Position numbers and translations under genes: made by a program | Shown here: piece by piece, positions 1 to 64,000 of the stretch | Layout of the letters: every line of letters starts with the position of its first letter | Position numbering within the stretch: the first letter of the stretch is position 1 | Source: Candidatus Methylacidiphilales bacterium | Lineage (GTDB): Bacteria > Pseudomonadota > Gammaproteobacteria > JASGCS01 | DNA length: 64,000 nt | Assembly: GCA_030054035.1 (NCBI GenBank) | Contig: JASGCS010000001.1 | Coordinates: 342,280 to 406,279, forward strand | Reading direction: 5' to 3' | Notes under the pieces: generated by a model | Databases searched by the model: none | What the model was told of the DNA's origin: nothing | Seen by the model: the letters and a program-made list of their open reading frames with translations, nothing else

Positions 1-655
1 GCTGACTTGATTGTATGCATACTTTAATTTCATGAGTTAAATAACTTTCTCTATCAATAAAACGCACATTATTGACTGCTACTAATGGCAGTGAATTAAT
101 TTTAGCTAGACTTGCTAATTGAGAATGTATATAGGTTGAGCAAGAAGCGTTAAGTGGCGGAAATCCAATAGACATATTATCGCCAACAATACTAGTTATT
201 CTTGAAATATCATCAGAGTCAATATCTAAATAAATAGCTTGTGGTGAAATATTTATTGAAAATGGATCTGCTAATGGATTATAAATTAAAAATAACCCGG
301 AATGATTGTCAAGTAAGTCTTCAATTGGTATTTGTTTGTATAAATTATCAGATCGAGTATAAGCATTTGTTAGTAGCGAGCAAAGATTTTGATAGCCGTC
401 ACGATTCATAACTAGGGCAGTAATACAAAAAGTTTTTTCTTTTATACCTTTACATATCAAATCACAACCAATAATTGGATATATGCCTTGTTCTTTAGAA
501 ATTTTACAAAATTGGACCGAACCAAACAGATTCATAGTATCTGTGAGGGCAACCGCGCCTTGATGTAACTCTTTTGCCCGTTTTATTAATGTGCCTATTT
601 TTATAATACCGTCGGATTTAGTGTACTCGCTATGAACATTTAGGTGCGCAAACAT
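1..655 (-). CDS. dnaE: DNA polymerase III alpha subunit, N-terminal PHP domain (partial, runs off window edge)
   Basis: Own translation of minus strand from ATG at 655..653: MFAHLNVHSEYTKSDGIIKIGTLIKRAKELHQGAVALTDTMNLFGSVQFCKISKEQGIYPIIGCD..., the typical DnaE N-terminus; lies just past rnhB as in the lpxB-rnhB-dnaE block. Not in the ORF track because it is truncated by the window edge. Confidence 0.8.
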   Translation of the reverse strand, partial: MFAHLNVHSEYTKSDGIIKIGTLIKRAKELHQGAVALTDTMNLFGSVQFCKISKEQGIYPIIGCDLICKGIKEKTFCITALVMNRDGYQNLCSLLTNAYTRSDNLYKQIPIEDLLDNHSGLFLIYNPLADPFSINISPQAIYLDIDSDDISRITSIVGDNMSIGFPPLNASCSTYIHSQLASLAKINSLPLVAVNNVRFIDRESYLTHEIKVCIQSSQ

Positions 656-658
656 TAT

Positions 659-1213
659 TTAACGTTCGCTTCTAAATGTCACTCTATGATATTTAGATAT
701 TCCATATTTAGATATCATTTCTTTATGTTTTTTAGTTGGATAACCTTTGTGAAGATGGAAGTGATATCTTGGTTCAAAGTAGCTAAGCTTTGACATCACT
801 CTATCTCTGTATACTTTTGCGACAATAGAAGCTGCAGATACAGCAGGTTCTAGCATATCCCCTCGAATCAGTGGAATAATATTTCTATTTTCAGGAAGCG
901 GGGAAAAAATCCCATCAACATAAACTTTAATTCCGGATTGATAAACAAGTTGGATAGATTTTCTCATTGCCAGTAAACTAGCTTGCAAAATATTTATTTT
1001 ATCGATTATCTTGGGTGAGATTTCAATAACTGACCAGGAAATTGCGTTTTCTAATATTTGATTAAAGTAATAAATTCTTTTCGTTGGGCTAAGCGCTTTA
1101 GAGTCTTTAATCTTTTCAAAAATTTTTGGATATGGAAAAGGCAACACAACTGATGATGCTACCACTGGTCCCGCTAGACACCCTCTACCCACTTCATCGC
1201 ACCCACAAATCAT
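659..1213 (-). CDS. rnhB: Ribonuclease HII
   Basis: 184 aa; GCDEVGRGCLAGPVV active-site region, DSK, YPT motifs; sits between lpxA and dnaE. Confidence 0.9.
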   Translation of the reverse strand: MICGCDEVGRGCLAGPVVASSVVLPFPYPKIFEKIKDSKALSPTKRIYYFNQILENAISWSVIEISPKIIDKINILQASLLAMRKSIQLVYQSGIKVYVDGIFSPLPENRNIIPLIRGDMLEPAVSAASIVAKVYRDRVMSKLSYFEPRYHFHLHKGYPTKKHKEMISKYGISKYHRVTFRSER

Positions 1214-1229
1214 ACAATATTAGATTGCT

Positions 1230-2039
1230 TTAAACAATATCTTCAGTTCTTCTTGTCTGAAAAGTAACTACACCTTGTTTCGATGCCACAACAAAATCAA
1301 CTAACTGCTTAACTTGATCGTAAGAATTATATAAATCTACCAAGTCACTATGCGCGACTCTAACCGCCAGCGGTTGATTGGAGAGTATAATTCTCGAAGC
1401 TTTTTTTATTGCTTGAATCAATTCTGGTTGAAAATTTTTTCTCATCATTCCAACTTTATTGATACCGATTGCTTTAGCTGGCATCCCAGCAATTTTAGAG
1501 TACGGAGCAATATTTTTTCTAATTATAGATCCAAAACCAACAAAACAGTAAGATCCAATTGTTATAAATTGATGAAAAATGCTAAAAGCACCTATGACGG
1601 CAAAATTACAAATAGTGCAGTGTCCAGCAAAACCGACATTATTGGCAAATATATTTCCATTTCCAACTACACAATCATGGGCAATATGGACGCCAGCCAT
1701 TAATAAGTTATTATCGCCAATAATTGTTCTATCTGACGTTATTCCAGTCGCTCTATGAATAGTTACATTCTCACGAATAACATTGCCAGAACCAATAATC
1801 AGGTATGTGTTTTGATTTTTATATTTAAGATCTTGAGGATCGCCACCTATTGTTGAAAAAGGATGAAAACAATTGTTCTCTCTAATAATAGTACCTGGAT
1901 TAATCACCACATGAGAAAGCAGTTTTGTGTTGTTACCAATTTGAACATTCCTACCCACATAACAATGCGGACCAATAAAAACCTTCTCGCCTAATTCGGC
2001 TTTTGGGTGTATTTCAGCAGTTGGATGAATAAATCCCAT
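1230..2039 (-). CDS. lpxA: Acyl-ACP--UDP-N-acetylglucosamine O-acyltransferase
   Basis: 269 aa; left-handed beta-helix hexapeptide repeats, IHPTA start; position after fabZ. Confidence 0.9.
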   Translation of the reverse strand: MGFIHPTAEIHPKAELGEKVFIGPHCYVGRNVQIGNNTKLLSHVVINPGTIIRENNCFHPFSTIGGDPQDLKYKNQNTYLIIGSGNVIRENVTIHRATGITSDRTIIGDNNLLMAGVHIAHDCVVGNGNIFANNVGFAGHCTICNFAVIGAFSIFHQFITIGSYCFVGFGSIIRKNIAPYSKIAGMPAKAIGINKVGMMRKNFQPELIQAIKKASRIILSNQPLAVRVAHSDLVDLYNSYDQVKQLVDFVVASKQGVVTFQTRRTEDIV

Positions 2040-2040
2040 T

Positions 2041-2499
2041 TTATCTAACCGTACATAATAAATTACCTTCTGCAGTTAGTAAGTCATTTACATAGACTTT
2101 TGCAAAAAATAAAAATGGAGGCTTATGTCGCTTACCTTGTAACGTGACCTCAAAAAACATTACATCACCAGGCCTAACTAATCTTCTATACTTTAAATCA
2201 TCGACCTTTAAGAGTAAAAATTCATTGCTTGAAATTGTGTCCCATGACATAGCTGCTAACAAGGCAGAAGATTGCGCCATGGCCTCCATAATATAAGCGC
2301 CAGGATAAATTGGAAAACCTGGATAATGCCCTTGAAGTACCGGATCACTAAAACTAATATTTTTTTGAGTTACAATTTTTTCACTAGCTATAAACTCAAC
2401 TACCCTATCAATTAACAAAAAAGGATAACGATGTGGTAGGTATTTCACTATTTTTTCAATGCCAAGTATTTCATTGGTTGTATCAAATCTAGAGCTCAT
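2041..2499 (-). CDS. fabZ: 3-hydroxyacyl-ACP dehydratase
   Basis: 152 aa hot-dog fold protein (LPHRYPFLLIDRV, GHYPGFPIYPG); between lpxD and lpxA. Confidence 0.9.
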   Translation of the reverse strand: MSSRFDTTNEILGIEKIVKYLPHRYPFLLIDRVVEFIASEKIVTQKNISFSDPVLQGHYPGFPIYPGAYIMEAMAQSSALLAAMSWDTISSNEFLLLKVDDLKYRRLVRPGDVMFFEVTLQGKRHKPPFLFFAKVYVNDLLTAEGNLLCTVR

Positions 2500-2509
2500 A
2501 GTAGTTACA

Positions 2510-3508
2510 TTATAATTCTTTTACATCTTTAGAAAAAGCTTTAATAATTGAAATAAAAACTCTCTGCCATTGTCGATAGGGTAAAGCAGGGATATGAGCA
2601 CCGTACACTCCTGGCACACGGATACTTCTCGACACAACACTACCGAATAAAACAGTGACATGGGAACAAATTTGTAAATGGTCAGCAACAATCACTCTCC
2701 CCCCCAAAGTACAGTAATCACCAAGTTTTGAACTTCCTGCAACTGCTGAATAAGCGGCTAAAATTGTGTGCTCACCTACTTCGACATTATGCGCAATATG
2801 CACATGTGCATCAAATTTAACACCTTTTTTAATTACAGTGTTTTCATAAGTGCCACGATTAATAGACGAATAACTTCCTATACTACATCCAGAATCAATT
2901 TTCACAGATCCAAAGTGGGGAACTTTTAGCCACTTAGACCCATCAAACTTAAAGCCAAACCCATCAAGTCCAATAGCAGCATGAGAAAATATTTCAATAT
3001 CATCTTCAAGTATTGAGTTAGCAATCACTACAAATGGATGTATTAAACAATTTTTTCCTATACATACATTATCACCAATCCAAGATGAAGCGTAGATTAA
3101 AGTAGAATCACCGATAACAACGTTATTACCTATAAAAACACCTTGGTCTATAAAAACATTGTTTCCGATTATTGCACTTGGAGAAATGATGGCTGAAGGA
3201 TGGATACCAGACTTTGTTAATTTTGGTAGAAACAGGTTTGATATTTTGATAAAATCAATTACAGGATTTTCACTTATCAAGACCGGTTTTATAAAGCTAT
3301 AGTATTTTAATTCCTTAGGAATAAGGATTGCGGCAACTTTTGAATTTTGGGCTAGTGAATAAAATTTCTCATGCTCAATATATCCAAGTGCGTTCTTTTT
3401 TTCACTGGTTAAACTTGTCACTGATTCAATAATTACTGAATCTGTATTATTACCTTTTAGCTCTAGGTTGCATATTCGAGCTAATTCATTCAAAGTATAG
3501 CTTTGCAT
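2510..3508 (-). CDS. lpxD: UDP-3-O-acylglucosamine N-acyltransferase
   Basis: 332 aa hexapeptide-repeat protein; position immediately downstream of bamA. Confidence 0.85.
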   Translation of the reverse strand: MQSYTLNELARICNLELKGNNTDSVIIESVTSLTSEKKNALGYIEHEKFYSLAQNSKVAAILIPKELKYYSFIKPVLISENPVIDFIKISNLFLPKLTKSGIHPSAIISPSAIIGNNVFIDQGVFIGNNVVIGDSTLIYASSWIGDNVCIGKNCLIHPFVVIANSILEDDIEIFSHAAIGLDGFGFKFDGSKWLKVPHFGSVKIDSGCSIGSYSSINRGTYENTVIKKGVKFDAHVHIAHNVEVGEHTILAAYSAVAGSSKLGDYCTLGGRVIVADHLQICSHVTVLFGSVVSRSIRVPGVYGAHIPALPYRQWQRVFISIIKAFSKDVKEL

Positions 3509-3541
3509 TGATTTTAGTATACAATAGAAAAATAATACTGA

Positions 3542-5899
3542 TTAAAATCCTGACCCAATGGAAAATTGAAATTCTTGGATATTTGCTTTATCTTCTGGGT
3601 AATTTTTTAACGGTTTAGCGTAACTAAATAACAGAGGTCCGATTGGCGTTACCCATACCATTCCAATACCAATATCGTATCTTAAAGTGGCAAAATTAAA
3701 TGTAGAGTATTTTGAAGATAAATTTCCAGCATCGATAAACGCAACAATTCGTAAAGGGTTTTCACTTGGGGGAGCGTTACCAATCGCAGGTTTTTTAGGA
3801 TCAAAGTAAATTTCTAATGAGCTATATAGTGAAAAATCACCTCCAATTGAGTTACCAAAAACATCTTTTGGACCTAATCCATATGGTTCATAGGCTCTTA
3901 GATTTGAAATACCACCCAAATATTCCTTATCAAAAATTGGAAGTTCATCTAATTTTTCACCGTACTGATTTCTTTTAATATTTGAGTAAAGCAATCCTTG
4001 AGTAACAGAATGTTTTGTTAACAAAACAATTCTTTCACCTAACGGCTGGTAATACTTAAAATCTAAAGAATGTTTCAAGTACGAAGGATTGGTGTTTGAA
4101 TGATAAAGCGAAAAATTATAACTGAATTGAGAACCAATGTCTGGAAATAAAGTCCTGTTTCTAGTATCATGTGAATACGATAACCCTAGCGTTAAATATT
4201 TATACGTATTGCCATACGTGAGTACATAATTACTAAATTGGTCTGAAGTTGATCCAGCCGCTGATAACTTTTGATCTTTATAGCCAGGCAGCACGGTAAA
4301 ACTTGAATATTCAGTTATTGGGATGCTCCATCCAAAATTGAAAACCGAACTTCCTAAAAGGTATGGGACGATTGTAGAAACTGTGCTTGAGTATTTTGCC
4401 ACATTAATTTTAGATGTTGAGATTGAAGTAATAAAATCAATTCCGTCTTCAGTGAAATATGAAATTCTATAAGATGCGCTAGCTTGCTGCTGGACTTGGC
4501 TAAACCCCAATGATAATGAAATCGAGTCACCTGTATTAACAAAATTATCCCGCGATAAAGAAAAATTTAAATTTAATCTATTTGCCTGTGAGTATCCAAC
4601 CTGAAAAGAGAAATTTCCAGACTGTCTCTCTTGAACAGTAAATGTAACATCCACGAGATGAGAAATACCTGGTACTTTATCTAGAGTATATGAAACCTCA
4701 GAGAGATAGGTTAACCGTTGTAATCGTTCTTTTGATCTTTCAAGCAAGCTTTTGGAATAAGGCGCACCTTCAAACTGTCTCATTTCCCTACGCAATACAG
4801 AATCAATAACAGAATTATTATTAGCAAAAGTAATTCTTCTAACAATTATTTTACTTCCAGGATTTACTATAATTTTTAACCGGACAGATTTACTACTCTC
4901 ATCTAAAATGCTTGTGTATTTTGTTTCTGAGTAAGCGAATCCCATATCAGAAAGTAAAGAATTTATTGCATTAGTGCTTAATGTTAGTAGTCGTTGTGAA
5001 AAATATGTTTTATTTTTAATATATATAAACCTATGCAAATCATTTATTGAAAACTCAGACGATTCATAGTTAATTAAAATAGCATCAACTGATTCCACCG
5101 TATATCGATCACCCTCAAAGAGAGTAATAGAAATTTCAAGCCCGTCCCGCTCCGGAGTAAGAGTTACAATGGTTGATTTTATTTTAAAACGCAGGAAACC
5201 ATTATCAAGATACCATGATTTTAGAGCTTCAATATCACCTTCAAGCTTTCTCTTTGAGTATCGATTATTTTTATTTGCAGGATCAAGAATATCAGCAACT
5301 TGTAAAGAGAATAACTCGAGTAAATTAGATTTTGTATAATTTTTATTCCCGATTATGTTAATCCTCTTAATGATGGCAGGATCCCCTTCTGTTATTTGTA
5401 TAATAATTTTTTTACCACCTTGGCCAATATCTGTTATCTCTAAGTCAACTTTTGCATTGTATCTTCCTTCGTTGTAGTAAGCTTTTTTGATTTCTTTACC
5501 AATTACTTCAAGAATACTTTTATTGAATATTTCACCCTTAGCAATTTGGGCATTTTTTAGATTTTCTTCTAGAATTTTAGTCTCTATGAGACTATTGCCC
5601 TTTATTTCAACACCAACTATTGTAGGTCTTTCTTGAAGTTCAATATAAAGAATGGAGTTTTCATGTTTAATAATAATATCTTCAAAATACTTAAGCGAAT
5701 ATAGTTTTTGAATTAAAGAACCTAAAGATTGCTTATTAATAACACCTCTTTTTGGTAAACCAACCAAAGTCTCTAAATAAGAGGTCGGAATTCTAACGTT
5801 CCCTCTATAAACAATTGAGTTATATTCAAAACTCTCAGCATTTGAAAATGCTGGATTTAGCACACATATTAGGGAAATAGTTAAAAAAATTAAACGCAT
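3542..5899 (-). CDS. bamA: Outer membrane protein assembly factor BamA
   Basis: 785 aa, signal peptide, POTRA-like N-terminal region, C-terminal beta-barrel ending in aromatic residue (…IGSGF); synteny dxr-cdsA-uppS upstream. Confidence 0.9.
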   Translation of the reverse strand: MRLIFLTISLICVLNPAFSNAESFEYNSIVYRGNVRIPTSYLETLVGLPKRGVINKQSLGSLIQKLYSLKYFEDIIIKHENSILYIELQERPTIVGVEIKGNSLIETKILEENLKNAQIAKGEIFNKSILEVIGKEIKKAYYNEGRYNAKVDLEITDIGQGGKKIIIQITEGDPAIIKRINIIGNKNYTKSNLLELFSLQVADILDPANKNNRYSKRKLEGDIEALKSWYLDNGFLRFKIKSTIVTLTPERDGLEISITLFEGDRYTVESVDAILINYESSEFSINDLHRFIYIKNKTYFSQRLLTLSTNAINSLLSDMGFAYSETKYTSILDESSKSVRLKIIVNPGSKIIVRRITFANNNSVIDSVLRREMRQFEGAPYSKSLLERSKERLQRLTYLSEVSYTLDKVPGISHLVDVTFTVQERQSGNFSFQVGYSQANRLNLNFSLSRDNFVNTGDSISLSLGFSQVQQQASASYRISYFTEDGIDFITSISTSKINVAKYSSTVSTIVPYLLGSSVFNFGWSIPITEYSSFTVLPGYKDQKLSAAGSTSDQFSNYVLTYGNTYKYLTLGLSYSHDTRNRTLFPDIGSQFSYNFSLYHSNTNPSYLKHSLDFKYYQPLGERIVLLTKHSVTQGLLYSNIKRNQYGEKLDELPIFDKEYLGGISNLRAYEPYGLGPKDVFGNSIGGDFSLYSSLEIYFDPKKPAIGNAPPSENPLRIVAFIDAGNLSSKYSTFNFATLRYDIGIGMVWVTPIGPLLFSYAKPLKNYPEDKANIQEFQFSIGSGF

Positions 5900-5902
5900 A
5901 TT

Positions 5903-7099
5903 TTATCTTACTTTTTTTACAACTTCTTCGGTTTTAGCAAGGGTTTCTTTATAAAGTTCGATCAAATCTATAAAACTTGTTACTGATTTATTGGTATCAG
6001 TTACTACCCTTTCGATGATTGGAATGATTGCATTGAATGGTATTTTACCACTTAAAAATGAATCAACAGCAATCTCATTGGCTGCAGTTAACGCGACAGT
6101 TGAACAATCACCATTTGCAAGAGCCAGATAGCAAAGTGTGATAGATGGAAATCTAATTTGATCCACTTCTTCAAAACACATAGAGTTTAACACTTCAACG
6201 GTGATGCTTTTTTTATCTGAATTATTTAATCGTGTTTCAAATATTCCATAGGCTATAGGTATTTTCATGGTTGGATAATACATGTTAATCAATACACTTC
6301 CATCAACAAAAGATACAAATCCATGCACCAGACTTTGCCTGTGGATTAAAGTCTTTATTTGATTTGGTTTCAAAGTAAATAAACGGCAACACTCAATTAT
6401 TTCAAGGCCTTTATTTATTAAGGTGGCTGAATCGATAGATATTTTTTTACCCATTTTCCATGTAGGATGATTTAAAGCATCTGCTATTTTTACATGCTCA
6501 AGTTCTGATTTTGATAACGAAACAAAAGGGCCACCACTTGCTGTAATGGTAACTGTCTCAATTTCAGGGGAGCTCTTTAAACAGCTTCTCCATAGAGCAT
6601 TGTTAATACATTGATAAATAGCATGTGGTTCACTGTCAAGTGGTGTTATTCTTGCTTTTCCAAGTCTAACTGCATCAATAAAATAACTCCCACCAACAAC
6701 TAATGACTCTTTATTTGCAATCAATAGATGTTTGCCTCTAAGCGCTAACTGGTAATATAATTGAAGAAAATCAATCCCACTGGTAGCGCAAATAATATGA
6801 GTTACATGACTAGCGGAACATATATCTAGTATTTCAGATTGTTGGGTAACTATCTGACAAGTTAAATTTAGTTGTTTAATCAATTGCTTGCAAGGCTCTA
6901 CTGAATTTTGATGTGTGACAGCTAAATATTTTGGAGCTACCTTGGTTAACAAATGGCTTAAAGCATTCCAATTTTTATGTACTGACAAAAGTTCAATTGA
7001 ACATTTTCTTGTTTGATTGGCTAGAACTACTTCAATTGTTTGCACGCCAATAGATCCGCTTGCGCCTAAAATGGAAATACATAACTCAGTTTGTGTCAT
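5903..7099 (-). CDS. dxr: 1-deoxy-D-xylulose 5-phosphate reductoisomerase
   Basis: 398 aa; ILGASGSIG NADPH-binding N-terminus; synteny. Confidence 0.9.
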   Translation of the reverse strand: MTQTELCISILGASGSIGVQTIEVVLANQTRKCSIELLSVHKNWNALSHLLTKVAPKYLAVTHQNSVEPCKQLIKQLNLTCQIVTQQSEILDICSASHVTHIICATSGIDFLQLYYQLALRGKHLLIANKESLVVGGSYFIDAVRLGKARITPLDSEPHAIYQCINNALWRSCLKSSPEIETVTITASGGPFVSLSKSELEHVKIADALNHPTWKMGKKISIDSATLINKGLEIIECCRLFTLKPNQIKTLIHRQSLVHGFVSFVDGSVLINMYYPTMKIPIAYGIFETRLNNSDKKSITVEVLNSMCFEEVDQIRFPSITLCYLALANGDCSTVALTAANEIAVDSFLSGKIPFNAIIPIIERVVTDTNKSVTSFIDLIELYKETLAKTEEVVKKVR

Positions 7100-7111
7100 A
7101 TTGTAATTGGG

Positions 7112-7753
7112 TCAGATAAAAAAATAGAAGTAAAGTGGAGCAACAATAATTAGACTATCAAATCTATCTAAAAAACCTCCATGACCATAAAATAATTTTC
7201 CGCTATCTTTTACATTTGCCATCCTTTTTAATAAACTTTCTAATAAATCTGCTACAACAGCAATAATTGCCAAAAATAAAACTTTAAACATAACAACATA
7301 AGAAAAAGCAACATTATTTAGAGACATTAAAATTATAGTAACTAACACAACTGTACTTACGATACCAATTATTGCTCCTTCGACTGTTTTACCAGGACTA
7401 ATAAACGGTGCCAACTTTCGACGACCAAGGCTTTTTCCTCCTAGGTAACTCATCACATCACAACAAATTGTTAAGGCAAAAAGACCAAGTGCTTGTTTTA
7501 TATTACCAAGTAATAATATTCCGATACAGAATACCGACAAGGTGATCCATGAATATATAAAAAATAATAAAAATAATTTACTTTGTATCTGCATATTATT
7601 TTTTATTACAAGTGCGCTTACCTCAAATAAAAGTATAAAGAGTACGGTTAATAAAAATAATCCAGTTAATAACGTAGATTTAAAGTAGATAATTAAAAGA
7701 AAAATAAAAGTGAAGACTGCTGCACCTATGATTCGCTTTGCTAACTCGCTCAT
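7112..7753 (-). CDS. cdsA: Phosphatidate cytidylyltransferase
   Basis: Multi-pass membrane protein with C-terminal CdsA signature (GKSLGRRKLAP…SPGKTVEG…DSGKLFYGHGGFLDRFDS). The track ORF runs to 7870; I place the start at the internal Met at 7753, just past the uppS stop. Confidence 0.8.
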   Translation of the reverse strand: MSELAKRIIGAAVFTFIFLLIIYFKSTLLTGLFLLTVLFILLFEVSALVIKNNMQIQSKLFLLFFIYSWITLSVFCIGILLLGNIKQALGLFALTICCDVMSYLGGKSLGRRKLAPFISPGKTVEGAIIGIVSTVVLVTIILMSLNNVAFSYVVMFKVLFLAIIAVVADLLESLLKRMANVKDSGKLFYGHGGFLDRFDSLIIVAPLYFYFFI

Positions 7754-7760
7754 AATTGAA

Positions 7761-8432
7761 TTATAATATTTTGCCAAAAGTTCTTGTTTGCTTGCTATAC
7801 CATTGAATTGCTTTAGTAAATTCAATTTCATTAAATTCAGGCCACAATATATCTGTGAAATATAACTCACTATAGGCTAACTGCCATAATAAAAAATTAC
7901 TAACTCGTTTTGAACCTCCTGTTCTAATTAATAAATCTATATCTGGAATAGCGGAAGAAGGTAATAATTTTCTTATTTCTAACTCTGAGGGATTTATAAA
8001 TTTTTCATTTGTCGCACGCAAGATAGCTTGAGAGATATCCCAACGGCCACTATAATTAAATGCAATGGTTAAATCTAAATTGGTACCATTGCTGGTAATT
8101 TGGACAACCTTACTTAGTTCAGATTGATCTAGGTCGCTTAGTATTGATAGGTCACCTATAAACTTAATTTTAATACCTTGAGCTACTAATTGAGGTATTT
8201 CTTGAGCTATAGTATCAACAAGTAATTTACAAATTGCCAATACTTCGGGATGTGGACGTTGGTTATTTTCTATACTAAATGCAAATAACGTTAGATGTTT
8301 AATTTTTACACTAATTGCAGTAGAAATTACAGAGCGAACAACTAAAACTCCTTGGACATGTCCTTCACTTCTAAGTAACGAATTATGTTGTGCCCATCTT
8401 CCGTTACCATCCATTATAATCGCTACATGCAA
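7761..8432 (-). CDS. uppS: Undecaprenyl diphosphate synthase
   Basis: 223 aa; HVAIIMDGNGRWA cis-prenyltransferase motif; synteny. Confidence 0.9.
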   Translation of the reverse strand: MHVAIIMDGNGRWAQHNSLLRSEGHVQGVLVVRSVISTAISVKIKHLTLFAFSIENNQRPHPEVLAICKLLVDTIAQEIPQLVAQGIKIKFIGDLSILSDLDQSELSKVVQITSNGTNLDLTIAFNYSGRWDISQAILRATNEKFINPSELEIRKLLPSSAIPDIDLLIRTGGSKRVSNFLLWQLAYSELYFTDILWPEFNEIEFTKAIQWYSKQTRTFGKIL

Positions 8433-8454
8433 AATATTGCTCGCAGATTGAAAG

Positions 8455-9012
8455 CTAAAAAGTAGTTAGTTCTTTAACTTTATGCTGAAGTTTGGAATCA
8501 ATTTCAGCTATTTGTTGATCTAGGATTTTTTGTATTTTATTTTCGATATTTCTTACATCGTCCTGACTTAGAACCTTCTCTTTCTCAGATTGTTTTACAA
8601 TCTCCAAGACGTCTCTTCTAACTGTTCGGAGTTGCACTTTAAATTGTTCAGCAATAGATTTTGCAGATTTCACGAATTCTTTTCTCCTCTCTTCAGTCAA
8701 AGGAGGGTTTGTCATTCTAATTTGATCTCCTATAACTGCAGGAGTAATTCCAATTTTTTGATCAACTATACTTCGTTCTATTGCTGATAAATTTTGTCGA
8801 TCAAATGGAACAATCACAACAGTTTTTCCCTCTTCAACATGCATCTTGCAAATTGACTTTAGTGGAACCTTGGTGCCATAGATTAAAACCATAATCCCAT
8901 CATATAACGATGCGCTAGCTCTACCCGTTCTTATTTTAAGTAATTCTTGCTCATATTGTGTTAGAACCTTTTTCATTGATTGCAACGCATTTGTTTCAAA
9001 TTGCTGGCTCAT
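8455..9012 (-). CDS. frr: Ribosome recycling factor
   Basis: 185 aa; LLKIRTGRASASL motif region; the true start may be the internal Met at 8976 because the track start overlaps pyrH. Confidence 0.85.
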   Translation of the reverse strand: MSQQFETNALQSMKKVLTQYEQELLKIRTGRASASLYDGIMVLIYGTKVPLKSICKMHVEEGKTVVIVPFDRQNLSAIERSIVDQKIGITPAVIGDQIRMTNPPLTEERRKEFVKSAKSIAEQFKVQLRTVRRDVLEIVKQSEKEKVLSQDDVRNIENKIQKILDQQIAEIDSKLQHKVKELTTF

Positions 9013-9742
9013 TAAAATCTCCTATTAGAGTCCCAAAATTTTTGTTGAACACTGCTTGGTAAATATGGTTTGGAAAATGAATATTAAAAACTTTTACAGG
9101 TATTTTATAATCTCTACACATAACAACAGCTGTAGAATCAAGAGCAGAAAGTTTATGCTCTATTACATAGTCGTAACTTACTTTTGAAAATATTTTTGCA
9201 TTTTTATTAATTTTAGGATCTGCAGAGTAAACACCATCAACATTTGTTGCTTTCAGCATGATATCAGCCTGAAGTTCTATTGCTCTCAGACTTGCAGCAG
9301 AATCAGTAGTAAAAAAAGGATTCCCCGTGCCAGCAGCACAAATAACGATCTCGCCATTTGCTAAACATCGTAAAGCGTGACGTTGAGAATAAGTGTCACA
9401 CATTTCATGAATTCCGATGGAAGATAAAACTCGAGAGGGGATTGAAATTTTCTTAAATGACTCATCTAGTGCCAATGCATTTATTACTGTTGCTAACATT
9501 CCCATTTGATCGGCAATAACTCTTGAAATACCAATTGTAGATAACTGTACTCCTCTAAAAATATTTCCACCACCTATCACTACTATTACTTCGATATTGT
9601 TTTCTCGCAAAATCGAAACCTCTTTAGCAATACTAGTTAGTTTGTGCGCATCAATACCAAATGAAAGTCCTCCTAAAAGGGACTCACCACTGATTTTTAA
9701 TACCACCCGCTTATATAAATCGTTGACTTGGGTAGAAGTCAT
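8996..9742 (-). CDS. pyrH: UMP kinase
   Basis: 248 aa; KRVVLKISGE and GGGNIFRG motifs. Confidence 0.9.
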   Translation of the reverse strand: MTSTQVNDLYKRVVLKISGESLLGGLSFGIDAHKLTSIAKEVSILRENNIEVIVVIGGGNIFRGVQLSTIGISRVIADQMGMLATVINALALDESFKKISIPSRVLSSIGIHEMCDTYSQRHALRCLANGEIVICAAGTGNPFFTTDSAASLRAIELQADIMLKATNVDGVYSADPKINKNAKIFSKVSYDYVIEHKLSALDSTAVVMCRDYKIPVKVFNIHFPNHIYQAVFNKNFGTLIGDFNEPAI

Positions 9743-9751
9743 ATTCGCATA

Positions 9752-10639
9752 TTAGTTTGTACTAAATGACTTGACTTGATTAGCTACTTCTGTAGCAAAG
9801 TCCAAAACCTCTTTCTCAATACCTTCACCCACTTGCATTCTGTAAAAAGAATCAAGAGTTGCATTTTGGGCAAGTAAATATTTTTGAACCGAATTTTGGG
9901 GATCCTTAATATAAGGTTGGGAGAGCAAGCTAATTTCAGAAACCCATTTTGAGACTTTTCCTTCAACAATTTTTTCTACAACATGAGGTGGTTTATTGCT
10001 ACCAGCCATCTGCTCAATTGCAATATTTTTTTCATTTTCAATAACTTCTTTTGGCACGTCTGCGCTAGAAACGAATAATGGGTTTGTGGCAACAACTTGT
10101 AGAGCTAATTCGTGCGCAACTGCTTCAGTTCCAGATTTTAAAATCACTATTGATCCAATTTTTGATCCGTGGACGTAGGTATCAACAATTCCTCGTTTAT
10201 CAACTAAAACAAATCTCCTAATAATAATATTCTCACCTATTGTTGCAATTAATGAAGTTCTTTTTTGCTCAATAGTTTCTGGCGAATTTTCAGAATAGGG
10301 TAACGCAAGTAAATCTGAAAGATCGCATGGTTTGTGCTTAAGAATTAACTTAGCGACATGCGAACAAAATAGCAAAAATTCATCAAGTTTTGCAACAGAT
10401 TCTGTTTCACAATTGCAATCCACCATTACAATTTGTGAGTCACTAGAGCTAATTTCAATTCTACCTTCTGAGGCAATTCTGCTAGATTTTTTTTCGGCAC
10501 TTGCTTGCCCTTTTTTTCTAAGGAACTCTATAGCTAGTTCAATATTTCCATCGCACTCAGTGAGTGCTTGCTTACAGTTCATAATCCCAGATCCAGTAAT
10601 CTGTCGTAACTGTTTAACCTGCTCACTTCGTATTTCCAT
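9752..10639 (-). CDS. tsf: Elongation factor Ts
   Basis: 295 aa; N-terminal VKQLRQITGSGIMNCKQAL UBA-like motif; follows rpsB. Confidence 0.9.
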   Translation of the reverse strand: MEIRSEQVKQLRQITGSGIMNCKQALTECDGNIELAIEFLRKKGQASAEKKSSRIASEGRIEISSSDSQIVMVDCNCETESVAKLDEFLLFCSHVAKLILKHKPCDLSDLLALPYSENSPETIEQKRTSLIATIGENIIIRRFVLVDKRGIVDTYVHGSKIGSIVILKSGTEAVAHELALQVVATNPLFVSSADVPKEVIENEKNIAIEQMAGSNKPPHVVEKIVEGKVSKWVSEISLLSQPYIKDPQNSVQKYLLAQNATLDSFYRMQVGEGIEKEVLDFATEVANQVKSFSTN

Positions 10640-10640
10640 T

Positions 10641-11369
10641 TTATTGTACTATTTTTGACTCTTCTTGAGCAATGGTGTTTTGAACACGGTCATTTTTAGC
10701 CTGTAAAATAGTATCGACAATAATCTGGACATACAGTTCGATTGATCGTAAAGAATCGTCATTACCTGGAATAACATAGTCCACACCTTTTGGATGGTTA
10801 TTTGTATCTACAATTCCAACAACTGGTATGCCTAACTTTACCGCTTCGCTAACTGCAATATTCTCATGCGCAACATCAATTACAAAGACCATGCTAGGTA
10901 ACTTTTCTATACCACTAATACCACCTAAACCTTTTCTAAGTTTATCTCTTGTTCTTGTGAGTACTAATAATTCTTTTTTAGAGATTTTTTGGATAAAATT
11001 AATGTCTTGAATTTTTTCTTCTATATTTTTTAACTTTGAAATTGATTTTGAGACAGTGTGAAAGTTTGTCAGCATGCCACCTAACCATCGTTCTGAAACA
11101 TATGGCATTTCGCATTTTTTTGCACCATTTTCAATAGAAACTCTCGCTGCATGTTTAGTGCCTACGAAAAGTATGGTTCCAAACGCTAAAGCCTCTTGAT
11201 AAATTGCCTTGTTTGCTAACTCAAATGAGGATTTAGTTTTATCTAAATCTATAATATGAATCTTATTTCGAGATCCATAAATAAAATTTGCATTTTTAGG
11301 ATTCCACTGACTGGTTCTATGGCCATAATGAACACCAGCGTCAAAAAGTTCTTTAATTGATAATTCCAT
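10641..11369 (-). CDS. rpsB: 30S ribosomal protein S2
   Basis: 242 aa; LFDAGVHYGHRTSQWNPK start; divergent from map. Confidence 0.9.
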   Translation of the reverse strand: MELSIKELFDAGVHYGHRTSQWNPKNANFIYGSRNKIHIIDLDKTKSSFELANKAIYQEALAFGTILFVGTKHAARVSIENGAKKCEMPYVSERWLGGMLTNFHTVSKSISKLKNIEEKIQDINFIQKISKKELLVLTRTRDKLRKGLGGISGIEKLPSMVFVIDVAHENIAVSEAVKLGIPVVGIVDTNNHPKGVDYVIPGNDDSLRSIELYVQIIVDTILQAKNDRVQNTIAQEESKIVQ

Positions 11370-11411
11370 ATTTGAGAGATTTTTTCCTTGGTTATTATAC
11401 AGTAAAATGAC

Positions 11412-12188
11412 TTGGAAATGAATAACTACATTAAAAACAAGGAAGAAATTGCTTGCATGAGAAGAGTAGGTAAAATGGCAGCTCAGACATTAGAAATGAT
11501 TGGGCAGTATGTAATAGAGGGTGTTAGCACTAATGAACTAAATGACAGATGTCATGACTACATAACAAAAACACTACATGCTATACCGGCACCTTTAAAC
11601 TATAAGGGCTTTCCAAAATCTATTTGCACTTCCATAAATGAAGAAGTGTGCCATGGCATTCCGTCAGAAAAAAAATTGGCCAATGGAGATATTGTAAATT
11701 TAGATGTAACGGTAATCTTTGAAGGTTTCCATGGAGATACAAGTAAAATGTTCACAGTAGGGACTCCAACTAAAAAATCAAAAAAACTAATCGAAGATAC
11801 ATACAAGGCTCTTTGGCTAGGAATAAAAAAAGCTAAACATGGAGCCAGAATAGGTGATATTGGAGATGTAATATCAAGGTACGCAGCTTCTCAAGGATTA
11901 TCAGTAGTTCAGGAATATTGTGGACATGGTATTGGGAGAAAATTCCATGAATATCCAAATGTCTTACACTTTGGCAATGCGGGAGAAGGGGAAATGCTCT
12001 ATGAAGGCATGACAATTACAATAGAGCCAATGTTAAATATTGGCAAAAGAAATGTTATGGTACTTGAAGACGACTGGACAGTGGTTACCAAAGATGGGAC
12101 ACTATCTGCACAATGGGAACATACAATTCTAATTACAAAATCTAAAGCTGAAGTATTAACACTACGTAATGATGAATGTCTCAACTGA
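11412..12188 (+). CDS. map: Methionine aminopeptidase type I
   Basis: 258 aa; metal-ligand motifs (VCHGIP, DIVNLDV, HGIGR, EPM) recognisable. Confidence 0.9.
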   Translation: MEMNNYIKNKEEIACMRRVGKMAAQTLEMIGQYVIEGVSTNELNDRCHDYITKTLHAIPAPLNYKGFPKSICTSINEEVCHGIPSEKKLANGDIVNLDVTVIFEGFHGDTSKMFTVGTPTKKSKKLIEDTYKALWLGIKKAKHGARIGDIGDVISRYAASQGLSVVQEYCGHGIGRKFHEYPNVLHFGNAGEGEMLYEGMTITIEPMLNIGKRNVMVLEDDWTVVTKDGTLSAQWEHTILITKSKAEVLTLRNDECLN

Positions 12189-13317
12189 AATAATTAGTCA
12201 TCTTACGCAACTAATAAAATTATCATCAATCACGCCTGATGACGCAGGCTGTCAACAATACATTGCAGATCAACTTACGAAAAGCGGATACACCTATATT
12301 GATGTTTCTAAAAATGCCGTTACAAACACTTTGTTTTTCAAAGATAAAAATAAACCATTGCTATTATTTGTTGGGCATACTGATGTTGTTCCACCAGGCC
12401 CACTCGAACTTTGGAATTGCGATCCATTCACTCTAACTATTAATGATGATACGCTGTACGGGAGAGGGGTTGCAGATATGAAGGGGAGCGTATCTGTTAT
12501 GATTAAAATTCTCCAACAATTCAATGATTCTGATAAAAATATTGCGTTATTACTTACCAGCGACGAAGAAGGGGATGCAATAGATGGGGTACGTTTTGCG
12601 ATTTCATCATTACTTACTCAGGGGTTTACTATAGAGCTTGCTATTGTTGGAGAGCCGACTGCGAGTTTATCGAGTGGAGATACAATTAAAATTGGAAGAA
12701 GGGGATCTATTAACTCAACAATCATTGTTAAAGGTAAACCTGGCCATGTTGCTTACCCAGATTTAACAATAAATCCAATAATTCTATCAGTAAAGCCATT
12801 GCAGGCTTTATGTGAAATAGTGTTTGATCTTCCTTGTGAGTCTTTTGATTTAACACAACTTCAATGTACTTCAGTGTATGCAGGAAATAAAGGCTTAAGA
12901 AATGTTATACCTGCAACTGCAACAATAGAATTTAATATTAGGTTTTCGCCAGCATATACTGAAGTACAAATTAAGGAAATAATTTCAAGGCATCTTCAAC
13001 CATTTCAAGACATACTTACCACATCATGGACTAGAGCAAGTCTTCCGTATCTAACAACTAACAAAAAAGCCATCTCATTAATTTCTTCAGCAGTTAAAAG
13101 TGTAACTAAAAAAGATCCGATTTTGAGTACTAGTGGCGGTACATCTGATGGTAGATTTCTATCACATGAATTAATTCCTGTAATTGAACTAGGTCCTCCA
13201 AATGCAACAATACACAAACCCAATGAGCAAATACTATTGCGCGATTTAGAATCTTTATATACGTGTTACTACCAAATTGTACAAGCTTATTTTCCAGACT
13301 GCACTAAGGTACCTTGA
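12169..13317 (+). CDS. dapE: Succinyl-diaminopimelate desuccinylase
   Basis: 382 aa M20 peptidase; SITPDDAGCQ and GHTDVVPPGP motifs typical of DapE. Confidence 0.85.
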   Translation: MMNVSTEIISHLTQLIKLSSITPDDAGCQQYIADQLTKSGYTYIDVSKNAVTNTLFFKDKNKPLLLFVGHTDVVPPGPLELWNCDPFTLTINDDTLYGRGVADMKGSVSVMIKILQQFNDSDKNIALLLTSDEEGDAIDGVRFAISSLLTQGFTIELAIVGEPTASLSSGDTIKIGRRGSINSTIIVKGKPGHVAYPDLTINPIILSVKPLQALCEIVFDLPCESFDLTQLQCTSVYAGNKGLRNVIPATATIEFNIRFSPAYTEVQIKEIISRHLQPFQDILTTSWTRASLPYLTTNKKAISLISSAVKSVTKKDPILSTSGGTSDGRFLSHELIPVIELGPPNATIHKPNEQILLRDLESLYTCYYQIVQAYFPDCTKVP

Positions 13318-14768
13318 CCAGTAATAGTAATTACGCGATCACATAACGCAGCCACTATTTTTGGATCATGGGTTATGACAAAATAACTAAGCCTATTTTC
13401 TTTTCTAATTTCTTGTAACAATGAAACTATAGCAAATCCAGCAAAACTATCTAGCGCGCTAGTTGGTTCGTCGAGTATGATAAGGTCCGGATTAGTTAGT
13501 AAGGCACGTGCAATTGCGACTCTTTGTTTTTGCCCACCAGATAGTTCACTTGGGTAACGCGTAATCAGATGCAAAGATAATTCTACCTGTTGAAATATTT
13601 TCGATATTTGATTTTCAATTTCTCTTTCTGAAACTTTAATGGGCTTTTGTTCCAAAGCTTCAAATAAAGATTGATATACTGTTCTTTTAGGGGATAAGTA
13701 AGCATGAGGGTCTTGAAATACGGCTTGAGTAATCATCCGCTCAGATTTTTTATTTTCTGCTCTGCTAATAGACCCCCGGTACTTACAAAGTTCAAGAAGA
13801 CACATAGCAATAGTTGTTTTTCCACTTCCAGATGGACCAACGCACCCTAAAGACTCCCCCCGATAAATTTCAAAAGCAATATCAGTAATTATGTTATGTT
13901 TTGATTTACTAAATAGGCTGTTGTTTGATTTTTTAGTTACAGTTAAATCTGAAACTGTAACTAAAGTCTCGGTACAATCAAATTGTAATTTTGTTTTTTG
14001 TATTGTAAAATCATTTACTGATTTTATTAATTTTTTGGTGTATTGATGTTTAGGATACTGCATAATATCTTTTGGATTAGTTACCTCTACAATTGATCCG
14101 TTATATAAGACCATAGTTTTATCGGCGCAATAATTAGCTAACATGATGTCATGTGTGACAAATATAATTGAAATATTATTTGTCTCACGAAGTTTTTGTA
14201 ATAATTCAATAAATATTTTTTGATTTTCAGAATCTAAAGCGCTAGTTGGTTCATCGGCGAGTAAAAGTAAAGGTTTAGTATGTAATGCGATTGCTATTGC
14301 AACTCGCTGTCTTTCACCTCCAGAAAGCTGATGGGGGTAACTCTGTAATACTCGCTTAGGATTTTTCAAACCAACGGTAAGTAATAAATGAATTAACTCT
14401 TCATGAGTGGCTTTTAAAGGAGATACTTCAGTGAGTTGAGACTGAATCTTCATCAATGGACTTAAACTACTTAAAGGCTCTTGGCCAATTAAATTTATTA
14501 CTTTCCCACGTAACGACTGCAATCGATTTACCGTTGGCGATAAAAATATTTCCTGCTTAATTGCAATCTCACCGATCATGCTCATAGAAGAAGGGATAAG
14601 TCCGAGTAAAGACCGTAATAAAATGGATTTACCTGAGCCAGATTCACCAATAACAGATACCCATTCCTGAGACTGTAATTCAAACGCAATATTTTGTAGA
14701 ATCGGGATTTTGGATTGTTCTACCACCACATTAAGATTTTTAATATTAATTAGATTGTTGTGAGTCAT
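13287..14768 (-). CDS. ABC transporter ATP-binding protein with duplicated ABC domains (YejF-like)
   Basis: Two Walker A motifs (GESGSGKS, GPSGSGKT) and two LSGG signatures (LSGGERQR, LSGGQKQR) in one polypeptide. The start is set at the Met at 14768 rather than the track start at 14807. Confidence 0.8.
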   Translation of the reverse strand: MTHNNLINIKNLNVVVEQSKIPILQNIAFELQSQEWVSVIGESGSGKSILLRSLLGLIPSSMSMIGEIAIKQEIFLSPTVNRLQSLRGKVINLIGQEPLSSLSPLMKIQSQLTEVSPLKATHEELIHLLLTVGLKNPKRVLQSYPHQLSGGERQRVAIAIALHTKPLLLLADEPTSALDSENQKIFIELLQKLRETNNISIIFVTHDIMLANYCADKTMVLYNGSIVEVTNPKDIMQYPKHQYTKKLIKSVNDFTIQKTKLQFDCTETLVTVSDLTVTKKSNNSLFSKSKHNIITDIAFEIYRGESLGCVGPSGSGKTTIAMCLLELCKYRGSISRAENKKSERMITQAVFQDPHAYLSPKRTVYQSLFEALEQKPIKVSEREIENQISKIFQQVELSLHLITRYPSELSGGQKQRVAIARALLTNPDLIILDEPTSALDSFAGFAIVSLLQEIRKENRLSYFVITHDPKIVAALCDRVITITGQGTLVQSGK

Positions 14769-15762
14769 CTTTAAATACATCCCGAATTCCTTCACCAATA
14801 AACACAAATGAAACTAAAAAAATTAATAACACAGTAAACGACGTTGCGCTTAACCACCAAGCATCTATATGCCCTCTGGCTTGATTTAACAACTCACCTA
14901 GACTTGGGTACGAATCACCCACCCCCAAACCCAGAAAATCTAAACTGGTAAGTGCCAATAAAGTTGCTCCAAGCCTAAATGGGAAGAGAGTAATTATAGG
15001 AATCAAAGTATTTGGAAGTATATGTCTCATTATGATTTTGATATGACTAAGACCTAAAGATTTGGCTGCAAGTACATATTCTTTTTGTTTAATTCTTAGA
15101 AACTCTGCTCTGGCATAATCATTAAAACTAATCCAAGAAAAAAGGGAAAGAATTATAAATAAAATCAATAATGATGAATCAAATAATGTGGACGCTAACA
15201 ACAATATATACAGCTCTGGAAGCGCAGACCACACTTCAATGCATCTCTGAATAATTAGATCATACTTACCTCCTGCGTATCCTTGTACAGCACCTAAGAA
15301 TACCCCGATAAGCGCTGATACTATAGTAACTGCTAATGCAAATAATATGTTTAATCTCACACCATATAAAATTCTCGCAAGCACATCCCTCCCTCGATCA
15401 TCAGTTCCAAGAAAGTTTATACTTGATGGTGGTGATGGGAAAGGATTATTATTTAAATTATTTACTGAATTATAAGAAAATTTAATTGGAGGATATATCA
15501 CCCAGTTGCCATTTTGTTGCCAAAGTGACTTTACCTGCTCACTTTGATAATCGATTTCTTTATAATTCAATAAAAACGTACTTGGTTCATAATGAATATA
15601 AACTGGAAAAAATAGAGAGCCTTGATAATAGACTACAATAGGTTTATCATTGCATAGTAATTCGGAAAGTAAACTAAAAAATAATAGTAGTAAAACAATA
15701 ATACTGGCGCCGAGAGCGTATTTATTCTTTCTAAATTTCTGAAATAAATTTTTCCGATCCAT
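14746..15762 (-). CDS. Peptide ABC transporter permease (YejE/OppC-like)
   Basis: 338 aa polytopic membrane protein with long N-terminal periplasmic region; ABC permease EAA-like loop; operon context. Confidence 0.75.
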   Translation of the reverse strand: MDRKNLFQKFRKNKYALGASIIVLLLLFFSLLSELLCNDKPIVVYYQGSLFFPVYIHYEPSTFLLNYKEIDYQSEQVKSLWQQNGNWVIYPPIKFSYNSVNNLNNNPFPSPPSSINFLGTDDRGRDVLARILYGVRLNILFALAVTIVSALIGVFLGAVQGYAGGKYDLIIQRCIEVWSALPELYILLLASTLFDSSLLILFIILSLFSWISFNDYARAEFLRIKQKEYVLAAKSLGLSHIKIIMRHILPNTLIPIITLFPFRLGATLLALTSLDFLGLGVGDSYPSLGELLNQARGHIDAWWLSATSFTVLLIFLVSFVFIGEGIRDVFKDDSQQSN

Positions 15763-15763
15763 T

Positions 15764-16822
15764 TTATTTGTGACTATTAAAATTTATTCTTGGATCGACT
15801 ATTATATACAGAATATCGGTAATAAGCTTTCCCACTAATGCAACGATAGAAAAAAGAAAGATGAGTGCAAGTAGTATGGGATAATCTCTATTAATGGCTG
15901 CCTCATAACCCAACAACCCTAACCCATCAAGTGAGAATATTATTTCAATGAGTAAATTACCAGAAAAAAATGCAAATAAAAATTGAGTTGGAAAACCAGT
16001 TAAAATCGGAATAGATGCATTTGGAAGTAAATGTCTATAAAATACTTTAGACTCTGTTAAACCTTTTGCTCTTGCAATTAAAACATATTGTTTTTCAACT
16101 TCATCTAAAATTGAATTTTTAGTTAACAAAGAAATAAAAGCAAAGCCCGATAACGACAAACATACAATAGGAAGAAAGATATGCCAAAGATAGTCAAGGA
16201 GCTTACCTATCATGGTTAACTCTTCCCAGTTATCTGATGTGATTCCTCTTAAAGGAAATAACGGTAGCGCTCCCCCTCCTCCAAATAACGCAATAAGAGC
16301 AATCGCTAGAATAAATCCCGGAACTGAATACATGATAAGCAATAAAGTTGTGCTAGCGTTGTCGAACACAGATCCAGCACGAATTGCTTTAGAAATTCCT
16401 AAAGGGATTGCAAATAAATAGGTAAGTAAGAAAGTCCACACACCCAAACTAATTGAGACAGGTAGCTTCGTAAGAATCACAGAAGCGACAGAACCCTGTT
16501 GATAATAAGATACTCCAAAATCAAATAAAATTAAATTTTTTACCGTTGCTGCGTAGCGAGTTAATAAAGGTTGATCAAATCCATATATTTTTTTAATGGC
16601 TTCAACTTGTTCTTCACTTATAGTTTGGTATTCAATAACTTTATTTTTAGAAGTTAGTGCGGTAGAAACTTCGCCTGTGGCGTTCAACTTTTGCATTGCT
16701 AGATAATGTTCGACAGGGCCGCCTGGAACAAATTGTATTATCAAAAATGTTATGGATATTACTCCAAACAAAGTTGGAATCATTAATAAAATACGAATTA
16801 CCACATACTTAATTAGTGTCAT
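15764..16822 (-). CDS. Peptide ABC transporter permease (YejB/OppB-like)
   Basis: 352 aa membrane protein; operon context between the binding protein and the second permease. Confidence 0.75.
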   Translation of the reverse strand: MTLIKYVVIRILLMIPTLFGVISITFLIIQFVPGGPVEHYLAMQKLNATGEVSTALTSKNKVIEYQTISEEQVEAIKKIYGFDQPLLTRYAATVKNLILFDFGVSYYQQGSVASVILTKLPVSISLGVWTFLLTYLFAIPLGISKAIRAGSVFDNASTTLLLIMYSVPGFILAIALIALFGGGGALPLFPLRGITSDNWEELTMIGKLLDYLWHIFLPIVCLSLSGFAFISLLTKNSILDEVEKQYVLIARAKGLTESKVFYRHLLPNASIPILTGFPTQFLFAFFSGNLLIEIIFSLDGLGLLGYEAAINRDYPILLALIFLFSIVALVGKLITDILYIIVDPRINFNSHK

Positions 16823-18546
16823 TTCTCAATCCACCAAGTTGTAAGCATCCATTCTAACGCATTATAATATTTAGGTAACACACTAGGATGTTTAAGTGAA
16901 CTGGAATAGGCAACCCGATGATAATTTAAATACCAGTTGGGTACAACCAACCATTGACTCATAAGCACACGATCAAGTAAATTTGTAGATTTTAGAAGTG
17001 CCGAAGAATTATTCGACCTAACCACAATATCGATTAATCTGTCTACAGTCGTATTGCTTATACCGGTATAATTATCCTGACCTTCAATATTTACAGATTT
17101 GGAGTGAAAATAGTTATACAACTCATTACCCGGTCGCTCGCCAGATGGAAAAGTAACTACAAGCATATCATAGTCAAATTTATTTATTTTTTGCTGATAG
17201 AGAGCAAAATCATAAACTTTATATCGAAGCGTTACACCAATAAGTGATAAATAATACGCATAACGGTGAAGTATTCTCTCAAAACCACCTTGCACAAGTG
17301 GTAATTCAATATTCATGCTTTTTACTCCTGCATCTTCCATTAGTCGTAAAGATTCTTTGAGTCTGTTTTCAAAATCTGAAGAAAGTATTTTTTCATAATA
17401 CGCAGAATCATACAATACTTCATTGCCAAATTCATTTTTTATTGATTCTGGGATTTGAATATTTGATTTTGCACCAAATATACTGTTACTAAAATAACTA
17501 GCAGATCTAACATACTGATTATAAAAAAGATGTCGATTTGCCCATTCAAAATCAAATAACAACGCAATTGCTTTTCGGACATTTTTATTTTGAAATTTTA
17601 ATTTTCGTAAATTAAAACTAAACCCTTGCATGCCTGCATTGTTATCATAATGGAACTCTCTAGCAACTAACGAACTTGTGATAAATCCTCCTCGATTATA
17701 TGCGGTAGCCCATCTTTTTGAATTAGATTCACTTATCCAATCAATATCGCCAGATTGTAAGGCTTGTAACGCAATGGTTGGGTCCTTAAAATACTTGAAT
17801 GTAATTTTAGAGAAATTAAACATGCCGTTCCTAACTAGCAATGATCGAGCCCAATAGTTCTCGTTTCTTTTATAAACAATAAATTTACCAAATTGATACT
17901 TATCGACAAGATACGCACCTGAACTAATTGGTTGTTTGTTTGATAATGTGCTCACTACTCCATCAGCAATCCATTGCTTAGAAAAAATAGGTATAGTAGT
18001 CGCTATGATGAATGGTAATTCGGGATTTTTATTACGAAGTATAAATTCGACCGTATGCAAAGCATTTGATTGCACAGCCAAAATATCTTTATAATAATTA
18101 ATGTACCTAGGATGTGATCCTGAAGAGACTAAAATTTTATATGATGCAACCACGTCGTCAGCAGTAATTCTAGAACCATCGCTAAAAGTTGCGTTAGGAT
18201 TAAGTGTAAAAACAACTTTTTTTTCATCTTCACTTATTGAGACAGACTTAGCAATCAGGCCATAAGCTACTAAAGGCTCATCCATGCTTTGAGAAAACAA
18301 GGTATCATAAAGCAAGTAATCAGAAGCCATCGCGCCTTGGTTCTTTAATGCAAACGGGTATAAGCTATCAAAATATCCAATTGCTGGAAGAGAGACTGCG
18401 CCAATAGTATTAATATTCTTTTGAACATAAGAAAATTTTGTATCATTTAATTGGTATTTTGGCGTGCTACTTATTGCTATAAAATAATTAGCAAGTGCAC
18501 TTTGCCAACATACGAAAAGATAGCATAAAAATAATAAATTCTTCAT
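16819..18546 (-). CDS. Periplasmic substrate-binding protein, family 5 (YejA/OppA-like)
   Basis: 575 aa with signal peptide; size and operon position typical of cluster C / family 5 solute-binding proteins. Confidence 0.7.
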   Translation of the reverse strand: MKNLLFLCYLFVCWQSALANYFIAISSTPKYQLNDTKFSYVQKNINTIGAVSLPAIGYFDSLYPFALKNQGAMASDYLLYDTLFSQSMDEPLVAYGLIAKSVSISEDEKKVVFTLNPNATFSDGSRITADDVVASYKILVSSGSHPRYINYYKDILAVQSNALHTVEFILRNKNPELPFIIATTIPIFSKQWIADGVVSTLSNKQPISSGAYLVDKYQFGKFIVYKRNENYWARSLLVRNGMFNFSKITFKYFKDPTIALQALQSGDIDWISESNSKRWATAYNRGGFITSSLVAREFHYDNNAGMQGFSFNLRKLKFQNKNVRKAIALLFDFEWANRHLFYNQYVRSASYFSNSIFGAKSNIQIPESIKNEFGNEVLYDSAYYEKILSSDFENRLKESLRLMEDAGVKSMNIELPLVQGGFERILHRYAYYLSLIGVTLRYKVYDFALYQQKINKFDYDMLVVTFPSGERPGNELYNYFHSKSVNIEGQDNYTGISNTTVDRLIDIVVRSNNSSALLKSTNLLDRVLMSQWLVVPNWYLNYHRVAYSSSLKHPSVLPKYYNALEWMLTTWWIEK

Positions 18547-18570
18547 AATTTATTGGGTATAATAAACATT

Positions 18571-19392
18571 ATGTTACATGATAAAGTAATCGTTATCACA
18601 GGTGTTGCAAATCAAAGATCAATTGCCTACGGAGTAGCTCATGCATGCGCTAGACATGGCGCCACACTTATCGTTGTTATTCAAAGTGAAAGATTCAAAT
18701 CAAGGGCTGAAGAATTAATTCTTCAGTGCGGTAAATATCACAATAAAAAACATACAATTTTTATTTGTGACGCTGCTTATGACGATCAATTACAACAATT
18801 AAGTCTTGACATTGCAAGTATTACAGAACGTATTGATGTATTTGTCCATTCTATCGCATTTGCTAATAGAGATGAAATAAAAGGGGCATTTCATGATGTC
18901 ACAACTAGAAGTGGTTTTCTTCTCGCGCATGATATCAGTTCATACACACTTGTAGCATTTTCAAAATTCTTATTACCCCTATTAAAGAAATCTCAATCAG
19001 CAAGTATAATTACAATGACATACTATGGATCTGAAAAAGTTATACCTAACTACAATGTTATGGGCGTGGCCAAAGCTTCACTTGAGGCTTGCGTTCGATA
19101 TCTTGCAGCATCACTTGGTAGTGATGGGGTACGAGTAAATGCCCTCTCACCAGGTCCAATACAAACATTAGCGGCTTCAGGCATTACCGGACTTAGCAAA
19201 ATGATTCAAGCAACAAAAGAAAACTCACCGTTAAAAAAATCACTTACTATTGAAGATGTCGGTAATGTTGCCGTATTTCTAGCCTCCGATCTTTCTCAAG
19301 CAATTAGTGGTGAAATAATTCATGTTGATAATGGATCGCATTGCATGGGAATCAACATCAAAAATGATGACAATAGATCAGATATTAGTTAG
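18571..19392 (+). CDS. fabI: Enoyl-ACP reductase (NADH)
   Basis: Near-colinear to FabI: ITGVANQRSIAYG, HSIAFA, catalytic Tyr-x6-Lys region NYNVMGVAKASLEA, GVRVNALSPGPIQTLAA. The start is set at the ATG at 18571; the track ORF begins at a TTG at 18553. Confidence 0.85.
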   Translation: MLHDKVIVITGVANQRSIAYGVAHACARHGATLIVVIQSERFKSRAEELILQCGKYHNKKHTIFICDAAYDDQLQQLSLDIASITERIDVFVHSIAFANRDEIKGAFHDVTTRSGFLLAHDISSYTLVAFSKFLLPLLKKSQSASIITMTYYGSEKVIPNYNVMGVAKASLEACVRYLAASLGSDGVRVNALSPGPIQTLAASGITGLSKMIQATKENSPLKKSLTIEDVGNVAVFLASDLSQAISGEIIHVDNGSHCMGINIKNDDNRSDIS

Positions 19393-21394
19393 TATTTAAC
19401 AATTTTTCATACTCGGGCTTTAAAACTACCTCCGCGTTATCACGCAAATAATTCCCAAGGGAATCAATACCAACACTTTGAATTAAGTTTTCAAAAACAG
19501 TTATAGATTGTAAGGTGAAAGCAATCTCAGTCTCATCCTTGGTAGGATCTTTTTTATTTCTCAATTTTTCTAAATAATCTTTAGGGTTTTTAATCGTAAA
19601 AATATCTGAAACCCATTGTTCACTTGGCAGACTTATATCATGGTAGTTATAAATCAAAACATCACCTTGTGGTAGGGCAAATTTATAATACTTTGATTTA
19701 TCTCCTTTGGCATTAAGTTGGTAAAGTACATTAAAAAAATCATCTGGTAATTGTAATTGAGGATTGAGTCGATACACAGCAATATCACCAATTTTAATAA
19801 TATTACTACTTAGTATATTTTCAATAATTTTAATTTCTACAGATGGTTGATTTATTTTACTCAGCTTTTCGTCTGCAAGTTTAGATGCGGCTAAAGTAGC
19901 TTTTTCATATTTCCAAGCGACAATTACTTCATTTTTAACCATATCTAATTTAGGAATATACGACGGTGAATAATTATTTATTTGATAAACCATTACCGAA
20001 TCATCAGATAAGGTTACAATTTCACTCATGCCTTGAGGGTTCGTTTTTGCTAAATTAAAAGCCTGTTTTCTTAAAATGTTGTTAGTGAAATGACCGTCCC
20101 CTTTGCTGTAATCCATAGAATTAGTTTTTAATAGATTGCCATTAAATGAAGATGCGATGATTTCTAGATTTTGAGATGTCTTTTGTAGCATTTTTTGTAA
20201 TAAATCTAATTTTTCAGCATAGATATTGCTTTTCCGTTCATCAATCAAAGATAATAAAATTTGTTGTCTCATTTCATCTAGTGGAGCTACTTGCCCATTT
20301 TTAATATTTTCTAAATAAATTAAATGATAACCAAATTGCGACTTTATCACATTACTTATTGGATTTTGTAAAGTTAAAGAGAAAAGTGATTTTTCAAAAT
20401 CAGGATCTGTGTCGCCTTTACCAAGCCAACCAAGATCGCCGCCCATATTTTTAGTTGCGATATCTTCAGATATAGTAGCTGCTATTTTGTTAAATTCAGC
20501 TAACGAATTAGTATTCTTTTTTATGGATTGTAATTTATTAATAACTTCCTCTTCGTTTTTCTCGCTTTTAGGTAAGGTTAATAAAATATGAGCTGCTTTT
20601 CGTTTTTGCACAAGTTCTTGATTGGCAAAATTTATTTTATAAAATTCTTTGATTTCTTCTTCGCTGGGCATTTGAACATTTTTTGTAAGTTCGTCTTTAT
20701 TTAGCACCACATACTTAACATCAAGCGATTCTTTTGTTTTAAATTTTTCAGAATATTTTAAATAGTAATCTTGCAATTCTTTTTCAGAAGGTTCGACATC
20801 AGCAATTAAATTTTTTGCAGAAATAAAGTATAAGGTTGTGTTTCTTTTTTCATTTAATAATTTAATTAAATGTTTAATTTCCCAATTGTTTGGTAATTCT
20901 GATTTGGTTAAAGTTTTTGTAATTTGTTCTTTTTTTATTAAATTTTTATATCGGTTAACAAAAGATTCAATCGTTAGCCCACTTTCAATAATAAAACTGT
21001 TAAATTTTGCATAATCAAATTTTCCATCTGTTTGAAAGTTAGGTATTTTCTCAACTGACTCTTTTAAGTATTCATCGGTAATGTTCATATTAAATTTATC
21101 TGCGGCAAACTCAAATAATAATTTATCCATTAACCCTGCCAACGCTAAGGACTCAAGTTTTTTAGGGTCTTGTAATTCATCAGGAATTTTACCTTGATTG
21201 TTTGAAATAACTTGGGACAATATTTCAGACTGGGTTTCTTTTAAATCAGATAAAGTGATTTTTTTGCCGTTTATTTTTCCAATAATACCCTCTTGAAAGT
21301 TATAGTCAAAATAACCATAAACCCCCCAAAAAGTAAAAGGAATTAATACTATTGTAATTACAAAAATTGAGAAAAATTTTTTCCAGCGTTCCAT
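19385..21394 (-). CDS. ppiD: Periplasmic chaperone / parvulin-type peptidyl-prolyl isomerase PpiD
   Basis: 669 aa, N-terminal membrane anchor, central parvulin-like segment (GGDLGW…FGYHLIYL). Confidence 0.75.
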   Translation of the reverse strand: MERWKKFFSIFVITIVLIPFTFWGVYGYFDYNFQEGIIGKINGKKITLSDLKETQSEILSQVISNNQGKIPDELQDPKKLESLALAGLMDKLLFEFAADKFNMNITDEYLKESVEKIPNFQTDGKFDYAKFNSFIIESGLTIESFVNRYKNLIKKEQITKTLTKSELPNNWEIKHLIKLLNEKRNTTLYFISAKNLIADVEPSEKELQDYYLKYSEKFKTKESLDVKYVVLNKDELTKNVQMPSEEEIKEFYKINFANQELVQKRKAAHILLTLPKSEKNEEEVINKLQSIKKNTNSLAEFNKIAATISEDIATKNMGGDLGWLGKGDTDPDFEKSLFSLTLQNPISNVIKSQFGYHLIYLENIKNGQVAPLDEMRQQILLSLIDERKSNIYAEKLDLLQKMLQKTSQNLEIIASSFNGNLLKTNSMDYSKGDGHFTNNILRKQAFNLAKTNPQGMSEIVTLSDDSVMVYQINNYSPSYIPKLDMVKNEVIVAWKYEKATLAASKLADEKLSKINQPSVEIKIIENILSSNIIKIGDIAVYRLNPQLQLPDDFFNVLYQLNAKGDKSKYYKFALPQGDVLIYNYHDISLPSEQWVSDIFTIKNPKDYLEKLRNKKDPTKDETEIAFTLQSITVFENLIQSVGIDSLGNYLRDNAEVVLKPEYEKLLNTN

Positions 21395-21425
21395 AGTGAT
21401 TTATATTTTACATTAAAATAATCAA

Positions 21426-22057
21426 GTGAATAATCAAATTATAGCTAATACAATCATTGAAGGGAACTACGCCCCTCTCATCAAAGACAATGTAGACACT
21501 GATCAAATTATACCATCTTCGGAAATGAAACTACCCTCTAAACGAGGTCTAGGTATAGGTTTATTTGCAAATCAAAGATACAACAACACTATCACACGTG
21601 ATCCAAATCCCCTTTTTATCCTTAATCAACCTAATTTTCAAGAAATAACTATTTTGGTGTCAGGGTTGAATTTTGGTTGCGGCTCATCAAGGGAGCATGC
21701 AGTATGGGCATTAAAATTTATTTTTCCAAAAACAGTGCTTATTATCTGAAGATCAATGTCTATGGAGATTCTATTTTTACCTACTGTATTGCAAATCTCA
21801 TTCTCCCAATCATTGTTTCGAAAGATGTCGTTTTGCTGTTTTCTGAAAATACAGTAGGTAAAAATAGAATCTCCATAGACATTGATCTTCAGATAATAAG
21901 CACTGTTTTTGGAAAAATAAATTTTAATATAGAAAAAGAAGTGAAAAATAAATTTATTCTGGGTGAAGATTCGATATCAAGTCTCCTCAATAATTTTACA
22001 AGCACCATTGATGAGCATGAAAGAAAAAATAAAATAACTAAACCTTGGTTATTCTAA
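21426..22057 (+). pseudogene. leuD: 3-isopropylmalate dehydratase small subunit, frameshifted
   Basis: ORF 21426..21749 carries the LeuD N-terminal part (DNVDTDQIIP…NFGCGSSREHAVWAL); ORF 21677..22057 in another frame continues with LeuD middle and C-terminus (GIKIY…, ISIDIDLQ…, ILGEDSISSLL…DEHER…KPW). The frame switches around 21705-21720. No leuC adjacent. Confidence 0.7.
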
Positions 22058-22067
22058 TTTCAAGATG

Positions 22068-22144
22068 TGGCGGAGTGGACGGGGCTCGAACCCGCGACCC
22101 CCGGCGTGACAGGCCGGTATTCTAACCAACTGAACTACCACTCC
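22068..22144 (-). tRNA. tRNA-Asp (anticodon GUC)
   Basis: Reverse complement GGAGTGGTAGTTCAGTTGGTTAGAATACCGGCCTGTCACGCCGGGGGTCGCGGGTTCGAGCCCCGTCCACTCCGCCA; cloverleaf and anticodon loop CTGTCAC read by eye. Confidence 0.9.
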
Positions 22145-22148
22145 ATCT

Positions 22149-22223
22149 TGGTGGGTACTGTGGGATTCGAACCTACGACCCCCGCCTTGTAAGGGCGATG
22201 CTCTACCGCTGAGCTAAGCACCC
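22149..22223 (-). tRNA. tRNA-Val (anticodon UAC)
   Basis: Reverse complement GGGTGCTTAGCTCAGCGGTAGAGCATCGCCCTTACAAGGCGGGGGTCGTAGGTTCGAATCCCACAGTACCCACCA; close to enterobacterial tRNA-Val(UAC). Confidence 0.85.
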
Positions 22224-22258
22224 AATATTGGTTTTTAGTTTAGGTATTATATGCGATT

Positions 22259-24682
22259 TTATTGACTTGTATGGAGATTAGAAAAGGTAGAATTTTCATT
22301 TCTATAGTCAGCAGCCTTATTTGTAAGTATCTTGATTTTTTTACCTTCAGTATTAAACAAATGGATAAAAGAGTCCTCGAACCATTGAAGCGGAATAATA
22401 TCAAGTCCTGATTTTATATCATCTGGAATATCTTCAAGCTGATGGGCGTTTTCCGCAGGAATAAGAACTTTTTTAATCTTTGCCCGTTGCGCAGCAAGTA
22501 GCTTTTCACGTAATCCACCTATAGGCAAAATTGATCCTCGTAAAGTTACTTCACCTGTCATAGCCACATCTGAGTATACAGGAATATTTAAAACTGCAGA
22601 GAAAAGCGCAACAGTCATCCCTAAGCCAGCTGATGGACCATCTTTTGGAATTGCACCCTCTGGTACATGGACATGGAAATCATGTTCATTAAAATAATGC
22701 AGTGGGATAGTCTTATCAAAATCATGGATATGTCTTTTAATTATTGTGAGGGCGGTATCTATGGATTCTTTCATAACATTTCCTAATGAACCGGTATATC
22801 GAGTACCACCTCTGCCAAATATTGTTGTCGCTTCAATATGAAGAATATCACCGCCAAACTCCGTCCATGCTAAGCCTGTGACTTGACCAATAATTGAATT
22901 TGGTTTATCAAATTGATACCTATATTTTCTAACACCTAAATATTTTTTAACATCTGATTTTAATAATGTTTTTTTAATTTTATCTTTAAGTTCATCACGC
23001 AAAGATACATCGTTCTGGTGTTCAAAAACATGCTTCCTAGAAATTTTGGCAATTGATCGTTCTAATTGTCGAACACCTGATTCCCTCGTGTAGAACTGTA
23101 TAATCTCATATATGACCTCTTGATGAAGCTCTAGTTCGTTAGCTTGAATTCCATGTAGTTTTTGCTGCTTTGGAATTAAATGGTTATTTGCGATATGAAA
23201 TTTTTCGTGGTCACTATATCCATACAAGTGAATAATCTCCAAACGATCAAGTAGTGGCTTTGGCATATCAAGAGTGTTTGCGGTAGTGATAAAAAGTACT
23301 TCGGAAAGATCGAAAGAAACCTCAGTATAATGATCTACAAACTGTGAATTTTGTTCTGGATCCAACACTTCAAGCAATGCAGATGCTGGATCTCCTCTAA
23401 AATCACTTCCCATCTTATCAATTTCATCAATAAGTATAACTGGATTTTTTACTTTTACTTTTATTAAATTTTGAATAATTCTTCCTGGCATTGAACCTAT
23501 ATAAGTTCTTCTGTGCCCTCGAATTTCTGACTCGTCTCTAACGCCTCCTACCGAAAACTTGATAAATTCCCTGTTTGTTGCCAGTGCGATCGACCTAGCA
23601 AGAGATGTTTTTCCAACTCCTGGAGGACCAACAAAGCATAATATGGATCCTGCAGTTTTATTAGTCCGTTTTTGAACAGCGAGATATTCAAGCACTCTGG
23701 TTTTTAATTCAACTAATGCATAATGCTCACTGTCTAAAATTCTTTTTGCTTTATTCAAATCATTCGATAACTTAGATCTTAATTGCCATGGAAGTTGAAT
23801 AAGATGATGGAGGTACGTCTTTACGACTGAGGCTTCTGGGGACGAGGCTGAAAATGTTTTAAGTCGAGCTAATTCTTTCCTTGCTTTGTCTGACGCTTCT
23901 ACTGACATTTTAGAATCAATAATTTGTTGTTCCAAATCTGTAAAATCTTTACTTTCTTGATACTCATCACTTAGCTCTTTTTGCAATGCCCTAATTTGCT
24001 CATGAATAAAATAATCTTTTTGATTTTTTTCAATTTGGCTAAATATTTTATGTTTAATTTTTTGATCTAAAAGCAATGAGTCGACAGTATTTTTTAATAA
24101 ATCTAATATCATTTCGTACTGCTCTTGAATTGTTTCTATTGAAAGTAGCTCTTGCTTTTGCGAAACATCAACATCAAGTTTAGCTGACACTGTGTTAAGT
24201 AAAACCTCATCGCTATCAATAGACTCCAGCTGGGTTATCAATTGATCATTATTAGCATTTGGAATAATTGTCAATAGATTTTGTAAACTTATTAACAACT
24301 CTCCTCTTTGTGCATCAGTCAGAATTGATCCTGAATCGTGGTGTTTAAATTGACGAGCATTAACATTAAGATAACCAAAATCATACAAATCCTCAATTAG
24401 CATTCTATAATGCCCTTCCAATGTCACTCGATAAGTACCTGTTCCAGACTTAATTACTTTAATTATTGTAGCTAACACACCAACGACATAAATTTCTTCA
24501 AATTGTGGTAACTCAGTTTCTGGATCGGTCTGAAGGCTTACAATTATTGGTCTGTTATCACGCTGTGACTCAAAAATTGATTTTACCGACCTTTCTCTGC
24601 CAACAATTATATCTATAGTTGTATTTGGGAAAAGCACAACGTCTCGCAAGGGTAAATACGGAATATGCAAATAATCAGACAT
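22259..24682 (-). CDS. lon: ATP-dependent protease Lon
   Basis: 807 aa; Walker A GPPGVGKTS, C-terminal protease domain with catalytic Ser (PKDGPSAG); follows clpX. Confidence 0.9.
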   Translation of the reverse strand: MSDYLHIPYLPLRDVVLFPNTTIDIIVGRERSVKSIFESQRDNRPIIVSLQTDPETELPQFEEIYVVGVLATIIKVIKSGTGTYRVTLEGHYRMLIEDLYDFGYLNVNARQFKHHDSGSILTDAQRGELLISLQNLLTIIPNANNDQLITQLESIDSDEVLLNTVSAKLDVDVSQKQELLSIETIQEQYEMILDLLKNTVDSLLLDQKIKHKIFSQIEKNQKDYFIHEQIRALQKELSDEYQESKDFTDLEQQIIDSKMSVEASDKARKELARLKTFSASSPEASVVKTYLHHLIQLPWQLRSKLSNDLNKAKRILDSEHYALVELKTRVLEYLAVQKRTNKTAGSILCFVGPPGVGKTSLARSIALATNREFIKFSVGGVRDESEIRGHRRTYIGSMPGRIIQNLIKVKVKNPVILIDEIDKMGSDFRGDPASALLEVLDPEQNSQFVDHYTEVSFDLSEVLFITTANTLDMPKPLLDRLEIIHLYGYSDHEKFHIANNHLIPKQQKLHGIQANELELHQEVIYEIIQFYTRESGVRQLERSIAKISRKHVFEHQNDVSLRDELKDKIKKTLLKSDVKKYLGVRKYRYQFDKPNSIIGQVTGLAWTEFGGDILHIEATTIFGRGGTRYTGSLGNVMKESIDTALTIIKRHIHDFDKTIPLHYFNEHDFHVHVPEGAIPKDGPSAGLGMTVALFSAVLNIPVYSDVAMTGEVTLRGSILPIGGLREKLLAAQRAKIKKVLIPAENAHQLEDIPDDIKSGLDIIPLQWFEDSFIHLFNTEGKKIKILTNKAADYRNENSTFSNLHTSQ

Positions 24683-24694
24683 TAAATTACTAAT

Positions 24695-26014
24695 TTAAAC
24701 TGCTTTTTTTTCGATTTCATAAATTGAATTATCTTGTTTAAACTCACTATAAAATTGTTGCGGTTTGATTTCATCATGAATACAAAGAGGTTTGATTTCT
24801 TCTAAAACGCATTTTTCATCCACTACAATTTTTGTAGTGCCTTTATCATGTGGAAGATCGTACATTGTATCAAGTAAAATTTTCTCAACTATAGATCGTA
24901 GCCCTCTTGCTCCAGTGCTATTAATAAGGGCTTTTCTAGCAATTGCTATAAGAGCAGACTCTGAAAAATCTAATGTAACGCCATCCATAGAAAATAATTT
25001 TTTAAATTGTCTTACGATAGAATTTTTTGGTTCAATTAGTATTTTTACAAGTGTTGATTCATCAAGCTCATCCAACACAGCAACGACTGGAAGCCTGCCT
25101 ACAAACTCAGGAATTAGGCCATATTTAATTAAGTCATCAGATTGTACATCTTTCATAAAATATATATCTTTATCTGGCATATCAGTATTGTTACTTGTGT
25201 CGTTCGAAATAAATCCAATTCCACTCTTTGAACTTCTCTGCTTGATAATTTTTTCTAAACCAGAAAAAGCTCCGCCACAAATAAATAAAATGTTTTTAGT
25301 ATCAATCTGAATAAACTCTTGATGCGGGTGTTTTCTCCCGCCTTGGGGTGGCACAGAAGACACAGTACCTTCAATTAATTTGAGCAATGCTTGCTGAACC
25401 CCTTCGCCTGAAACATCCCTTGTAATTGATGGATTATCAGATTTTCTAGCAATTTTATCTATTTCATCAATATACACTATGCCTTTTTGTGCCTTCAGTA
25501 CATCGCCATTTGAATTTTGTAAAAGTCGCTGGAGAATATTTTCGACATCTTCACCAACATATCCGGCTTCGGTGAGCGTAGTTGCATCAGCAATCGCAAA
25601 AGGCACATTTAATCTTTTTGCCAATGTTTCAGCTAATAAAGTTTTTCCGGATCCGGTTGGGCCAATAAGTAAAATATTACTTTTACCCAACTCGACATCT
25701 TGTGTGTCCTTGTCGGTTTGATGGTAAAGTCTCTTATAATGATTATAAACACAAACTGCTAAAACACGTTTAGCAAAATCTTGTCCAATAACATAAAGAT
25801 CTAAATACTCTTTTACATCTTTTGGCAAAAAACTTTCAAAGGAAGTGGAGGTGTCTTTACTATTATTAAGCTCTTCGGAAAGTATTTCAGTGCACATAAC
25901 AATACACTCATCACAAATATAAACTTGCGGGCCAGAAATTAGTTTTTTAACCTCTCTTTGAGATTTTCTACAAAACGAGCAAACAAAATGTGTTGATTTA
26001 TTATCAGAATCCAT
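24695..26014 (-). CDS. clpX: ATP-dependent Clp protease ATP-binding subunit ClpX
   Basis: 439 aa; N-terminal zinc-binding CSFC…CDEC, Walker A GPTGSGKT. Confidence 0.9.
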
Positions 26015-26019
26015 ATAGA

Positions 26020-26643
26020 TTATACCGAACCTGCGTCGCCAGAAGCAACTCTAGTGCTCAAAACCTTATCGACAATACCATACGCACAAGCCTCAGTACT
26101 GTTAAGAAAATAATCTCTGTCAGTATCTTGTTCAATTTTTTGAAGAGGTTGTTCAGTATGCTCAGCCAATATAGTATTCAGCACAGCTTTTATTTTAATA
26201 ATTTCTTGGGCATGAATACTAATATCAGAAGCTTGGCCTTGAAAGCCTCCCAAGGGTTGATGGATCATTATTCTGGAATTGGGTAAAGCAAATCTTTTCC
26301 CTTTTTTACCTGACGCTAAAAGCAAAGCTCCCATACTTGCAGCCTGACCAATACATAGTGTGCTGATATCAGGTGAAATAAATTTCATAGTATCATATAT
26401 ACACATACCCGCAGACACCGATCCACCTGGAGAGTTTATATAGAGATAGATATCTTTTTTTGGATTTTCTGATTCCAAAAAAAGCATCTGGGCTACAACT
26501 ACATTCGCAACATAATCATCAATAGGCCCTACTAAAAAAATTAAACGCTCACGTAACAATCTAGAGTAGATATCAAATGCCCTTTCACCTCGTGAGGATT
26601 GCTCTACGACAATTGGAACATACTGTGAAAAAGTTTTATTCAT
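26020..26643 (-). CDS. clpP: ATP-dependent Clp protease proteolytic subunit
   Basis: 207 aa; catalytic Ser region GQAASMGA, His region IMIHQPLGG. Confidence 0.9.
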
Positions 26644-27686
26644 TTATTATTAGTATCTATGAGATCACTTAATTTAACTGGTTTACTGACTATCTTAACT
26701 CTATTAAATATATGGTCTACAAATTCTATTTCAAGGGCAATAGTAAAAAAGTAATTTCTCCAATAATCATTCTGCACTAATTGCCTTATGGCTTTTTCAG
26801 GATCTTGGGTGCTTTGTGCAGTTTGAGATATTAATTTTTTAATAACTTCTTGTTTTGGAATGATGTTAAAATTATTTACTATATGTTTCAAAATCCAGTC
26901 TGACTTTAATCGTTTCTCAATTAAAGTTTTAGTAAAGGAATCCAGTTCAACATGCTTATCACATGGCTCTTCGGCTTTATGAGTATGACCTGCTTTTTCA
27001 TGTAATTCATGTCCTAAACGACGCTCTTCAGTTGTTATTGCTTTAGCTAAGATTGAAGGAGGTAGTGAAAATTGAAATTCGTTAAGTAAAGCTTCAAGAA
27101 TTGATTCTTTATTTTTCTGAAACAATTTAAATTCGACTTCTTGGAGTAACGTTTGCTTAATTGCTAAATCAAATTTTTGCTCGGCGTCATCACCAATAAA
27201 GCCCAATTTTTCAAATGCTATTTGACTTTGATCATTACCATGTTCTTTAATAACTTTTTCTTTCATTGAAGTAAAATCGCTTTGATTTATTGAGTACTCA
27301 AACTTGGTAATTTCTAAGCTTTCTAATGAAAGTAAATTAATTTCGGGTGAAAGTTCATAAAAATAATCTATGCTTAAAATTTTATTTTTTATATCTAGTT
27401 TTGGATTATACATCGGCTGAGTTGCAAGAACAATGTTTTTATTTGAAGCCAAATAATCGCTCCAACATCGTAAGGAAATATCTTTAATTGCTTGATCTTG
27501 TAAGGTTTCGGTATATTTCTTTAGTAATATTTCATCTGGAACTTTACCTTTTCTAAAACCATCAATCGCAACTGTTTGTTTCAAATGGACTAGCTGTTTT
27601 TGCATAGATTTATCAAACTCTTCCCAAGAAACAGAAAATACTACTTCTCTCTCTAGTTGCGATATTTCTTTAACTTCATAACTCAT
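26640..27686 (-). CDS. tig: Trigger factor, apparently lacking the central PPIase domain
   Basis: N-terminal ribosome-binding signature GFRKGKVP present; 348 aa versus about 430 aa in typical bacteria; tig-clpP-clpX-lon synteny. Confidence 0.8.
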
Positions 27687-27699
27687 ATTATTTCCTAGT

Positions 27700-27784
<85 letters not shown>

Positions 27785-27796
27785 TTTAATTCAAAC

Positions 27797-27872
<76 letters not shown>

Positions 27873-27903
27873 ACTTTTTTTTATTTTACCCCTAATTATA
27901 GAA

Positions 27904-27980
27904 TGGGGTGAGCGATGGGGCTCGAACCCACGACCACTGGATCCACAATCCAGAGCTCTACCGACTGAGCTACGCTCACC
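27904..27980 (-). tRNA. tRNA-His (anticodon GUG) with G-1
   Basis: Reverse complement GGTGAGCGTAGCTCAGTCGGTAGAGCTCTGGATTGTGGATCCAGTGGTCGTGGGTTCGAGCCCCATCGCTCACCCCA; extra 5' G typical of tRNA-His. Confidence 0.85.
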
Positions 27981-27995
27981 ATTGTATCAATAGTA

Positions 27996-28071
27996 TGGCG
28001 CGCCCGGCAGGAATCGAACCTGCAACCACCGGCTTAGAAGGCAGGTGCTCTATCCGTTGAGCTACGGACGC
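27996..28071 (-). tRNA. tRNA-Arg (anticodon UCU)
   Basis: Reverse complement GCGTCCGTAGCTCAACGGATAGAGCACCTGCCTTCTAAGCCGGTGGTTGCAGGTTCGATTCCTGCCGGGCGCGCCA; resembles argU-type tRNA. Confidence 0.8.
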
Positions 28072-28079
28072 ATGTATTA

Positions 28080-28156
28080 TGGTCGGGGCAGAGAGATTCG
28101 AACTCCCGACCCTCTGCTCCCAAAGCAGATGCGCTACCAGACTGCGCTATGCCCCG
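28080..28156 (-). tRNA. tRNA-Pro (anticodon UGG)
   Basis: Reverse complement CGGGGCATAGCGCAGTCTGGTAGCGCATCTGCTTTGGGAGCAGAGGGTCGGGAGTTCGAATCTCTCTGCCCCGACCA. Confidence 0.85.
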
Positions 28157-28182
28157 AGTATAATATCGTACGATATTATACT

Positions 28183-29082
28183 ATGCCTAAAAATAAATCA
28201 ATTGATAGCATTATGCTTGATGGAAATTTTTGTTCAGAGCAGATTCTAAAGGAACTACGCACTTGGATTAAACAATTACTTTTAAATGGCATTAGATTGC
28301 CATCTTTAACTGTGTTTCTAATTGGTGATAATGACGCGAGTAAAATTTATGTGCAGAAAAAAATACAAGCTTGCAACTCATTAGGTATTCAATGTAATTT
28401 AAAACAATTTTCAAATAATATTAAAATTGAAGAAATATTATCAGAAATTGATTATTGCAACACTGACCAAAACACTGATGGAATACTTGTACAATTACCT
28501 TTGCCAAGCCACTTATCCACACTTGAAATCTGTTCACGAATTTCTCCCTCTAAAGATATAGATGGTTTTAACCCTCAAAATGTTGGGAGGTTGGCATTAC
28601 GATCTCCGCAGTTAAGACCCTGTACCCCCAAAGGAGTGATGGCACTTTTAGATTTCTATAAAATTTCACCTGAATCAAAACATGCAGTAGTGGTTGGAGT
28701 ATCAAATCTAGTTGGAAGACCGCTTGCTTTGGAGCTTTTATTAAAGGGCGCTACAGTTACTTGCTGCCATAGATTAACCAATAAGTTAGAAGAGCATGTC
28801 AAAAAGGCTGATTTGCTTTGCGTTGCAACTGGCAAAAGAAATATTATTGATTGTGAGTGGATTCCAAGGCAATGCACAGTAATAGATATTGGCATAAATA
28901 GAGATAGTAGCGGTAAAATTGTTGGCGATCTTGATCAAGAGAAATTGGTAGGAAATGTATACGCATACACACCTGTACCTGGAGGGATTGGGCCAATGAC
29001 GGTAACAATGGTGTTAGTAAACACACTCGAGGCACATAGCACACACCTAAATTTACAGTTTATATCTCCAACTAGTACCTAA
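28183..29082 (+). CDS. folD: Bifunctional methylenetetrahydrofolate dehydrogenase / methenyl-THF cyclohydrolase
   Basis: FolD motifs (DGILVQLPLP, DVDGFNPQNVGRL, PCTPKG, VGRPLALELL, TPVPGGIGPMTV). Start set at the ATG at 28183; the track extension to 28045 overlaps two tRNA genes. Confidence 0.85.
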   Translation: MPKNKSIDSIMLDGNFCSEQILKELRTWIKQLLLNGIRLPSLTVFLIGDNDASKIYVQKKIQACNSLGIQCNLKQFSNNIKIEEILSEIDYCNTDQNTDGILVQLPLPSHLSTLEICSRISPSKDIDGFNPQNVGRLALRSPQLRPCTPKGVMALLDFYKISPESKHAVVVGVSNLVGRPLALELLLKGATVTCCHRLTNKLEEHVKKADLLCVATGKRNIIDCEWIPRQCTVIDIGINRDSSGKIVGDLDQEKLVGNVYAYTPVPGGIGPMTVTMVLVNTLEAHSTHLNLQFISPTST

Positions 29083-30432
29083 GGGACCATCTTCAAGTAT
29101 CACACCTTGCTCTAGTAAGTCATTTCTAATAATGTCAGAATTTTTGTAGTCGCCATTAGTTCTATATATATTTCTTTTTGCTACTAATTCTTCAATATTA
29201 GCTTTTGAAATGTTAGATTTTATCGTAGTTTCACTAAATAATCCAAGATAAGAACAAAGAATTTTCAAAACAATTGAGAGATGATTAGCAATTTTTAATC
29301 TATTTTTAGATTTATTTGTATGTATTTCATGTGCTAGCAAATGAAGAATTTGTAACGCTTCTGGGGTATTAAAATCATTTAATAAATGGTTTATAAATTC
29401 TTTATAAAATTCATTGTCTGTAATGTCTAATGAGTTTATTTCTACATCTACATGTAATGCTGTTTGAATTTTAGTTAGTTTTTCTACTGCTTGTGAAAGT
29501 GACTTATGATGATAGTTTATGGGACTTCTGTAATGTGTGGATAACATAAAATACCTTAATGTATCTGCGCTATACAATTTTCTAAATTGCTTAATTAATA
29601 AGGTATTACCTAGTGATTTACTCATTTTTTTATTATCATAATTAACAAAACCAACATGGAGCCAATGTGATGCAAATGTTTTATTTGTTATTGATTCAGT
29701 TTGAGCAATCTCGTTTTCATGGTGTGGAAAAATTAAATCATTACCGCCGCCATGAATATCAATTTGCTCTCCTAGACAAGTTCTAGCCATAGCGCTACAT
29801 TCAATATGCCACCCAGGCCTACCTACTCCAAAAGGTGATTGGTAGCCATAATCAGATGTGTCTACTATTTTCCATAGAGCAAAATCTTCGGGGTGTTTTT
29901 TATTTTCATCGTTTAGGACTCGGACGCCTGAAAACATATCTTCAATACTTCGCTTTGATAATTTTCCATAATCTTTAAAAGCACTAACAGAAAAATAAAT
30001 ATCGCCCTTGGTTGTAGCGTAAGCAACTTTCTTATCGAGAAGAATTTGAATGCACTCAAACATATTTATTAAATATCGAGTAGCAAGTGGTTCTTGAGTT
30101 GGTCTTAACAATCCCAGAGAGTCATAATCCGAATGCATGGAAGCAATATATTGATTTGCAATATCAGCAGGATTGCATTTTCTTTCCTTGGCTTTATTTA
30201 TGATTTTATCATCGACATCAGTTATATTTCGTACATAAACTACAGATAAATTCAATGTTACAAGAAATCTAACTAAAGAATCGAATATCGTAGCAACTCG
30301 AGCATGCCCAATATGACAATCATCATATACGGTAACACCGCAAACATACATTTTGATTACATTATCTTCTAACGGTATTAAAGGTTTTTTTAAAGCTCTA
30401 AGACTATCGTATAATAGGAGTTTATTAACCAT
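29053..30432 (-). CDS. cysS: Cysteine--tRNA ligase
   Basis: 459 aa class I aaRS; HIGH-type motif (CHIGHAR), KMSKS motif, MYVCGVTVYD N-terminal region. Confidence 0.9.
   Translation of the reverse strand: MVNKLLLYDSLRALKKPLIPLEDNVIKMYVCGVTVYDDCHIGHARVATIFDSLVRFLVTLNLSVVYVRNITDVDDKIINKAKERKCNPADIANQYIASMHSDYDSLGLLRPTQEPLATRYLINMFECIQILLDKKVAYATTKGDIYFSVSAFKDYGKLSKRSIEDMFSGVRVLNDENKKHPEDFALWKIVDTSDYGYQSPFGVGRPGWHIECSAMARTCLGEQIDIHGGGNDLIFPHHENEIAQTESITNKTFASHWLHVGFVNYDNKKMSKSLGNTLLIKQFRKLYSADTLRYFMLSTHYRSPINYHHKSLSQAVEKLTKIQTALHVDVEINSLDITDNEFYKEFINHLLNDFNTPEALQILHLLAHEIHTNKSKNRLKIANHLSIVLKILCSYLGLFSETTIKSNISKANIEELVAKRNIYRTNGDYKNSDIIRNDLLEQGVILEDGPLGTSWRYKL
30416..30420 (+). promoter_or_regulatory. 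Shine-Dalgarno sequence (AGGAG) for lpxH, embedded in cysS codons
   Basis: AGGAG lies 10 nt upstream of the lpxH ATG at 30431 and inside the first codons of cysS on the opposite strand. Confidence 0.5.
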
Positions 30433-31162
30433 GAAATATCACTATTTTATTTCTGATATACACTTAACTACCAAAGATACAAATTTATTAAAATCATTTC
30501 ATTCATTCTTAGACAATATTTTAGCCGATTCCGCATCTCTCTATATTTTAGGTGATCTTTTTAATTACTGGATAAGTGAAGAGGAAATACCAGCAGAATT
30601 TATCGATATTTTTGAACACTTAAAAAAATGCGTTGATCAAAATGTGCCGGTTTATTTTATAGTAGGAAATAGGGATTTTTTGATTTCGAATACTTTTTTA
30701 AAACGCTTCGGAATTATACTACTTGCAGATCCTTCAATTATAACCATACAAAATAATATGACCCGCACCATTTGCCTGACACATGGTGATAGTCTTTGCA
30801 CCAACGATGTAAGTTATCAAGTCTTCAAATCCATCTTACGTTCACGCATTGTTCGTAAAGGTATACAAGCGCTCAATCATAAACAAAAACTATACTTAGC
30901 TACATTTCTTAGATTTTTAAGTACCGTAAGCTACAAAATAAAAAAGGGTTTGACAAACTATGATGTAAGTGAATCAGCTATTCTTAAGCTACATAGAAAT
31001 TATAAATTTGATTTATTAATACATGGACATATTCATAAACCCGGAGTTCACTTACTTACTATCGACGATACTTCTGTCACAAGAATAGTGTTAGGTGATT
31101 GGGGGAATTGTTTCAATGTGGTAAAAATGTCAGTAAGTTTTGTAGACCGGCTCACTTGGTAA
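30431..31162 (+). CDS. lpxH: UDP-2,3-diacylglucosamine hydrolase
   Basis: N-terminus FISDIHL (metallophosphatase motif I) and LYILGDLFNYW align with LpxH. ATG at 30431 is preceded by AGGAG at 30416..30420; the upstream track extension would overlap cysS. Confidence 0.8.
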   Translation: MKYHYFISDIHLTTKDTNLLKSFHSFLDNILADSASLYILGDLFNYWISEEEIPAEFIDIFEHLKKCVDQNVPVYFIVGNRDFLISNTFLKRFGIILLADPSIITIQNNMTRTICLTHGDSLCTNDVSYQVFKSILRSRIVRKGIQALNHKQKLYLATFLRFLSTVSYKIKKGLTNYDVSESAILKLHRNYKFDLLIHGHIHKPGVHLLTIDDTSVTRIVLGDWGNCFNVVKMSVSFVDRLTW

Positions 31163-31168
31163 TTATAA

Positions 31169-31894
31169 TTAAATCAAGATAGTATGTGGAACATATGTTT
31201 TGAATGTTTTAAAATAATTTATATTAAATTGCTGTTTGAATATATTATTTACTAATATTCTGAGGTTTCTAATATCAATATCGCTTAAAATTTCTAATGA
31301 ATTATTAGATATTGCTAATATACAATGACCCGACACACCCATATCAACTTTTTCATTATGTAACACTGTAAACCCAACTCCATGTTTCCACATATACCGT
31401 TTTGAACAATCGATTTCTTCTTGCTTAATACTATCTACAATACCGTATCCAGTATATTTTAGTGCTTGTAGTTCAAAATATAAAATATGGTATTGTTTGA
31501 TATCAGATTGACTACTGGAACAAGTATTAATTAACGCTTTATACAACTCAAAAAGCGGTCTGTGGGCATCAAATACTTTTAGAATTTTTTTTAAAAGCTC
31601 GTTAATATAAAATAATTGATAAAAATACTTATAGGTTACCAAAGAATAAGTTCTTCTTGAGTGCCCAACTTCCTCCCAGGAAAAACAGTTTTTGATATCA
31701 GACATACCAGACCACGATAATTCATAATTAGTAAACAATTGTAACGCCGGGCGTTTTGATTTTTTTCTAGCGCCTTTGGCAACTATCGTTACTCTTCCAT
31801 GATTTAGTGTAAATAAATCAACAAGAATACTTGTTTCTCTAAATGATTGCATAGATAAAACATATGATGATTGATTAATTTCAACTCTTTTCAT
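31169..31894 (-). CDS. recO: DNA repair protein RecO
   Basis: 241 aa; position downstream of era as in rnc-era-recO; N-terminal OB-fold-like region. Confidence 0.75.
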   Translation of the reverse strand: MKRVEINQSSYVLSMQSFRETSILVDLFTLNHGRVTIVAKGARKKSKRPALQLFTNYELSWSGMSDIKNCFSWEEVGHSRRTYSLVTYKYFYQLFYINELLKKILKVFDAHRPLFELYKALINTCSSSQSDIKQYHILYFELQALKYTGYGIVDSIKQEEIDCSKRYMWKHGVGFTVLHNEKVDMGVSGHCILAISNNSLEILSDIDIRNLRILVNNIFKQQFNINYFKTFKTYVPHTILI

Positions 31895-32720
31895 ATATCA
31901 CTTTTAAAGATAGGTGAATTTTTAATTCAAATAGTAGTATCAATCTTTTCCGAATAGATATACCTAATCTTTTAATAGTGGCACCATTGCTACCAACCAG
32001 TATTGGTAAATGGCTTTTTTTATTGGTCACAAGCAAAATAGATATATTTATAGACTTATCTGATTGGTCCAATTTTATAATTCGATAGTTGAGCGTGTAG
32101 GGTATTTCTTGATGAATATGTACTAACAATTGTTCACGAAGCACTGAATGGATAATAGATTGCTTGTTAGAAATCTCTGAATCATATAAATAAGGATGAT
32201 CATAAACTTCTTCGGTGAATTGATCAGTCAGAGATAATATTTTTTTTTTATAACTTATTTTTTTAGTGCTAAAAGGAACAATATGTTTAATAAAAGAAAT
32301 ATTAGAACAATAGTCATTTATATATTGCAATGGGTCAATTTTAGTTAGTACATCAATTTTATTCATAATAATTAAACTAGGAATTTTTTTACTATTTATT
32401 TTTAAGAGAATCTGTATATCTTCTTGAGAATAATGTTTGCTATCAACCATATACCATATAACAGAAATATTTTTAGAGAGTGAGAGCAATTCGTTGAATG
32501 TTTTTTGATTTTTATTATACGATTCTATTCCTGGTGTGTCAATTACAACTAACTGTGTATTCGCAATTGTGGTAATTCCGAATTGAACTACATTCGTTGT
32601 GTTAATTTTATGAGTAACTCCCGCATACGGCTTTGCCGATACCATATTGAATAGAGATGATTTACCAACATTTGTTTTGCCGATTATAGCAACTGAGCCA
32701 AAATACTTTTTAGAAATCAT
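31881..32720 (-). CDS. era: GTPase Era
   Basis: G1 GKTNVGKSS, G3 DTPG, G4 NKID; C-terminal KH-like region; rnc-era synteny. Confidence 0.85.
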   Translation of the reverse strand: MISKKYFGSVAIIGKTNVGKSSLFNMVSAKPYAGVTHKINTTNVVQFGITTIANTQLVVIDTPGIESYNKNQKTFNELLSLSKNISVIWYMVDSKHYSQEDIQILLKINSKKIPSLIIMNKIDVLTKIDPLQYINDYCSNISFIKHIVPFSTKKISYKKKILSLTDQFTEEVYDHPYLYDSEISNKQSIIHSVLREQLLVHIHQEIPYTLNYRIIKLDQSDKSINISILLVTNKKSHLPILVGSNGATIKRLGISIRKRLILLFELKIHLSLKVIYEKS

Positions 32721-32729
32721 GTGCGCAAT

Positions 32730-33383
32730 CTAGCAATTTAATTGAGTGATCATTAAAGACGCAGCCATTTCTTCAGCTTGTCTGACCCTACTTCCCGTTC
32801 CAGTGGTTTCAATCTTTTTACTTTGAACATACGCAACGCAATTAATTGTAAACATTCCATCGGTCGATTTCCCAATTACACTATATATTGGTAGTTTTTC
32901 ATGCTTAGCTTGAAGAATTTCCTGCAAAGTAGATTTATGAGACTTAATATGCAAAAGGTTGGCATCTTTCATGCATAATTTTAGAACGCAGTTTCTAGTA
33001 ACATGATAACCGCCATCAATATAAATTGCGGCAAATAAAGCTTCCACTACATCCGCTAAAGATTTTTTCATATGATCTAATTGTTGCAAATTCACAGAGT
33101 TTCCACAAATTATAATTTTGTCTATCAGTAGATAATAGGCTATATTAGTTAAATTACTGTTGGAAATAATCGCGTCACGCTTGACAGACAATTCCCCAAC
33201 TGTCAATTCTTGATAATTTGAGTATAAGTATTCGGTAACAATCTGGTACAGTAGAGAGTCACCTAAAAATTCAAGTTTCTCATTATGAACACTCTCTGAA
33301 CTTGGATGGGTTATTGCAACAATTAATAATTCTTTATTAACAAAATAATATCCTAGTTTTTCAGAAAATTCTGATTCTAGCAT
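32730..33383 (-). CDS. rnc: Ribonuclease III
   Basis: 217 aa; RNase III signature region NEKLEFLGDSLL; C-terminal dsRBD. Confidence 0.9.
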   Translation of the reverse strand: MLESEFSEKLGYYFVNKELLIVAITHPSSESVHNEKLEFLGDSLLYQIVTEYLYSNYQELTVGELSVKRDAIISNSNLTNIAYYLLIDKIIICGNSVNLQQLDHMKKSLADVVEALFAAIYIDGGYHVTRNCVLKLCMKDANLLHIKSHKSTLQEILQAKHEKLPIYSVIGKSTDGMFTINCVAYVQSKKIETTGTGSRVRQAEEMAASLMITQLNC

Positions 33384-33388
33384 TTTAT

Positions 33389-33772
33389 TTAAGGAGCTGG
33401 TAAATAAGCTTCCTTTAAAAGTCTTACATAAAACCCATAACCAGAAACTATCTCTTCTTCAGCGAAGAATGTAACAATAATTGTTGCATCACGTGAACCT
33501 TCTTTTCTAATAATTTTTATTGTAGACTTGTCAACATTCTTAATATCATTTTCAGAAAGTTTCTTTTCTAGTTCAAATCTAATCGATTCAGAGGAAAGAC
33601 CTCGTATTTCTGGTAAATTAACAAAATCGTTTACTACTTTTTCTACAGTTTTATACTCTATATAATAGGGAACTAATTTAATCCCCAATGTTAAAATAAA
33701 ACCCAGGGCAGGTATTCCAAATAACCAAAGAAAAATTCCTTTTTGCCTGCTAACAATTGTGCTTAATGTCAT
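33389..33772 (-). CDS. Small membrane-anchored protein of the conserved lepB-rnc spacer gene family (DUF4845-like)
   Basis: 127 aa, one N-terminal TM helix; occupies the lepB-rnc position where many non-enteric gammaproteobacteria carry a conserved hypothetical gene. Confidence 0.55.
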   Translation of the reverse strand: MTLSTIVSRQKGIFLWLFGIPALGFILTLGIKLVPYYIEYKTVEKVVNDFVNLPEIRGLSSESIRFELEKKLSENDIKNVDKSTIKIIRKEGSRDATIIVTFFAEEEIVSGYGFYVRLLKEAYLPAP

Positions 33773-34524
33773 TAGTTTATCACTCCTATTCTACTTAAAA
33801 CTTCTTTACCAAAATGCATCCAAATCACAATAGCTTCACCAACCACATTTCTCTCTGGCACGAGACCCCAACAACGACTATCATAACTATTATCTCGATT
33901 ATCACCCATCACAAAATATTTTCCATTCGGGACTATCCACTCACCTTCATCACAGCTATTTCTTGCATGTTCTATATTGTATATTTTATATTCTCTTGAG
34001 GGTAAACGCTCAATATATTCAATAGTATCAACACCACTGATTTGTTGCGCGGTTATTTTAACATACTCTTTGATATATTGAGTAGAATTAACAATAAGCT
34101 GCTTATCTACATACCGAACAGTATCACCTGGCAATCCCACAACTCTTTTAATATAGTGTTTAGTTGGATCAACTGGGAAATAAAAAACCACCACATCACC
34201 ATGTTTAATCTTTGAATGTTTTATGAGTGGGTAATTAAAGATTGGTAACTGCACACTATAAGATAATTTATTCACCAAAATAAAATCATTTTTAATAAGA
34301 GTAGGCATCATTGACGCGGAAGGGATTTTAAATGGCTCAAACATCGAGCCACGTAAAAGCACTACTAAAAGTAAAATCCAAACGATGCTTTTATTAAATT
34401 CGTATATTTTTGAAATATACGAATTACTAATCGGCAACAATTTTCCTTTAATTAATAGTTGTATCATACCCACTATTAAAAAAGCAATAAAAAGCCAAAA
34501 TGTAAAATCAATAAAATAAATCAT
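33772..34524 (-). CDS. lepB: Signal peptidase I
   Basis: 250 aa; catalytic Ser region [10 protein letters not shown], conserved [11 protein letters not shown] box; follows lepA. Confidence 0.9.
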
Positions 34525-36317
34525 TTTGAATATTTTAATATTGATAAAAACGCTTCTTGCGGTATATCAACTCTACCAAATGTTTTCATTCTTTTTTTTC
34601 CTTCCTTTTGTTTTTCTAGTAATTTTCTCTTTCGACTAACATCTCCACCATAACATTTTGCAATGACATTTTTTCTAAGTGCACTAATTGAACTTCTAGC
34701 TATTATTGATCCACCCACAGCTGATTGAATAGCAATTGGGATCATTTGCCTAGGGATTAGTTCTTTTAAGCGTTCAACTATAGTTCTTGAATATTTATCT
34801 AATCTATCTTTATGGATAATGGTAGAAAGGGCGTCAACTTTTTCTCCATTCAACAATATATCAAGTTTCATCACTGAACATACTCTGTACTCTAAGAAAT
34901 CATAATCATATGACGCAAAACCCCTAGAAACTGATTTAAGTTCATTAAAAAAATGCATTATAACTTCTGATAACGGCATCTCAAACTCCAAAGAAACCTG
35001 ACTACCAAAATGGTTTTGTTTAATTAATTTTGCTCTTCTATCCATACATAATTGCATTACTGGTCCAACATAAAGTTGCGGAACTATGATTTTTGCAAGA
35101 ATAAAAGGTTCCCTGATTTCTTTAATTTCATTAGGCGAAGGAAGCTCGCTTGGATTATGGATACGAACTACTACCCCATCCTTTTTAAGAACCTCATACA
35201 CAACGGTTGGGGCAGTTGTTATTAAATCATGATTGTACTCACGTTCGAGGCGTTCTTGTATTATTTCCATATGTAACAAACCTAAAAACCCACAACGAAA
35301 TCCCAATCCTAATGCAGTGGAATTTTCTGGTTCAAAATATAACGAGGAGTCATTAAGGCCTAGCTTTAAAAGGGAATCTCTAAAACGATCATAATCATCT
35401 GTATCAATTGGATATAACCCTGCAAATACCCTAGGCTGAATTTTTCTAAACCCTTCAATAGGATTTGAAACTGAATCCTGTTCGTCTAAAATAGTATCTC
35501 CCACCGGAGCTGCGTGTATGTCTCTTATGCCAGCAATAATAATCCCCACCTCACCCTCAGTTAATTCTTCTAAATCAATTTTTTTAGGGGTAAAACAACC
35601 AATCTTTTCTACTACAAAAATATTTTTATTTGAATATATCTTAATTTTTTGTTTTTTCTTTATTGAGCCTGAAAATATCCTAACCAATGAGACGACGCCA
35701 ACATAGTTATCAAACCAAGAGTCAATAATGAGCGCTTGTAGTTTTGTAGTTGCATGTTTTTTTGGATGTGGTACGGCAATAAGCACTCTTTCTAATAAAT
35801 CTCTAACTCCTTGACCTGTTTTAGCACTCACTCTAATAGCATTTTTAGCTTCTATTCCAATTAAATTTTCAATTTGATTTATTGTCATTTCGCAGTCTGC
35901 AGAAGCTACATCAATTTTATTTATGACTGGAATAACTTCAATATGTTGAGCGAGAGCGGTGTAGCAATTAGCGATACTTTGTGCTTCAACGCCTTGTGTT
36001 GCGTCAACAACGAGCAACGCGCCCTCACAGGCTGAAAGTGACCTAGACACTTCGTATGAGAAATCAACATGACCAGGAGTGTCAATCAGATTAAATGTGA
36101 AAACTTGATTCGCAATAGATGTGTATGATAAACGAACACATTGAGACTTTATCGTAATCCCTCTTTCACGCTCAATTGAAAGAGTATCTAACATCTGATT
36201 TTGTGCAACGCCATGGTCTAAAGCACCACAAATCTCAATAAATCTATCAGCCAATGTTGATTTCCCATGATCGACATGGGCAATTATTGAGAAGTTTCTT
36301 ATCGTCTCGATTGGCAA
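34521..36317 (-). CDS. lepA: Elongation factor 4 (LepA)
   Basis: 598 aa; [18 protein letters not shown]1 motif, DTPGHVDF; lepA-lepB synteny. Confidence 0.9.
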
Positions 36318-36330
36318 TTGTACCTACACA

Positions 36331-37695
36331 CTAAGGCGATTTTATCGGAATAAACATAGTGCTCGTCCCACGTTTAATAAAGAACGGAACTTGGGTGCCA
36401 CTAGGAATTCCACGAATAGCAATTTGACAATCATCCACTGATTTAATGTCCTTTGATTTTATCCTTAAGATTAAATCACCAACTTGTATTCCAGAATTTA
36501 CTGCAGGACCACTTTTAGTTATTTTTGCAACCTGAACACCCGTTTTTTCTTGCGTATTTTCAACTGTCATTCCATAAAAAGTGAACGTATTTGAACTTAA
36601 CTGATCGTCAGGGTCTCCCGCATCATTGGTTTTAGAAATTTTAGAATTCTTGAGAGGAGATAAAGTTGCTGATATTTTTATTATTTTTCTATTTCTTAAA
36701 AGCTCTATCTCGATAGGAAAATTGACAGGTGTCGCGCCTACTATTGGCGGTAAATCTGAAGACTGCACTATTTCGTTATTGTTAAATTTCAATATTACAT
36801 CTCCTGATTTTATACCTGCTTTTTCTGCTGGAGAATCAGAGACCACTTCCGCAACTAATGCTCCTGATGGTTTTTTTAAACCAAAACTATCGGCTAATTG
36901 TTTGGTAACTGTTTGTATTGAGACTCCTAACCATCCACGAATGATCTTTTTATTAGCCCTTAATTCAGTTACGATAGTTTTAACTGTGTCTATTGGAATT
37001 GCAAAAGAAAGCCCAATATATGTTCCAGTTTTGCTTACAATCATTGAATTTACCCCTACCACCTCTCCTTTTAAATTAATAAGAGGTCCACCTGAATTAC
37101 CAGGGTTAGTAGGCACATCAGTTTGAATAAATGGCGTATAAATTTCATTTGCTAAACTTCTTGAAATTGCACTTACAATTCCTTTTGTTACGGTATGATC
37201 AAAACCAAATGGTGAGCCGATTGCCACGACCCATTCACCGACTTTTAAATCGGTTGAGTTTCCAAGTTTTGCAAATGGTAGATTAGTTGCTTCAATTTTG
37301 AGTAGTGCAATATCACTTACTTCATCACTGCCAATTACTTTAGCTGTATAAGTGCTGATGTCAGAAAGACTGACTTCTATTTCATCTGCGTCTTTAATAA
37401 CATGATGGTTGGTAATTATATAACCATTTTTATCATAGATAAAACCAGAGCCAAATGATGTGCTTGGCGAGGAACTTTGGGGATCGCCAAAAAATCTCTT
37501 TAACAATTCATCTGGATCATTTCCTTTGCTCTCATCTTTATTTTTAGCTTGTGTTTCGGGGGCATTTTTCTTTGATGTAATATGAACAACATATTTAACA
37601 CTGTTTTTTGCTAAGTCAGTAAAATCTGGTAAGGTATCTGCAAATGTTAACCCACTACAAAAAAATAAAATAACAACTAGTCGAACAAATTTCAT
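36331..37695 (-). CDS. Periplasmic serine endoprotease DegP/MucD family with two PDZ domains
   Basis: Catalytic triad contexts TNHHVI, DIALLKI, GNSGGPL; two PDZ-like regions; upstream of lepA as mucD is in pseudomonads. Start set at the Met at 37695 (signal peptide MKFVRLVVILFF…). Confidence 0.8.
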   Translation of the reverse strand: MKFVRLVVILFFCSGLTFADTLPDFTDLAKNSVKYVVHITSKKNAPETQAKNKDESKGNDPDELLKRFFGDPQSSSPSTSFGSGFIYDKNGYIITNHHVIKDADEIEVSLSDISTYTAKVIGSDEVSDIALLKIEATNLPFAKLGNSTDLKVGEWVVAIGSPFGFDHTVTKGIVSAISRSLANEIYTPFIQTDVPTNPGNSGGPLINLKGEVVGVNSMIVSKTGTYIGLSFAIPIDTVKTIVTELRANKKIIRGWLGVSIQTVTKQLADSFGLKKPSGALVAEVVSDSPAEKAGIKSGDVILKFNNNEIVQSSDLPPIVGATPVNFPIEIELLRNRKIIKISATLSPLKNSKISKTNDAGDPDDQLSSNTFTFYGMTVENTQEKTGVQVAKITKSGPAVNSGIQVGDLILRIKSKDIKSVDDCQIAIRGIPSGTQVPFFIKRGTSTMFIPIKSP

Positions 37696-37734
37696 AATAT
37701 ACACCTCAATAAATTTTATACATGTTATTATATC

Positions 37735-38592
37735 ATGGACACCATGCACAGCAAACCTTTGTGGTATTCATCGAATGAATCTCTTTTAGATAGCGAAGTT
37801 CACTATCCAATAGTAATTGAAGTGGCTAAAAATTCTTCGATTAAATATCGACAATTAAAATTTCCGTCTAACTACTTATTTTTACCAATACAACAATTAA
37901 TGAATACAAGATATGACCGAAATGGGTATTTATGCACTATTGAAGAATTTCAAAATGCATTTGGGGAACTTCTAAAAATAAGTAATGGGTATTTTTTCAT
38001 CTGTGGAAATGATGACTACATATCAAGTTCACGCTGTATCTGGACAATGCACGCCTTCGGAATATACCACTGTTCAATTTGGAATGGCACTATCGAAAAT
38101 TGCATTGCATATATCGAATCAGGTTTATTAAACAATAAATTTAGCAAGCCAATTATCACTAATCAAGCATTGCCAGTTTCCATAAATAATACCGTAATAG
38201 CTGATGCAAATTTCATAGTTTCACAAACTAACAATCCTTCGTATAAAATTCTTGATGTTAGAACAATAGAAGAATTTACTGGTGAGGAGAGAAAAAACTG
38301 CACACGAGGCGGACATATTCCAAACGCAATTCACTTACCTCATCTCTATTTTTATAGTGAAACAGACTCACGTGAGCTCAGGCCAGTAAATAATATATTA
38401 GATAAGTTAGTTTCGCTAGGTATAAATAAAGACAGTAAAGTTATTTGCTATTGCCACACCCACATGAGATCTTCTTTTGTATACTGCGTACTCAAATACT
38501 CTGGATTTCAACATGTTCTTGGATATCCAGGCGCATTTAATGATTGGGAATTAAATCATACCCGATCTGTAATTACCGGTTTTCAAAAATAA
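37735..38592 (+). CDS. Tandem-rhodanese sulfurtransferase (thiosulfate/3-mercaptopyruvate sulfurtransferase-like)
   Basis: Two rhodanese-like halves; second half carries a candidate catalytic Cys in the loop [10 protein letters not shown] followed by the expected helix. Confidence 0.65.
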
Positions 38593-39124
38593 TACTTTTA
38601 TAGTACTTGATCTCTTTTATAGAATCTTTAATATCGTCCAATGCTCTATGCGCTGATTTTTTTTTATCCCGCTTCATCGCTCGATCTGGCAACCATCGAT
38701 TAACTAATATTTTTAGTGTGCTGACATCTAAGTTCCTGTAATGAAAAAACTGTTCTAAATTTGGCATTAATCTTGCCATAAATCTTCTATCCTGGCATAT
38801 AGAATTACCACACATTGGCGATTCGCCTGGATAGCAATACTTGCTTAAAAATTTAATAGTTATCTGTTCAGCCATTTCTACGGTAATTGAACTACCAAGC
38901 ACGTCTTTAATTAGACCAGATTTTCCATGGTGCAACCTATTCCAATTATCCATTGAGTCCAACACATTGATTGGTTGATGGATCGTAAAATGGGGGCCGA
39001 TTACCAACTCCTCAATATTTTTATCAGTTACAATTGTAGCAATTTCAAGTATTAAATCTGTGTCTGGATTTAGTCCAGTCATTTCTAAATCAACCCAAAT
39101 TAGATTATCTTTACTAATCAGCAT
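38573..39124 (-). CDS. orn: Oligoribonuclease
   Basis: 183 aa DEDDh exonuclease; [11 protein letters not shown] motif; HRALDD near C-terminus. Confidence 0.85.
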
Positions 39125-39142
39125 GGTAATTTTACATTCTTA

Positions 39143-39487
39143 TTATCCAGGCGGCCAAGATAGTTTTCTACCAGCAAGTACATGCAAATGAATATGGCCT
39201 ACGGTTTGTCCAGCGTCTTCATTACAGTTCATTACCAATCGGTAGCCTGAATTTGCATACCCTTTTTTACTTACAATTTCTTTAGCGCGAAATATCATTA
39301 AACCTATTAGATAAGCTTCATTTTCATTAATCTCATTAATTGTCTTTATTTGTTTTTTTGGTACTACTAAAAAGTGACAAGGGGCGTGAGGCGCAATGTC
39401 TTCAAAAGCAATTAATTCTTCATCCTCATAAAGTATTGTTGCCGGAATTTCTCTTGAAATAATTTTTATAAACAAATCTTCTATCAT
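39143..39487 (-). CDS. HIT-family nucleotide hydrolase (HinT-like)
   Basis: 114 aa; histidine triad HIHLHVL. Confidence 0.8.
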   Translation of the reverse strand: MIEDLFIKIISREIPATILYEDEELIAFEDIAPHAPCHFLVVPKKQIKTINEINENEAYLIGLMIFRAKEIVSKKGYANSGYRLVMNCNEDAGQTVGHIHLHVLAGRKLSWPPG

Positions 39488-39492
39488 TTTAT

Positions 39493-40092
39493 TTAATTCA
39501 GTTCTTTTCGCTCCATTAAAGCACAGGCCAAAGTAGTACTATCTACATATTCTAGCTCACTACCCGCAGGTAATCCATGGCTAATTCTAGTTATTTTTAT
39601 TTTCAGATCACTGGTTAACTCTTTTATGTAATTTGCCGTGGCTGAACCCTCTACAGTTGCATTTGTTGCGATAATCATTTCTTTCACCCCCCCCTGCAAT
39701 ACTCGAGAGCGTAGAAGTGGCATACCTAACTCATAGGCGCCAATACCATCTAAAGGTGATAAATGACCCATTAACACAAAATATAAGCCATTAAATAGAC
39801 CGATTTGTTCTATTAATAGCACATCGATTGGGTTTTCCACAATACATAGTATAGATTTGTCGCGTTTAGACTGAGAACAAATTACACACACTTCGGAAGT
39901 TGTAAAATTTCTACAAGAAGAGCAGCATGAGATTGAATCCATGGCGAATTCAATAGCTTTAGCTAGGCTTTTTCCACCAGGTCGATTTTTTTGAAGCAGG
40001 TGGTAAGACATTCTAACAGCAGACTTATGGCCAATGCCAGGAAGCATTGTAAAAGCAACTATTAGATCCTCAAGCACAGAATCACTTTTCAT
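39493..40092 (-). CDS. recR: Recombination protein RecR
   Basis: 199 aa; C4 zinc finger (CxxC…CxxC), Toprim region; follows dnaX. Confidence 0.9.
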   Translation of the reverse strand: MKSDSVLEDLIVAFTMLPGIGHKSAVRMSYHLLQKNRPGGKSLAKAIEFAMDSISCCSSCRNFTTSEVCVICSQSKRDKSILCIVENPIDVLLIEQIGLFNGLYFVLMGHLSPLDGIGAYELGMPLLRSRVLQGGVKEMIIATNATVEGSATANYIKELTSDLKIKITRISHGLPAGSELEYVDSTTLACALMERKELN

Positions 40093-40093
40093 A

Positions 40094-41302
40094 CTATTTG
40101 AATCTCTTTTGATGCTCTGTAATAGTTACTGTTGATAATGATGCTATTTGCTCAACAACAGGATGTGAGTTATTAGTAATTTTTGAATGTGTTGTAAATG
40201 GGCTAGAATTAGAATACTCTTTTGCACCCCAACTTTTATTTACTAATGCTATTCGTAGTATAGAGTTTATAACGGCAGATTTTCCATTTGGATAATACGA
40301 ATAATTTTTTCTTGTGTCAAGTACAATTTGCATAAACACTTGTAATAAATGTGGCTGCAATTTTTGAAGCATCTCAGCAATTAAATAATGAGTATTATTT
40401 GTTTGATTAGAATAAGGCGCTAACGATGCTTGTTGCAATTCTTGAATTATAGTATCAAGTATCTGCAAAGGTTCACCGGAATAAGTGTCAATCATTTTAA
40501 TAGCTGATTCAAAATCACTTTTGGAATCATTTACTACAAATTGAAAAAACAATTGCACTAACGATTGAGATGAAGGGCCTAAGATAGTTTTAACAGACTC
40601 TAAAGTAATTCCAGTATCTGAAGCAAATAAAGCTGTTTCCAAAATATTTAGAGAATCTCTAATGCTTCCATTTGCAGCCTCAGCAATTGCAATAAGAGAT
40701 TCATTAGTATAATCAATTTTTTCATTCTGTAAAACCTTCGAAAGAACTGAAACGATCATATCAATTGGAACTGGTCTGAAATGAAATAGTAGGCATCTCG
40801 ACCTAATAGTTTCAGGTATCATTTCTAACTCAGTTGTGGCAAAAATAAAAACTAGATATGGCGGAGGCTCTTCTAGAGTTTTTAGTAGAGCATTAAAACT
40901 ATGTTTTGTTAGCATATGAACTTCGTCTAATAAAATTATTTTTTTTCTACTTATTGACGGTGGATAAATTGCAGTTTCCAGTAACTCTCTAGTTTCTTCG
41001 ACCTTGGAGTGTGAAGCAGCGTCTAATTCAATAAAATCGATATAAGAATTTTCATCACAAGAAATACAATTTCTGCACTTTAAACAAGGTGTAGGTGTGA
41101 TCCCATTTTCACAATTTAAACTTTTTACCAATATTCTTGCGAGGCTAGTTTTTCCAACTCCTCTAGTGCCTGAGAATAAATACGCATGGTGAACTTTTTC
41201 TACTTCAAGCGATTTGGAAATAGGGATAACAATGTGCTCTTGCCCGACCATATCAGTCATAATCTTTGGTCTATATGTTCTTGCAAGCGCAATGTGATTC
41301 AT
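40094..41302 (-). CDS. dnaX: DNA polymerase III subunit gamma/tau, gamma-length only
   Basis: 402 aa; Walker A GTRGVGKTS, zinc module CLKCRNCISC, SRC motif; ends directly before recR with no tau-specific C-terminal domains. Confidence 0.85.
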   Translation of the reverse strand: MNHIALARTYRPKIMTDMVGQEHIVIPISKSLEVEKVHHAYLFSGTRGVGKTSLARILVKSLNCENGITPTPCLKCRNCISCDENSYIDFIELDAASHSKVEETRELLETAIYPPSISRKKIILLDEVHMLTKHSFNALLKTLEEPPPYLVFIFATTELEMIPETIRSRCLLFHFRPVPIDMIVSVLSKVLQNEKIDYTNESLIAIAEAANGSIRDSLNILETALFASDTGITLESVKTILGPSSQSLVQLFFQFVVNDSKSDFESAIKMIDTYSGEPLQILDTIIQELQQASLAPYSNQTNNTHYLIAEMLQKLQPHLLQVFMQIVLDTRKNYSYYPNGKSAVINSILRIALVNKSWGAKEYSNSSPFTTHSKITNNSHPVVEQIASLSTVTITEHQKRFK

Positions 41303-43596
41303 AGTTTTTCTTGTGATGATTCAATTTTTGATTGAATGTATTTCGTAATATTAAAAATACTTCTCGAGGAAACAGTGTTGGTAAGTATGTGTGCAGGATA
41401 CGCACATCCAGCCAATATTGAGGCTATAACATCTTGATTTGCAGATGTGGCTTTAAGTAGTCTAAATGAGATACTTGCAGAATCCATGTCAGGCATAATA
41501 AGCAAATTAGCATTTTCATGCATCAACTTATTGTTAGCAAGTAACTCACTTCTAATTGAATAATGCAACGCAGCATCGGGCATCATTTCTCCATCAATTG
41601 CTATTGTGGGATATTTTTTTTGTAAAATATTTACGGCATCGCTCATTTTCACCGCTTGAGGTAGATTAGAGCTTCCAAAACTTGAATGCGATAATAAAGC
41701 AATTTTAGGCATCAACTTAAATTGACGCACCACATCAATTGATAACTCAGTTATTTCTACTAATTCTTGCACAGTTGGTTGAACTGTAACTTGAGTATCG
41801 GCAATAAAAATTGTCTGGTCTTTAAGAAACGCAACACTGACTGAACAATAATTTTTTATACCATTTTCTTTTCCTAGTATTTGATCAATATAAAAGAGAT
41901 GGTCTTTGAACGCTCCAGTGGTACCACACACTAAAGCATCACCTTCACCCTTTTTAAGTAAAAGTGAGCCAATTACAGTTTGATTGGTTAGTAGTAATTT
42001 TCTTGCATTTGGGATTGATACTCCTTTTCTCCCAGCAATTTCATGATAACTTTCCCAATATTCTCTATACCGTGGATCATCTTGCGGATCAACTATCTGA
42101 AAATCTTTATCGACTTGTATTCGGAGATTAAGTCTATTAATATACTGTTCAATAACAGTTTTTCTTCCAACAAGAATAGGGAACGATATTTTATTTTCAA
42201 TTGTTGACTGTGCGGCACGTAACACTCTGTGGTCTTCACCTTCAGAAAAGATAACCTTAATTAATTTTGCGCTTTTTTTTGTTCTTAGCCCTAAAGCACT
42301 CCAAGAAGTTCTGGTCACAATTCGTTCAAGTGATAACCGGTACTGTTCAATATCCACAATTGGTTTTGTAGCCACACCATCTTTCATTGCGGCTAAAGCA
42401 ACCGCAGGGGCAATTTCCATCACTAGTCTAGAATCAAAAGGCTTAGGTAAAATATAGTCTCTTCCAAACACCATTTCATTTCCACCATACGCCCCAGCTA
42501 TAAATTCATCTACTTCTCTAGTGGCTAATTGTGCAATAGCTTTTGCACACGCAATTTTCATTCCATGAGTAATTTTAAGTGCACCTACGTCTAAAGCTCC
42601 ACGAAAAAGGAAAGGAAAGCAAAGCACATTGTTTACTTGATTTGGAAAATCAGATCTACCTGTAGCGCAAAGTGCGTCTGGTCGCACTGCAATTACATCA
42701 TTTGGGTTAATTTCTGGAATAGGGTTTGCCAAACAAAACAATATTGGATTGGGAGCCATGGTTTTTACCATTTCTTGAGTGCAAATATTACCCACTGATA
42801 ATCCAAGAAAAACATCACAACCATTAATAGCTTCAGATAACGTTCTTAATGATGTTTGCAAAGCAAACTGTTCTTTATGAGGAGGTGTAATTTTTGCATC
42901 TCTGCCTTTGTAAATAACCCCAAACTCATCGCACGCAATTATATTTTCCTTTAAGACCCCAACAGACTTGAACATATTTAAACATGAAGTACCTGCTGCA
43001 CCTATCCCCACCGCACACACTTTTACTTTTTGCGGATCTTTTTGAACAACACTCAATGCGTTAAGAAATGCCGCGACCACTACAATTGCTGTGCCATGTT
43101 GATCATCATGAAAAACTGGAATATTCATTCTTTCTTGCAATATTCTTTCTATGTCAAAACATTCAGGGGATTTTATATCCTCTAAATTTATTCCACCAAA
43201 TGTTGGCTCTAATGAAGACACAATATCACAAAACGCTTCAACAGAAGTTTGTTTTATTTCTAGATCAAAAACATTAATATCTGCAAATTTTTTAAAAAGC
43301 ACTGCCTTACCTTCCATTACTGGTTTTGCAGCATATGGTCCGATATCACCCAATCCTAACACTGCTGTACCATTTGTGATCACACCAACAAGATTACTTC
43401 TAGAAGTATACGTATTTATTAATGTTTGATCTTTTGATATTTCAATACATGGCTCAGCAACACCAGGTGAATATGCTAACGATAAATCATGACTAGTATG
43501 CATTGACTTTGTTGGACAAATTTCAAGCTTACCAGCTGGGAACGAAGAGTGGTACTCTAATGCTTGTTTTTTAAATATTTTCTTTGCATCATCCAT
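41299..43596 (-). CDS. maeB: NADP-dependent malic enzyme with C-terminal phosphotransacetylase-like domain
   Basis: 765 aa; N-terminal malic enzyme region (YSPGVAEPC…), C-terminal PTA-like half. Confidence 0.8.
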   Translation of the reverse strand: MDDAKKIFKKQALEYHSSFPAGKLEICPTKSMHTSHDLSLAYSPGVAEPCIEISKDQTLINTYTSRSNLVGVITNGTAVLGLGDIGPYAAKPVMEGKAVLFKKFADINVFDLEIKQTSVEAFCDIVSSLEPTFGGINLEDIKSPECFDIERILQERMNIPVFHDDQHGTAIVVVAAFLNALSVVQKDPQKVKVCAVGIGAAGTSCLNMFKSVGVLKENIIACDEFGVIYKGRDAKITPPHKEQFALQTSLRTLSEAINGCDVFLGLSVGNICTQEMVKTMAPNPILFCLANPIPEINPNDVIAVRPDALCATGRSDFPNQVNNVLCFPFLFRGALDVGALKITHGMKIACAKAIAQLATREVDEFIAGAYGGNEMVFGRDYILPKPFDSRLVMEIAPAVALAAMKDGVATKPIVDIEQYRLSLERIVTRTSWSALGLRTKKSAKLIKVIFSEGEDHRVLRAAQSTIENKISFPILVGRKTVIEQYINRLNLRIQVDKDFQIVDPQDDPRYREYWESYHEIAGRKGVSIPNARKLLLTNQTVIGSLLLKKGEGDALVCGTTGAFKDHLFYIDQILGKENGIKNYCSVSVAFLKDQTIFIADTQVTVQPTVQELVEITELSIDVVRQFKLMPKIALLSHSSFGSSNLPQAVKMSDAVNILQKKYPTIAIDGEMMPDAALHYSIRSELLANNKLMHENANLLIMPDMDSASISFRLLKATSANQDVIASILAGCAYPAHILTNTVSSRSIFNITKYIQSKIESSQEKL

Positions 43597-43598
43597 AG

Positions 43599-44345
43599 TT
43601 AATTTTCCAATTTAAGTCTATCTTTTAATTCTTCTGGAGTTAGGAATCCTCCGATAACACTTCCATTTCCAGTTATTATCATAGGGGTTCCAGATAACTG
43701 AATTTCCCTTCCTAAAGTCTCAGACTTTAGCAAGAAATCATTTTTACAAGAGATGACCGGAATAGTATTATTGTTAATTAAATTATCAAAAATAACATTT
43801 CTTTCTGATTTAGTAACGCATAATATATTGGACATATGCTGTGCTGAATTTGAGTTTGCACCCTCTCTTGAAAATAAAATATAATTTACCGTTATTCCTA
43901 AGGCAACCACTGATGATATTTGCTTATGGAATTTCTTACAGTAACCACAAGTATAGTCAGTAAAAATAAAAACCCGTTGTTTATTCTCGGGCGGGCCGTA
44001 TTGTAGCATATTCTCAAACCCAAATGAACTTAGTTTTTGAATAACTGATTTTTGTATTTGTTTAGAGATTAGTTTCGTTTTTTTTTCTAGGTCATACATT
44101 TCACCTACAATCAAGTACCGAGAGGTAGAATCTATATAAAATTGTTGAGTTCCAATAGTTACTTCGAACAATTTAGTTACTGGGGTCTTTGAAACAATAA
44201 TACCATCGAGATCATTTTTTGAATACATCCCTTCAAATATTGTTTTAATTTTTTTTATATCTGGAAGTGGGTTAACTTCACTATAGGAAAGGTGTGTGTA
44301 AAATAACAACATAGTCAGAAGAGGCGCAAGTAAATTATGATTCAT
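43599..44345 (-). CDS. dsbC: Thiol:disulfide interchange protein DsbC/DsbG family
   Basis: 248 aa with signal peptide; CGYC thioredoxin-fold active site; adjacent to xerD as in xerD-dsbC operons. Confidence 0.8.
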   Translation of the reverse strand: MNHNLLAPLLTMLLFYTHLSYSEVNPLPDIKKIKTIFEGMYSKNDLDGIIVSKTPVTKLFEVTIGTQQFYIDSTSRYLIVGEMYDLEKKTKLISKQIQKSVIQKLSSFGFENMLQYGPPENKQRVFIFTDYTCGYCKKFHKQISSVVALGITVNYILFSREGANSNSAQHMSNILCVTKSERNVIFDNLINNNTIPVISCKNDFLLKSETLGREIQLSGTPMIITGNGSVIGGFLTPEELKDRLKLEN

Positions 44346-44348
44346 GCG

Positions 44349-45221
44349 CTATCCTCTTGGATGATGTTTAGAGTGAAAATCAACTAGTTTATTTTTTGCT
44401 ACATGTAAATACTTTTGAGTTGTTGCAATTGACGCGTGGCCAAGTAACAACTGCAATGACCTAATGTCAGCGCCATTATTGAGCATATGAGTTGCGAAGG
44501 CATGTCTTAGACTATGAGGTGAGCATTTCTTTTCTAAATGAATTTGCTTTCCTAAGGAATGTATGAGCGACCACACATACTGACGAGACAGTAATGTGCC
44601 ATTTTTTTTTGCTGGAAACAAATAATCAGATACACTAGAATTCTTGGATAAGTTCTCACTCAAGTAATTGGTAATTATTTTTTGAGCGATATCACTCAAG
44701 GGAACAGCTCGCTCCTTCCCGCCTTTGCCGACAACTCTAATTATACCTTCTTGTAATTTTATTTGACTTATTCGTAGCGATATCACTTCTGATACTCTTA
44801 AACCACAACCATAAAGAAGTTCTAAAATAATTAGTTCTTGCCCACTATAATTACTTTTAACTTTTTCAATTAAATTAAACATAGAACGCACTTCATTTAC
44901 AGATAAAGTAATTGGTAATGTTTGGCTGTTTTTTTTGGCAATCTGTATCGACACTTCTTTACTAGCTATATCGGGATACTGTTTAGACTTCCAAGAAATA
45001 AATGAAACAAAAGTAGTTCTTTTTCTATGTTGCGAACTTATAGAGTACTGTTTAAGATATGAACTGATGCGATCGGTACTATATACTACTTCAGATTTTG
45101 CAAATTTCGAGTTGTGCCATTGATGATATACTTTTAGGTCAGATAAATATGACGCAACGGTATTTTTAGCTAATCCTTTTGTTAGCAACAAGTACCTTGT
45201 GTATGATTCAATATTTAACAT
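44349..45221 (-). CDS. xerD: Tyrosine recombinase XerD
   Basis: 290 aa; C-terminal catalytic region HSLRHAFATHML…LLGHASIATTQKYLHV; chromosomal xerD-dsbC context. Confidence 0.85.
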   Translation of the reverse strand: MLNIESYTRYLLLTKGLAKNTVASYLSDLKVYHQWHNSKFAKSEVVYSTDRISSYLKQYSISSQHRKRTTFVSFISWKSKQYPDIASKEVSIQIAKKNSQTLPITLSVNEVRSMFNLIEKVKSNYSGQELIILELLYGCGLRVSEVISLRISQIKLQEGIIRVVGKGGKERAVPLSDIAQKIITNYLSENLSKNSSVSDYLFPAKKNGTLLSRQYVWSLIHSLGKQIHLEKKCSPHSLRHAFATHMLNNGADIRSLQLLLGHASIATTQKYLHVAKNKLVDFHSKHHPRG

Positions 45222-46342
45222 TGTGTCGATTTATTATACCAATTTTTTAATGTGTAAAAAATTAGTGTTATATAAATCAAATAAAATAAAAGGTAGAGAG
45301 ATATTGAAGTGAAAGATTGGATGATAATATTCTGGGTTAAAAGTATTATGAATAAAGAAAAAAATATTATTGCGATAGACCTTTTAATCTTATAACTATT
45401 GGCTCTAGACTTTGGGATTCGTAAGATACTTAAAAGCGCAAGACATGAAAAAGTAACTATAGCAATAAGATTTGAGAACCTTGATATAATTTCAACGATT
45501 AGATCGTAAGGTATTACTTGGTTTCGATATTGAATAAAAGAATACCACACCAAGGTTCTTACCGATAACCCATGATGTGGTAAAGTTAGCATTTTTATAC
45601 TTCGATACTCAATAAAATTAGTTTCTTGTACTAATTCTTTTTCAATCTTACGATATGATAGCTCCTTTGGTATGTGTTCTTGTACTCTATATAACTCCCA
45701 TATTTTTTTCTCATAATTATATTTTGCATTTTTAATTAAGACTACTTTTTGCAATTCTCCATTATTTGATACAAATATTTGCATAACGCTAGATAACAGT
45801 TGAGGGTTTCCATATTGCTCAAACAACAATACACCGTATGGAGTTTTAAACCAATATTGATTTTGTTTTTCAAAATAATTTTTTGACTTAATTTTATTTT
45901 TCAATTCATCTAAGTAACGATAAGAACTAGGTATTAGTAATTCAGTGCACAATAAAGAAATAAGTACCATAATCAGAGAAAATAACATTGTAATTTTTAG
46001 AAATAAACTTACTTTCATAGATAATGAAATGCAGGCAACGTATTCGTTTGATTTTATTTTCTGATACATTGTAAAAAGTACTCCGACAGCACAAGACAGA
46101 GGTAATAGGAGCACAAAATAATAGCTGAAACCTTGGGTGATTGTTAGTGCTATGCTATCAATTAACGGAATTTCATCAATTCTAAATTCCCTAAAAGTGT
46201 TAATCATTCTAAATATGCCGAAAATAAATACCATCACAAGACTAAATAGCAGAGAGTTGAGAATAATATTTTTAATAATTAAGTGAGTGATTGTCGGTGG
46301 CATTTTTAATAATGTATACAGTCTCTTCATTGTAGATTCCAT
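45215..46342 (-). CDS. lptG: LPS export ABC permease LptG
   Basis: 375 aa polytopic membrane protein; paired with lptF and divergent from pepA as in gammaproteobacteria. Confidence 0.75.
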   Translation of the reverse strand: MESTMKRLYTLLKMPPTITHLIIKNIILNSLLFSLVMVFIFGIFRMINTFREFRIDEIPLIDSIALTITQGFSYYFVLLLPLSCAVGVLFTMYQKIKSNEYVACISLSMKVSLFLKITMLFSLIMVLISLLCTELLIPSSYRYLDELKNKIKSKNYFEKQNQYWFKTPYGVLLFEQYGNPQLLSSVMQIFVSNNGELQKVVLIKNAKYNYEKKIWELYRVQEHIPKELSYRKIEKELVQETNFIEYRSIKMLTLPHHGLSVRTLVWYSFIQYRNQVIPYDLIVEIISRFSNLIAIVTFSCLALLSILRIPKSRANSYKIKRSIAIIFFSLFIILLTQNIIIQSFTSISLYLLFYLIYITLIFYTLKNWYNKSTQC

Positions 46343-47379
46343 TTTCTTTTAAACATAACCACCATGAATAAGATTGTTGCACTTATCCACGAAATCAATG
46401 TGTAAGGTTCTATACCATTTATTGATACTATATCTAAATTTGCATATATCGATCTCGTTATAAAATATAAAAAAATAATTGGGATTGCCTTAAATCCAGT
46501 TCGATTGCCTAAAGTTTTTACCGAAAGTATTATTACAATTATTGGAAATAAAAGTAACTGGATTATCCCAACGCATCTTTCATACATAATGTTTAATTTT
46601 TCATTAATTGGCAATTTAAATAATTCTGATGTTGGATAATAGACATTTTTATTACTATTAAATATTAACTTTGGCGTGATTGTTTGCGATTTAGATTTAT
46701 ATTTTGTATAAATTATTATTTCAGGTTTATCGTACTGTAAAAATAATTGACTTCCGTTATTAAAAACAAGCTCTGGTGTATTATGAGTTGTACTTATTGC
46801 TAATTTTTCTGTGACATCGACGAAAACACCTTTTTTGTTTGTTTTAAATAAAATTGTAGGGTAAAAATAATTCGTACTATTAATAGTGTTACTTGATCCT
46901 AAAAATAGAATAATATCATTTCCAAAAGATGAAAAGCTACGTTCTTTTAGATCTGATATTTTATTTTTTACATACAGAGATGAAAAAAGCACATCCCGCT
47001 CATAAAATACACGAGGCACTACAAAATTAACCATGACAAACGCAATCACAGCAATTGGAAAAATAATTGAGTATACCAATTTAATTAGTTTATCAAAACC
47101 AAAACCAAGCGAGCAAAGTGCGATTAACTCTCTATTATTAATCATTGAATAAATAAAATACAACGTAGCAAAAAAAGCAGTGGCAGGTAAGATTGTTTGA
47201 ACTACATCAGGAAAAATACTATAGAACATAGCTTGAAATAAAATTTCTAACTTCATATTTGTAATAGAAAATTTAGAATTTAATGACAGCGCATGTATAA
47301 ACACATATATTGCTATAAACATAGCAAAGATAAGCATAAACACACGGATAAATTTTATTCTAATAAATTCAAGTGCCAT
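46327..47379 (-). CDS. lptF: LPS export ABC permease LptF
   Basis: 350 aa polytopic membrane protein; synteny with lptG and pepA. Confidence 0.75.
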   Translation of the reverse strand: MALEFIRIKFIRVFMLIFAMFIAIYVFIHALSLNSKFSITNMKLEILFQAMFYSIFPDVVQTILPATAFFATLYFIYSMINNRELIALCSLGFGFDKLIKLVYSIIFPIAVIAFVMVNFVVPRVFYERDVLFSSLYVKNKISDLKERSFSSFGNDIILFLGSSNTINSTNYFYPTILFKTNKKGVFVDVTEKLAISTTHNTPELVFNNGSQLFLQYDKPEIIIYTKYKSKSQTITPKLIFNSNKNVYYPTSELFKLPINEKLNIMYERCVGIIQLLLFPIIVIILSVKTLGNRTGFKAIPIIFLYFITRSIYANLDIVSINGIEPYTLISWISATILFMVVMFKRKWNLQ

Positions 47380-47428
47380 TCGTTATACTATATTATGACA
47401 AAGTAAGATAAAATAAATGAACTAAACG

Positions 47429-48955
47429 ATGGTACATTCATTTTCAACAAAAATACCGGCAATTTATGTCGGTATTAATCGTAGTTTTCCCGCCAATGGT
47501 TGTCTAGTTGCGCTTATTAGAGAAGATGCGATTATTGATGAAAAAAGTTACGACTACAATACAAGGCAATGTATTAAGACTACATTACATATGGGCGATA
47601 TGCCAAAGGGATTCGCCATAACTCATACTACCCCACTCTTAATACCTAGAAATATCAAGCAGAAAAGGATTGTGATGGTGCAATTAACAAAACAATCTAT
47701 TTCAAGCTATTTTAAACTTATTGATCTAAGTCATAAAATCGCAAAAGCAATTATTAATACAAATGCAAAACATGTGATTTTGAATTCTGGAATTATTTTA
47801 CAGGAATATAACAAATATTCTTTAGATAAAAATGAAAATGAAATTCAAGAATCCGATGTGATTTCAATATTTTTAAGAGAATTGCTTCTTCAACAACTTT
47901 TTTCTAAAAATAAATCAATAGAATCGATAAATTTTATTGTAAGTGCTATAAAAAAAGAACATTCCTCAGTAATTGCAAACACTGTAGCAATTTCAAGAGC
48001 AATGCATTGGTCAATTGAATTATCAAATTTACCAAGCAATAAATGCACCCCAAAAATCCTTGCCCAAGAAGCTAAAAAGATATGCTCTCAATTCACTAAT
48101 CTAACGTTAACTATCCATAGTACAAACTCTATAAATAAATTGAACATGGGAGGTGTATTGGCGATATCAAAAGGTTCTGTGAATGCTCCATATTTTATTG
48201 AAGTGTCTTACAAACCAAAAAAATCAACCTCTAAAAAACCCATTGTATTAGTTGGAAAAGGAGTTACATTTGACAGTGGTGGAATTTCATTAAAGCCTTC
48301 TAAACAAATGGACGAAATGAAATATGACATGTGTGGCGCCTCTACAACGCTTGCTACAATCTTTGCATGTGCATACGCTAAATTACCTATACATGTACAG
48401 GTACTAGTTCCAGTTGTTGAAAATATGCCAAGTGGCTCCAGTATAAAACCTGGAGACGTAATCACAACACATTCTGGTAAAACAATTGAAATACTAAACA
48501 CCGACGCTGAGGGGAGAGTAATTCTTGCGGATATGCTTAGTTACGCTGAAAATTTTAAACCAAGATTTCTCATTGATGTTGCTACTTTAACTGGAGCATG
48601 TATAACTGCGCTAGGTAGAGATTTTTGTGCGGTAATCAGTAATCAGCAAGAATTAGCCGATACGCTAATTCAATCCGGACGAAAAGCATTTGATTGCTGC
48701 TGGCAATTACCACTTCATGAGCCTTATCGTGAATCATTGCACAGTAACTTTGCTTCTATTGCAAATATTGGAAATGGCGAGGCTGGAACAATTATTGGTG
48801 CAGTATTTTTAAAAGATTTTGTCAATCCTAAAACTCCTTGGGCACATCTTGATATCGCTAGTGTTGCATGGAAATCTGGTATAACAAAGAGCGCTACTGG
48901 TAGACCTATTCCATTACTTTATGCCTTTATACAATCCAAACTTGATTACAACTAA
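47429..48955 (+). CDS. pepA: Leucyl aminopeptidase (M17)
   Basis: 508 aa; M17 signature NTDAEGRVILAD and metal-ligand region VGKGVTFDSGG. Confidence 0.9.
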   Translation: MVHSFSTKIPAIYVGINRSFPANGCLVALIREDAIIDEKSYDYNTRQCIKTTLHMGDMPKGFAITHTTPLLIPRNIKQKRIVMVQLTKQSISSYFKLIDLSHKIAKAIINTNAKHVILNSGIILQEYNKYSLDKNENEIQESDVISIFLRELLLQQLFSKNKSIESINFIVSAIKKEHSSVIANTVAISRAMHWSIELSNLPSNKCTPKILAQEAKKICSQFTNLTLTIHSTNSINKLNMGGVLAISKGSVNAPYFIEVSYKPKKSTSKKPIVLVGKGVTFDSGGISLKPSKQMDEMKYDMCGASTTLATIFACAYAKLPIHVQVLVPVVENMPSGSSIKPGDVITTHSGKTIEILNTDAEGRVILADMLSYAENFKPRFLIDVATLTGACITALGRDFCAVISNQQELADTLIQSGRKAFDCCWQLPLHEPYRESLHSNFASIANIGNGEAGTIIGAVFLKDFVNPKTPWAHLDIASVAWKSGITKSATGRPIPLLYAFIQSKLDYN

Positions 48956-49391
48956 ATTTTTATTTTATAAAGACACTGACAAAAATAAAATGTTAGAAAA
49001 ACAATTGTGTGAGTACTGTGCTCAATCTATCAAACAACCCAGTGCGCTACTGTACATACTTTGCCATGAACTTGATTTTTCTTATGTTAGTAACATGTTG
49101 TATACAACAAAACAGATAAGTTTACTTGTGCATGAAAAAGAACATCACGAGGACGTGAATCTAGTGAAGATAATAATTGGAAATGGCTCGACACTTCATA
49201 ATTCTAATTACTCTCAAATAATTTTGTATGTTTCAAATAATTCAAATTATTTACCAATAACCATTCCCAACTCATTGACTGAGATAAGATTATTTGCAAA
49301 ATTAGAAGAGAGACAAAAACAAGTATCCAAACTTTATTTCGATTATTTTAAATCATGTTTAATTAAAATTAATTCGTACACCTTTGACTAA
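48921..49391 (+). CDS. holC: DNA polymerase III chi subunit (probable)
   Basis: About 150 aa, loosely colinear with HolC (FLFYKD…QLCEYCAQ…LLYILCHE…) and in the pepA-holC-valS position; the real start may be the TTG at 48942. Confidence 0.5.
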   Translation: MPLYNPNLITTKFLFYKDTDKNKMLEKQLCEYCAQSIKQPSALLYILCHELDFSYVSNMLYTTKQISLLVHEKEHHEDVNLVKIIIGNGSTLHNSNYSQIILYVSNNSNYLPITIPNSLTEIRLFAKLEERQKQVSKLYFDYFKSCLIKINSYTFD

Positions 49392-49397
49392 TACAGT

Positions 49398-49589
49398 ATG
49401 AAAGAAGAATCCCCAATCATTCCAACGCTTCATAAAACCATAAAAAAAACAATAGCTAATTCTCCATACATATCGGAAAAAGAATTATATGAGATTGTTC
49501 ATCCGATTCTTGAAAAGTATATTAAACAAATTACCAAGGAAATAGTTCAAAACGTTTTAAGTATATATAAAAAACAAAATGAAAGATAA
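49398..49589 (+). CDS. Hypothetical small protein (63 aa)
   Basis: ATG-initiated ORF filling the holC-valS gap; Lys/Glu-rich, predicted helical; its stop overlaps the valS start by 11 nt. No recognisable family. Confidence 0.3.
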   Translation: MKEESPIIPTLHKTIKKTIANSPYISEKELYEIVHPILEKYIKQITKEIVQNVLSIYKKQNER

Positions 49590-52344
49590 ATATTATCCTG
49601 GCAATAAATTTGAAAATATAGACTATCAAAATTGCTTGGATAAGGGTTATTTTAAACCCACTCAATCTGGATCGCCATATACTATCTCGCTCCCTCCACC
49701 TAATGTTACAGGCTCGCTGCACATGGGCCATGCATTTCAAGCTACATTAATTGATTTTTTAATTCGATTTCATAGAATGAAGGGTTTTTCTTGTCTCTGG
49801 CAACCAGGGATAGATCACGCGGGCATCGCTACGCAATTAGTTGTAGAAAGATCTTTAGCAAAAACAAACCAATTTAAACAGGACTTCAGTAGAGATAATT
49901 TTATAAATGAAGTTTGGAAATGGAAAAATCAATCTGGTAATATAATTATTGATCAGTTAAAACAATTACTGGTTACCGCTGATTGGTCGAGAAATTGTTT
50001 TACAATGGACGAGTCATATAACCACGCTGTGTTAGTCGCATTTAAAGAACTGTATGAAGATAATTTAATTTACAGAGGGGAGCGATTAGTTAACTGGGAC
50101 ACTTCTTTACAAACTGCTATTTCTGATTTAGAGGTAATTCATCAACAAGAATTATCTTGGCTTTATTTTATTAATTACCCAATTATTGGAAGTAATAAAA
50201 TGGTTACTATTGCGACCACTAGACCTGAAACTTTATTTGGCGATGTGGCACTTGCCTTTCACCCAGATGATGAAAGGTATAAACATTTACAAAACACATT
50301 TGTCCAACTTCCGCTTACTAATAAACAAATTCCCATAATTTCAGACACCAGTATAGATCCAATATTTGGAACTGGATTAGTTAAAATCACACCTGCTCAT
50401 GATACAAATGACTTCGAAATTGGCAAGAGACACTCGTTACCATTAAATACTATTTTTAATTTGGATGGTACGTTAAAATCTAACACACACAAGGCAATTG
50501 CAGGTATGAAAATACTGCAAGCTAGGACTATCGTGGTTGGATTACTTGAAGCTGAAAACTTAGTAGAAAAAAAAATCGAACATACAATTAGCGTTCCTAG
50601 AGGTGACAGGAGTGGAGTAATAATAGAACCAATGTTAACAAAACAATGGTATATTGACTTAACTTCACAATATGGCAAGGAAAAATTAGTTACACCTGCA
50701 CGAAATGCAATTTTAAATTCAAGCATTTCAGTAATCCCAAAAGATTGGAAATCCACTTATTTACAATGGATTGACTCTATACAGGATTGGTGCATTAGTA
50801 GGCAGATTTGGTGGGGACATCAAATCCCTATCTGGTATGACAAAGATGGCAATCACTATTGTGGGACAGAAGAAAAAGAGGTTAGGAACAAGCATGGTCT
50901 ACATGATTCAATTTCTTTATCTAAAGATCCAGATGTTCTTGATACTTGGTTTTCATCTGCATTATGGCCACTTGCGACTCAAGGTTGGCCAAAGTCAACA
51001 CCTGATTTAAGTCGATATCCAAATACCGTACTGGTAACTGGATTTGATATTTTATTTTTCTGGGTTATTAGAATGGTATTATTTGGTGTTTATTTTGGAA
51101 AAACTGTACCATTTAAGGCTATCTATATGCACGGATTAGTCAGGGATGCTCAGGGAAACAAAATGTCAAAATCTAAAGGAAATGTAATTGACCCATTAGA
51201 TCTAGTCTCGGGTATTTCACTAGAAGCATTGGTTGAAAAGCGATCCAATAGCGTAATTCAAGATAGACAAAAAAAAATAATTCGTGAGAGCACTATAAAG
51301 CAATTCCCTAATGGTATTGAAGGATATGGGGTGGATGCTCTACGGTTTAGTTTCGCTAGTATGTCAAATAGTGGAAGAGATATAAGATTTGATTTGAAAA
51401 GAATAGAGGGGTATAGAAATTTTTGTAATAAATTGTTTAATGCTGGTAAATTTATCTTTCCTTATAATACTTGCCAAAACACACTAAGCAATGACGCTCT
51501 TTTCAATAATAAAGATATAAGAGTTGTTTGGATAATGGGAAAATTTAAGAACATGCTTGGACAATATCATATTGCAATGGATGAGTACCGTTTTGACAAT
51601 GCCACCAACGCTATGTATCATTTTGTTTGGGATGATTATTGCAATTGGTATCTTGAATGGGTAAAAAATGATATATCAAATAATATCGCAATACAACAAA
51701 CCACAGTGGCGCTCTACCATGAGATTTTGAAATGTTTATCGCCAATTATCCCTGGTATTACATCATATATTTGGAAAGAGTTTAATAGCAGTAACTCAGA
51801 TTGCATGATGCAATCTATTAAAAATCCAGAGCAATTCAGTCACGATCAAAGTGTTGAGGAATTTATGGAACATATTCAACGTGTTATTATTCAGATTAGA
51901 TATTTAAGAGAGTTATTAGCGATCCCACCAACAAACCAAACAACAATAACTCTTTATAATACAGCCGAACTTATGAACACACAACTACAAAAACATAGAT
52001 CTTTGCTAGATTCTAGACTTAAAAATACTAAGATCCAGTTAATTAGTAATATACATGAATTTTCTGAAGTTTCAAAAACCATTCCGATGAGAATAGAAAA
52101 CACAACTTGTTATTTACACTACCAAGCCACCAATCAAGAAATTAGTATTTTAATTCAAGATATCACCAGGAAGACAATCATTTCAGAAAATACCATAAAT
52201 AAATTTAATGCGATGTTGAATTCTGAACAATTTATAAGCAAAGCACCTGAATCAGTAATTACCGAGTATCGAGAAAATCTAATTAAAGAAGCAGAAAAAG
52301 TAAATGCCTATAATTCAATCTTAAACTGTCTAAAAGTAAATTGA
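49579..52344 (+). CDS. valS: Valine--tRNA ligase
   Basis: 921 aa class I aaRS; PPPNVTGSLHMGH (HIGH) and KMSKSKGN (KMSKS) motifs. Confidence 0.95.
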   Translation: MKDKYYPGNKFENIDYQNCLDKGYFKPTQSGSPYTISLPPPNVTGSLHMGHAFQATLIDFLIRFHRMKGFSCLWQPGIDHAGIATQLVVERSLAKTNQFKQDFSRDNFINEVWKWKNQSGNIIIDQLKQLLVTADWSRNCFTMDESYNHAVLVAFKELYEDNLIYRGERLVNWDTSLQTAISDLEVIHQQELSWLYFINYPIIGSNKMVTIATTRPETLFGDVALAFHPDDERYKHLQNTFVQLPLTNKQIPIISDTSIDPIFGTGLVKITPAHDTNDFEIGKRHSLPLNTIFNLDGTLKSNTHKAIAGMKILQARTIVVGLLEAENLVEKKIEHTISVPRGDRSGVIIEPMLTKQWYIDLTSQYGKEKLVTPARNAILNSSISVIPKDWKSTYLQWIDSIQDWCISRQIWWGHQIPIWYDKDGNHYCGTEEKEVRNKHGLHDSISLSKDPDVLDTWFSSALWPLATQGWPKSTPDLSRYPNTVLVTGFDILFFWVIRMVLFGVYFGKTVPFKAIYMHGLVRDAQGNKMSKSKGNVIDPLDLVSGISLEALVEKRSNSVIQDRQKKIIRESTIKQFPNGIEGYGVDALRFSFASMSNSGRDIRFDLKRIEGYRNFCNKLFNAGKFIFPYNTCQNTLSNDALFNNKDIRVVWIMGKFKNMLGQYHIAMDEYRFDNATNAMYHFVWDDYCNWYLEWVKNDISNNIAIQQTTVALYHEILKCLSPIIPGITSYIWKEFNSSNSDCMMQSIKNPEQFSHDQSVEEFMEHIQRVIIQIRYLRELLAIPPTNQTTITLYNTAELMNTQLQKHRSLLDSRLKNTKIQLISNIHEFSEVSKTIPMRIENTTCYLHYQATNQEISILIQDITRKTIISENTINKFNAMLNSEQFISKAPESVITEYRENLIKEAEKVNAYNSILNCLKVN

Positions 52345-52350
52345 ATTATA

Positions 52351-52436
52351 TGGTGCCGAAGGACGGACTCGAACCGTCACAGCTTACGCCACTACCACCT
52401 CAAGGTAGCGTGTCTACCAAATTCCACCACTTCGGC
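52351..52436 (-). tRNA. tRNA-Leu (anticodon GAG), type II
   Basis: Reverse complement GCCGAAGTGGTGGAATTTGGTAGACACGCTACCTTGAGGTGGTAGTGGCGTAAGCTGTGACGGTTCGAGTCCGTCCTTCGGCACCA; adjacent to secG as leuU is in E. coli. Confidence 0.85.
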
Positions 52437-52462
52437 AAAAGTATTATTATTTCTATAGTCTA

Positions 52463-52804
52463 TTAATTGTTACTAGGTTTATCAGAAATATTTGGAACTG
52501 TGGCCGGTTGCTGAGGGTTGGGCTTATCAGTATTGGAATTTATAATTTTTTCAAAATTAGACTGCTCTTTAGTTTTATTGGTTGACAAATAAGATAATGT
52601 AATACTAGTGATAAAAAAAAGAAATACAATCCCATAGGTGAGTTTCTGTAAAAAACTAGTAGCCCCCCTAGGCCCAAAAATAGTACCCGAAGTGCCGGAT
52701 CCAAATGCAGCACCAATAGAAGAGCCTTTTCCTCTTTGAATTACTACTAAACCTATTAGAATTAGTGCAAGTAGCACATGAACAACCATAATTAATGACA
52801 ACAT
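52463..52804 (-). CDS. secG: Preprotein translocase subunit SecG
   Basis: 113 aa; two TM helices and Gly-rich loop (GSSIGAAFGSGTSGTIFG). Confidence 0.85.
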   Translation of the reverse strand: MLSLIMVVHVLLALILIGLVVIQRGKGSSIGAAFGSGTSGTIFGPRGATSFLQKLTYGIVFLFFITSITLSYLSTNKTKEQSNFEKIINSNTDKPNPQQPATVPNISDKPSNN

Positions 52805-53547
52805 TAGAAACTCCTTTTATCTCTCGATGTATACGACACTATCAATTTATTAAATGATTCAATTTTCAATGATGCACCTCCAACGAGCACCCCTTGAATC
52901 TCTCTTATAGAAAGTGTTGTTGAAATGGTGTCTTCATTTACTGAACCACCGTATAGTATTTTATCATGTATTATATTTTTGTTTCTAAATAAAACCATGC
53001 AGCTTTTAATCATATCAGTTATTGAGATTATATATTCGGAGGTTGGAATTAAACCAGTCCCAATTGACCATATCGGTTCATAGGCAACAATGATTGGAGC
53101 ACAAATAGGGTCTAATGTTGATAATAGAGAGGTAAGTTGAGATCGCACTACTGAATTTCCTTTTTCCAATTTGTAATCCGCAATCGACTCACCAACACAA
53201 ATAATAGGTGTAATTGAAAAAGATAAAAGAAGCTTTATTTTACTTGCAAAGTGTTCCACTGTCTCTTTGAATAACTCTCTTCTTTCTGAATGACCTACAA
53301 TACAATATGATACATTGGCTTTTTTAAGCATTTCTGCGCCAATTTCTCCTGTATATGAACCATTAGGAAAGGGACTAACATTCTGAGCACCAAGAAAATA
53401 ACCATGGGGTAATTTTAATTCTGATAACAAATGGTACGGTGGACAAACAACGATTGCATGATCTGTTTTTTTAATTTTTAGATATTCTGCACAAAGCGAA
53501 CTATCTCCATTTTGTTTCCAGTTAGCAACAATTAGATAAGATTTCAT
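52804..53547 (-). CDS. tpiA: Triosephosphate isomerase
   Basis: 247 aa; ANWKQNG N-terminus, catalytic VGHSERR, AYEPIWSIGTG. Confidence 0.9.
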   Translation of the reverse strand: MKSYLIVANWKQNGDSSLCAEYLKIKKTDHAIVVCPPYHLLSELKLPHGYFLGAQNVSPFPNGSYTGEIGAEMLKKANVSYCIVGHSERRELFKETVEHFASKIKLLLSFSITPIICVGESIADYKLEKGNSVVRSQLTSLLSTLDPICAPIIVAYEPIWSIGTGLIPTSEYIISITDMIKSCMVLFRNKNIIHDKILYGGSVNEDTISTTLSIREIQGVLVGGASLKIESFNKLIVSYTSRDKRSF

Positions 53548-54884
53548 AATTTAATTTTTTCAAGTATATCATTTACAATTTTTTCATTTAAACTGTTTGA
53601 TTCTGATTCCACAAAGACGCGAAGTAAGTTTTCAGTACCCGATTTTCTAACAATTACTCTTTGATAATTTTTAGTATCAGAATTTAATTGCTGAATAAAT
53701 TGTTTAAACTGGCTACTATTTAAAATATTTTCAACTTGATCAATTGAATTAATTGTTATATTAGTGGACAAATTCGGAAGAGAGTTATAGTCCTCTAATA
53801 ACTCTGAGATGGTCTTATTAGAAAATTTAATTGCCTCGAGAACTTTTAATGCTGATAATAACCCATCGCCAGTGTTAGCAAACTCTCTAAAAATAATATG
53901 TCCAGAAGGCTCGCCACCAAGTTGCCAATTATTGGACTTTAATAATTCGTATACATGTTTATCACCAACTGAACTTCTTGTAAACTCAATGCCATATTTT
54001 GATAATGCAATTGGTAATGCTCCATTTGATAATTCTGTTCCTACAATTCCATCTATTGGTAAATTTCTAATTTTCATACTTTTTGCAATTAAATAAAGTA
54101 TTTTATCTCCATTATAAATTTCATTATTAGCTACAACAACCAGTCTGTCACCATCACCGTCCAAACAAATACCTAAATCAGCTTTTGTCTTGAGTACCAT
54201 TTCCTTTATTTGATTTGGATGTGTAGAGCCGCAATTACTATTTATGTTTAACCCATCAGGACCACAGTTAATCGATATTACTTCTGCGCCTAATTGTCTA
54301 AGCAAACTAGGACCGACAAAATAACCAGCTCCATTTGCACCATCGAATACAATTTTCATTTTTTCAAGGTCTAAATCATGTTTAACGCATGATATAAGAT
54401 ATCGAATGTAGTGATTTGCTGCGTCAGTAAGCCTTTGGGCTTTTCCCAATTTATGAGATTGTACACAATACATTGGCTCAGTTTCAAGAGTTTCTAATAT
54501 GCTTTCAATTTCTAACTCATTTACCTGAGTTAATTTTTCACCTGATGAATTAAATATCTTTAACCCATTGTACTCATAGGTATTATGAGATGCACTAATC
54601 ACAAAAGCACCTGCGGCATCATGTCTTGTAACTAAACTCGCAATTGCGGGAGTAGGTAATGGTCCGGTTAAAATGATCCCAACTCCAGCAGCGCTTAAAC
54701 CAGCTTCTAATGCAGATTCTATCATATAGCCAGATATGCGAGTGTCTTTACCTACAATTATTGGTCCACGTTTTTGCTCATAAAGTACTTTACCAACTGC
54801 ATATCCTAAATTAAGGATAAAACGGGGGTTTAGCAATGCTTCACCGATTATCCCCCTGATACCATCTGTTCCAAATACTTTCAT
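53544..54884 (-). CDS. glmM: Phosphoglucosamine mutase
   Basis: 446 aa; FGTDGIRG start, active-site Ser region SASHNTY. Confidence 0.9.
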   Translation of the reverse strand: MKVFGTDGIRGIIGEALLNPRFILNLGYAVGKVLYEQKRGPIIVGKDTRISGYMIESALEAGLSAAGVGIILTGPLPTPAIASLVTRHDAAGAFVISASHNTYEYNGLKIFNSSGEKLTQVNELEIESILETLETEPMYCVQSHKLGKAQRLTDAANHYIRYLISCVKHDLDLEKMKIVFDGANGAGYFVGPSLLRQLGAEVISINCGPDGLNINSNCGSTHPNQIKEMVLKTKADLGICLDGDGDRLVVVANNEIYNGDKILYLIAKSMKIRNLPIDGIVGTELSNGALPIALSKYGIEFTRSSVGDKHVYELLKSNNWQLGGEPSGHIIFREFANTGDGLLSALKVLEAIKFSNKTISELLEDYNSLPNLSTNITINSIDQVENILNSSQFKQFIQQLNSDTKNYQRVIVRKSGTENLLRVFVESESNSLNEKIVNDILEKIKL

Positions 54885-54892
54885 TTTTCTTA

Positions 54893-55762
54893 TTATAACT
54901 GTTGATTACTTTTATTAAACCACATTTTATATTCTTCTATAGCAGTTATCCAACGTTTAGTTACACCAACATCATGGGTTCTAAAAATTCCAGCTCCCTG
55001 AGCTAAGGAGACTTGAGTAAGTAACAAAGTAGAAGGTAATCTGTGGGCAATTGGATCGTTATTAGATAATTGAAGTAAAGTTTTATTTAGCGATTTCCTC
55101 GATAGCCCAATACAGATCGGTAGATCAAAGCTCATCAGCTCATTAATATTAGTTATAATTTGCATATTATGATCAAATGTTTTACCAAAACCAATTCCTG
55201 GATCAATAATGATTTGATTTCTTGAAACGCCTGCCTCTTCTAGCTTCTGAATTGTATGGGTGAAATAACTCTTAATCACATTTATTACATGACCAGAATA
55301 TTGAGGATTATATTGCATAGATATTGGCGTGCCTTGCATATGAGAAACTATTAAATGAAGTTTTGTTTGTTTTGCAAAATTGATAGACTCTAAATTTGCA
55401 AATCCACTAACATCGTTAATAATATCAGCACCAAGTTCTTGTGCTATTTTCATTATTTCTGGTTTCTGAGTATCAATTGAAATTATTGCTTGCGTTTTTT
55501 TTCTTAAAATATTGAGCACAGGCTCAATTCTCGCCCGTTCTTCTTCAGTGCTTATTGATTTTGCACCAGGTCGAGTTGATTCTCCACCTATATCAATAAT
55601 TGAAGCCCCCTCTTCAATTAATTCAAGCGCATAACTGACTGCCATATCAACTGTCTTAACCACCCCATTTTCAGAAAAAGAATCAGGGGTACAATTTACC
55701 ACACCCATAATGGTAGGTAATGTGAGTTGGGTGCCTTTTAAAAATTTAAGTAATGTTACCAA
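54893..55762 (-). CDS. folP: Dihydropteroate synthase
   Basis: 289 aa; pterin-binding motifs (IMGVVNCTPDSFS, IIDIGGESTRPG); ftsH-folP-glmM synteny. Confidence 0.9.
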   Translation of the reverse strand: MVTLLKFLKGTQLTLPTIMGVVNCTPDSFSENGVVKTVDMAVSYALELIEEGASIIDIGGESTRPGAKSISTEEERARIEPVLNILRKKTQAIISIDTQKPEIMKIAQELGADIINDVSGFANLESINFAKQTKLHLIVSHMQGTPISMQYNPQYSGHVINVIKSYFTHTIQKLEEAGVSRNQIIIDPGIGFGKTFDHNMQIITNINELMSFDLPICIGLSRKSLNKTLLQLSNNDPIAHRLPSTLLLTQVSLAQGAGIFRTHDVGVTKRWITAIEEYKMWFNKSNQQL

Positions 55763-55773
55763 TAGAGAATTAT

Positions 55774-57669
55774 CTATGGTGATTGAGTAATTGTATCTTG
55801 TATTGTATTACTTTGAGAACCGCTAGATTTTTGATTAGTATTATCATCATCCCAAGATTGAGGTGGAGTAGGTTTTTTACCTTCCATAATTTCATGTATT
55901 TGAGATTGATCAATAGTTTCATATTGAATAAGCGCTTGTGCCATTTCATTTAGGATATCAATGTGTTTTTCTACTATCCCCTTTGCTCGTTTATAATTAG
56001 TATCAATTATTAATTTGATTTCATTGTCAATCTGATTAGCAGTTGCGTCTGAATTTAATTTTGGCTGAGATTTAGAATACCCAAGATACATTTCACCTTG
56101 TTCTTCAGAAAAAGCAAGTGGGCCTAAGCTTGATAAGCCCCACTTAGTTACCATATTTCGAGCAATTTCAGTAGCTCGCTCTATATCATTCTGTGCGCCA
56201 GTAGTAACACACTCTTTACCAAATATCAACTCCTCTGCTATTCTCCCTCCAAATAAACTTGAAATTTGACTTTCCAACCTTCTTTTAGAAACACTTAGTC
56301 TATCATCCTCAGGTAAAAACATGGTAATCCCTAACGCACGACCTCGCGGAATAATTGAAACTTTATATACTGGATCATGATCTGGAACTTGTAATCCTAC
56401 TATTGCATGACCTGCTTCATGATAAGCGATAAGTTTTTTTTGTTCATCTGTCATAACCATAGATTTTCTTTCTACGCCCATCATGATTTTATCTTTAGCT
56501 TTTTCTAAATCTTTCATTTCTACATGTGGTTTATTTTCTCTTGCCGCAATAAGCGCAGCTTCATTAACAAGATTCGCAAGATCAGCACCTGAAAACCCAG
56601 GAGTGCCTCTTGCGATTATTTTTGTAGAGACTGTGTTAGATTTTTTAAGTTTTTTTACATGTACATTAAGAATCTGTTCCCTTCCTTTAATATCTGGAAG
56701 TGGGACAACCACTTGACGATCAAATCTTCCAGGTCGTAATAAAGCTGGATCAAGAACATCAGGCCTATTGGTAGCCGCTATCACGATAAGGCCAAAATGC
56801 TCTTCGAAACCATCCATTTCTACCAACAATTGATTTAGCGTTTGCTCTCTTTCATCATGCCCCCCTCCCAAGCCAGATCCTCTATGTCTACCAACTGCGT
56901 CGATTTCATCAATAAAAATAATGCAAGGGGAAACTTTTTTAGCTTGCTCAAACATATCCCGAACTCTAGAAGCGCCAATTCCAACAAACATTTCAACAAA
57001 GTCAGATCCAGAAATAGAAAAAAATGGGACCTTTGCTTCACCAGAAATGGCTTTTGCTAAAAGGGTTTTTCCAGTGCCAGGATGCCCGACAAGTAAAACA
57101 CCTTTTGGGATTTTACCACCCAACGTTTGAAATTTTTTGGGGTTCTTTAAAAAATCAACTATTTCACTTAACTCGGCTTTTGCCTCATCAATACCTGCAA
57201 CATCATTAAAAGTTATTGATATTTTTTCATGGTTAAGCATTTTAGCTCGACTTTTTCCAAAAGAAAACATTCCACCTTTTCCACCACCCCCACCACTCAT
57301 TTGTCTCATAAAATAAATCCAAATAGCGATCCACAAGATAACTGGAATTGAATTAAGTAACAACTGCATTAAAATCGATGGTTTTTCAGGAGGCACTCCA
57401 ATTACATCAACCTTATTATCAAGCAATTCTCCAATCATAGAACGATTGTCAGATTCTGGAGAATATGTTTTAAATTGATTACCATTTATGAATTTACCCT
57501 GAATATCTCTATTACTAATTTGCACTTGAGCAATATTTCCTGATTTCACTTCGCTAATAAACTGAGAATAAGTTAATTCTGATAATTGATCTTTCTGAAC
57601 TGGCAAATAATTCCTAAAAGTAAATGTAAGAATTGCAATGATAACACCCCAAAATATTATATTTTTCAT
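55774..57669 (-). CDS. ftsH: ATP-dependent zinc metalloprotease FtsH
   Basis: 631 aa; Walker [17 protein letters not shown] region, zinc-binding HEAGHA. Confidence 0.95.
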
Positions 57670-57678
57670 ATCCTCATT

Positions 57679-58311
57679 TTACTCCTTTTTTAAAAATCCA
57701 ACACACACATAATATCGTTCTTTACTTTCTTTGCGACTCGAATCAGGCTTACAAGGTTTTACTTGTTTAAACAAAGACTTTAATAAAGTAAAATTCTGAG
57801 TTGAGTTTTCAGAATCAAATATCTTAATAATCAAATAACCATTTTTTATTAAGCAACAAGAAGTTATAAAGAGCACCTCTTTGATTAATGTGTCAAATCT
57901 TAAATTATCATATTCTTGAATTCCACTAATATTTGGTGACGCGTCGCAAAGTACCACATCAAATAATTTATTGCTCCGAACATTGTTAATTTCCGCCAAA
58001 CACTCATCTGAACCAAAGTTTCCATTTATAACAACATGGTTGCTGTTTAATTTTTTCATTGGTAATAAGTCTACACTTACGAGGGTTCCCGTTACAATTT
58101 TTTTCAAGACAAAACAACTCCATCCGCCAGGTGCTGCACCTAAATCCAAGACATGGGAATTGGGTTTTATAAACATATGGGTATTATTTAAATCTTCTAA
58201 CTTAAAATACGCTCTTGAGACCAGCCCTTGTTGTTGAGCCTTCTTAACGTAGTGATCGCTTTGTTGTCTTTGTTTCCATCGACTTGAACTTGATTTTGAA
58301 GAAACTGCCAT
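57679..58311 (-). CDS. rlmE: 23S rRNA (uridine-2'-O)-methyltransferase RlmE (FtsJ)
   Basis: 210 aa; SAM-binding VLDLGAAPGGWS; upstream of ftsH. Confidence 0.9.
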   Translation of the reverse strand: MAVSSKSSSSRWKQRQQSDHYVKKAQQQGLVSRAYFKLEDLNNTHMFIKPNSHVLDLGAAPGGWSCFVLKKIVTGTLVSVDLLPMKKLNSNHVVINGNFGSDECLAEINNVRSNKLFDVVLCDASPNISGIQEYDNLRFDTLIKEVLFITSCCLIKNGYLIIKIFDSENSTQNFTLLKSLFKQVKPCKPDSSRKESKERYYVCVGFLKKE

Positions 58312-58322
58312 AGTTATACAAA

Positions 58323-58790
58323 TTATGGAACTCTTTCAATAGCCACAATTTCCAAAATTGAGTCTATAAAAGTGATCTCATCTCCAATTTTCCTACCTAT
58401 TAACAATCTTGCAAAAGGTGAAACGATAGAAATAAAATTTTTTGATATGTCAGCTTCGACATCTCCCACTATCTTATAGCTCTTACTCTCGTTATTTTTT
58501 TTATTTTTTAGTGTAACAGTTGTTCCAAATACAATCTTGCCGTTATCTGGAATTAAACTAATATCAATTATTTGCGCACTCGATAAAATTGATTCTAGTT
58601 CATTAATTCTCCCCTCTATAAAGGATTGTTTTTCTCTAGCCGCGTGATATTCAGCATTTTCTTTAAGATCTCCCATCGCACGAGCTTCCGCTATTGCCAT
58701 ACTGATTTTCGGACGGTCGGTTGTGATTAATTTAGCAAGTTCTTCCCTGAGAATTGCACAACCTATTTTCGTTATTGGTTTGCGTTCCAT
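58323..58790 (-). CDS. greA: Transcription elongation factor GreA
   Basis: 155 aa; N-terminal coiled-coil with acidic tip region ([16 protein letters not shown]), C-terminal FKBP-like domain. Confidence 0.9.
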
Positions 58791-58815
58791 GTATTAATTA
58801 TATTCTATATTATAG

Positions 58816-61800
58816 TTATAGTTTTCTTGGTTTACAAGTGTCACTGACTGATAAGGCTCGGCATGTAGCATACGATCCAGGAATAGTAGTCGTGATAGGA
58901 ATATGTAGCAATAATGCTCTCCTTCTTATGGTGAAAGAATCAGCAATAGATTGTCTGCCTTCCGTAGTATTAATAATCAGGTCAATTACTCCAGAATCAA
59001 GCAATTCCAAAATATGCGGTGAGCCTTGACTCACCTTGTTAATTTCTATACAAGGAATTCCAGCTTCATTAATTATTTGAAAAGTGCCTTTAGTTGCATA
59101 AATTATATAATTATTGGCATGTAACAATTTAGCTAATGGCACACAGTGAGATTTAGTGCTATTACTAAGACTGATAAACGCATTCCCTGATTTTTTTAAT
59201 TTTACACCTGCAGCAAGTTGGGCAAGTGCAAACGCCTCTTCAAAGGTTTCTCCACGACCCATCACTTCTCCCGTTGATTTCATTTCAGGACCTAATAAAA
59301 TATCGGAGGAGTTAAATTTAATAAATGGAAATATAGATTCTTTAACGCAGTACAATTTCTGCTGGGAAACCCCGTCAATAATTGATGTAAGGTCCTTTAG
59401 CTTTTTTCCTCCCATAATAAAAGATGCGTATTTAGCCAGTGGGTGTCCCGTACTCTTTGAGACAAAAGGTATAGATCGAGAAGCTCTGGGGTTTACCTCT
59501 AATAAATAGATTTGAGAATCTTTTAAAGCAAACTGAATATTTACAAGTCCAATCGCTTTAATTGAACGAGCTATCAAAGTAGCTTGATTGCGTAACTCTT
59601 GTTGTGTTTCAATAGGTAAAGAAAATGGAGGTATGGAACAAGCAGAATCTCCAGAATGCACACCAGCACTTTCAATATGCTGCATTATTGCAGGAATAAA
59701 AACCTCTTCCCCATCAGTAACTAAATCAATATCTATTTCGATAGCGTCTGAAAGAAATCTATCTAAAAGTAAAGGTTTGTCTGAAGCTATTCTAAAAGCA
59801 TTTCTAGCAAAAATTTCCAAGTCTTCGATACTATAAGCAATTTCCATTGCTCTACCACCTAAGACATATGATGGTCTTACCAACAAAGGAAAGCCAACAA
59901 TCTCTGATCCTTTTAGCGCTTCTTCTATTGTGACAGCAGTAGTATTTACAGGTTGAAGTAACCCTATCGAGTTTATTAATTTTTGAAACAACTTCCTGTC
60001 TTCGCACATATCAATTGTTTCACTGCCTGAACCTAGAATAGAGATTCCGTGATCAGCTAACTGTTGTACTAGTTTTAGAGGAGTCTGCCCGCCAAATTGG
60101 ACGACTATTCCTAATGGATTCTCTAAACAAACCAAAGAATAAATATGTTCAAAACTAATTGGCTCAAAATATAATGCATTTGATAAATCATAATCCGTTG
60201 AAACAGTCTCTGGATTACAATTTACCATAATTGTATAATAACCAAGTTGTTTAAAGGCCATTAATGCATGGACACAACAATAATCAAATTCAATTCCTTG
60301 TCCAATTCTATTTGGACCACATCCAAGTATTATTACTTTAGGTTGATTTATTTTAAACTGCAACTCGTTCTTTCCAAAATATGAAGAATAACAATAATTT
60401 GTTTCAGTATCAAATTCAGCCGCACAGGTATCAATTCGCTTATAAACGGGAATTATTTCAAATTTAACTCGTAGCTCTCTGATTATTGAAGGTGAAGTAT
60501 TCAACAGTGTCGCTATTCGCGTATCGGTTAATCCAGATTGCTTAGCCTTGGAAAGCAAATCTTGAGTAATTTCCGATAGAGCACAAGCTGATAGTTTAAT
60601 TTCTAAATCTATTACATCTTTAATATTTCTTAGAAACCAAGGGTCTATAGAAGTTAGTGAGTAAATGGTTTCAAGATCAATCCCTCTCCTGATCGACTCA
60701 GCTAAATACCATAATCTTTGCGATGATGGTCTGCTAATTTTTTCAAATAATACTTCATTTGAAACGATTTCATTTTGTTCGATAGGGCTTTGCAACCCAT
60801 CTCTATCTATTTCTAAACTTGTAATTGCTTTAAGTAATGATTCATTAAAAGTTGTGCCAATTGCCATCACTTCACCAACTGATTTCATTTGTGTACCCAA
60901 CTCATCAGCAGTGTTAGAAAATTTTTCAAAATTAAACCTTGGTATTTTTGTAACGACATAATCAATAGTTGGCTCAAAAGAAGCGGGTATCTCACCAATG
61001 GTAAGATTGTTTTTTATTTCAATTAAACTATATCCCACTGCCAATTTAGCGGCAATTCGTGCTATAGGATAGCCTGTTGCTTTTGAAGCTAGCGCAGATG
61101 ATCTCGAAACTCTGGGATTCATTTCAATTACGAACTGTTCGCCTGTTTTCGGTTGGACGGCAAACTGAACATTAGAACCACCTGACTCAATACCAATTTT
61201 TTTCATTATCTCTATCGTTGAGGTTCTCATTAGTTGATATTCTTTATCTGTTAAAGTTTGGATAGGAGCAACAGTAATTGAGTCTCCAGTATGAGTTCCC
61301 ATAGGATCAAAATTTTCTATTGAACATACTATAATGCAATTATTTTCTTTATCACGGATTGCTTCAAGTTCAAATTCCTTATAGCCAATCATTGATTGTT
61401 CAATGAGCACTTGTTTTGTTTGAGATAAAAATAAACCATGCTTTACAATTTCAAGTAATTGTTGCTGATTAAATGCTATACCACCTCCAGAACCTCCTAA
61501 TGTATATGATGGTCTAATGATTATTGGGTAACTAAATTCCTTAGAAAAATCTAATGCTTCCTTCACAGAATTGACGATTCTTGACTCAGGACAACGAAGT
61601 CCTAATTCACTCATCGCTTGCTTAAATAAATTTCTATCTTCAGCCATTTTTATGGACTGAGATTTAACCCCAATCATCTCAATCTGTAAATCATTAAGAA
61701 TTCCTTCCTCATCTAATTTCAACGCAAGATTAAGGGCAGTTTGACCACCCATGGTAGGGAGCAATGCGTCTGGTTTTTCAATTTCTAATATTTTTTTTAC

Positions 61801-62019
61801 GTGATTAAAATCTAGGGGTTCTAAATAAATACTATCAGTAGTAGTGAGATCTGTCATTATTGTGGCAGGATTAGAGTTAATTAAAGAAACCTTAAAACCA
61901 TCTTCCTTGAGTGCTCTGCAAGCTTGGACGCCTGAATAATCAAACTCTGCGGCTTGTCCTATAACAATTGGTCCAGAACCAATTATTAGAATGTGATTAA
62001 TATCATTTCGTCTTGGCAT
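58816..62019 (-). CDS. carB: Carbamoyl-phosphate synthase large subunit
   Basis: Duplicated ATP-grasp halves; [22 protein letters not shown]-terminus. Start set at Met 62019; the track start is 62028. Confidence 0.95.
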
Positions 62020-63097
62020 TTTTGTCAATTAAACTCTTAAATTCATTAAAAATATATTTAAAATCATGGGGGCCTGGATTGGCTTCAGGGTGACCTTGGA
62101 TAGCTATTAAAGGGGCTGTAGCTGAAACAAATCCTTGCAATGAGCCATCAAACAAAGATCTGTGAGTTGCAATTAGCGATGATGTGAGGGTTGTCTCCAG
62201 AATCTCAAAACTATGATTTTGACTCGAAATTACACTTTGGTGAGTTCTTAAATCTAAAATTGGATGGTTAATACCGTGATGTCCATATTTCATTTTTTTT
62301 GATTTAGCTCCTAATGCAAGTGCAATAATCTGAAAACCCAAACAAATTCCAAGCAAGGGTAATTTATGCGAGACACAATAATGCACTATAGGATGAACAT
62401 AGTTACATGGTTCTGGGTCCCCGGGTCCGTTTGATAAAACTACCCCAACTGGATCATTGCTAAGCAATTCATCTAATGTTGTTTTTGCAGGAAAACAAAC
62501 TACTTTGAATCCGAGAGTTGCTAAAAAATGTAATATTGATTTTTTGACCCCCAAATCTATAACAGCAATAATTTTTTTATTCGTAGACTCAGGGTTAAAA
62601 TAATATTTTTCCTTAGTTGTTACTTGAGAAGCTAAATCTAAACCTGATAATCCTTTATAATTCCTTAACGCATCATACGCGTCGTCTAAATCAGAATTAG
62701 TACGACAGTCCAAGCAAGCTCTTAAAGAACCATGAGTTTTAATTAATTTAACTAAAAATCTGGTATCTACGCCTTCTACAGCTGGAATGGAATTCTTGAT
62801 AAGAAAAGAGGATAGGCTCGTTAAACATCTCCAACTACTAGGTTGATATGTGTACTTGTGTACCAACAAGCCGCTATTATGAATTATATTTGATTCATTA
62901 TCTTCTAAATTAATACCTGTATTACCAATATGGGGATAAGAAAATACAATGAACTGGCCCTTATATGATGGGTCAGTGCAAACCTCTTGATACCCGCTCA
63001 TAGCTGTATTAAACACTAATTCACCTAGAGCCATCACGGGAGCACCAAAGCTGATGCACTCTATGATAATATTCTGATCAATGATTAATTTTGCCAT
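62003..63097 (-). CDS. carA: Carbamoyl-phosphate synthase small subunit (glutamine amidotransferase)
   Basis: GATase class I catalytic triad context (GICLGFQ, HPE); N-terminus aligns from Met 63097 (MAKLIIDQ…[13 protein letters not shown]); track start is 63118. Confidence 0.9.
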
Positions 63098-63899
63098 TGT
63101 ATTGTGGGTAAAACTCATCTATCCAGTTTAATATTTGTTTGCAATTTTCGAATCTATCATCTGGATTTTTAGCTATACATAATTGCAGAAAATTATCAAA
63201 CGGTGATTGGACATCTATAAATTTGTCATCACTATTAATGAGCTTAGTTTTTAATACTTCTTCTATTGTAAGATCGTTAAATAATTTTTTACCGGTAAAT
63301 ATTTCATAAAAGACGCAACCCAAACTATATATATCAGTACGCTCGTCATAACATTGCAATAAAGCTATCTGTTCAGGGGCAAGATAACTAGGAGTTCCAA
63401 TAACAGTACCTGGTTTGGAACGTAGTTTTATATTATCTCTTTCAATTGAAATTCCAAAGTCAAACAAACAAAGTGATCCATCTTCACGCAAGCCAATATT
63501 TGTTGGATTTAAATCTAAGTGTAAAATACCCCTTTCATGAATGTAATTTAATGCCGTGACAAGTTGGATCAAATAAATAATTGGATCATACTTAACCTGA
63601 TTAAAATGTAAGAAATTTTTCAGATCCCCTTTTGCTAGATACTCTGTAACCAAAAATATAACGCTTTTAGTCACTCCATAATCATACAGCTTTACTATAT
63701 TGCTGTGTTCTAGTAAAATCAACATTTGGACTTCATGAAACAAACGACCCTGATCATTTCTAGTATTAGGTAATTCATCTCTCTCAACACATTTAATTGC
63801 AATTTGAAGTGAGTCTGAATTTCTAGTGCCTAGAAAAATATTTCCATGTGAACGATTGGGCAGTAGTCCAGATGTGGTGTAACCAGGTATCTTTAACAT
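63078..63899 (-). CDS. Eukaryotic-like (Hanks-type) Ser/Thr protein kinase, kinase domain only, atypical catalytic loop
   Basis: 273 aa; subdomains in order: IAIKC (II Lys), HEVQ (alphaC Glu), HLDLNPTN (catalytic loop), DFG, GTPSYLAPE, DIYSLGCVFYEI; no TM, PASTA or FHA modules. Confidence 0.7.
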   Translation of the reverse strand: MLKIPGYTTSGLLPNRSHGNIFLGTRNSDSLQIAIKCVERDELPNTRNDQGRLFHEVQMLILLEHSNIVKLYDYGVTKSVIFLVTEYLAKGDLKNFLHFNQVKYDPIIYLIQLVTALNYIHERGILHLDLNPTNIGLREDGSLCLFDFGISIERDNIKLRSKPGTVIGTPSYLAPEQIALLQCYDERTDIYSLGCVFYEIFTGKKLFNDLTIEEVLKTKLINSDDKFIDVQSPFDNFLQLCIAKNPDDRFENCKQILNWIDEFYPQYNGKINH

Positions 63900-64000
63900 T
63901 TATTTAACGATATTTTACCATTGTTGCGTTACACATAATGAATACCATTCTTTTTTACTTCCGCCAAAATGTTTTGTAAGTAGCGTCGCAGCTTTTGAAG

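Follow-up and report, generated by a model that had tools for sequence, protein, structure and literature searches.

A leuD gene split by an inverted copy of its own downstream sequence in a metagenome-assembled genome and intact in matching Logan contigs

The 64,000-nt stretch of DNA analysed here (the window) contains two overlapping ORFs, in different frames of the plus strand, that resemble LeuD and lie between ppiD and a tRNA-Asp/tRNA-Val pair. Both the ORF coordinates and this position, as given in a first-pass annotation of the window, agree with the ORF list and the gene coordinates:

19385-21394, minus strand: ppiD, on one side of leuD
21426-21749, plus strand: LeuD-like ORF1, 107 aa
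21677-22057, plus strand: LeuD-like ORF2, 126 aa, overlapping ORF1 in another frame
22068-22144, minus strand: tRNA-Asp, between leuD and lon
22149-22223, minus strand: tRNA-Val, between leuD and lon
22259-24682, minus strand: lon, beyond the tRNA pair, followed by clpX, clpP and the trigger-factor gene

The identity of the two ORFs as LeuD, also proposed in the first-pass annotation, was borne out by profile searches. ORF1 matches positions 5-91 of the 202 in LeuD profile NF002458 (E = 1e-30) as well as Pfam Aconitase_C (E = 8e-16), and residues 29-125 of ORF2 match positions 103-200 of NF002458 (E = 5e-9). Taken alone, each ORF falls below the curated cut-offs, with 106.7 bits (NF002458) and 90.9 bits (TIGR00171) for ORF1 and 36 and 19.4 bits, respectively, for ORF2. 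The two ORFs (P0002 and P0003 in the protein search) correspond to the ‘hypothetical proteins’ QM538_01825 and QM538_01830 of the NCBI entry ‘MAG: Methylacidiphilales bacterium’, encoded on a MAG contig of 476,275 nt. The start codons of ppiD and leuD are divergent and 31 nt apart (21395-21425), which leaves no room for a leuD promoter that does not extend into the 5′ end of ppiD; consensus-level −35/−10 matches are found beside the leuD start at 21380-21407 and 21407-21434. No terminator-like site was found between the leuD stop and the convergent tRNA-Asp 10 nt downstream, and Rfam identified only the tRNAs at the leuD locus and no other known RNA element.

Searches of the 64 kb by tblastn returned no LeuC-like sequence (two LeuC-like queries, best E = 2.6) and no HMGL/LeuA-like sequence, in agreement with the earlier observation that neither leuC nor leuA is adjacent, and leuD therefore looks orphaned, judged locally within the window. 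An orphan LeuD lacking a neighbouring LeuC poses a small puzzle for the leucine metabolism of the organism. Of the LeuD relatives with an examined gene context, the two nearest (P0004 and P0005, the latter from an alphaproteobacterial MAG) are 44-45% identical by BLASTP and up to 51% over the alignment, and both are encoded directly downstream of an Aconitase-family large-subunit (leuC-like) gene, whereas the window leuD has no adjoining LeuC-like gene and is placed instead between ppiD and the tRNA-Asp/tRNA-Val pair. At both of these loci (L003:4553-8880 and L004:4574-7563) an HMG-CoA-lyase-like gene lies just downstream of the LeuC-like/LeuD-like pair, and a family-III CoA-transferase gene is found in the neighbourhood. 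The context of these nearest homologues, which is not that of a leuABCD operon, suggests that they may form a catabolic paralogue clade. The intact leuD resembles the surrounding genes in composition (GC 32.2% against 34.1 ± 2.1%, GC3 27.1% against 23.0 ± 1.8%), which argues that it is not a recent import.

The tblastn search of the 64 kb also found no HupB-like sequence, confirming the earlier remark that hupB is missing from its slot between lon and ppiD. GTDB representative genomes yielded only a Hoeflea LeuD of 43% identity and hence no near relative with which synteny could be compared. The single relative retrieved, in SRR25758461, has a 58% identical Lon; there, lon is directly followed by tRNA-Val (L007:5761-5825), and the contig ends in this tRNA-Val, before any position that leuD might occupy. 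Because lon of the relative is likewise directly followed by tRNA-Val, the loss of hupB from the slot predates the organism and is not tied to leuD.

Apart from this relative, no Lon match exceeds 49% identity, and the named sequences among the best matches are from Gamma- and Alphaproteobacteria. The gene orders tig-clpP-clpX-lon ... ppiD and lepA-lepB-rnc-era-recO are likewise of the proteobacterial type. Given these Lon matches and gene orders, the NCBI label ‘Methylacidiphilales bacterium’ (Verrucomicrobiota) looks doubtful; the lineage is very divergent. The window has 33% GC and tightly packed genes. Its trigger factor (26640-27686, minus strand) is 348 aa long and comprises Trigger_N and Trigger_C with no PPIase domain, and that of the relative with the 58% identical Lon is similarly short (316 aa; L007:447-1397). 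Just upstream of fabI-ppiD-leuD, the region 11412-18546 encodes M24 and M20 peptidases and a complete peptide ABC importer (a substrate-binding protein, two permeases and a fused double ATPase), and a leucyl aminopeptidase (M17) is encoded at 47429-48955. The importer and peptidases are consistent with amino-acid scavenging, and together with the GC content, the gene packing and the short trigger factor they are compatible with, though not proof of, a reduced and possibly host-associated lifestyle. At 63078-63899 (minus strand), adjoining carA/carB in a region that is otherwise compact and of housekeeping character, lies a gene for a protein of 273 aa that carries a Ser/Thr protein kinase domain of eukaryotic type (PF00069); the gene could be effector-like.

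The protein search also retrieved an intact LeuD of 206 aa (P0001) from the Logan assembly of run SRR23378604. This intact allele is present on two Logan contigs, of which the SRR23378604 contig runs unbroken through leuD, while the only record of the broken ORFs is that of the NCBI MAG, and the broken ORF1 protein was not found in the contig index. The Logan contig with the intact leuD carries a PpiD identical to that of the window, and no mismatches were found in 10,291 nt to the left of the lesion described below (window 11426-21716) or in 322 nt to its right (21783-22104). Altogether, 58,217 of the 64,000 bases of the window are represented in Logan contigs from SRR23378604 and SRR23378605, and over these bases the lesion is the only difference, with no SNP or indel besides it. 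Proteins of the organism are recorded only in these two adjacent runs and in the MAG, and in JGI metagenome contigs the leuD sequence immediately before the junction had no exact match. Since the SRR23378604 contig passes leuD unbroken, the junction k-mers of the inverted allele are apparently rare there, if they occur at all.

The intact allele reaches 190.7 bits with NF002458 (cut-off 167) and 154.3 bits with TIGR00171 (cut-off 116.25), and keeps all 49 columns that are invariant among 14 homologues. Its length is canonical and, when the LeuD swivel-domain motifs (DTDxIIP, GCGSSREHA and SFxxIFxxN) were checked, DNVDTDQIIP and NFGCGSSREHAVWAL were present. The closest solved structure is 2hcu_A (E = 8e-38). 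By these sequence measures the intact allele encodes a genuine LeuD of the bacterial type.

Comparison of the two alleles shows that a single segment differs. In the window, 66 nt at 21717-21782 stand where the intact allele has 55 nt, GATTTTGGAATTAAGTGTATAATCGCAATTTCCTTCGGTAGAATATTCTATGAAA; base for base, the 66-nt segment is the reverse complement of 21856-21921, which lies further downstream in leuD. The net change is +11 nt, which accounts for the frameshift. The first-pass annotation had placed the frame change near 21705-21720 in a stretch rich in A/T homopolymers; the position holds, with the frame shifting at 21716/21717, but a homopolymer indel is not the cause. It had also taken the two ORFs to rebuild a complete LeuD, which they do not, since residues 98-116 of the true protein (DFGIKCIIAISFGRIFYEN) are missing. 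The lost 55 nt encode this part of the conserved LeuD core and with it seven of the 49 invariant columns (G100, A106, S108, F109, I112, F113 and N116), so that the SFxxIFxxN block is gone from the window allele; the 55 nt do not occur anywhere in the 64-kb window. The peptide GIKIY, previously read as the LeuD GIK motif, is a coincidence: it comes from the WALK codons in another frame and resembles the true FGIKCII motif. The parts of the window allele are as follows:

21426-21716, plus strand: 5′ part of leuD, ancestral, codons 1-97, through ...GCGSSREHAVWALK; 100% identical to the intact Logan allele
21710-21716, plus strand: junction 1 microhomology ATTAAAA, with its reverse complement TTTTAAT at 21922-21928; outer end of the repeat, present in both alleles
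21717-21782, plus strand: lesion, the 66-nt inverted copy, from allele comparison
21783-21790, plus strand: junction 2 microhomology ACTGTATT, with its reverse complement AATACAGT at 21848-21855; inner end of the repeat, present in both alleles
21710-21790, unstranded: left arm of the inverted repeat, derived, from the repeat search
21791-21847, plus strand: spacer of 57 nt, ancestral leuD in its original orientation, encoding ANLILPIIVSKDVVLLFSE; identical to the intact allele
21848-21928, unstranded: right arm, ancestral leuD (NTVGKNRISIDIDLQIISTVFGKINFN), including the donor 21856-21921; identical to the intact allele
21783-22057, plus strand: 3′ part of leuD, ancestral, starting within codon N116 and ending at the stop; 100% identical to the intact allele

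The sequence across junction 1 reads GGGCATTAAAA before the break and TTTATTTTTCC after it, and that across junction 2 reads TTTTTACCT before and ACTGTATTGCAAATC after. Together with the flanking microhomologies, the inverted copy and its donor form a perfect 81-nt inverted repeat (arms 21710-21790 and 21848-21928, 57-nt spacer), the left arm of which starts exactly at the reading-frame break; around it, identical peptides appear on both strands in the ORF list. The window holds no other inverted repeat of at least 24 nt (within 2 kb). As a single strand, the region folds into an 81-bp stem of −88.5 kcal/mol (z = −23 relative to shuffled sequences), whereas the fold of the intact allele is nothing unusual (z = +0.8). 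Inverted microhomologies of at least 7 nt occur in 1.8e-4 of the position pairs in leuD and those of at least 8 nt in 8e-5, and two junctions with 7 and 8 nt of microhomology are not due to chance. Alignment of the ancestral 55 nt with the inserted 66 nt gave a score of −3, compared with a mean of −7.8 ± 3.6 for shuffled sequences, 13% of which scored at least as well.

As read from the two alleles, the lesion is most probably the product of one polymerase template-switch event comprising two switches, and the inverted microhomologies at both junctions would be the signature of a polymerase that switched template twice. In the proposed sequence of steps, a nascent minus strand, copying from high to low coordinates, would reach 21783, where its 3′ end AATACAGT could snap back and pair with ACTGTATT, the complement that it had synthesised 57 nt before, opposite 21848-21855. 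The nascent strand would then copy 66 nt of itself before realigning on the original template via TTTTAAT/ATTAAAA at 21710-21716. The outcome would be the replacement of 55 nt of leuD by a 66-nt inverted copy, with a frameshift and a new 81-nt perfect inverted repeat. GC skew and gene orientation point to fork movement from high to low coordinates, and this inferred direction suggests that in a replicating cell the snap-back would be a leading-strand event.

Such a switch is somewhat more likely to have been made in vitro, by a polymerase used for amplification or library preparation, and we put the probability that the lesion is an in-vitro or assembly chimera at slightly better than one half (about 0.55); the broken gene would then not be the predominant genotype of the organism. 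This is supported by the distribution of the two alleles, the intact one on two Logan contigs and the broken ORFs in the NCBI MAG only, and by the 58,217 bases devoid of any other difference, as expected if the MAG and the Logan contigs share reads, with the organism's proteins confined to two adjacent runs and the MAG. Diverged sub-populations would be expected to differ by point mutations, which are far commoner than complex events. An intact protein that passes the LeuD cut-offs with every invariant column kept points the same way, as do an insert that exactly reverse-complements 21856-21921 and junction microhomologies of 7 and 8 nt. Among chimeras formed in vitro, the dominant type joins nearby sequences in inverted orientation at short microhomologies. 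In multiple displacement amplification (MDA), 85% of the chimeras are of the inverted kind; they arise within one molecule, preferentially between nearby segments, at complementary stretches of 2-21 bp (PMC1855051). Against a chimera stands the fact that such molecules usually carry one junction, whereas the leuD lesion has two coordinated junctions 66 nt apart. It is also the sole structure of its kind in 64 kb, with no sign of a chimera-rich assembly, and systematic chimeric assembly was rejected as a candidate on finding no second inverted repeat of at least 24 nt there. Moreover, an assembler could not have created the junctions from 7-8 nt of microhomology, and there must be reads that contain them. 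Chimeric molecules may nevertheless have been favoured by the MAG assembler: the inverted path shares internal k-mers with the true downstream copy and would therefore look better covered than the intact path. We infer that an assembler could possibly prefer the inverted path even from a minority of molecules, real or chimeric. No mention of the run accession was found in the indexed papers.

Alternatively, the lesion could be a real and very recent double template switch at a replication fork in vivo that inactivated a dispensable, orphan leuD, a reading to which we give rather less than an even chance. Short-range template switches of 62-125 bp have been documented, the longest in complex sequence being 90 bp, and two junctions that return to the original strand are the classical pattern of replication template switching in vivo (PMC9435742). 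Template switching at inverted sequences is also an established, strand-biased class of bacterial mutation that is well studied in E. coli (PMC7202029). The geometry of the leuD lesion fits the four-point model and its size lies within the documented range, both junctions return to the original strand as in one coherent event, and the inferred fork direction makes the snap-back a leading-strand one. That the window holds a single long inverted repeat is also in keeping with an event in the cell. With no leuC-like partner within 64 kb, loss of leuD may be neutral, and the nearby peptide ABC importer and peptidases fit amino-acid scavenging. The main argument against an in-vivo origin is the lack of any SNP or indel between MAG and Logan contigs in 58 kb, since a point mutation would be a far more probable difference; in addition, the Logan assemblies give the intact allele, leaving the inverted allele at most a minority in SRR23378604. 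Long perfect inverted repeats with a short spacer are potentially unstable in vivo, and the one in leuD has 81-bp arms and a 57-nt spacer. An allele of in-vivo origin would segregate with the intact allele in a near-clonal population or dominate the sub-sample from which the MAG derives, an arrangement that we regard as possible but doubtful. That a 66-nt switch in the cell made an 81-bp perfect hairpin de novo, starting from no prior quasipalindrome, and so disabled the orphan leuD is put forward with similar reserve.

The first-pass annotation had offered two other explanations, the first being a decaying leucine-biosynthesis gene. An old, decaying leuD pseudogene in a host-dependent bacterium would be in line with the splitting of the gene into two ORFs of which neither reaches the LeuD cut-offs, with the lack of leuC or leuA nearby, and with an AT-rich, compact genome that has a domain-depleted trigger factor. 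Outside the 66-nt lesion, however, all bases are identical to those of an allele that scores above the curated thresholds, and no further stops, indels or substitutions are found, with 49 of the 49 invariant columns retained. The 100% identity of 10.6 kb of flanking sequence excludes another organism as the source of the Logan allele. An intact 206-aa allele that passes the cut-offs and shows no other difference over 58.2 kb leaves no time for decay, and the idea of an old pseudogene is highly improbable. The same population contains the undamaged version in DNA that is otherwise identical, and the break in leuD is therefore either of very recent date or an artefact of the laboratory or the assembly, and not the result of slow decay.

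The second explanation, a single-base homopolymer sequencing error in an intact gene, drew on the change of frame beside short A/T runs at 21712-21726, and its probability is now negligible. The alleles differ by 66 versus 55 unrelated nucleotides and not by one base, a one-base frame shift made anywhere would leave about 22 codons of non-LeuD sequence, and the MAG consensus is otherwise error-free over 58 kb. What may survive of this proposal is that an intact gene has been misrepresented, although by another mechanism. Equally improbable is a programmed DNA inversion or phase-variation switch, to which a perfect inverted repeat flanking a short segment inside a gene might point, since both alleles carry the spacer in one and the same orientation, the intact allele lacks the repeat, so that the difference between them lies in an arm and not in the spacer, and the neighbouring genes are ppiD and tRNA genes, with no recombinase gene adjacent. 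A site-specific invertible element was rejected as a candidate on the same two features, the uninverted spacer and a repeat that has no counterpart in the intact allele.

These results call for caution with genes such as QM538_01825/QM538_01830, which read as a decaying biosynthetic gene and could be counted as genome reduction, yet have an undamaged counterpart in the same population. One complex lesion accounts for the damage, and a homopolymer-error model could never repair it. Pseudogene counts and inferences of auxotrophy from MAGs are sensitive to lesions of this kind, and the leuD ‘pseudogene’ of this MAG should not be counted as decay on the strength of the assembly alone. If reads bear the allele out, it would represent a clean, natural and large bacterial template switch that produced a long perfect hairpin in one step. 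Were the event to have taken place in the cell, it would be a rare natural example in bacteria of a large short-range template switch for which ancestral and derived alleles are both in hand, and the first step of gene loss or pseudogenisation would have been caught in an otherwise invariant population.

Both the LeuD family and the class of template-switch lesions are already known. The intact allele is like the LeuD proteins of NF002458/TIGR00171 and Pfam PF00694 (Aconitase_C) in score, length and motifs, and the window copy differs from canonical LeuD in lacking residues 98-116. Chimeras made by MDA and other strand-displacing polymerases (PMC1855051, PMC9484634) resemble the leuD lesion in being intramolecular, inverted joins of proximal sequence at a short complementary stretch; the typical MDA chimera, however, has a single junction with an intervening deletion, whereas leuD has a second junction, at which the sequence comes back to the original strand. 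The quasipalindrome mutations of E. coli (Ripley model; lacZ QP reporters of the Lovett laboratory, PMC7202029) likewise involve intramolecular snap-back, copying and realignment. These events perfect an existing imperfect palindrome, usually by a few bases, whereas leuD had only the terminal microhomologies of 7-8 nt. A quasipalindrome ‘correction’ at leuD was considered and rejected, as the ancestral 55 nt are no likelier than shuffled sequences (13%) to match the inserted copy and the intact fold has z = +0.8.

The four-point model of Löytynoja and Goldman (PMC9435742, PMC7954356, PMC8794818) likewise describes a local segment replaced by the reverse complement of nearby sequence, with two switch points, the rest unchanged and a perfect hairpin made in one step. 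The size of the leuD lesion is within the range reported for such events (up to 90-125 bp), its 66 nt lying at the large end. Four-point events are known from eukaryotic genomes, with support from inheritance or populations, whereas the leuD event is known from assembled sequence. The features by which four-point events are recognised are nonetheless found in leuD, namely an exact reverse complement of nearby sequence between unchanged flanks and microhomology at the switch points, here of 7 nt and 8 nt.

Follow-up and report, generated by a model that had tools for sequence, protein, structure and literature searches.

The tig Locus and its Host

The window, a 64-kb stretch of a contig belonging to a metagenome-assembled genome (MAG), encodes a tig gene at 26640..27686 (-), whose 348-aa product is, by open reading frame and Pfam, a two-domain (N + C) trigger factor (TF) without PPIase domain. 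A product of this length, with the GFRKGKVP motif in its N-domain, had been described in an earlier sequence-only reading of this DNA, and the ORF agrees exactly with that description, the motif occupying residues 43-50. The ATG start codon of tig is preceded by an AGGAA Shine-Dalgarno sequence 6 nt upstream, which directly follows a tRNA CCA end, as five tRNA genes (Pro, Arg, His, Lys and Leu; 27700..28156 (-)) are located directly upstream of tig and only 13 nt separate tRNA-Leu(tag) from the tig ATG. On the other side, the TGA stop codon of tig overlaps the ATG of clpP (26020..26643 (-)) by 4 nt in the sequence ATGA. The following genes are clpX (24695..26014 (-)), including its zinc-binding domain (PF06689, zf-C4_ClpX), a full-length lon gene encoding 807 aa (22259..24682 (-)) and ppiD (19385..21394 (-)), whose parvulin domain is retained and with which the canonical gammaproteobacterial neighbourhood tig-clpP-clpX-lon-(hupB)-ppiD is complete. 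As side observations, an Aconitase_C gene near tig is frameshifted, and no hupB is found at its usual position in the window.

The neighbouring proteins in the window are full length and carry their usual domains, as seen for Lon (807 aa), ClpX (439 aa) and FtsH (631 aa) and likewise for BamA (785 aa), CarB (1070 aa), IleRS (921 aa) and PpiD (669 aa, parvulin domain kept). The loss of the PPIase domain is specific and not part of a general protein shrinkage.

At NCBI, the MAG is labelled as Methylacidiphilales (Verrucomicrobiota). The best matches of its ClpX (61-66% identity), TF and CarB are all found in Gamma- or Betaproteobacteria, with Nitrosacidococcus, Methylococcus, Methylomonas and Pseudomonas contributing the nearest CarB proteins (54-57%), and the gene order tig-clpP-clpX-lon-ppiD is that of the gammaproteobacterial loci examined. 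Gene order and protein matches therefore make the Methylacidiphilales label doubtful. With identities of about 61% for ClpX and 56% for CarB to the nearest Gammaproteobacteria, these sequence comparisons led us to treat the host as a long-branch, AT-rich and fast-evolving gammaproteobacterium of uncertain order.

A Trigger Factor without PPIase Domain

Pfam assigns residues 1-142 of the tig product to Trigger_N (3.7e-25) and residues 176-326 to Trigger_C (1.5e-10) and finds nothing beyond these two domains, FKBP_C giving no match at E<=10, while the same search detects FKBP_C at 2.1e-19 in a 432-aa Pasteurella TF that served as positive control. A TF-specific PPIase HMM built from the heads of TFs matches 273 of the 300 proteins fetched and does not match the 348-aa protein. 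In a phmmer search against PDB sequences, residues 5-149 align with E. coli TF 5-148 and residues 166-343 with TF 260-428, so that 16 residues stand between the aligned blocks as opposed to 111 in E. coli TF, a net loss of 95 residues. The PPIase domain of E. coli TF comprises residues 150-245, which are 96 residues (PMC4626277). Alignment with eight full-length TFs (MAFFT alignment A1) places the difference in a single clean gap of approximately 100 columns, and in a table of junction lengths the columns of query residues 130 and 185 are 56 residues apart as compared to 147-150 in full-length TFs. The absence of the central PPIase domain, the colinearity of the C-terminal region with the chaperone arm domain and the almost direct connection of N- and C-domain, all proposed from the sequence before, are borne out by these data, the junction having been quoted correctly.

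The protein is accordingly divided into three parts. The ribosome-binding N-domain with its linker, the connection to the PPIase head in E. coli, comprises residues 1-149 (27240..27686 (-)) as delimited by phmmer, model and Foldseek, and contains the GFRKGKVP signature loop (27537..27560 (-); 135-TF alignment A3). The junction, residues 150-165 (27192..27239 (-)), stands in place of E. coli TF 149-259 in the phmmer gap, alignment A1 and the model. The C-terminal chaperone domain, the 'body and arms', covers residues 166-348 (26643..27191 (-)) according to phmmer, Pfam and the model. A His/Cys-rich insertion at residues ~223-249 (26940..27020 (-)) near the tip of arm 1 is specific to the window protein, being missing in its clade relatives (alignment A2), and is modelled with a lower pLDDT of 77-85. 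Directly after the junction, the motif QIAFEKLGF corresponds to the (D/A)EF(A/I)K(K/R)(L/F)G helix located C-terminal to the head in full-length TFs, and this match therefore points to an excision at the domain boundaries.

An identical protein is deposited as MDI9347233.1 on a MAG contig of 476 kb under the name 'trigger factor family protein', which it carries because it scores below the cutoff of the NCBIfam equivalog TIGR00115 (135.9 versus 180.2 bits). The features typical of a tig product are divided accordingly: Trigger_N with its signature, Trigger_C, the position in the locus and the three-dimensional similarity, the latter for the N- and C-domains only, are all present, while the central FKBP_C domain and a score above the TIGR00115 cutoff are missing.

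As the head is an autonomous fold, it is conceivable that the TF PPIase domain persists as a separate gene whose product acts as partner of the N+C protein. Translated in all six frames, the 64-kb window gave no match to the TF-PPIase HMM with filters off (best E 1.4), and no such gene adjoins tig in the loci of the relatives, making a fission of this kind exceedingly improbable.

Predicted Structure

AlphaFold reached a pLDDT of only 37.7 without an alignment and was therefore supplied with the 135-sequence alignment A3, which gave a model of the 348-aa TF with a pLDDT of 94.9 and a pTM of 0.87; as the alignment consists mostly of full-length TFs, the model is biased towards the TF fold. Residues 1-130 are modelled as the alpha/beta N-domain and residues 135-148 as the linker helix with pLDDT >90, followed at the junction by a short helix (154-160) and a turn, before the long C-domain helix 168-203 begins. 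The modelled C-domain is all helical with pLDDT values mostly above 93. No beta-rich FKBP fold is present in the AlphaFold model, residues 135-203 being modelled as helices only. A divergent FKBP domain in residues ~115-200, named beforehand as an observation that would overturn the loss, was hence found neither by Pfam nor by HMM nor by structure prediction.

Searched against the PDB with Foldseek, the model matches E. coli TF best (2vrh_A, E 2.9e-19, TMq 0.79, TMt 0.65), with 1w26_A, a further E. coli TF structure, reaching a TMq of 0.76 and a TMt of 0.63. That TMt lies below TMq fits a target whose head would be left uncovered by the predicted model. Structures of the N-domain in isolation, such as 1oms, are matched at a TMt of 0.83-0.89.

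Clade Relatives and Orthology

Relatives of the protein were identified by a cluster look-up and by HMMER, run exhaustively against 1.84 billion representatives. Only these two routes led to the clade relatives P0026 and P0175, which word-index protein searches had not detected. P0026 is a 316-aa TF from run SRR25758461, while P0175 is a 325-aa TF encoded on the 1.82-Mb ENA contig ERZ25072151:contig_34, and its gene recurs in a second ENA assembly (L082), where a frameshift splits it into P0032 and P0042. The clade relatives share 31-34% identity with the window TF and 48% with each other. All of them are headless, that is without the PPIase domain, and have the junction pattern K[IV][IL]KE…E[LM]GF in common (A2). 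The window and the relatives also share the gene order cysS, folD, tRNAs, tig, clpP, clpX, lon, Aconitase_C, ppiD, SDR and SBP_bac_5. A metagenome scan with alignment A4 returned full-length TFs only, at 22-31% identity, and no further clade members. Neighbour-joining supports monophyly of the window clade in 198 of 200 bootstraps. ClpX identity amounts to 68-70% between window and relatives and to 68-78% across the clade, and since the same headless tig is found despite this divergence, the loss predates the separation of the clade genomes.

These relatives also bear on the possibility that ~285 bp were collapsed out of a normal tig during assembly or binning. Such an artefact could be suspected from the NCBI taxonomic label of the source MAG, which looks wrong, and from the fact that the protein cluster is a singleton. 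The tig gene is identical on a separately assembled Logan contig (run SRR23378605), which excludes an assembler error, and as Logan and MAG probably share reads, a problem at the read level is covered by the orthologues from other samples, which have the in-frame junction conserved at a syntenic locus. Furthermore, the deletion corresponds to a structural domain to within ~1 residue. An assembly deletion, likewise named in advance as a way to refute the loss, is on these grounds extremely improbable.

A further reading holds that the protein is a specialised TF paralogue, with a three-domain housekeeping tig located elsewhere in the genome. TF paralogues with lost domains do exist, PceT/RdhT being counted here in favour of this reading, and the protein is named 'trigger factor family protein' and not 'trigger factor' at NCBI, in line with its score under the TIGR00115 cutoff. 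The contig is also at least 476 kb long, of which the window represents 64 kb only, so that a second full-length tig or a compensating stand-alone PPIase could lie outside. Against this, the gene lies where tig is canonically found, just upstream of clpP-clpX-lon and with its 4-nt overlap into clpP, and tig is present in the same slot in all 77 sampled proteobacterial loci, in three clade relatives and in three independent PPIase-less cases. In addition, a TF search of limited sensitivity brought up no second TF from this MAG. We consider a paralogue quite unlikely; by its position, the gene is the tig orthologue and not a paralogue, and the loss of the head is old and clade-wide.

Constraint on the Remaining Domains

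To what extent the remaining domains are under constraint can be read from alignment A3, in which all columns invariant among the 135 TFs are kept in the window protein (G43, R45, G47 and P209), as are L11, F44, K48, P50, P91, E111, P114, E216, A256 and E319 in columns that are at least 90% conserved. We then regressed TF identity, calculated from N+C columns only, on ClpX identity for 81 loci with 2775 pairs of full-length TFs; this rate comparison was chosen over dN/dS, as synonymous sites are saturated at 31-48% amino-acid identity. Pairs within the window clade lie -0.6 to 0.0 SD from the TF-versus-ClpX trend, and all pairs among PPIase-less TFs deviate by -0.6 to +1.6 SD from that of the full-length pairs, the regression being extrapolated near the low end of the ClpX-identity range (0.57-0.70). 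The window TF reaches only 20-27% identity to its best full-length relatives, and as TF-versus-ClpX divergence is normal, this low identity therefore reflects the fast clock of the lineage and not relaxed selection on tig.

It is on this point that a decaying remnant has to be weighed, in which the loss of the head would be one step of pseudogenisation and the product no working chaperone. The fast evolution of the lineage, visible in the low TF identity and in CarB (56%), would be in accordance with decay, as would the frameshifted Aconitase_C neighbour and the missing hupB. The reading frame has nevertheless stayed intact in three or more lineages that have diverged to 68-78% identity in ClpX, neither the TF-invariant residues nor the ribosome-binding signature has been lost, the TF/ClpX divergence ratio is normal, both domains are modelled confidently, and the Shine-Dalgarno sequence and the coupling to clpP have been retained. 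Judged by its sequence, tig does not look like decay, and we regard a remnant as very unlikely.

Independent Losses in Other Lineages

Further short and colinear TFs were found by HMMER, namely P0038 (384 aa), P0104 (342 aa), P0138 (330 aa), P0152 (363 aa), P0163 (374 aa) and P0057/P0178 (370/356 aa). According to Pfam, the window protein and eight others each contain Trigger_N and Trigger_C only. We propose to group such proteins as natural two-domain (N+C) TFs, a grouping outside the curated families that is defined by a gap of no more than ~50 residues between Trigger_N and Trigger_C, a place at the tig locus and a frame kept intact among diverged relatives, and the window protein belongs to it. 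P0057 belongs to a cluster of 41 members including PZN79668.1 from Candidatus Methylumidiphilus alinenensis, and P0152 is present both in an NCBI assembly and in a Logan assembly. The locus context was confirmed for six of the other PPIase-less TFs, with P0057, P0152 and P0163 located at a tig-clpP-clpX-lon-hupB locus.

Outside the window clade, each headless TF shares more N+C identity with full-length TFs than with fellow headless ones, as exemplified by P0038 with 53% identity to a 453-aa TF. Neighbour-joining of 173 TFs over 337 N+C columns, using a Kimura correction with a cap, resolves the headless TFs into seven groups, kept apart in 197 of 200 bootstraps, which makes seven or more independent losses among the 150 nearest representatives, assuming that the domain was never regained. 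The junctions differ as well: they are tight in the window clade, P0038, P0104, P0138 and P0163, with 56-61 residues between fixed columns, and looser in Methylumidiphilus and P0152, where a spacer longer by ~25 residues gives 82-84 residues. Two of the other headless TFs carry His-rich C-terminal tails. The GC content is 33.5% for the window, 37-38% for the clade relatives and 40-49% for the other headless loci.

As background, a ClpX-anchored scan of GTDB was used, which covers only distant Proteobacteria (ClpX identity 61-66%) without the window genome or its clade. In all 77 proteobacterial loci with a readable tig, the gene contains the head and occupies the same slot. A PPIase-less tig is rare, with 0/77 among the sampled proteobacterial loci.

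The loss had been put forward as a case of domain-level reduction in a core chaperone. The natural loss itself is real; it is old, clade-wide and one of at least seven independent losses, and some of the genomes concerned are not reduced. We had considered genome reduction as a sufficient cause and rejected it, given that one relative is encoded on a 1.82-Mb contig and that Ca. Methylumidiphilus, a free-living methanotroph, shares the loss.

Proposed Origin and Function

Taken as a whole, the data are best explained by an orthologous tig from which the head was excised in an ancestor, leaving a working ribosome-bound chaperone without isomerase activity, to which we assign a probability of roughly 0.85. 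In this scenario, an ancestor of the lineage would have lost the FKBP-type PPIase head by a cut that matches the domain limits almost exactly. Since the head forms an insertion with adjacent ends, its removal joins the linker helix to the first C-domain helix by a short turn. In E. coli TF, the N-domain binds the ribosomal protein uL23, on which the GFRxGxxP signature loop docks, and the C-domain represents the main chaperone module (PMC8185961). The remaining protein would most likely dock on uL23 through its GFRKGKVP loop in the same way, while its C-domain arms would arch over the exit tunnel, where the protein would serve nascent chains as a holdase/foldase that needs no ATP. A working TF without the PPIase domain is attributed to Gupta et al. 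2010, as cited in PMC4626277.

Prolyl-isomerase activity is expected to be absent, the catalytic domain being absent from the sequence, and together with it the substrate site of the head and its ClpX-contact surface would be gone. As the contact with the ClpX zinc-binding domain lies partly on the P-domain of TF (PMC7804408), coupling to ClpXP is possibly weaker. Ribosome binding and chaperone activity are inferred from the conserved signature and the predicted fold, and an effect on the cooperation with ClpXP is likewise inferred.

One may go further and regard the loss of the head as a recurrent, selected change of chaperone mode instead of neutral erosion, with the headless TFs forming a distinct functional class, an idea that we find rather doubtful. 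If true, this class would stand for faster client release, less folding delay and an altered hand-over to ClpXP, it would have originated within Gammaproteobacteria on at least seven occasions, free-living methanotrophs among them, and comparing headless lineages would reveal the in vivo purpose of the PPIase domain.

Whichever cause lies behind the losses, the headless lineages represent evolutionary replicates in which one can ask what compensates for the head, be it other PPIases, proline usage, translation speed or the load on DnaK and ClpXP. In E. coli, the PPIase domain was shown to be dispensable, its deletion having little effect. As headless TFs score under the equivalog threshold, genome surveys of chaperone content may furthermore list tig as missing. 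The understanding of how TF works is unchanged, as no new mechanism is involved, and for a chaperone specialist the finding is a modest surprise.

Comparison with Known Systems

To our knowledge, the three-domain layout of TF is treated as universal. Full-text searches of the literature retrieved no description of a natural TF without the PPIase domain, and databases carry the natural headless TFs uncommented as 'trigger factor family protein' or 'hypothetical protein'.

With E. coli Tig (PDB 1W26, 2VRH), the window TF shares the GFRxGxxP N-domain, the linker, the two-armed C-domain and the slot upstream of clpP-clpX-lon, whereas the head formed by residues 150-245 is missing and identity amounts to only ~16% in the structural alignment. 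The helical arm module of TF also acts as a chaperone unit within different domain arrangements, as in Mycoplasma MPN555 (PDB 1ZXJ), which Foldseek matches to the window C-domain at E ~3e-4, in the SurA/PpiD modules and in PceT/RdhT. PceT is devoid of the TF N-domain. In contrast to these proteins, which have no ribosome-binding N-domain or are periplasmic, the window TF keeps both its N-domain and the tig locus. For PpiD and SurA, the resemblance to the TF C-domain has been described (PMC2956729).

The other natural headless TFs (PZN79668.1, GCA_964647825.1, P0163, P0038, P0104 and P0138) have the same combination of Trigger_N and Trigger_C as the window protein and differ from it in their independent origin, their junction lengths and their higher GC content. 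The same two-domain architecture is known from the engineered variants TF-NC and TF-deltaPPIase (Kramer 2004, Merz 2006, Gupta 2010), and such an engineered PPIase-less E. coli TF keeps its main chaperone function (PMC8185961; Gupta et al. 2010 as reported through PMC4626277). Unlike the engineered TF-deltaPPIase, the deletion in the window is natural, ancient and fixed in its clade, with the remaining domains having long co-evolved. While TF itself and the engineered equivalent were already known, the natural, conserved and recurrent two-domain TF is new, nature having repeated a known laboratory deletion.

At arm 1 of its C-domain, the PPIase-less trigger factor (TF) of the window carries a His/Cys-rich insertion (TF residues ~223-249; 26940-27020, reverse strand) that is specific to this protein and absent from its clade relatives, the diverged genomes with a headless tig at the same locus. 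The structure model is less confident at this insertion, which might bind metal. Long His/Asp-rich tails were found at the C-termini of P0038 (…HSHEHHDHDHDHAHCGHDHSHDHDDHSHS) and P0163 (L088:6001-7125; …HDAHGHDHEHVHGPDCDHDHDH), two independent PPIase-less TFs, and these tails resemble the metal-binding tail of SlyD, an FKBP chaperone.

Two further proteins from the HMMER search may be seen as possible intermediate states with degenerating PPIase heads. In P0169 (400 aa), the loss apparently affects only the C-terminal portion of the PPIase head and the helix after it. P0089 (441 aa) is related to the headless P0038 and P0163, and it matches the TF-PPIase HMM that we built from the heads of full-length TFs only weakly (7e-5).

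One of the relative loci is represented in two ENA assemblies, as L082 (ERZ25072485 contig_13) and as L085 (ERZ25072151 contig_34). Three of its genes, tig, lon and one for an SDR protein, are intact in L085 but broken into two pieces apiece in L082, and the splits look like indel errors of one assembly rather than biology.

Upstream, tig is adjoined by five tightly packed tRNA genes (Pro, Arg, His, Lys and Leu; 27700-28156, reverse strand). As the cluster lies directly upstream and just 13 nt separate tRNA-Leu from the tig ATG, this arrangement suggests co-transcription of the tRNAs and tig. The mechanically called FolD ORF of 345 aa (28045-29082, forward strand) begins at a GTG within the same cluster; since its Pfam match starts only at residue 58, an internal Met near residue 47 is probably the true FolD start.

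The source MAG bears the NCBI label 'Methylacidiphilales bacterium' (Verrucomicrobiota). This label looks wrong for the window lineage, because the best matches of ClpX (24695-26014), TF (26640-27686) and CarB (58816-62028) are exclusively Gamma- or Betaproteobacteria and the gene order tig-clpP-clpX-lon-ppiD is gammaproteobacterial. Identities to the best matches amount to 61-66% for ClpX and 54-57% for CarB, and the lineage is a long branch.

The interval between lon and ppiD (21395-22258) contains tRNA-Val, tRNA-Asp and an Aconitase_C gene encoding a LeuD-like small subunit (21426-22057, forward strand), which is broken across two reading frames into overlapping ORFs of 107 aa and 126 aa. 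An intact orthologue of 217 aa occupies the equivalent place in L085; the window gene matches it with 64% identity over the first 88 residues, after which the match moves to another frame, so that the split gene is either a pseudogene or the product of an indel error. No hupB was found in this interval of the window, nor between lon and ppiD in the clade relatives. This sets them apart from L084, L086 and the P0163-carrying locus L088, where hupB immediately follows lon, and the window likewise differs from the locus of Ca. Methylumidiphilus, whose headless TF is of independent origin and in which hupB lies between lon and ppiD.

What the first reader, a model, noticed from the sequence alone, without database searches (positions are those of the whole stretch)
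30416..30433. Head-to-head genes cysS and lpxH with overlapping start codons (CATG) and no intergenic space
The cysS ATG occupies 30432..30430 on the minus strand and the lpxH ATG occupies 30431..30433 on the plus strand, so the two divergent start codons share 2 nt within the palindrome CATG. Both N-termini are anchored by homology: cysS MVNKLLLYDSL…MYVCG with no alternative in-frame start codon in the first 7 codons; lpxH MKYHYFISDIHL with the metallophosphatase motif 5 residues in. The lpxH Shine-Dalgarno AGGAG (30416..30420) lies inside cysS codons 5-6. Both promoters must therefore lie inside the opposing coding sequence, and transcription and translation initiation of two essential genes would interfere sterically.
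Basis: seen in the sequence. Interest (0 to 1): 0.45.

Follow-up and report, generated by a model that had tools for sequence, protein, structure and literature searches.

The report
cysS and lpxH start codons overlap
Two essential genes on opposite strands really do begin inside the same four bases (CATG), but this is the commonest form of a rare, already catalogued gene overlap, found here in a genome with almost no intergenic DNA.

Summary
cysS (29053..30432, minus) and lpxH (30431..31162, plus) start at ATGs that share 2 nt inside CATG 30430..30433. Homology anchors both N-termini. cysS has no other ATG/GTG/TTG before codon 28, and an in-frame TGA lies 3 codons upstream. An independent assembly is identical. 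GenBank already annotates these two lengths, whereas another gene caller truncated cysS to Met28.

A relative with about 50% protein identity and 48% GC (L003) has the same CATG overlap. A third lineage (L002) has a 22-nt spacer.

In about 68 of 80 other gamma/beta-proteobacterial loci, ppiB sits directly upstream of lpxH, and cysS lies further upstream on the opposite strand wherever the flank reaches it. The window locus is that arrangement minus ppiB and the spacer. The window is about 98% gene-covered and its other divergent pairs are only 24-49 nt apart, so this pair is the extreme of a genome-wide trend.

Start-start 'AT' overlaps are a documented class: divergent overlaps are 0.9% of gene overlaps and 73% of those are this type.

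Expression signals must sit in the partner's first codons or further upstream. The candidates are TATAAT 30410..30415 and TAAAAT 30449..30444, conserved in all three lineages. How transcription actually works is inferred, not shown. Ribosomes cannot clash, because the two start codons lie on separate mRNAs. Interest is low to moderate.

The parts
29053..30432 (-). cysS (cysteine--tRNA ligase), 459 aa, start ATG at 30432..30430
   Evidence: ORF. It aligns from residue 6 to residue 6 of Coxiella CysRS 3tqo and residue 3 of E. coli 1li5. The N-terminal alignment has no gaps. GenBank MDI9347235.1 is 459 aa.
30431..31162 (+). lpxH (UDP-2,3-diacylglucosamine diphosphatase), 243 aa, start ATG at 30431..30433
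   Evidence: 100% identical to MDI9347236.1. D9, H11, D42, N80, H118, H198 and H200 are invariant, and all homologs start 4-14 residues before the conserved F(I/V)SD.HL motif.
30430..30433 (.). CATG palindrome holding both start codons, with a 2-nt overlap at 30431..30432
   Evidence: The same CATG junction occurs in relative L003 at 671..674.
30416..30420 (+). AGGAG, a Shine-Dalgarno-like motif 10 nt before the lpxH ATG, antisense of cysS Leu5-Leu6 (CTC CTA)
   Evidence: Resampling the cysS codons by the window's codon usage gives an SD core here in only 2% of trials. Only 8 of 52 genes in the window have an SD core. The motif is not positionally conserved in L003 and is absent from L002.
30410..30415 (+). 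TATAAT, a candidate -10 element for lpxH, antisense of cysS codons Leu6-Leu7-Tyr8, 15 nt before the lpxH ATG
   Evidence: Invariant in window, L003 (also 15 nt before the ATG) and L002 (45 nt). The chance from codon usage is 0.25, 0.058 and 0.16 respectively. Function is inferred.
30444..30449 (-). TAAAAT on the minus strand, a candidate -10 element for cysS, antisense of lpxH codons Tyr5-Phe6-Ile7, 11 nt before the cysS ATG
   Evidence: L003 has the same hexamer 8 nt before its cysS ATG, and L002 has TATAAT 11 nt before its cysS ATG. It is expected by chance in 32-67% of codon resamplings, so the evidence is weak.
30439..30441 (-). In-frame TGA 3 codons upstream of the cysS ATG, which excludes a more upstream cysS start
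   Evidence: Read from the sequence.
30349..30351 (-). cysS codon 28 (ATG, 'MYVCG'), the alternative start chosen by the gene caller on the Logan assembly (432-aa product)
   Evidence: Homologs carry I or L at this position (L003 IYVCG, L002 LYVCG), so it is not a conserved initiator.
30353..30355 (+). TTG that opens the lpxH ORF 26 codons upstream. Not a likely start.
   Evidence: None of the nine other LpxH proteins aligned has such an extension. In L002 an in-frame TAA directly precedes the lpxH ATG.
29053..29082 (.). 30-nt convergent overlap of the folD and cysS 3' ends (context: a compact locus)
   Evidence: L002 has a 23-nt equivalent.

Best explanation
This is a genuine 2-nt start-start overlap between two intact, divergently transcribed housekeeping genes. 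It arose by genome compaction.

Origin. The common gamma/beta-proteobacterial arrangement is cysS <-> ppiB-lpxH. This lineage lost ppiB and then the whole spacer. CATG is the natural end point of that erosion. It is the only way two ATG codons on opposite strands can interdigitate, it costs neither protein any coding freedom beyond Met1, and any further deletion would destroy one of the starts.

Expression (inferred). Because no intergenic DNA is left, each gene's initiation signals lie in the other gene's first codons. The most likely arrangement is a pair of overlapping face-to-face promoters. One would use the -10 hexamer TATAAT at 30410..30415 (cysS codons 6-8), giving an lpxH mRNA with a leader of about 8-9 nt. 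The other would use TAAAAT at 30449..30444 (lpxH codons 5-7), giving a nearly leaderless cysS mRNA. This fits the window as a whole, where Shine-Dalgarno motifs are rare and -10-like hexamers are enriched just upstream of start codons.

The two proteins are translated from separate mRNAs, so ribosomes do not collide. Any coupling would come from mutually exclusive RNA polymerase binding or from pairing of the roughly 15-nt complementary 5' ends.

Shown: the overlap, the intactness of both genes, its conservation in a relative, the ancestral synteny, and the compaction. Inferred: promoter identity, leader lengths and any interference.
For: Coordinates and ORFs are.

The CysS N-terminus aligns without gaps to other CysRS, and position 28 is I or L in relatives.

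The LpxH catalytic residues are invariant and the start position is typical.

The junction is identical in an independent assembly.

GenBank PGAP aa and 243 aa on adjacent accessions.

The same CATG overlap is present in L003, which is about 50% identical in LpxH and has 48% GC. L002 has a 22-nt spacer.

ppiB lies directly upstream of lpxH in about 68 of 80 gamma/beta-proteobacterial loci. Where cysS falls inside the 3-kb flank, it lies upstream on the opposite strand. ppiB is absent from the window.

Three independent ppiB-less loci keep spacers of roughly 87 to 260 nt.

The window is about 97.7% gene-covered with a median gap of 5 nt. Its other divergent pairs are 24-49 nt apart.

An SD core is present in only 8 of 52 genes. 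Exact TATAAT ends 3-20 nt before the start in 7 of 52 genes, against a 1.4% background. It is the most enriched of the 20 hexamers made of three A and three T.

TATAAT and TATTTTAT lie in the longest invariant DNA runs of the three-lineage junction alignment.

From the literature: divergent overlaps are rare, and 73% of them are AT-type start-start overlaps. A TANNNT motif about 12 nt upstream of a start codon is used as a signature of leaderless genes.
Against: There are no transcript or protein data.

The consensus promoter scan finds no more sites than in shuffled sequence and does not flag either hexamer, because no acceptable -35 element accompanies them.

In this AT-rich genome, -10-like hexamers antisense to these codons are expected by chance in 25-75% of resamplings. 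Only the conservation in the 48%-GC relative (chance 0.058) carries weight, and that test was made after the motif was noticed.

A transcript starting about 7 nt after TATAAT would exclude the AGGAG. Yet the AGGAG itself looks selected: it has a 2% chance by codon resampling and depends on the second-rarest Leu codon, CTC. So the SD-led model and the short-leader model for lpxH conflict.

Only three lineages are available, and their branching order is unresolved.
Confidence: 0.8

Rival explanations
1. The start codons overlap, but neither gene has a local promoter. lpxH would be transcribed by read-through from folD across antisense cysS, and the AGGAG would serve as its ribosome-binding site. 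cysS would be transcribed by read-through from the rnc-era-recO array, or from a promoter near the end of recO, across antisense lpxH.
For: No terminator-like site lies between folD and lpxH on the plus strand or between recO and cysS on the minus strand. A 10/12 promoter-like site on the minus strand (31190..31162) and a perfect 12/12 site (32542..32514) both point towards cysS. The AGGAG upstream of lpxH has only a 2% chance of arising from codon usage, which argues for an mRNA that contains it.
Against: Promoter-like sites are not enriched over shuffled sequence (21 found against 29.9 expected). Such transcripts would be fully complementary to the partner's mRNA over 0.7-1.4 kb, which would be costly. 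Most genes in the window lack an SD and many carry a -10-like hexamer next to the start codon.
Confidence: 0.3
2. There is no real overlap. CysRS is translated from Met28 (MYVCG, ATG 30351..30349), as the gene caller on the Logan assembly has it, leaving a 79-nt spacer.
For: The 432-aa call exists in the protein collection. Codon 28 is an ATG.
Against: Residues 5-27 align without gaps to the N-terminal residues of other CysRS, including solved structures. L003 and L002 have I and L at this position, so their enzymes must start upstream. Automatic gene callers penalise overlaps. In L003 the caller moved the lpxH start downstream to codon 18, past the metal-binding D and H, to avoid the same overlap.
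Confidence: 0.05
3. lpxH is decaying or starts elsewhere (upstream TTG 30353 or a downstream non-canonical codon), so the overlap has no functional meaning.
For: The ORF is open back to TTG 30353. The genome contains at least one apparent pseudogene, a split leuD.
Against: All seven positions I take to be the metal-binding residues are invariant, and the length is typical. Lipopolysaccharide export genes (lptF) are present in the window. No homolog has an N-terminal extension, and in L002 a TAA directly precedes the ATG. No canonical start lies between codon 1 and D9.
Confidence: 0.03
4. The junction is an assembly or binning artefact.
For: The source is a metagenome-assembled genome whose taxonomic label is doubtful.
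Against: An independent assembly is identical over 7 kb. The same gene order, and in L003 the same CATG, occur in two other samples.
Confidence: 0.01

Closest known systems
'AT-type' start-start divergent gene overlaps catalogued in surveys of bacterial genomes (bioRxiv 10.64898/2026.09.10.750558; Lillo & Krakauer 2007, PMC2174442; Palleja et al. 2008, PMC2478687)
   Same: The genes are on opposite strands and their two ATG codons share the central AT of CATG. The class is rare: 0.9-2% of annotated overlaps are divergent, and 73% of those are this type.
   Different: Many catalogued divergent overlaps are start-codon misannotations, and all of those longer than 60 bp were judged to be so. Here both starts are anchored by homology and the overlap is conserved in a relative with about 50% protein identity. 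I found no paper that describes this cysS/lpxH pair.
The cysS <-> ppiB-lpxH arrangement of E. coli and other gamma/beta-proteobacteria
   Same: The gene order and orientation are the same: folD, then cysS, then lpxH transcribed divergently. The Erwinia locus L022 and many others show cysS, ppiB and lpxH in this order. That E. coli K-12 has this order is from my own knowledge.
   Different: ppiB and the intergenic region of 100 nt or more that holds the promoters are gone. Three independent ppiB-less lineages (L036, L049, L059) still keep roughly 87-260 nt.
Leaderless or 'TA-led' bacterial genes (Zheng et al. 2011, PMC3160421)
   Same: A TANNNT hexamer lies 8-11 nt before the cysS ATG with no SD. 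The window as a whole shows enrichment of TATAAT just upstream of starts, and few SD motifs.
   Different: No transcription starts have been mapped. lpxH has its hexamer 15 nt upstream and also carries an AGGAG. Here the hexamers lie inside another gene's codons.
Face-to-face overlapping promoters with transcriptional interference, such as scbA/scbR of Streptomyces coelicolor (PMC3134472)
   Same: The genes are divergent and their predicted transcription starts lie beyond each other, so the transcripts and the polymerase footprints overlap.
   Different: In scbA/scbR the 53-bp transcript overlap is mapped and lies in an intergenic region bound by a regulator. Here the overlap would be about 15 nt, is purely inferred, has no known regulator, and the coding sequences themselves touch.

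Membership tests
Divergent start-start ('AT-type', CATG) gene overlap | Two protein-coding genes on opposite strands whose ATG start codons share 2 nt | tested here: met
   cysS ATG at 30432..30430 and lpxH ATG at 30431..30433.
Divergent start-start ('AT-type', CATG) gene overlap | Both starts are real and not 5'-extension misannotations, as judged by agreement with the lengths of orthologs | tested here: met
   CysS is 3-4 residues longer than typical CysRS and has no other start before codon 28. LpxH has a typical length.
Divergent start-start ('AT-type', CATG) gene overlap | The overlap is conserved in more than one genome | tested here: met
   L003 has the same CATG. L002 has a 22-nt spacer instead. 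Only three lineages could be sampled.
Divergent start-start ('AT-type', CATG) gene overlap | Experimental confirmation of both initiation sites | not testable with these tools
   No proteomic, Ribo-seq or transcript data are available here.
Cysteine--tRNA ligase (class I aaRS, PF01406) | HIGH and KMSKS signature motifs and full-length similarity to solved CysRS structures | tested here: met
   HIGH (residues 40-43) and KMSKS are visible in the translation. E = 1e-113 to 3tqo over residues 6-457.
LpxH (UDP-2,3-diacylglucosamine diphosphatase, calcineurin-like metallophosphoesterase) | The conserved metallophosphoesterase motifs (DxH, GD, GNRD, HGD, GHTH-like) and the LpxH length | tested here: met
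   D9, H11, G41-D42, G79-N80-R81-D82, H118-G119-D120 and H198-G199-H200 are invariant in alignment A1. The precomputed Pfam hit is PF00149.
Leaderless / TA-led genes | A -10-like TANNNT hexamer about 7-12 nt upstream of the start codon | tested here: inconclusive
   For cysS, TAAAAT lies 11 nt upstream (8 nt in L003). For lpxH, TATAAT lies 15 nt upstream. Such hexamers are common by chance in this genome.
Leaderless / TA-led genes | No Shine-Dalgarno motif | tested here: inconclusive
   cysS has none. lpxH has AGGAG at a spacing of 10 nt.
Leaderless / TA-led genes | A transcription start at or within a few nt of the start codon | not testable with these tools
   This needs dRNA-seq or 5'-RACE.
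Face-to-face promoter pair with transcriptional interference | Mapped transcription starts that produce overlapping divergent transcripts, with reciprocal repression | not testable with these tools
   There are only sequence-based candidates. The consensus promoter scan is not enriched over shuffled sequence.

The most novel reading that the evidence does not exclude
In this small, deep-branching gammaproteobacteria-like clade, the first eight or so codons of cysS and of lpxH would have been co-opted as each other's core promoter, and for lpxH possibly its ribosome-binding site as well. These signals would be held in place by selection on synonymous sites across at least 50% protein divergence. 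The result would be a minimal bidirectional expression module with near-leaderless mRNAs, in which polymerase binding at one promoter excludes the other. That would tie expression of a tRNA synthetase to that of a lipid A enzyme.
Probability: 0.25. Interest if true: 0.45.

Novelty: new member of a known kind. Interest (0 to 1): 0.27.

Why it matters
Divergent overlaps are the most strongly avoided gene arrangement in bacteria, because initiation signals for both genes have to fit into coding sequence. Most annotated cases are suspected start-codon errors. This case is clean. Both genes are essential housekeeping genes (essentiality as known from E. coli, my own knowledge), both starts are anchored by homology, the overlap is conserved in a divergent relative, and its origin can be traced to loss of ppiB.

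It has two practical uses. First, it shows that overlap-averse gene callers truncate real genes: cysS lost 27 codons in one assembly, and in L003 lpxH lost 17 codons, including its catalytic DxH motif. Second, it is a compact natural test bed, under 100 bp, for asking how promoters embedded in codons work and whether short-leader mRNAs are the rule in a genome that is about 98% coding.

It does not reveal a new kind of system.

Tried and rejected
1. An exact-sequence look-up of the 459-aa CysS found nothing. The Logan assembly carries only the truncated 432-aa call, and the 459-aa GenBank entry appeared only as a cluster member.

I used it instead as a background set for synteny.

3. P0002, the second-best CysS hit, is a 601-aa protein with an internal duplication on a 1.9-kb contig. 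It is not a close relative.

4. The consensus sigma-70 and terminator scans around the junction were no better than shuffled sequence, so I give no weight to individual hits.

5. I looked for a conserved -35 element 15-18 nt upstream of TATAAT in the three-lineage alignment and found none (read by eye).

6. Rfam finds only tRNAs in the window and no RNA element at the junction.

7. I did not run a JGI metagenome scan. The protein search, which covers JGI proteins, showed no JGI relatives above 40% identity for LpxH.

8. I considered an alternative genetic code in which TGA encodes Trp, which would reopen the cysS frame upstream. I rejected it because the long intact ORFs across the window fit table 11.

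9. A neighbour-joining tree of LpxH cannot resolve which of the three lineages branched first. So whether the overlap is ancestral or arose twice stays open.
Full report
**1. The observation**

The plus strand at 30400..30440 reads aagactatcgTATAATAGGAGtttattaacCATGaaatat.
- The cysS ORF (29053..30432, minus, 459 aa) starts with the reverse complement of 30430..30432.
- The lpxH reading frame has its first ATG at 30431..30433, so the two start codons share 30431-30432 inside CATG.
- AGGAG occupies 30416..30420, which is the antisense of cysS codons 5-6 (CTC CTA).
- Among the first 40 codons of cysS, only codons 1 and 28 are ATG/GTG/TTG. lpxH has only codon 1.
- An in-frame TGA (30441..30439) lies 3 codons upstream of the cysS ATG.
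- An independent Logan assembly of the same locus is identical over 7,043 nt.

**2. Are both starts real?**

*CysS.* Residues 6-457 align to Coxiella CysRS (3tqo) from its residue 6, and to E. coli CysRS (1li5) from its residue 3. In an N-terminal alignment with seven other CysRS, residues 5-27 align without a gap. The window protein is 3-4 residues longer than the usual gammaproteobacterial start. The 'Met28' position is I in L003, L in L002, and I in two further species. It is therefore not a conserved initiator, and those enzymes must start upstream of it.

*LpxH.* All ten aligned LpxH proteins begin 4-14 residues before the F(I/V)SD.HL motif. D9, H11, D42, N80, H118, H198 and H200 are invariant. 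I take these to be the metal-binding residues, from my own knowledge of the family. The gene is therefore intact and cannot start downstream of codon 9. The 26-codon extension back to TTG 30353 has no counterpart in any homolog, and in L002 a TAA directly precedes the ATG.

*Public annotation.* GenBank's annotation of this MAG already gives 459 aa (MDI9347235.1) and 243 aa (MDI9347236.1) on adjacent accessions. The gene caller used on the Logan assembly instead cut cysS to 432 aa, starting at Met28.

**3. Relatives**

Only two other lineages of this clade exist in the 5.8-billion-cluster protein collection. They are 47-51% identical to the window proteins.
- **L002** (ENA, 37% GC) has folD, cysS, lpxH and recO in the same order. 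A 22-nt spacer separates the cysS ATG (4978..4976) from the lpxH ATG (5001).
- **L003** (ENA, 48% GC) has exactly the window's arrangement. CATG lies at 671..674, CysS begins MTDRLLLYDTL and LpxH begins MYHYFISDVHL. There the gene caller avoided the overlap by moving the lpxH start to codon 18, past the catalytic DxH.

The three LpxH proteins are nearly equidistant (47-50% identity), and a neighbour-joining tree does not resolve their order. So the overlap is either ancestral to the clade or arose twice. Either way it has persisted over a large divergence. At the DNA level, L002 carries 30 extra nt at the junction relative to the other two.

**4. Origin**

I compared 80 gamma/beta-proteobacterial lpxH loci.
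- ppiB lies directly upstream of lpxH on the same strand in about 68 of them.
- Wherever the 3-kb flank reaches cysS, it lies further upstream on the opposite strand. This matches the cysS <-> ppiB-lpxH arrangement I know from E. coli; the Erwinia locus L022 shows it here.
- ppiB is absent from the window.
- Three unrelated loci have also lost ppiB: L036 keeps 87 nt between the starts, and L049 and L059 keep about 230-260 nt.

The window locus is therefore the ancestral synteny minus ppiB and minus the whole spacer. Two ATG codons on opposite strands can interdigitate only as CATG. An overlap of 1 or 3 nt is impossible, and a longer one would constrain codon 2. So CATG is the end point that deletion can reach without damaging either protein.

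**5. Genome context**

The window is extremely compact. About 97.7% of it is covered by ORF-based genes and tRNAs, the median gap is 5 nt, and 22 of 64 junctions overlap.

After refining the starts with NCBIfam profiles and in-frame ATGs, the other divergent pairs are also very close:

| Divergent pair | Spacer (nt) |
|---|---|
| rpsB / map | 48 |
| substrate-binding protein / fabI | 24 |
| degP / sseA-like | 39 |
| lptF / pepA | 49 |

None of these spacers can hold two complete promoters plus leaders. cysS/lpxH is the extreme of a genome-wide habit, not an isolated oddity.

**6. How the pair may be expressed (inference)**

*Window-wide signals.*
- Shine-Dalgarno cores at a usable spacing occur upstream of only 8 of 52 genes, against a 4% background.
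- Exact TATAAT ending 3-20 nt before the start codon occurs in 7 of 52 genes, against a 1.4% background. The p-value is about 0.0009 even with a 3% background.
- Hexamers matching at least 5 of 6 positions occur in 26 of 52 genes, against 17%.
- TATAAT is the most enriched of the 20 hexamers made of three A and three T.

A TANNNT motif about 12 nt upstream of start codons is the published signature of leaderless or very-short-leader genes (PMC3160421).

*At the junction.*
- TATAAT (30410..30415) is the antisense of cysS Leu6-Leu7-Tyr8 and lies 15 nt before the lpxH ATG.
- TAAAAT (30449..30444, minus strand) is the antisense of lpxH Tyr5-Phe6-Ile7 and lies 11 nt before the cysS ATG.
- In L003 the same hexamers lie 15 nt and 8 nt from the respective starts.
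- In L002, TATAAT is kept in the cysS codons, and a second TATAAT in the spacer lies 11 nt before the cysS ATG.
- Both hexamers fall within the longest invariant DNA runs of the junction alignment.

*How much weight this carries.* Given each lineage's codon usage, the chance that Leu-Leu-Tyr spells TATAAT on the other strand is 0.25 (window), 0.16 (L002) and 0.058 (L003). For TAAAAT it is 0.32-0.67. This is suggestive rather than compelling, and I made the test after noticing the motif.

*The model and its problem.* The model predicts transcription starts near 30422 (plus) and 30437 (minus). That means face-to-face promoters whose polymerase footprints overlap, and transcripts that are complementary over about 15 nt.

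There is a conflict, however. A start near 30422 would leave the AGGAG out of the lpxH mRNA. Yet the AGGAG depends on the second-rarest Leu codon, CTC, and arises in only 2% of codon resamplings. So an SD-led mRNA from a promoter deeper in cysS, or read-through from folD, remains a serious alternative.

No terminator-like site separates folD from lpxH or recO from cysS. Promoter-like sites on the minus strand at 31190..31162 (10/12) and 32542..32514 (12/12) both point towards cysS. Such sites are not enriched over shuffled sequence overall, so these hits carry little weight.

**7.

It is correct that no promoter can lie between the genes. The claim of steric interference in translation does not hold, because the start codons are on different mRNAs. 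Interference between polymerases, as modelled for scbA/scbR (PMC3134472), is plausible but untested. It may be negligible if initiation is infrequent.

**8. Comparison with what is known**

Divergent overlaps are strongly under-represented:
- 331 of about 15,000 overlaps in 58 genomes (PMC2174442);
- 457 of 42,055 overlaps, with every divergent overlap longer than 60 bp judged a misannotation (PMC2478687);
- 0.9% of overlaps in a 2026 survey, of which 73% are the 'AT type' in which two ATG codons overlap.

The window junction is a well-supported member of that class. I found no paper describing a cysS/lpxH overlap.

**9. Verdict**

This is a new, well-anchored and conserved member of a known, rare class, explained by extreme genome compaction after loss of ppiB. 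The embedded-promoter, short-leader mechanism is my preferred but unproven account of expression.

- Interest: 0.27.
- Most novel reading not excluded: a conserved reciprocal 'promoter-in-codons' module, with probability about 0.25 and interest 0.45 if true.

Noticed in passing
window 659..63899 (whole window): The window is extremely compact. About 97.7% is covered by ORF-based genes and tRNAs, the median intergenic gap is 5 nt, and 22 of 64 junctions overlap. Divergent pairs other than cysS/lpxH are only 24-49 nt apart.
   Followed up: partly
window, 26 nt upstream of 52 gene starts: Shine-Dalgarno cores are rare (8 of 52 genes). Exact TATAAT ending 3-20 nt before the start codon is about ten-fold enriched (7 of 52 against a 1.4% background) and is the most enriched of the 20 hexamers made of three A and three T. 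This suggests widespread short-leader or leaderless mRNAs, with promoters inside upstream genes.
   Followed up: partly
window 32514..32542 (minus strand, inside era): A perfect sigma-70 consensus, TTGACA-17 nt-TATAAT (12/12), lies inside the era coding sequence and points towards recO and cysS. By my own rough base-composition estimate, about 0.2 such sites are expected in the whole window (site found).
   Followed up: no
window 21395..22067: leuD is split into two overlapping ORFs (21426..21749 and 21677..22057), each matching part of the 3-isopropylmalate dehydratase small subunit. It is probably a frameshifted pseudogene, and it lies in the only long stretch left outside my gene list.
   Followed up: no
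window 29053..31162 and GenBank MDI9347235.1 / MDI9347236.1: The source MAG is labelled 'Methylacidiphilales bacterium' (Verrucomicrobiota). However, the best hits for CysS and LpxH are Gammaproteobacteria, and the cysS-(ppiB)-lpxH synteny is the gamma/beta-proteobacterial one. The taxonomic label looks wrong.
   Followed up: partly
window 29053..29082; L002 3596..3618: folD and cysS overlap convergently at their 3' ends by 30 nt in the window and by 23 nt in L002. This is a second overlap in the same locus that is also present in a relative.
   Followed up: no
window 27700..28183: Five minus-strand tRNA genes (Leu, Lys, His, Arg, Pro) are packed with 8-31 nt between them. The likely folD start (ATG 28183) is only 26 nt from the 5' end of tRNA-Pro, which is another very tight divergent junction.
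   Followed up: no
L003 672..1397 and 2105..2876: In the low-coverage long-read contig L003, the gene caller truncated lpxH by 17 codons, including its DxH motif, to avoid the CATG overlap. era is also split into two calls there, probably by frameshift errors.
   Followed up: partly
L084 66..1871 (protein P0002): This is a 601-aa 'CysRS' on a 1.9-kb JGI contig with an internal duplication of about 140 residues. It is probably an assembly artefact and is not a relative of the window's clade.
   Followed up: no

Follow-up and report, generated by a model that had tools for sequence, protein, structure and literature searches.

A gamma-length dnaX without tau domains IV and V, and without ybaB before recR, in a rare AT-rich bacterial lineage

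The dnaX locus and its gene junctions

The dnaX gene described here lies on the minus strand of a 64,000-nucleotide stretch of DNA that was analyzed as a whole (the window). The window has a G+C content of about 33%. The genes and junction at the dnaX locus are as follows.

41299..43596, minus strand: maeB, 765 aa, NADP malic enzyme carrying a PTA-like domain; stop codon overlapping the dnaX ATG
40094..41302, minus strand: dnaX, gamma-length clamp-loader ATPase with domains I-III and a short tail, without tau domains IV and V; open reading frame (ORF) of 402 aa with an ATG start
40090..40096, minus strand: dnaX stop TAG, 1-nt spacer and recR ATG, the usual site of ybaB (PF02575), as read in the sequence
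39493..40092, minus strand: recR, 199 aa; TIGR00615 at 231 bits against a cut-off of 163, with Pfam RecR_HhH, Toprim_4 and RecR_C

The dnaX ORF is uninterrupted and all of its motifs are intact. At its 5' end the maeB TGA and the dnaX ATG overlap as ATGA, read in CTATGAATCAC, and at its 3' end the dnaX TAG is followed by a single spacer base and then by the recR ATG, read in TTCAAATAGtATGAAAAGT, a spacing that leaves no coding space downstream for tau. We regard the identification of recR as firm, judging from its TIGR00615 score. An earlier note on this DNA had described a dnaX of 402 aa whose start codon overlaps the maeB stop and whose junction with recR lacks ybaB; the ORF listing agrees with the length, and the sequence agrees with the ATGA overlap and with a junction consisting of the 1-nt spacer only. 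Gene junctions in the window range from -16 to +18 nt, with genes overlapping or abutting, and the trigger factor encoded there is without a PPIase domain. The AT content, the tight junctions and the domain-shedding trigger factor are signs of streamlining.

Domain content of the short DnaX

The protein divides into three parts.

40628..41302, minus strand: DnaX domains I-II (aa 1-225), AAA+ module with zinc module and lid (Pfam, motif alignment)
40211..40627, minus strand: DnaX domain III (aa 226-364), collar oligomerizing DnaX with delta and delta' (TIGR02397 to aa 350, PDB alignment to aa 351, confident AF2 helices to H340-364)
40097..40210, minus strand: DnaX C-terminal tail (aa 365-402), S/T/N-rich and predicted to be disordered (AF2), with a short amphipathic segment and basic residues at its end

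Pfam matches are found for DNA_pol3_delta2 (aa 21-178) and DNAX_ATPase_lid (aa 183-225), and there is no Pfam match in DnaX to DNA_pol3_gamma3 (PF12169), tau_4 (PF12168) or tau_5 (PF12170). PF12168 represents the DnaB-binding domain IV in enterobacteria and PF12170 the alpha-binding domain V; tau additionally has a C-terminal peptide that binds alpha. The NCBIfam model TIGR02397 dnaX_nterm covers aa 4-350 at 356 bits, above its cut-off of 250, the gamma/tau model PRK07994 (655 positions) is matched over profile positions 1-371 only, and in a phmmer comparison with PDB sequences aa 2-351 correspond to residues 2-356 of E. coli gamma/tau, which are domains I-III. These four comparisons bear out the earlier claim that domains I-III are present and tau domains IV-V are missing. 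Furthermore, we observe in an alignment of 56 DnaX sequences that Walker A (G45-T52), Walker B (D126/E127), the SRC motif S168-R169-C170 with its arginine finger, sensor 2 (R215) and the zinc ligands C64/C73/C76/C79 are all invariant. The AF2 model has a mean pLDDT of 88.6 and aligns in Foldseek with the gamma/tau chains of E. coli clamp loaders at target-normalized TM scores of 0.75 to 0.82 (0.78 to 0.82 for 8vam_D, 3glf_D and 1jr3_A). With the family cut-off passed, the motifs kept and a gamma-like three-domain fold, the protein belongs to the DnaX clamp-loader ATPase class, and its retained domains I-III and catalytic residues suggest that this motor subunit of the clamp loader is fully functional and corresponds to E. 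coli gamma.

The protein ends about 40 to 50 aa past domain III. The tail is modeled by AF2 at a pLDDT of roughly 47 to 56, with short helices at 381-390 and 396-401, and has no family match in Pfam or NCBIfam.

The closest functional parallel is E. coli gamma (DnaX residues 1-430, made by a programmed -1 frameshift), with which the protein shares domains I-III (38% identity over aa 2-351), a similar length (402 versus 431 aa) and the lack of the alpha- and DnaB-binding domains. The two differ in that the short form is here encoded directly, as the sole product of the gene, whereas E. coli always co-produces tau. Eukaryotic and archaeal RFC is likewise an AAA+ clamp loader with a collar that does not itself tether the replicative polymerase, and Foldseek matches the model to 1iqp and to yeast and human RFC chains; identity is only 18 to 24%, however, and coupling in those systems runs via other replisome factors, none of which is known here.

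Relatives, reading frames and other reduced genomes

Three relatives encode DnaX proteins of 398, 380 and 392 aa that are only 46 to 49% identical to the one in the window, and all four loci share the gene order xerD-dsbC-maeB-dnaX-recR-HIT-orn, none of them with ybaB. The comparison of dnaX length with relatives that the earlier note had called for thus yields likewise short genes (380 to 398 aa, n = 3). The four proteins extend 30 to 50 residues past domain III and end in a hydrophobic-periodic stretch followed by K/R. This tail is loosely conserved, the tails of the window protein and P0002 aligning unconvincingly with those of P0003 and P0004.

The lineage is rare, with one cluster among 1.84 billion representatives: in an exhaustive HMMER search of that collection the clade has one representative, scoring 702 bits, against 397 bits for the next hit, and the remaining hits were nearly all full-length (at least 459 aa). 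No clade member was found in the GTDB representative collection, where the best hit has 42% identity. The lineage is gammaproteobacterial and nearest to Legionellales, and the NCBI label of the metagenome-assembled genome, "Methylacidiphilales", is almost certainly wrong. One relative's contig measures 1.82 Mb (1,823,282 bp).

With respect to the ancestral state, outgroups such as three Coxiellaceae (L010, L025 and L088) encode a full-length tau followed by ybaB and then recR, and dnaX-ybaB-recR is the ancestral order. More broadly, the full-length tau proteins of Legionellales, Coxiellaceae and other gammaproteobacteria resemble the short DnaX over domains I-III (38 to 45% identity) and also have recR downstream, and they differ in carrying PF12169 and PF12170, in their length of 500 to 690 aa and in having ybaB between dnaX and recR. 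SAR86, another gammaproteobacterium with a streamlined genome, resembles the present lineage in having recR directly after dnaX and no ybaB, but its DnaX of about 494 aa still matches the tau domain V profile (E = 1e-9 to 1e-13).

The short DnaX at the ancestral dnaX locus is a lineage-wide trait and not an artefact. Four independent assemblies of different samples share this architecture, and three contigs carry the identical protein, among them a Logan contig from SRR23378605 and the NCBI contig of 476 kb. These observations, together with the intact reading frame and motifs and with recR beginning 1 nt past the stop, make it very improbable that an assembly or frameshift error or a decaying pseudogene has produced the short gene, in spite of the proneness of AT-rich genomes to homopolymer errors, of an A8 run in dnaX (the only one, in frame, at codon 119) and of the real frameshift known from the tau-only region of Blochmannia dnaX (PMC3017870). 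In addition, tau-like sequence is absent from all frames of the window. Among six-frame ORFs of at least 30 aa from the window and the three related loci, phmmer searches with five tau C-termini and with an E. coli YbaB sequence gave nothing better than E = 0.4, so the window holds no coding capacity for tau or YbaB. The earlier note had seen no tau-like sequence in another frame, in agreement with this search, and had left room for an artefact or frameshift, a way out that is closed by the three relatives with the same short gene and synteny at 46 to 49% identity.

A programmed frameshift in dnaX was considered and rejected. It would require, where domain III ends, either A_AAA_AAG or a long run of A on which slippage can occur, together with a tau frame downstream, and neither is present. 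A CA_AAG at the end of dnaX, from which a -1 shift would lead into recR and give a DnaX-RecR fusion, is not a conserved feature, because the frame relation of dnaX and recR differs among the relatives (same frame in L002, +2 in L003, +1 in L004).

Tau-less DnaX is already known from other reduced genomes, and the present case adds a further lineage. In reduced Serratia symbiotica, a DnaX without tau_4 (PF12168) and tau_5 (PF12170) has been described among "dwindling genes" (PMC5013485). We observe a short DnaX without a tau-V signal in any frame in Ca. Erwinia haradaeae, the Trioza endosymbiont, Ca. Pantoea edessiphila, Westeberhardia and five reduced Arsenophonus, and a short DnaX in three CPR loci, for which length was the sole criterion, as the tau-V model derives from gammaproteobacteria. 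The insect endosymbionts (Serratia symbiotica STs/SCc, Arsenophonus, Westeberhardia, Ca. Erwinia haradaeae and the Trioza symbiont) share with the present lineage a DnaX that stops shortly past domain III (at most 361 to 397 codons between stops) and AT-rich, compact genomes in which other proteins shed domains as well. They are Enterobacterales, in contrast to the Legionellales-like lineage described here, with 36 to 42% identity over full-length matches, and the loss of tau here is independent of theirs. Their genomes measure 0.25 to 1.1 Mb, whereas the genome here is apparently much larger; the relative's 1.82-Mb contig indicates a genome less extremely reduced than in these precedents. Ca. 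Pantoea edessiphila differs additionally in that it keeps ybaB after its short dnaX, whereas at the locus described here ybaB is gone together with tau.

Polymerase alpha and the coupling of the replicase

Two further features of the window concern partners of DnaX.

659..1213, minus strand: rnhB, last gene before dnaE (gene order)
48921..49391, plus strand: candidate holC, chi subunit of the clamp loader, between pepA and valS; 156 aa, Pfam DNA_pol3_chi

The holC candidate matches DNA_pol3_chi over aa 12-144 (profile positions 3-128 of 135) at E = 0.0016 and 19.1 bits, which is under the gathering score of 25.4. A chi-like ORF occupies the equivalent place in one relative (L002), and the position between pepA and valS is that of holC in E. 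coli. The gene for Pol III alpha, dnaE (1163 aa), starts 3 nt past rnhB, just outside the window (L085 8224-11715), and its product keeps an internal beta-binding motif, QNSLF, corresponding to residues 920-924 of E. coli. The DnaE proteins of three clade members (P0121, P0122 and P0123) show no Pfam match to OB (PF01336) or to DNA_pol_IIIA_C (PF20914), even at E ≤ 1; nearly all Legionellales DnaE proteins score for both the OB and the C-terminal domain, and Fluoribacter (P0126) does so too. An outright loss of the tau-binding domain from alpha was rejected, as hhalign, AF2 and Foldseek all detect this domain: the clade's C-terminal region is homologous with 92.5% probability (E = 4.9e-7 over 145 columns), the last ~90 aa are modeled at a pLDDT of 81 to 90, and the best Foldseek matches of the domain are the alpha chains 4iqj, 2hpi and 5fkv. 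The OB and tau-binding domains have thus diverged beyond what Pfam recognizes in exactly the clade members, yet are still homologous and predicted to be folded. Between P0122 and P0123 the C-terminal domain is 28% identical, similar to outgroup pairs, which suggests that it is still functional, possibly with a partner. What is new in the present case is this divergence of the DnaE C terminus in a clade with a tau-less DnaX.

A confidently folded alpha domain that is homologous to the tau-binding domain, and conserved to the degree seen in outgroups, is what one would expect if tau function came from elsewhere in the genome, from a full-length dnaX paralogue or a separate protein with domains IV-V, while the window gene supplied gamma only. 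A second dnaX, a stand-alone gene for the tau C terminus or a relocated ybaB could possibly be present elsewhere in the genome. We nevertheless consider an outside source of tau unlikely. In all four lineages the short gene occupies the ancestral dnaX position directly before recR, and among the best 120 DnaX hits the 476,275-bp and 1,823,282-bp contigs are represented by the short genes only. The closest full-length tau (P0005, 45% identity) was rejected as a paralogue, as it comes from a different sample and lies in a normal dnaX-ybaB context. Moreover, a scan with two peptide patterns found one dnaX locus per genome in insect symbionts with a short DnaX, and duplicate dnaX genes are, to our knowledge, unusual in bacteria. 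A query with the YbaB of the nearest outgroup gave nine candidates and five hits, none of them from clade contigs, and is therefore uninformative.

The explanation that we favor, with a probability of about 0.7, is that the 3' third of dnaX, encoding tau domains IV and V, and the adjoining ybaB were deleted in the ancestor of this small, rare, AT-rich lineage, leaving a gamma-only loader at an uncoupled or loosely coupled fork, presumably with no tau encoded elsewhere in the genome. Since the losses of tau and ybaB adjoin in the ancestral dnaX-ybaB-recR order, a point that the earlier note had not made, one deletion could explain both, and most economically a single event would have removed the stretch from just past domain III to the start of recR, the remaining DnaX being packed translationally between maeB and recR. 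The beta clamps would then be loaded by a DnaX3-delta-delta' "gamma complex", probably with chi, in which the canonical tau domains would not be available for holding Pol III alpha or DnaB. Without that hold, recruitment of the polymerase would have to rely on the beta clamp, for which alpha keeps its internal QxxLF clamp-binding motif. Such a fork may be tolerable to a slow-growing, probably host-associated bacterium. Counting against this explanation are the alpha C-terminal domain, which is retained and predicted to be folded, and the 1.82-Mb contig of the relative. Results from E. coli weigh in the same direction: removal of the tau C terminus abolished Pol III binding and reduced rolling-circle synthesis (PMC11470591), and functions that gamma lacks, binding of alpha and of DnaB, are needed for physiological rates (PMC4756838). 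Point mutants of E. coli tau show SOS induction and single-stranded DNA gaps (PMC11470591).

It is also conceivable, although quite unlikely, that the ~40-aa DnaX tail acts as a minimal tether, its amphipathic basic end binding a remodeled alpha C-terminal domain or DnaB in place of domains IV-V. Jergic et al. are said to have found in 2007 that E. coli tau contacts alpha via an unstructured C-terminal peptide, which offers a parallel. The retention of the tail with its hydrophobic-periodic, then basic end in four clade proteins, its two short AF2 helices, and an alpha C-terminal domain that is kept and folded but strongly changed in sequence in the same clade are consistent with a tether. Conservation of the tail between the window/P0002 and P0003/P0004 pairs is weak, however, and only four sequences can be compared; its pLDDT is around 50, it bears no similarity to the tau C-terminal peptide consensus, and similar leftover tails would be expected after any deletion. 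In more general terms, the combination of a tau-less clamp loader with a heavily remodeled but folded alpha docking domain, in a bacterium with a genome of about 1.8 Mb and complete sets of envelope genes for lipid A, Bam and Lpt, could point to a rewired link between polymerase and helicase, via the DnaX tail or an as yet unrecognized adaptor. We think this doubtful, but if true the clade would amount to a natural experiment in replisome coupling without tau.

The earlier note had asked in what way the replicase is coupled here. This question is legitimate, though not new: it applies to Serratia symbiotica (PMC5013485) and recurs in many of the reduced genomes examined. Tau is regarded as the organizer of the bacterial replisome, and each independent lineage without domains IV-V shows that a chromosome can be maintained with a gamma-only clamp loader. 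As the present lineage lies outside the insect symbionts and its genome is apparently mid-sized, the tau-less observation extends beyond extreme genome decay. The favored loss of tau, set beside an alpha docking domain that is retained but diverged, gives a testable handle on the role of this domain without tau. For annotation, the label "gamma/tau" on short dnaX genes is misleading.

Domain content of DnaX and its gene junctions

The dnaX gene is an uninterrupted ORF with an ATG start, and the ORF listing and window sequence agree with every coordinate given in an earlier note:

39493-40092: recR, flanking dnaX, 199 aa
40094-41302, minus strand: dnaX, 402 aa
41299-43596: maeB, flanking dnaX, 765 aa

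The maeB stop and dnaX start overlap as that note described (cTATGAat), and a single base separates the dnaX TAG from the recR ATG (AAATAGtATGAAA), so that there is indeed no room for ybaB at this junction. The gene contains no slippery heptamer at the end of domain III, and its sole long homopolymer is an A8 at codon 119, in frame. At its 3' end (40097-40115, minus strand) lies a CA_AAG where a -1 shift would read into the recR ATG and yield a DnaX-RecR fusion; this looks accidental, as the frame relation of dnaX and recR differs in all three related loci.

The earlier reading that tau domains IV-V (the DnaB- and alpha-binding part) are missing is borne out by four comparisons. Pfam places DNA_pol3_delta2 at aa 21-178 and the DnaX ATPase lid at aa 183-225, with no match to the gamma3, tau_4 or tau_5 families; TIGR02397 (dnaX_nterm, NCBIfam) scores 356 bits over aa 4-350 (cut-off 250); only positions 1-371 of the 655-position gamma/tau model PRK07994 are covered; and a phmmer search against the PDB aligns E. 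coli gamma/tau residues 2-356 with aa 2-351. The AlphaFold2 model, built from a 56-sequence alignment, has a mean pLDDT of 88.6 and confident helices as far as residue 364, followed by a tail (about aa 365-402) with pLDDT of about 47-56 and two short predicted helices; Foldseek superposes it on gamma/tau chains of the E. coli clamp loader (target-normalised TM 0.75-0.82). Walker A (G45-T52), Walker B (D126/E127), the SRC arginine finger (S168-R169-C170), R215 and the zinc cysteines C64, C73, C76 and C79 are invariant in the same alignment. Taken together, these domain matches, structural comparisons and invariant residues indicate that the protein is a functional-looking clamp-loader motor subunit consisting of domains I-III only, which keeps all that assembly with delta and delta' and the loading of beta require.

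A lineage trait with precedents in reduced genomes

The window DnaX (NCBI MDI9347248.1) is encoded on a 476,275-bp MAG contig, and an identical protein is present in an independent Logan assembly from SRR23378605. Its closest homologues among 5.8 billion proteins, P0002 (398 aa), P0003 (380 aa) and P0004 (392 aa, on a 1,823,282-bp ENA contig), are 46-49% identical to it and likewise short, which answers the length comparison with relatives that the earlier note had proposed. Their loci share the order xerD-dsbC-maeB-dnaX-recR-HIT-orn-rhodanese-degP-lepA, and ybaB is absent from all three. Short proteins in three syntenic relatives, together with the Logan assembly, exclude an assembly or frameshift artefact. 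When 1.84 billion representatives (50% identity) were searched exhaustively with HMMER, one clade representative scored 702 bits and the next match 397 bits; all except one of the remaining matches in the best 150 are at least 459 aa long. The short relatives, their common synteny and this gap in scores thus show that the clade is rare and isolated, and that the truncation dates from its common ancestor.

With respect to hidden counterparts, phmmer searches with an E. coli YbaB sequence and five tau C-terminal regions against six-frame ORFs of at least 30 aa from the window and the three related loci gave a best E of 0.4. YbaB of the nearest outgroup, used as query, returned five proteins, none from the clade's two contigs.

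In outgroup loci, the gene for a full-length tau, which gives a domain V signal, precedes ybaB and recR. These are a Coxiellaceae locus (L010), two gammaproteobacterial MAGs (L023 and L025) and L088, the source of P0005, the closest full-length tau. Since domains IV-V and ybaB are contiguous in this outgroup order, one deletion from just past domain III to the recR start would remove both. The two losses can also happen separately: SAR86 keeps tau domain V with recR directly after dnaX, which is an independent ybaB loss, and in Ca. Pantoea edessiphila ybaB still comes after the short dnaX. The SAR86 loci (L007-L021) encode a compact DnaX of about 494 aa, overlapped by recR, without ybaB.

Among 80 loci returned by a genome scan, short DnaX ORFs, spanning no more than 397 codons from stop to stop, were seen in Ca. 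Erwinia haradaeae, the Trioza apicalis endosymbiont, Ca. Pantoea edessiphila, two Westeberhardia and five reduced Arsenophonus genomes, as well as in three CPR genomes judged by length alone, the tau-V model being gammaproteobacterial. No tau domain V signal was found in any frame of the gammaproteobacterial short-DnaX loci. For reduced Serratia symbiotica, a DnaX without PF12168 and PF12170 is explicitly described among several "dwindling" genes (Manzano-Marin and Latorre, PMC5013485); Blochmannia dnaX carries a frameshift in the tau-only region (PMC3017870). Hence the phenomenon of a tau-less DnaX is already known, and the clade adds another lineage in which it arose independently; the earlier question of how the replicase is coupled is real, but the pattern that raises it is not new. 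The trigger factor is a second case of domain shedding in the window (26640-27686, minus strand; 348 aa), with Trigger_N at 1-142 and Trigger_C at 176-326 and no PPIase (FKBP) domain.

The Pol III alpha subunit and replisome coupling

The organism's dnaE lies directly beyond window position 1:

659-1213, minus strand: rnhB, last gene at the low end of the window
L085 8224-11715, after rnhB: dnaE, 1163 aa (MDI9347207.1)

DnaE is full length (PRK05673, 1018 bits against a cut-off of 1002, aa 2-1139 matched), with the internal clamp-binding motif preserved as QNSLF at the position of E. coli alpha 920-924. Neither the OB fold (PF01336) nor DNA_pol_IIIA_C (PF20914), the tau-binding C-terminal domain of alpha, is matched in Pfam even at E ≤ 1, nor are they in the two other clade DnaE proteins (P0122 and P0123), while Fluoribacter DnaE and almost all of the best 120 matches score for both. 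Identity within the clade is 59-65% in the polymerase core, 12-34% in the OB region and 16-28% in the C-terminal domain, and falls to 13-19% (OB) and 9-20% (C-terminal) against outgroups; outgroup pairs with 64-72% core identity retain 20-48% and 20-37%, respectively. Outright loss of the region is nevertheless ruled out: profile-profile alignment of clade and outgroup C-termini (hhalign) gives 92.5% probability (E = 4.9e-7, 145 columns, 14% identity), AlphaFold2 predicts a folded domain (pLDDT 81-90 over the last ~90 residues), and Foldseek matches the model best to Pol III alpha chains, among them the Taq alpha-tau_C complex 4iqj, with probability 0.93-1.0 over about 200 columns. Pfam silence and low identity, combined with homology and a predicted fold, therefore indicate an alpha docking domain that has drifted far in sequence yet is still, as modelled, folded, in a lineage lacking tau's alpha-binding domain.

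A clamp loader without domains IV-V would have no hold on alpha or DnaB. Beta would be alpha's route to primer termini, with helicase and polymerase either uncoupled or linked in some other way. Studies in E. coli show such an arrangement to be costly: gamma has neither the alpha-binding activity by which Pol III is chaperoned onto new clamps nor the contact to DnaB that speeds unwinding (PMC4756838), and loss of the tau C-terminus brings less synthesis, gaps and SOS induction (PMC11470591). That tau has been lost repeatedly in bacteria that grow slowly, live with hosts or are streamlined shows this cost to be survivable. Two minority readings are compatible with the retention of a predicted folded C-terminal domain in alpha. 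In the first, which is unlikely, a tau-like partner would be encoded elsewhere in the genome; with regard to a second dnaX, the best 120 matches include no other DnaX-like protein from the 476,275-bp or 1,823,282-bp contigs. In the second, slightly less probable still, the loosely conserved, amphipathic and basic end of the DnaX tail would serve as a minimal tether. The tau-less DnaX is of some added interest for its apparently mid-sized genome context and for the co-divergence of the alpha docking domain.

A weak candidate for a further clamp-loader gene precedes an ORF without homology:

48921-49391, plus strand: candidate holC (chi), 156 aa, between pepA and valS; its Pfam match (E = 0.0016) falls short of the gathering score
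49398-49589, plus strand: 63-aa ORF

A chi-like ORF occupies the matching place in the related locus L002, with no tblastn alignment to the candidate.

Source organism and other features of the window

NCBI labels the source MAG Methylacidiphilales, i.e., Verrucomicrobiota. The best named DnaX matches are gammaproteobacterial and the best named DnaE matches are from Legionella and Legionellales. Gene order is classically gammaproteobacterial, as known from E. coli, with examples in frr-uppS-cdsA-dxr-bamA-lpxD-fabZ-lpxA-rnhB-dnaE, tig-clpP-clpX-lon, lepA-lepB-rnc-era-recO, pepA-(holC)-valS and carA-carB-greA-rlmE-ftsH-folP-glmM-tpiA-secG-tRNA-Leu. Given this gammaproteobacterial and Legionellales-like gene order and these matches, the label probably reflects mis-binning or misclassification. 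A scan of the GTDB species set with peptide patterns occurring in the window DnaX itself found no clade representative (best match 42% identical). The window has a G+C content of about 33%, with genes abutting or overlapping.

From 659 to 8432 (minus strand), uppS-cdsA-dxr-bamA-lpxD-fabZ-lpxA-rnhB, then dnaE, are separated by gaps of a few bases; rseP, skp and lpxB, which belong to the corresponding E. coli cluster, are missing. Further features are:

21426-22057, plus strand: 107-aa ORF, perhaps a decayed gene, whose only domain is an Aconitase_C fragment; a 126-aa ORF without family match overlaps it
27700-28156, minus strand: five tRNA genes (Leu-tag, Lys-ctt, His, Arg-tct, Pro-tgg)
28045-29082, plus strand: mechanically called folD ORF (GTG at 28045), overlapping tRNA-Pro and tRNA-Arg
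63078-63899, minus strand: 273-aa eukaryotic-type Ser/Thr protein kinase (Pkinase, E = 1.3e-43)

The true folD start is probably further downstream, because the Pfam domain begins at aa 58. The kinase gene is next to carA on the upstream side, and the two overlap at the carA start; such kinases in Legionellales-like bacteria are often host-directed effectors.
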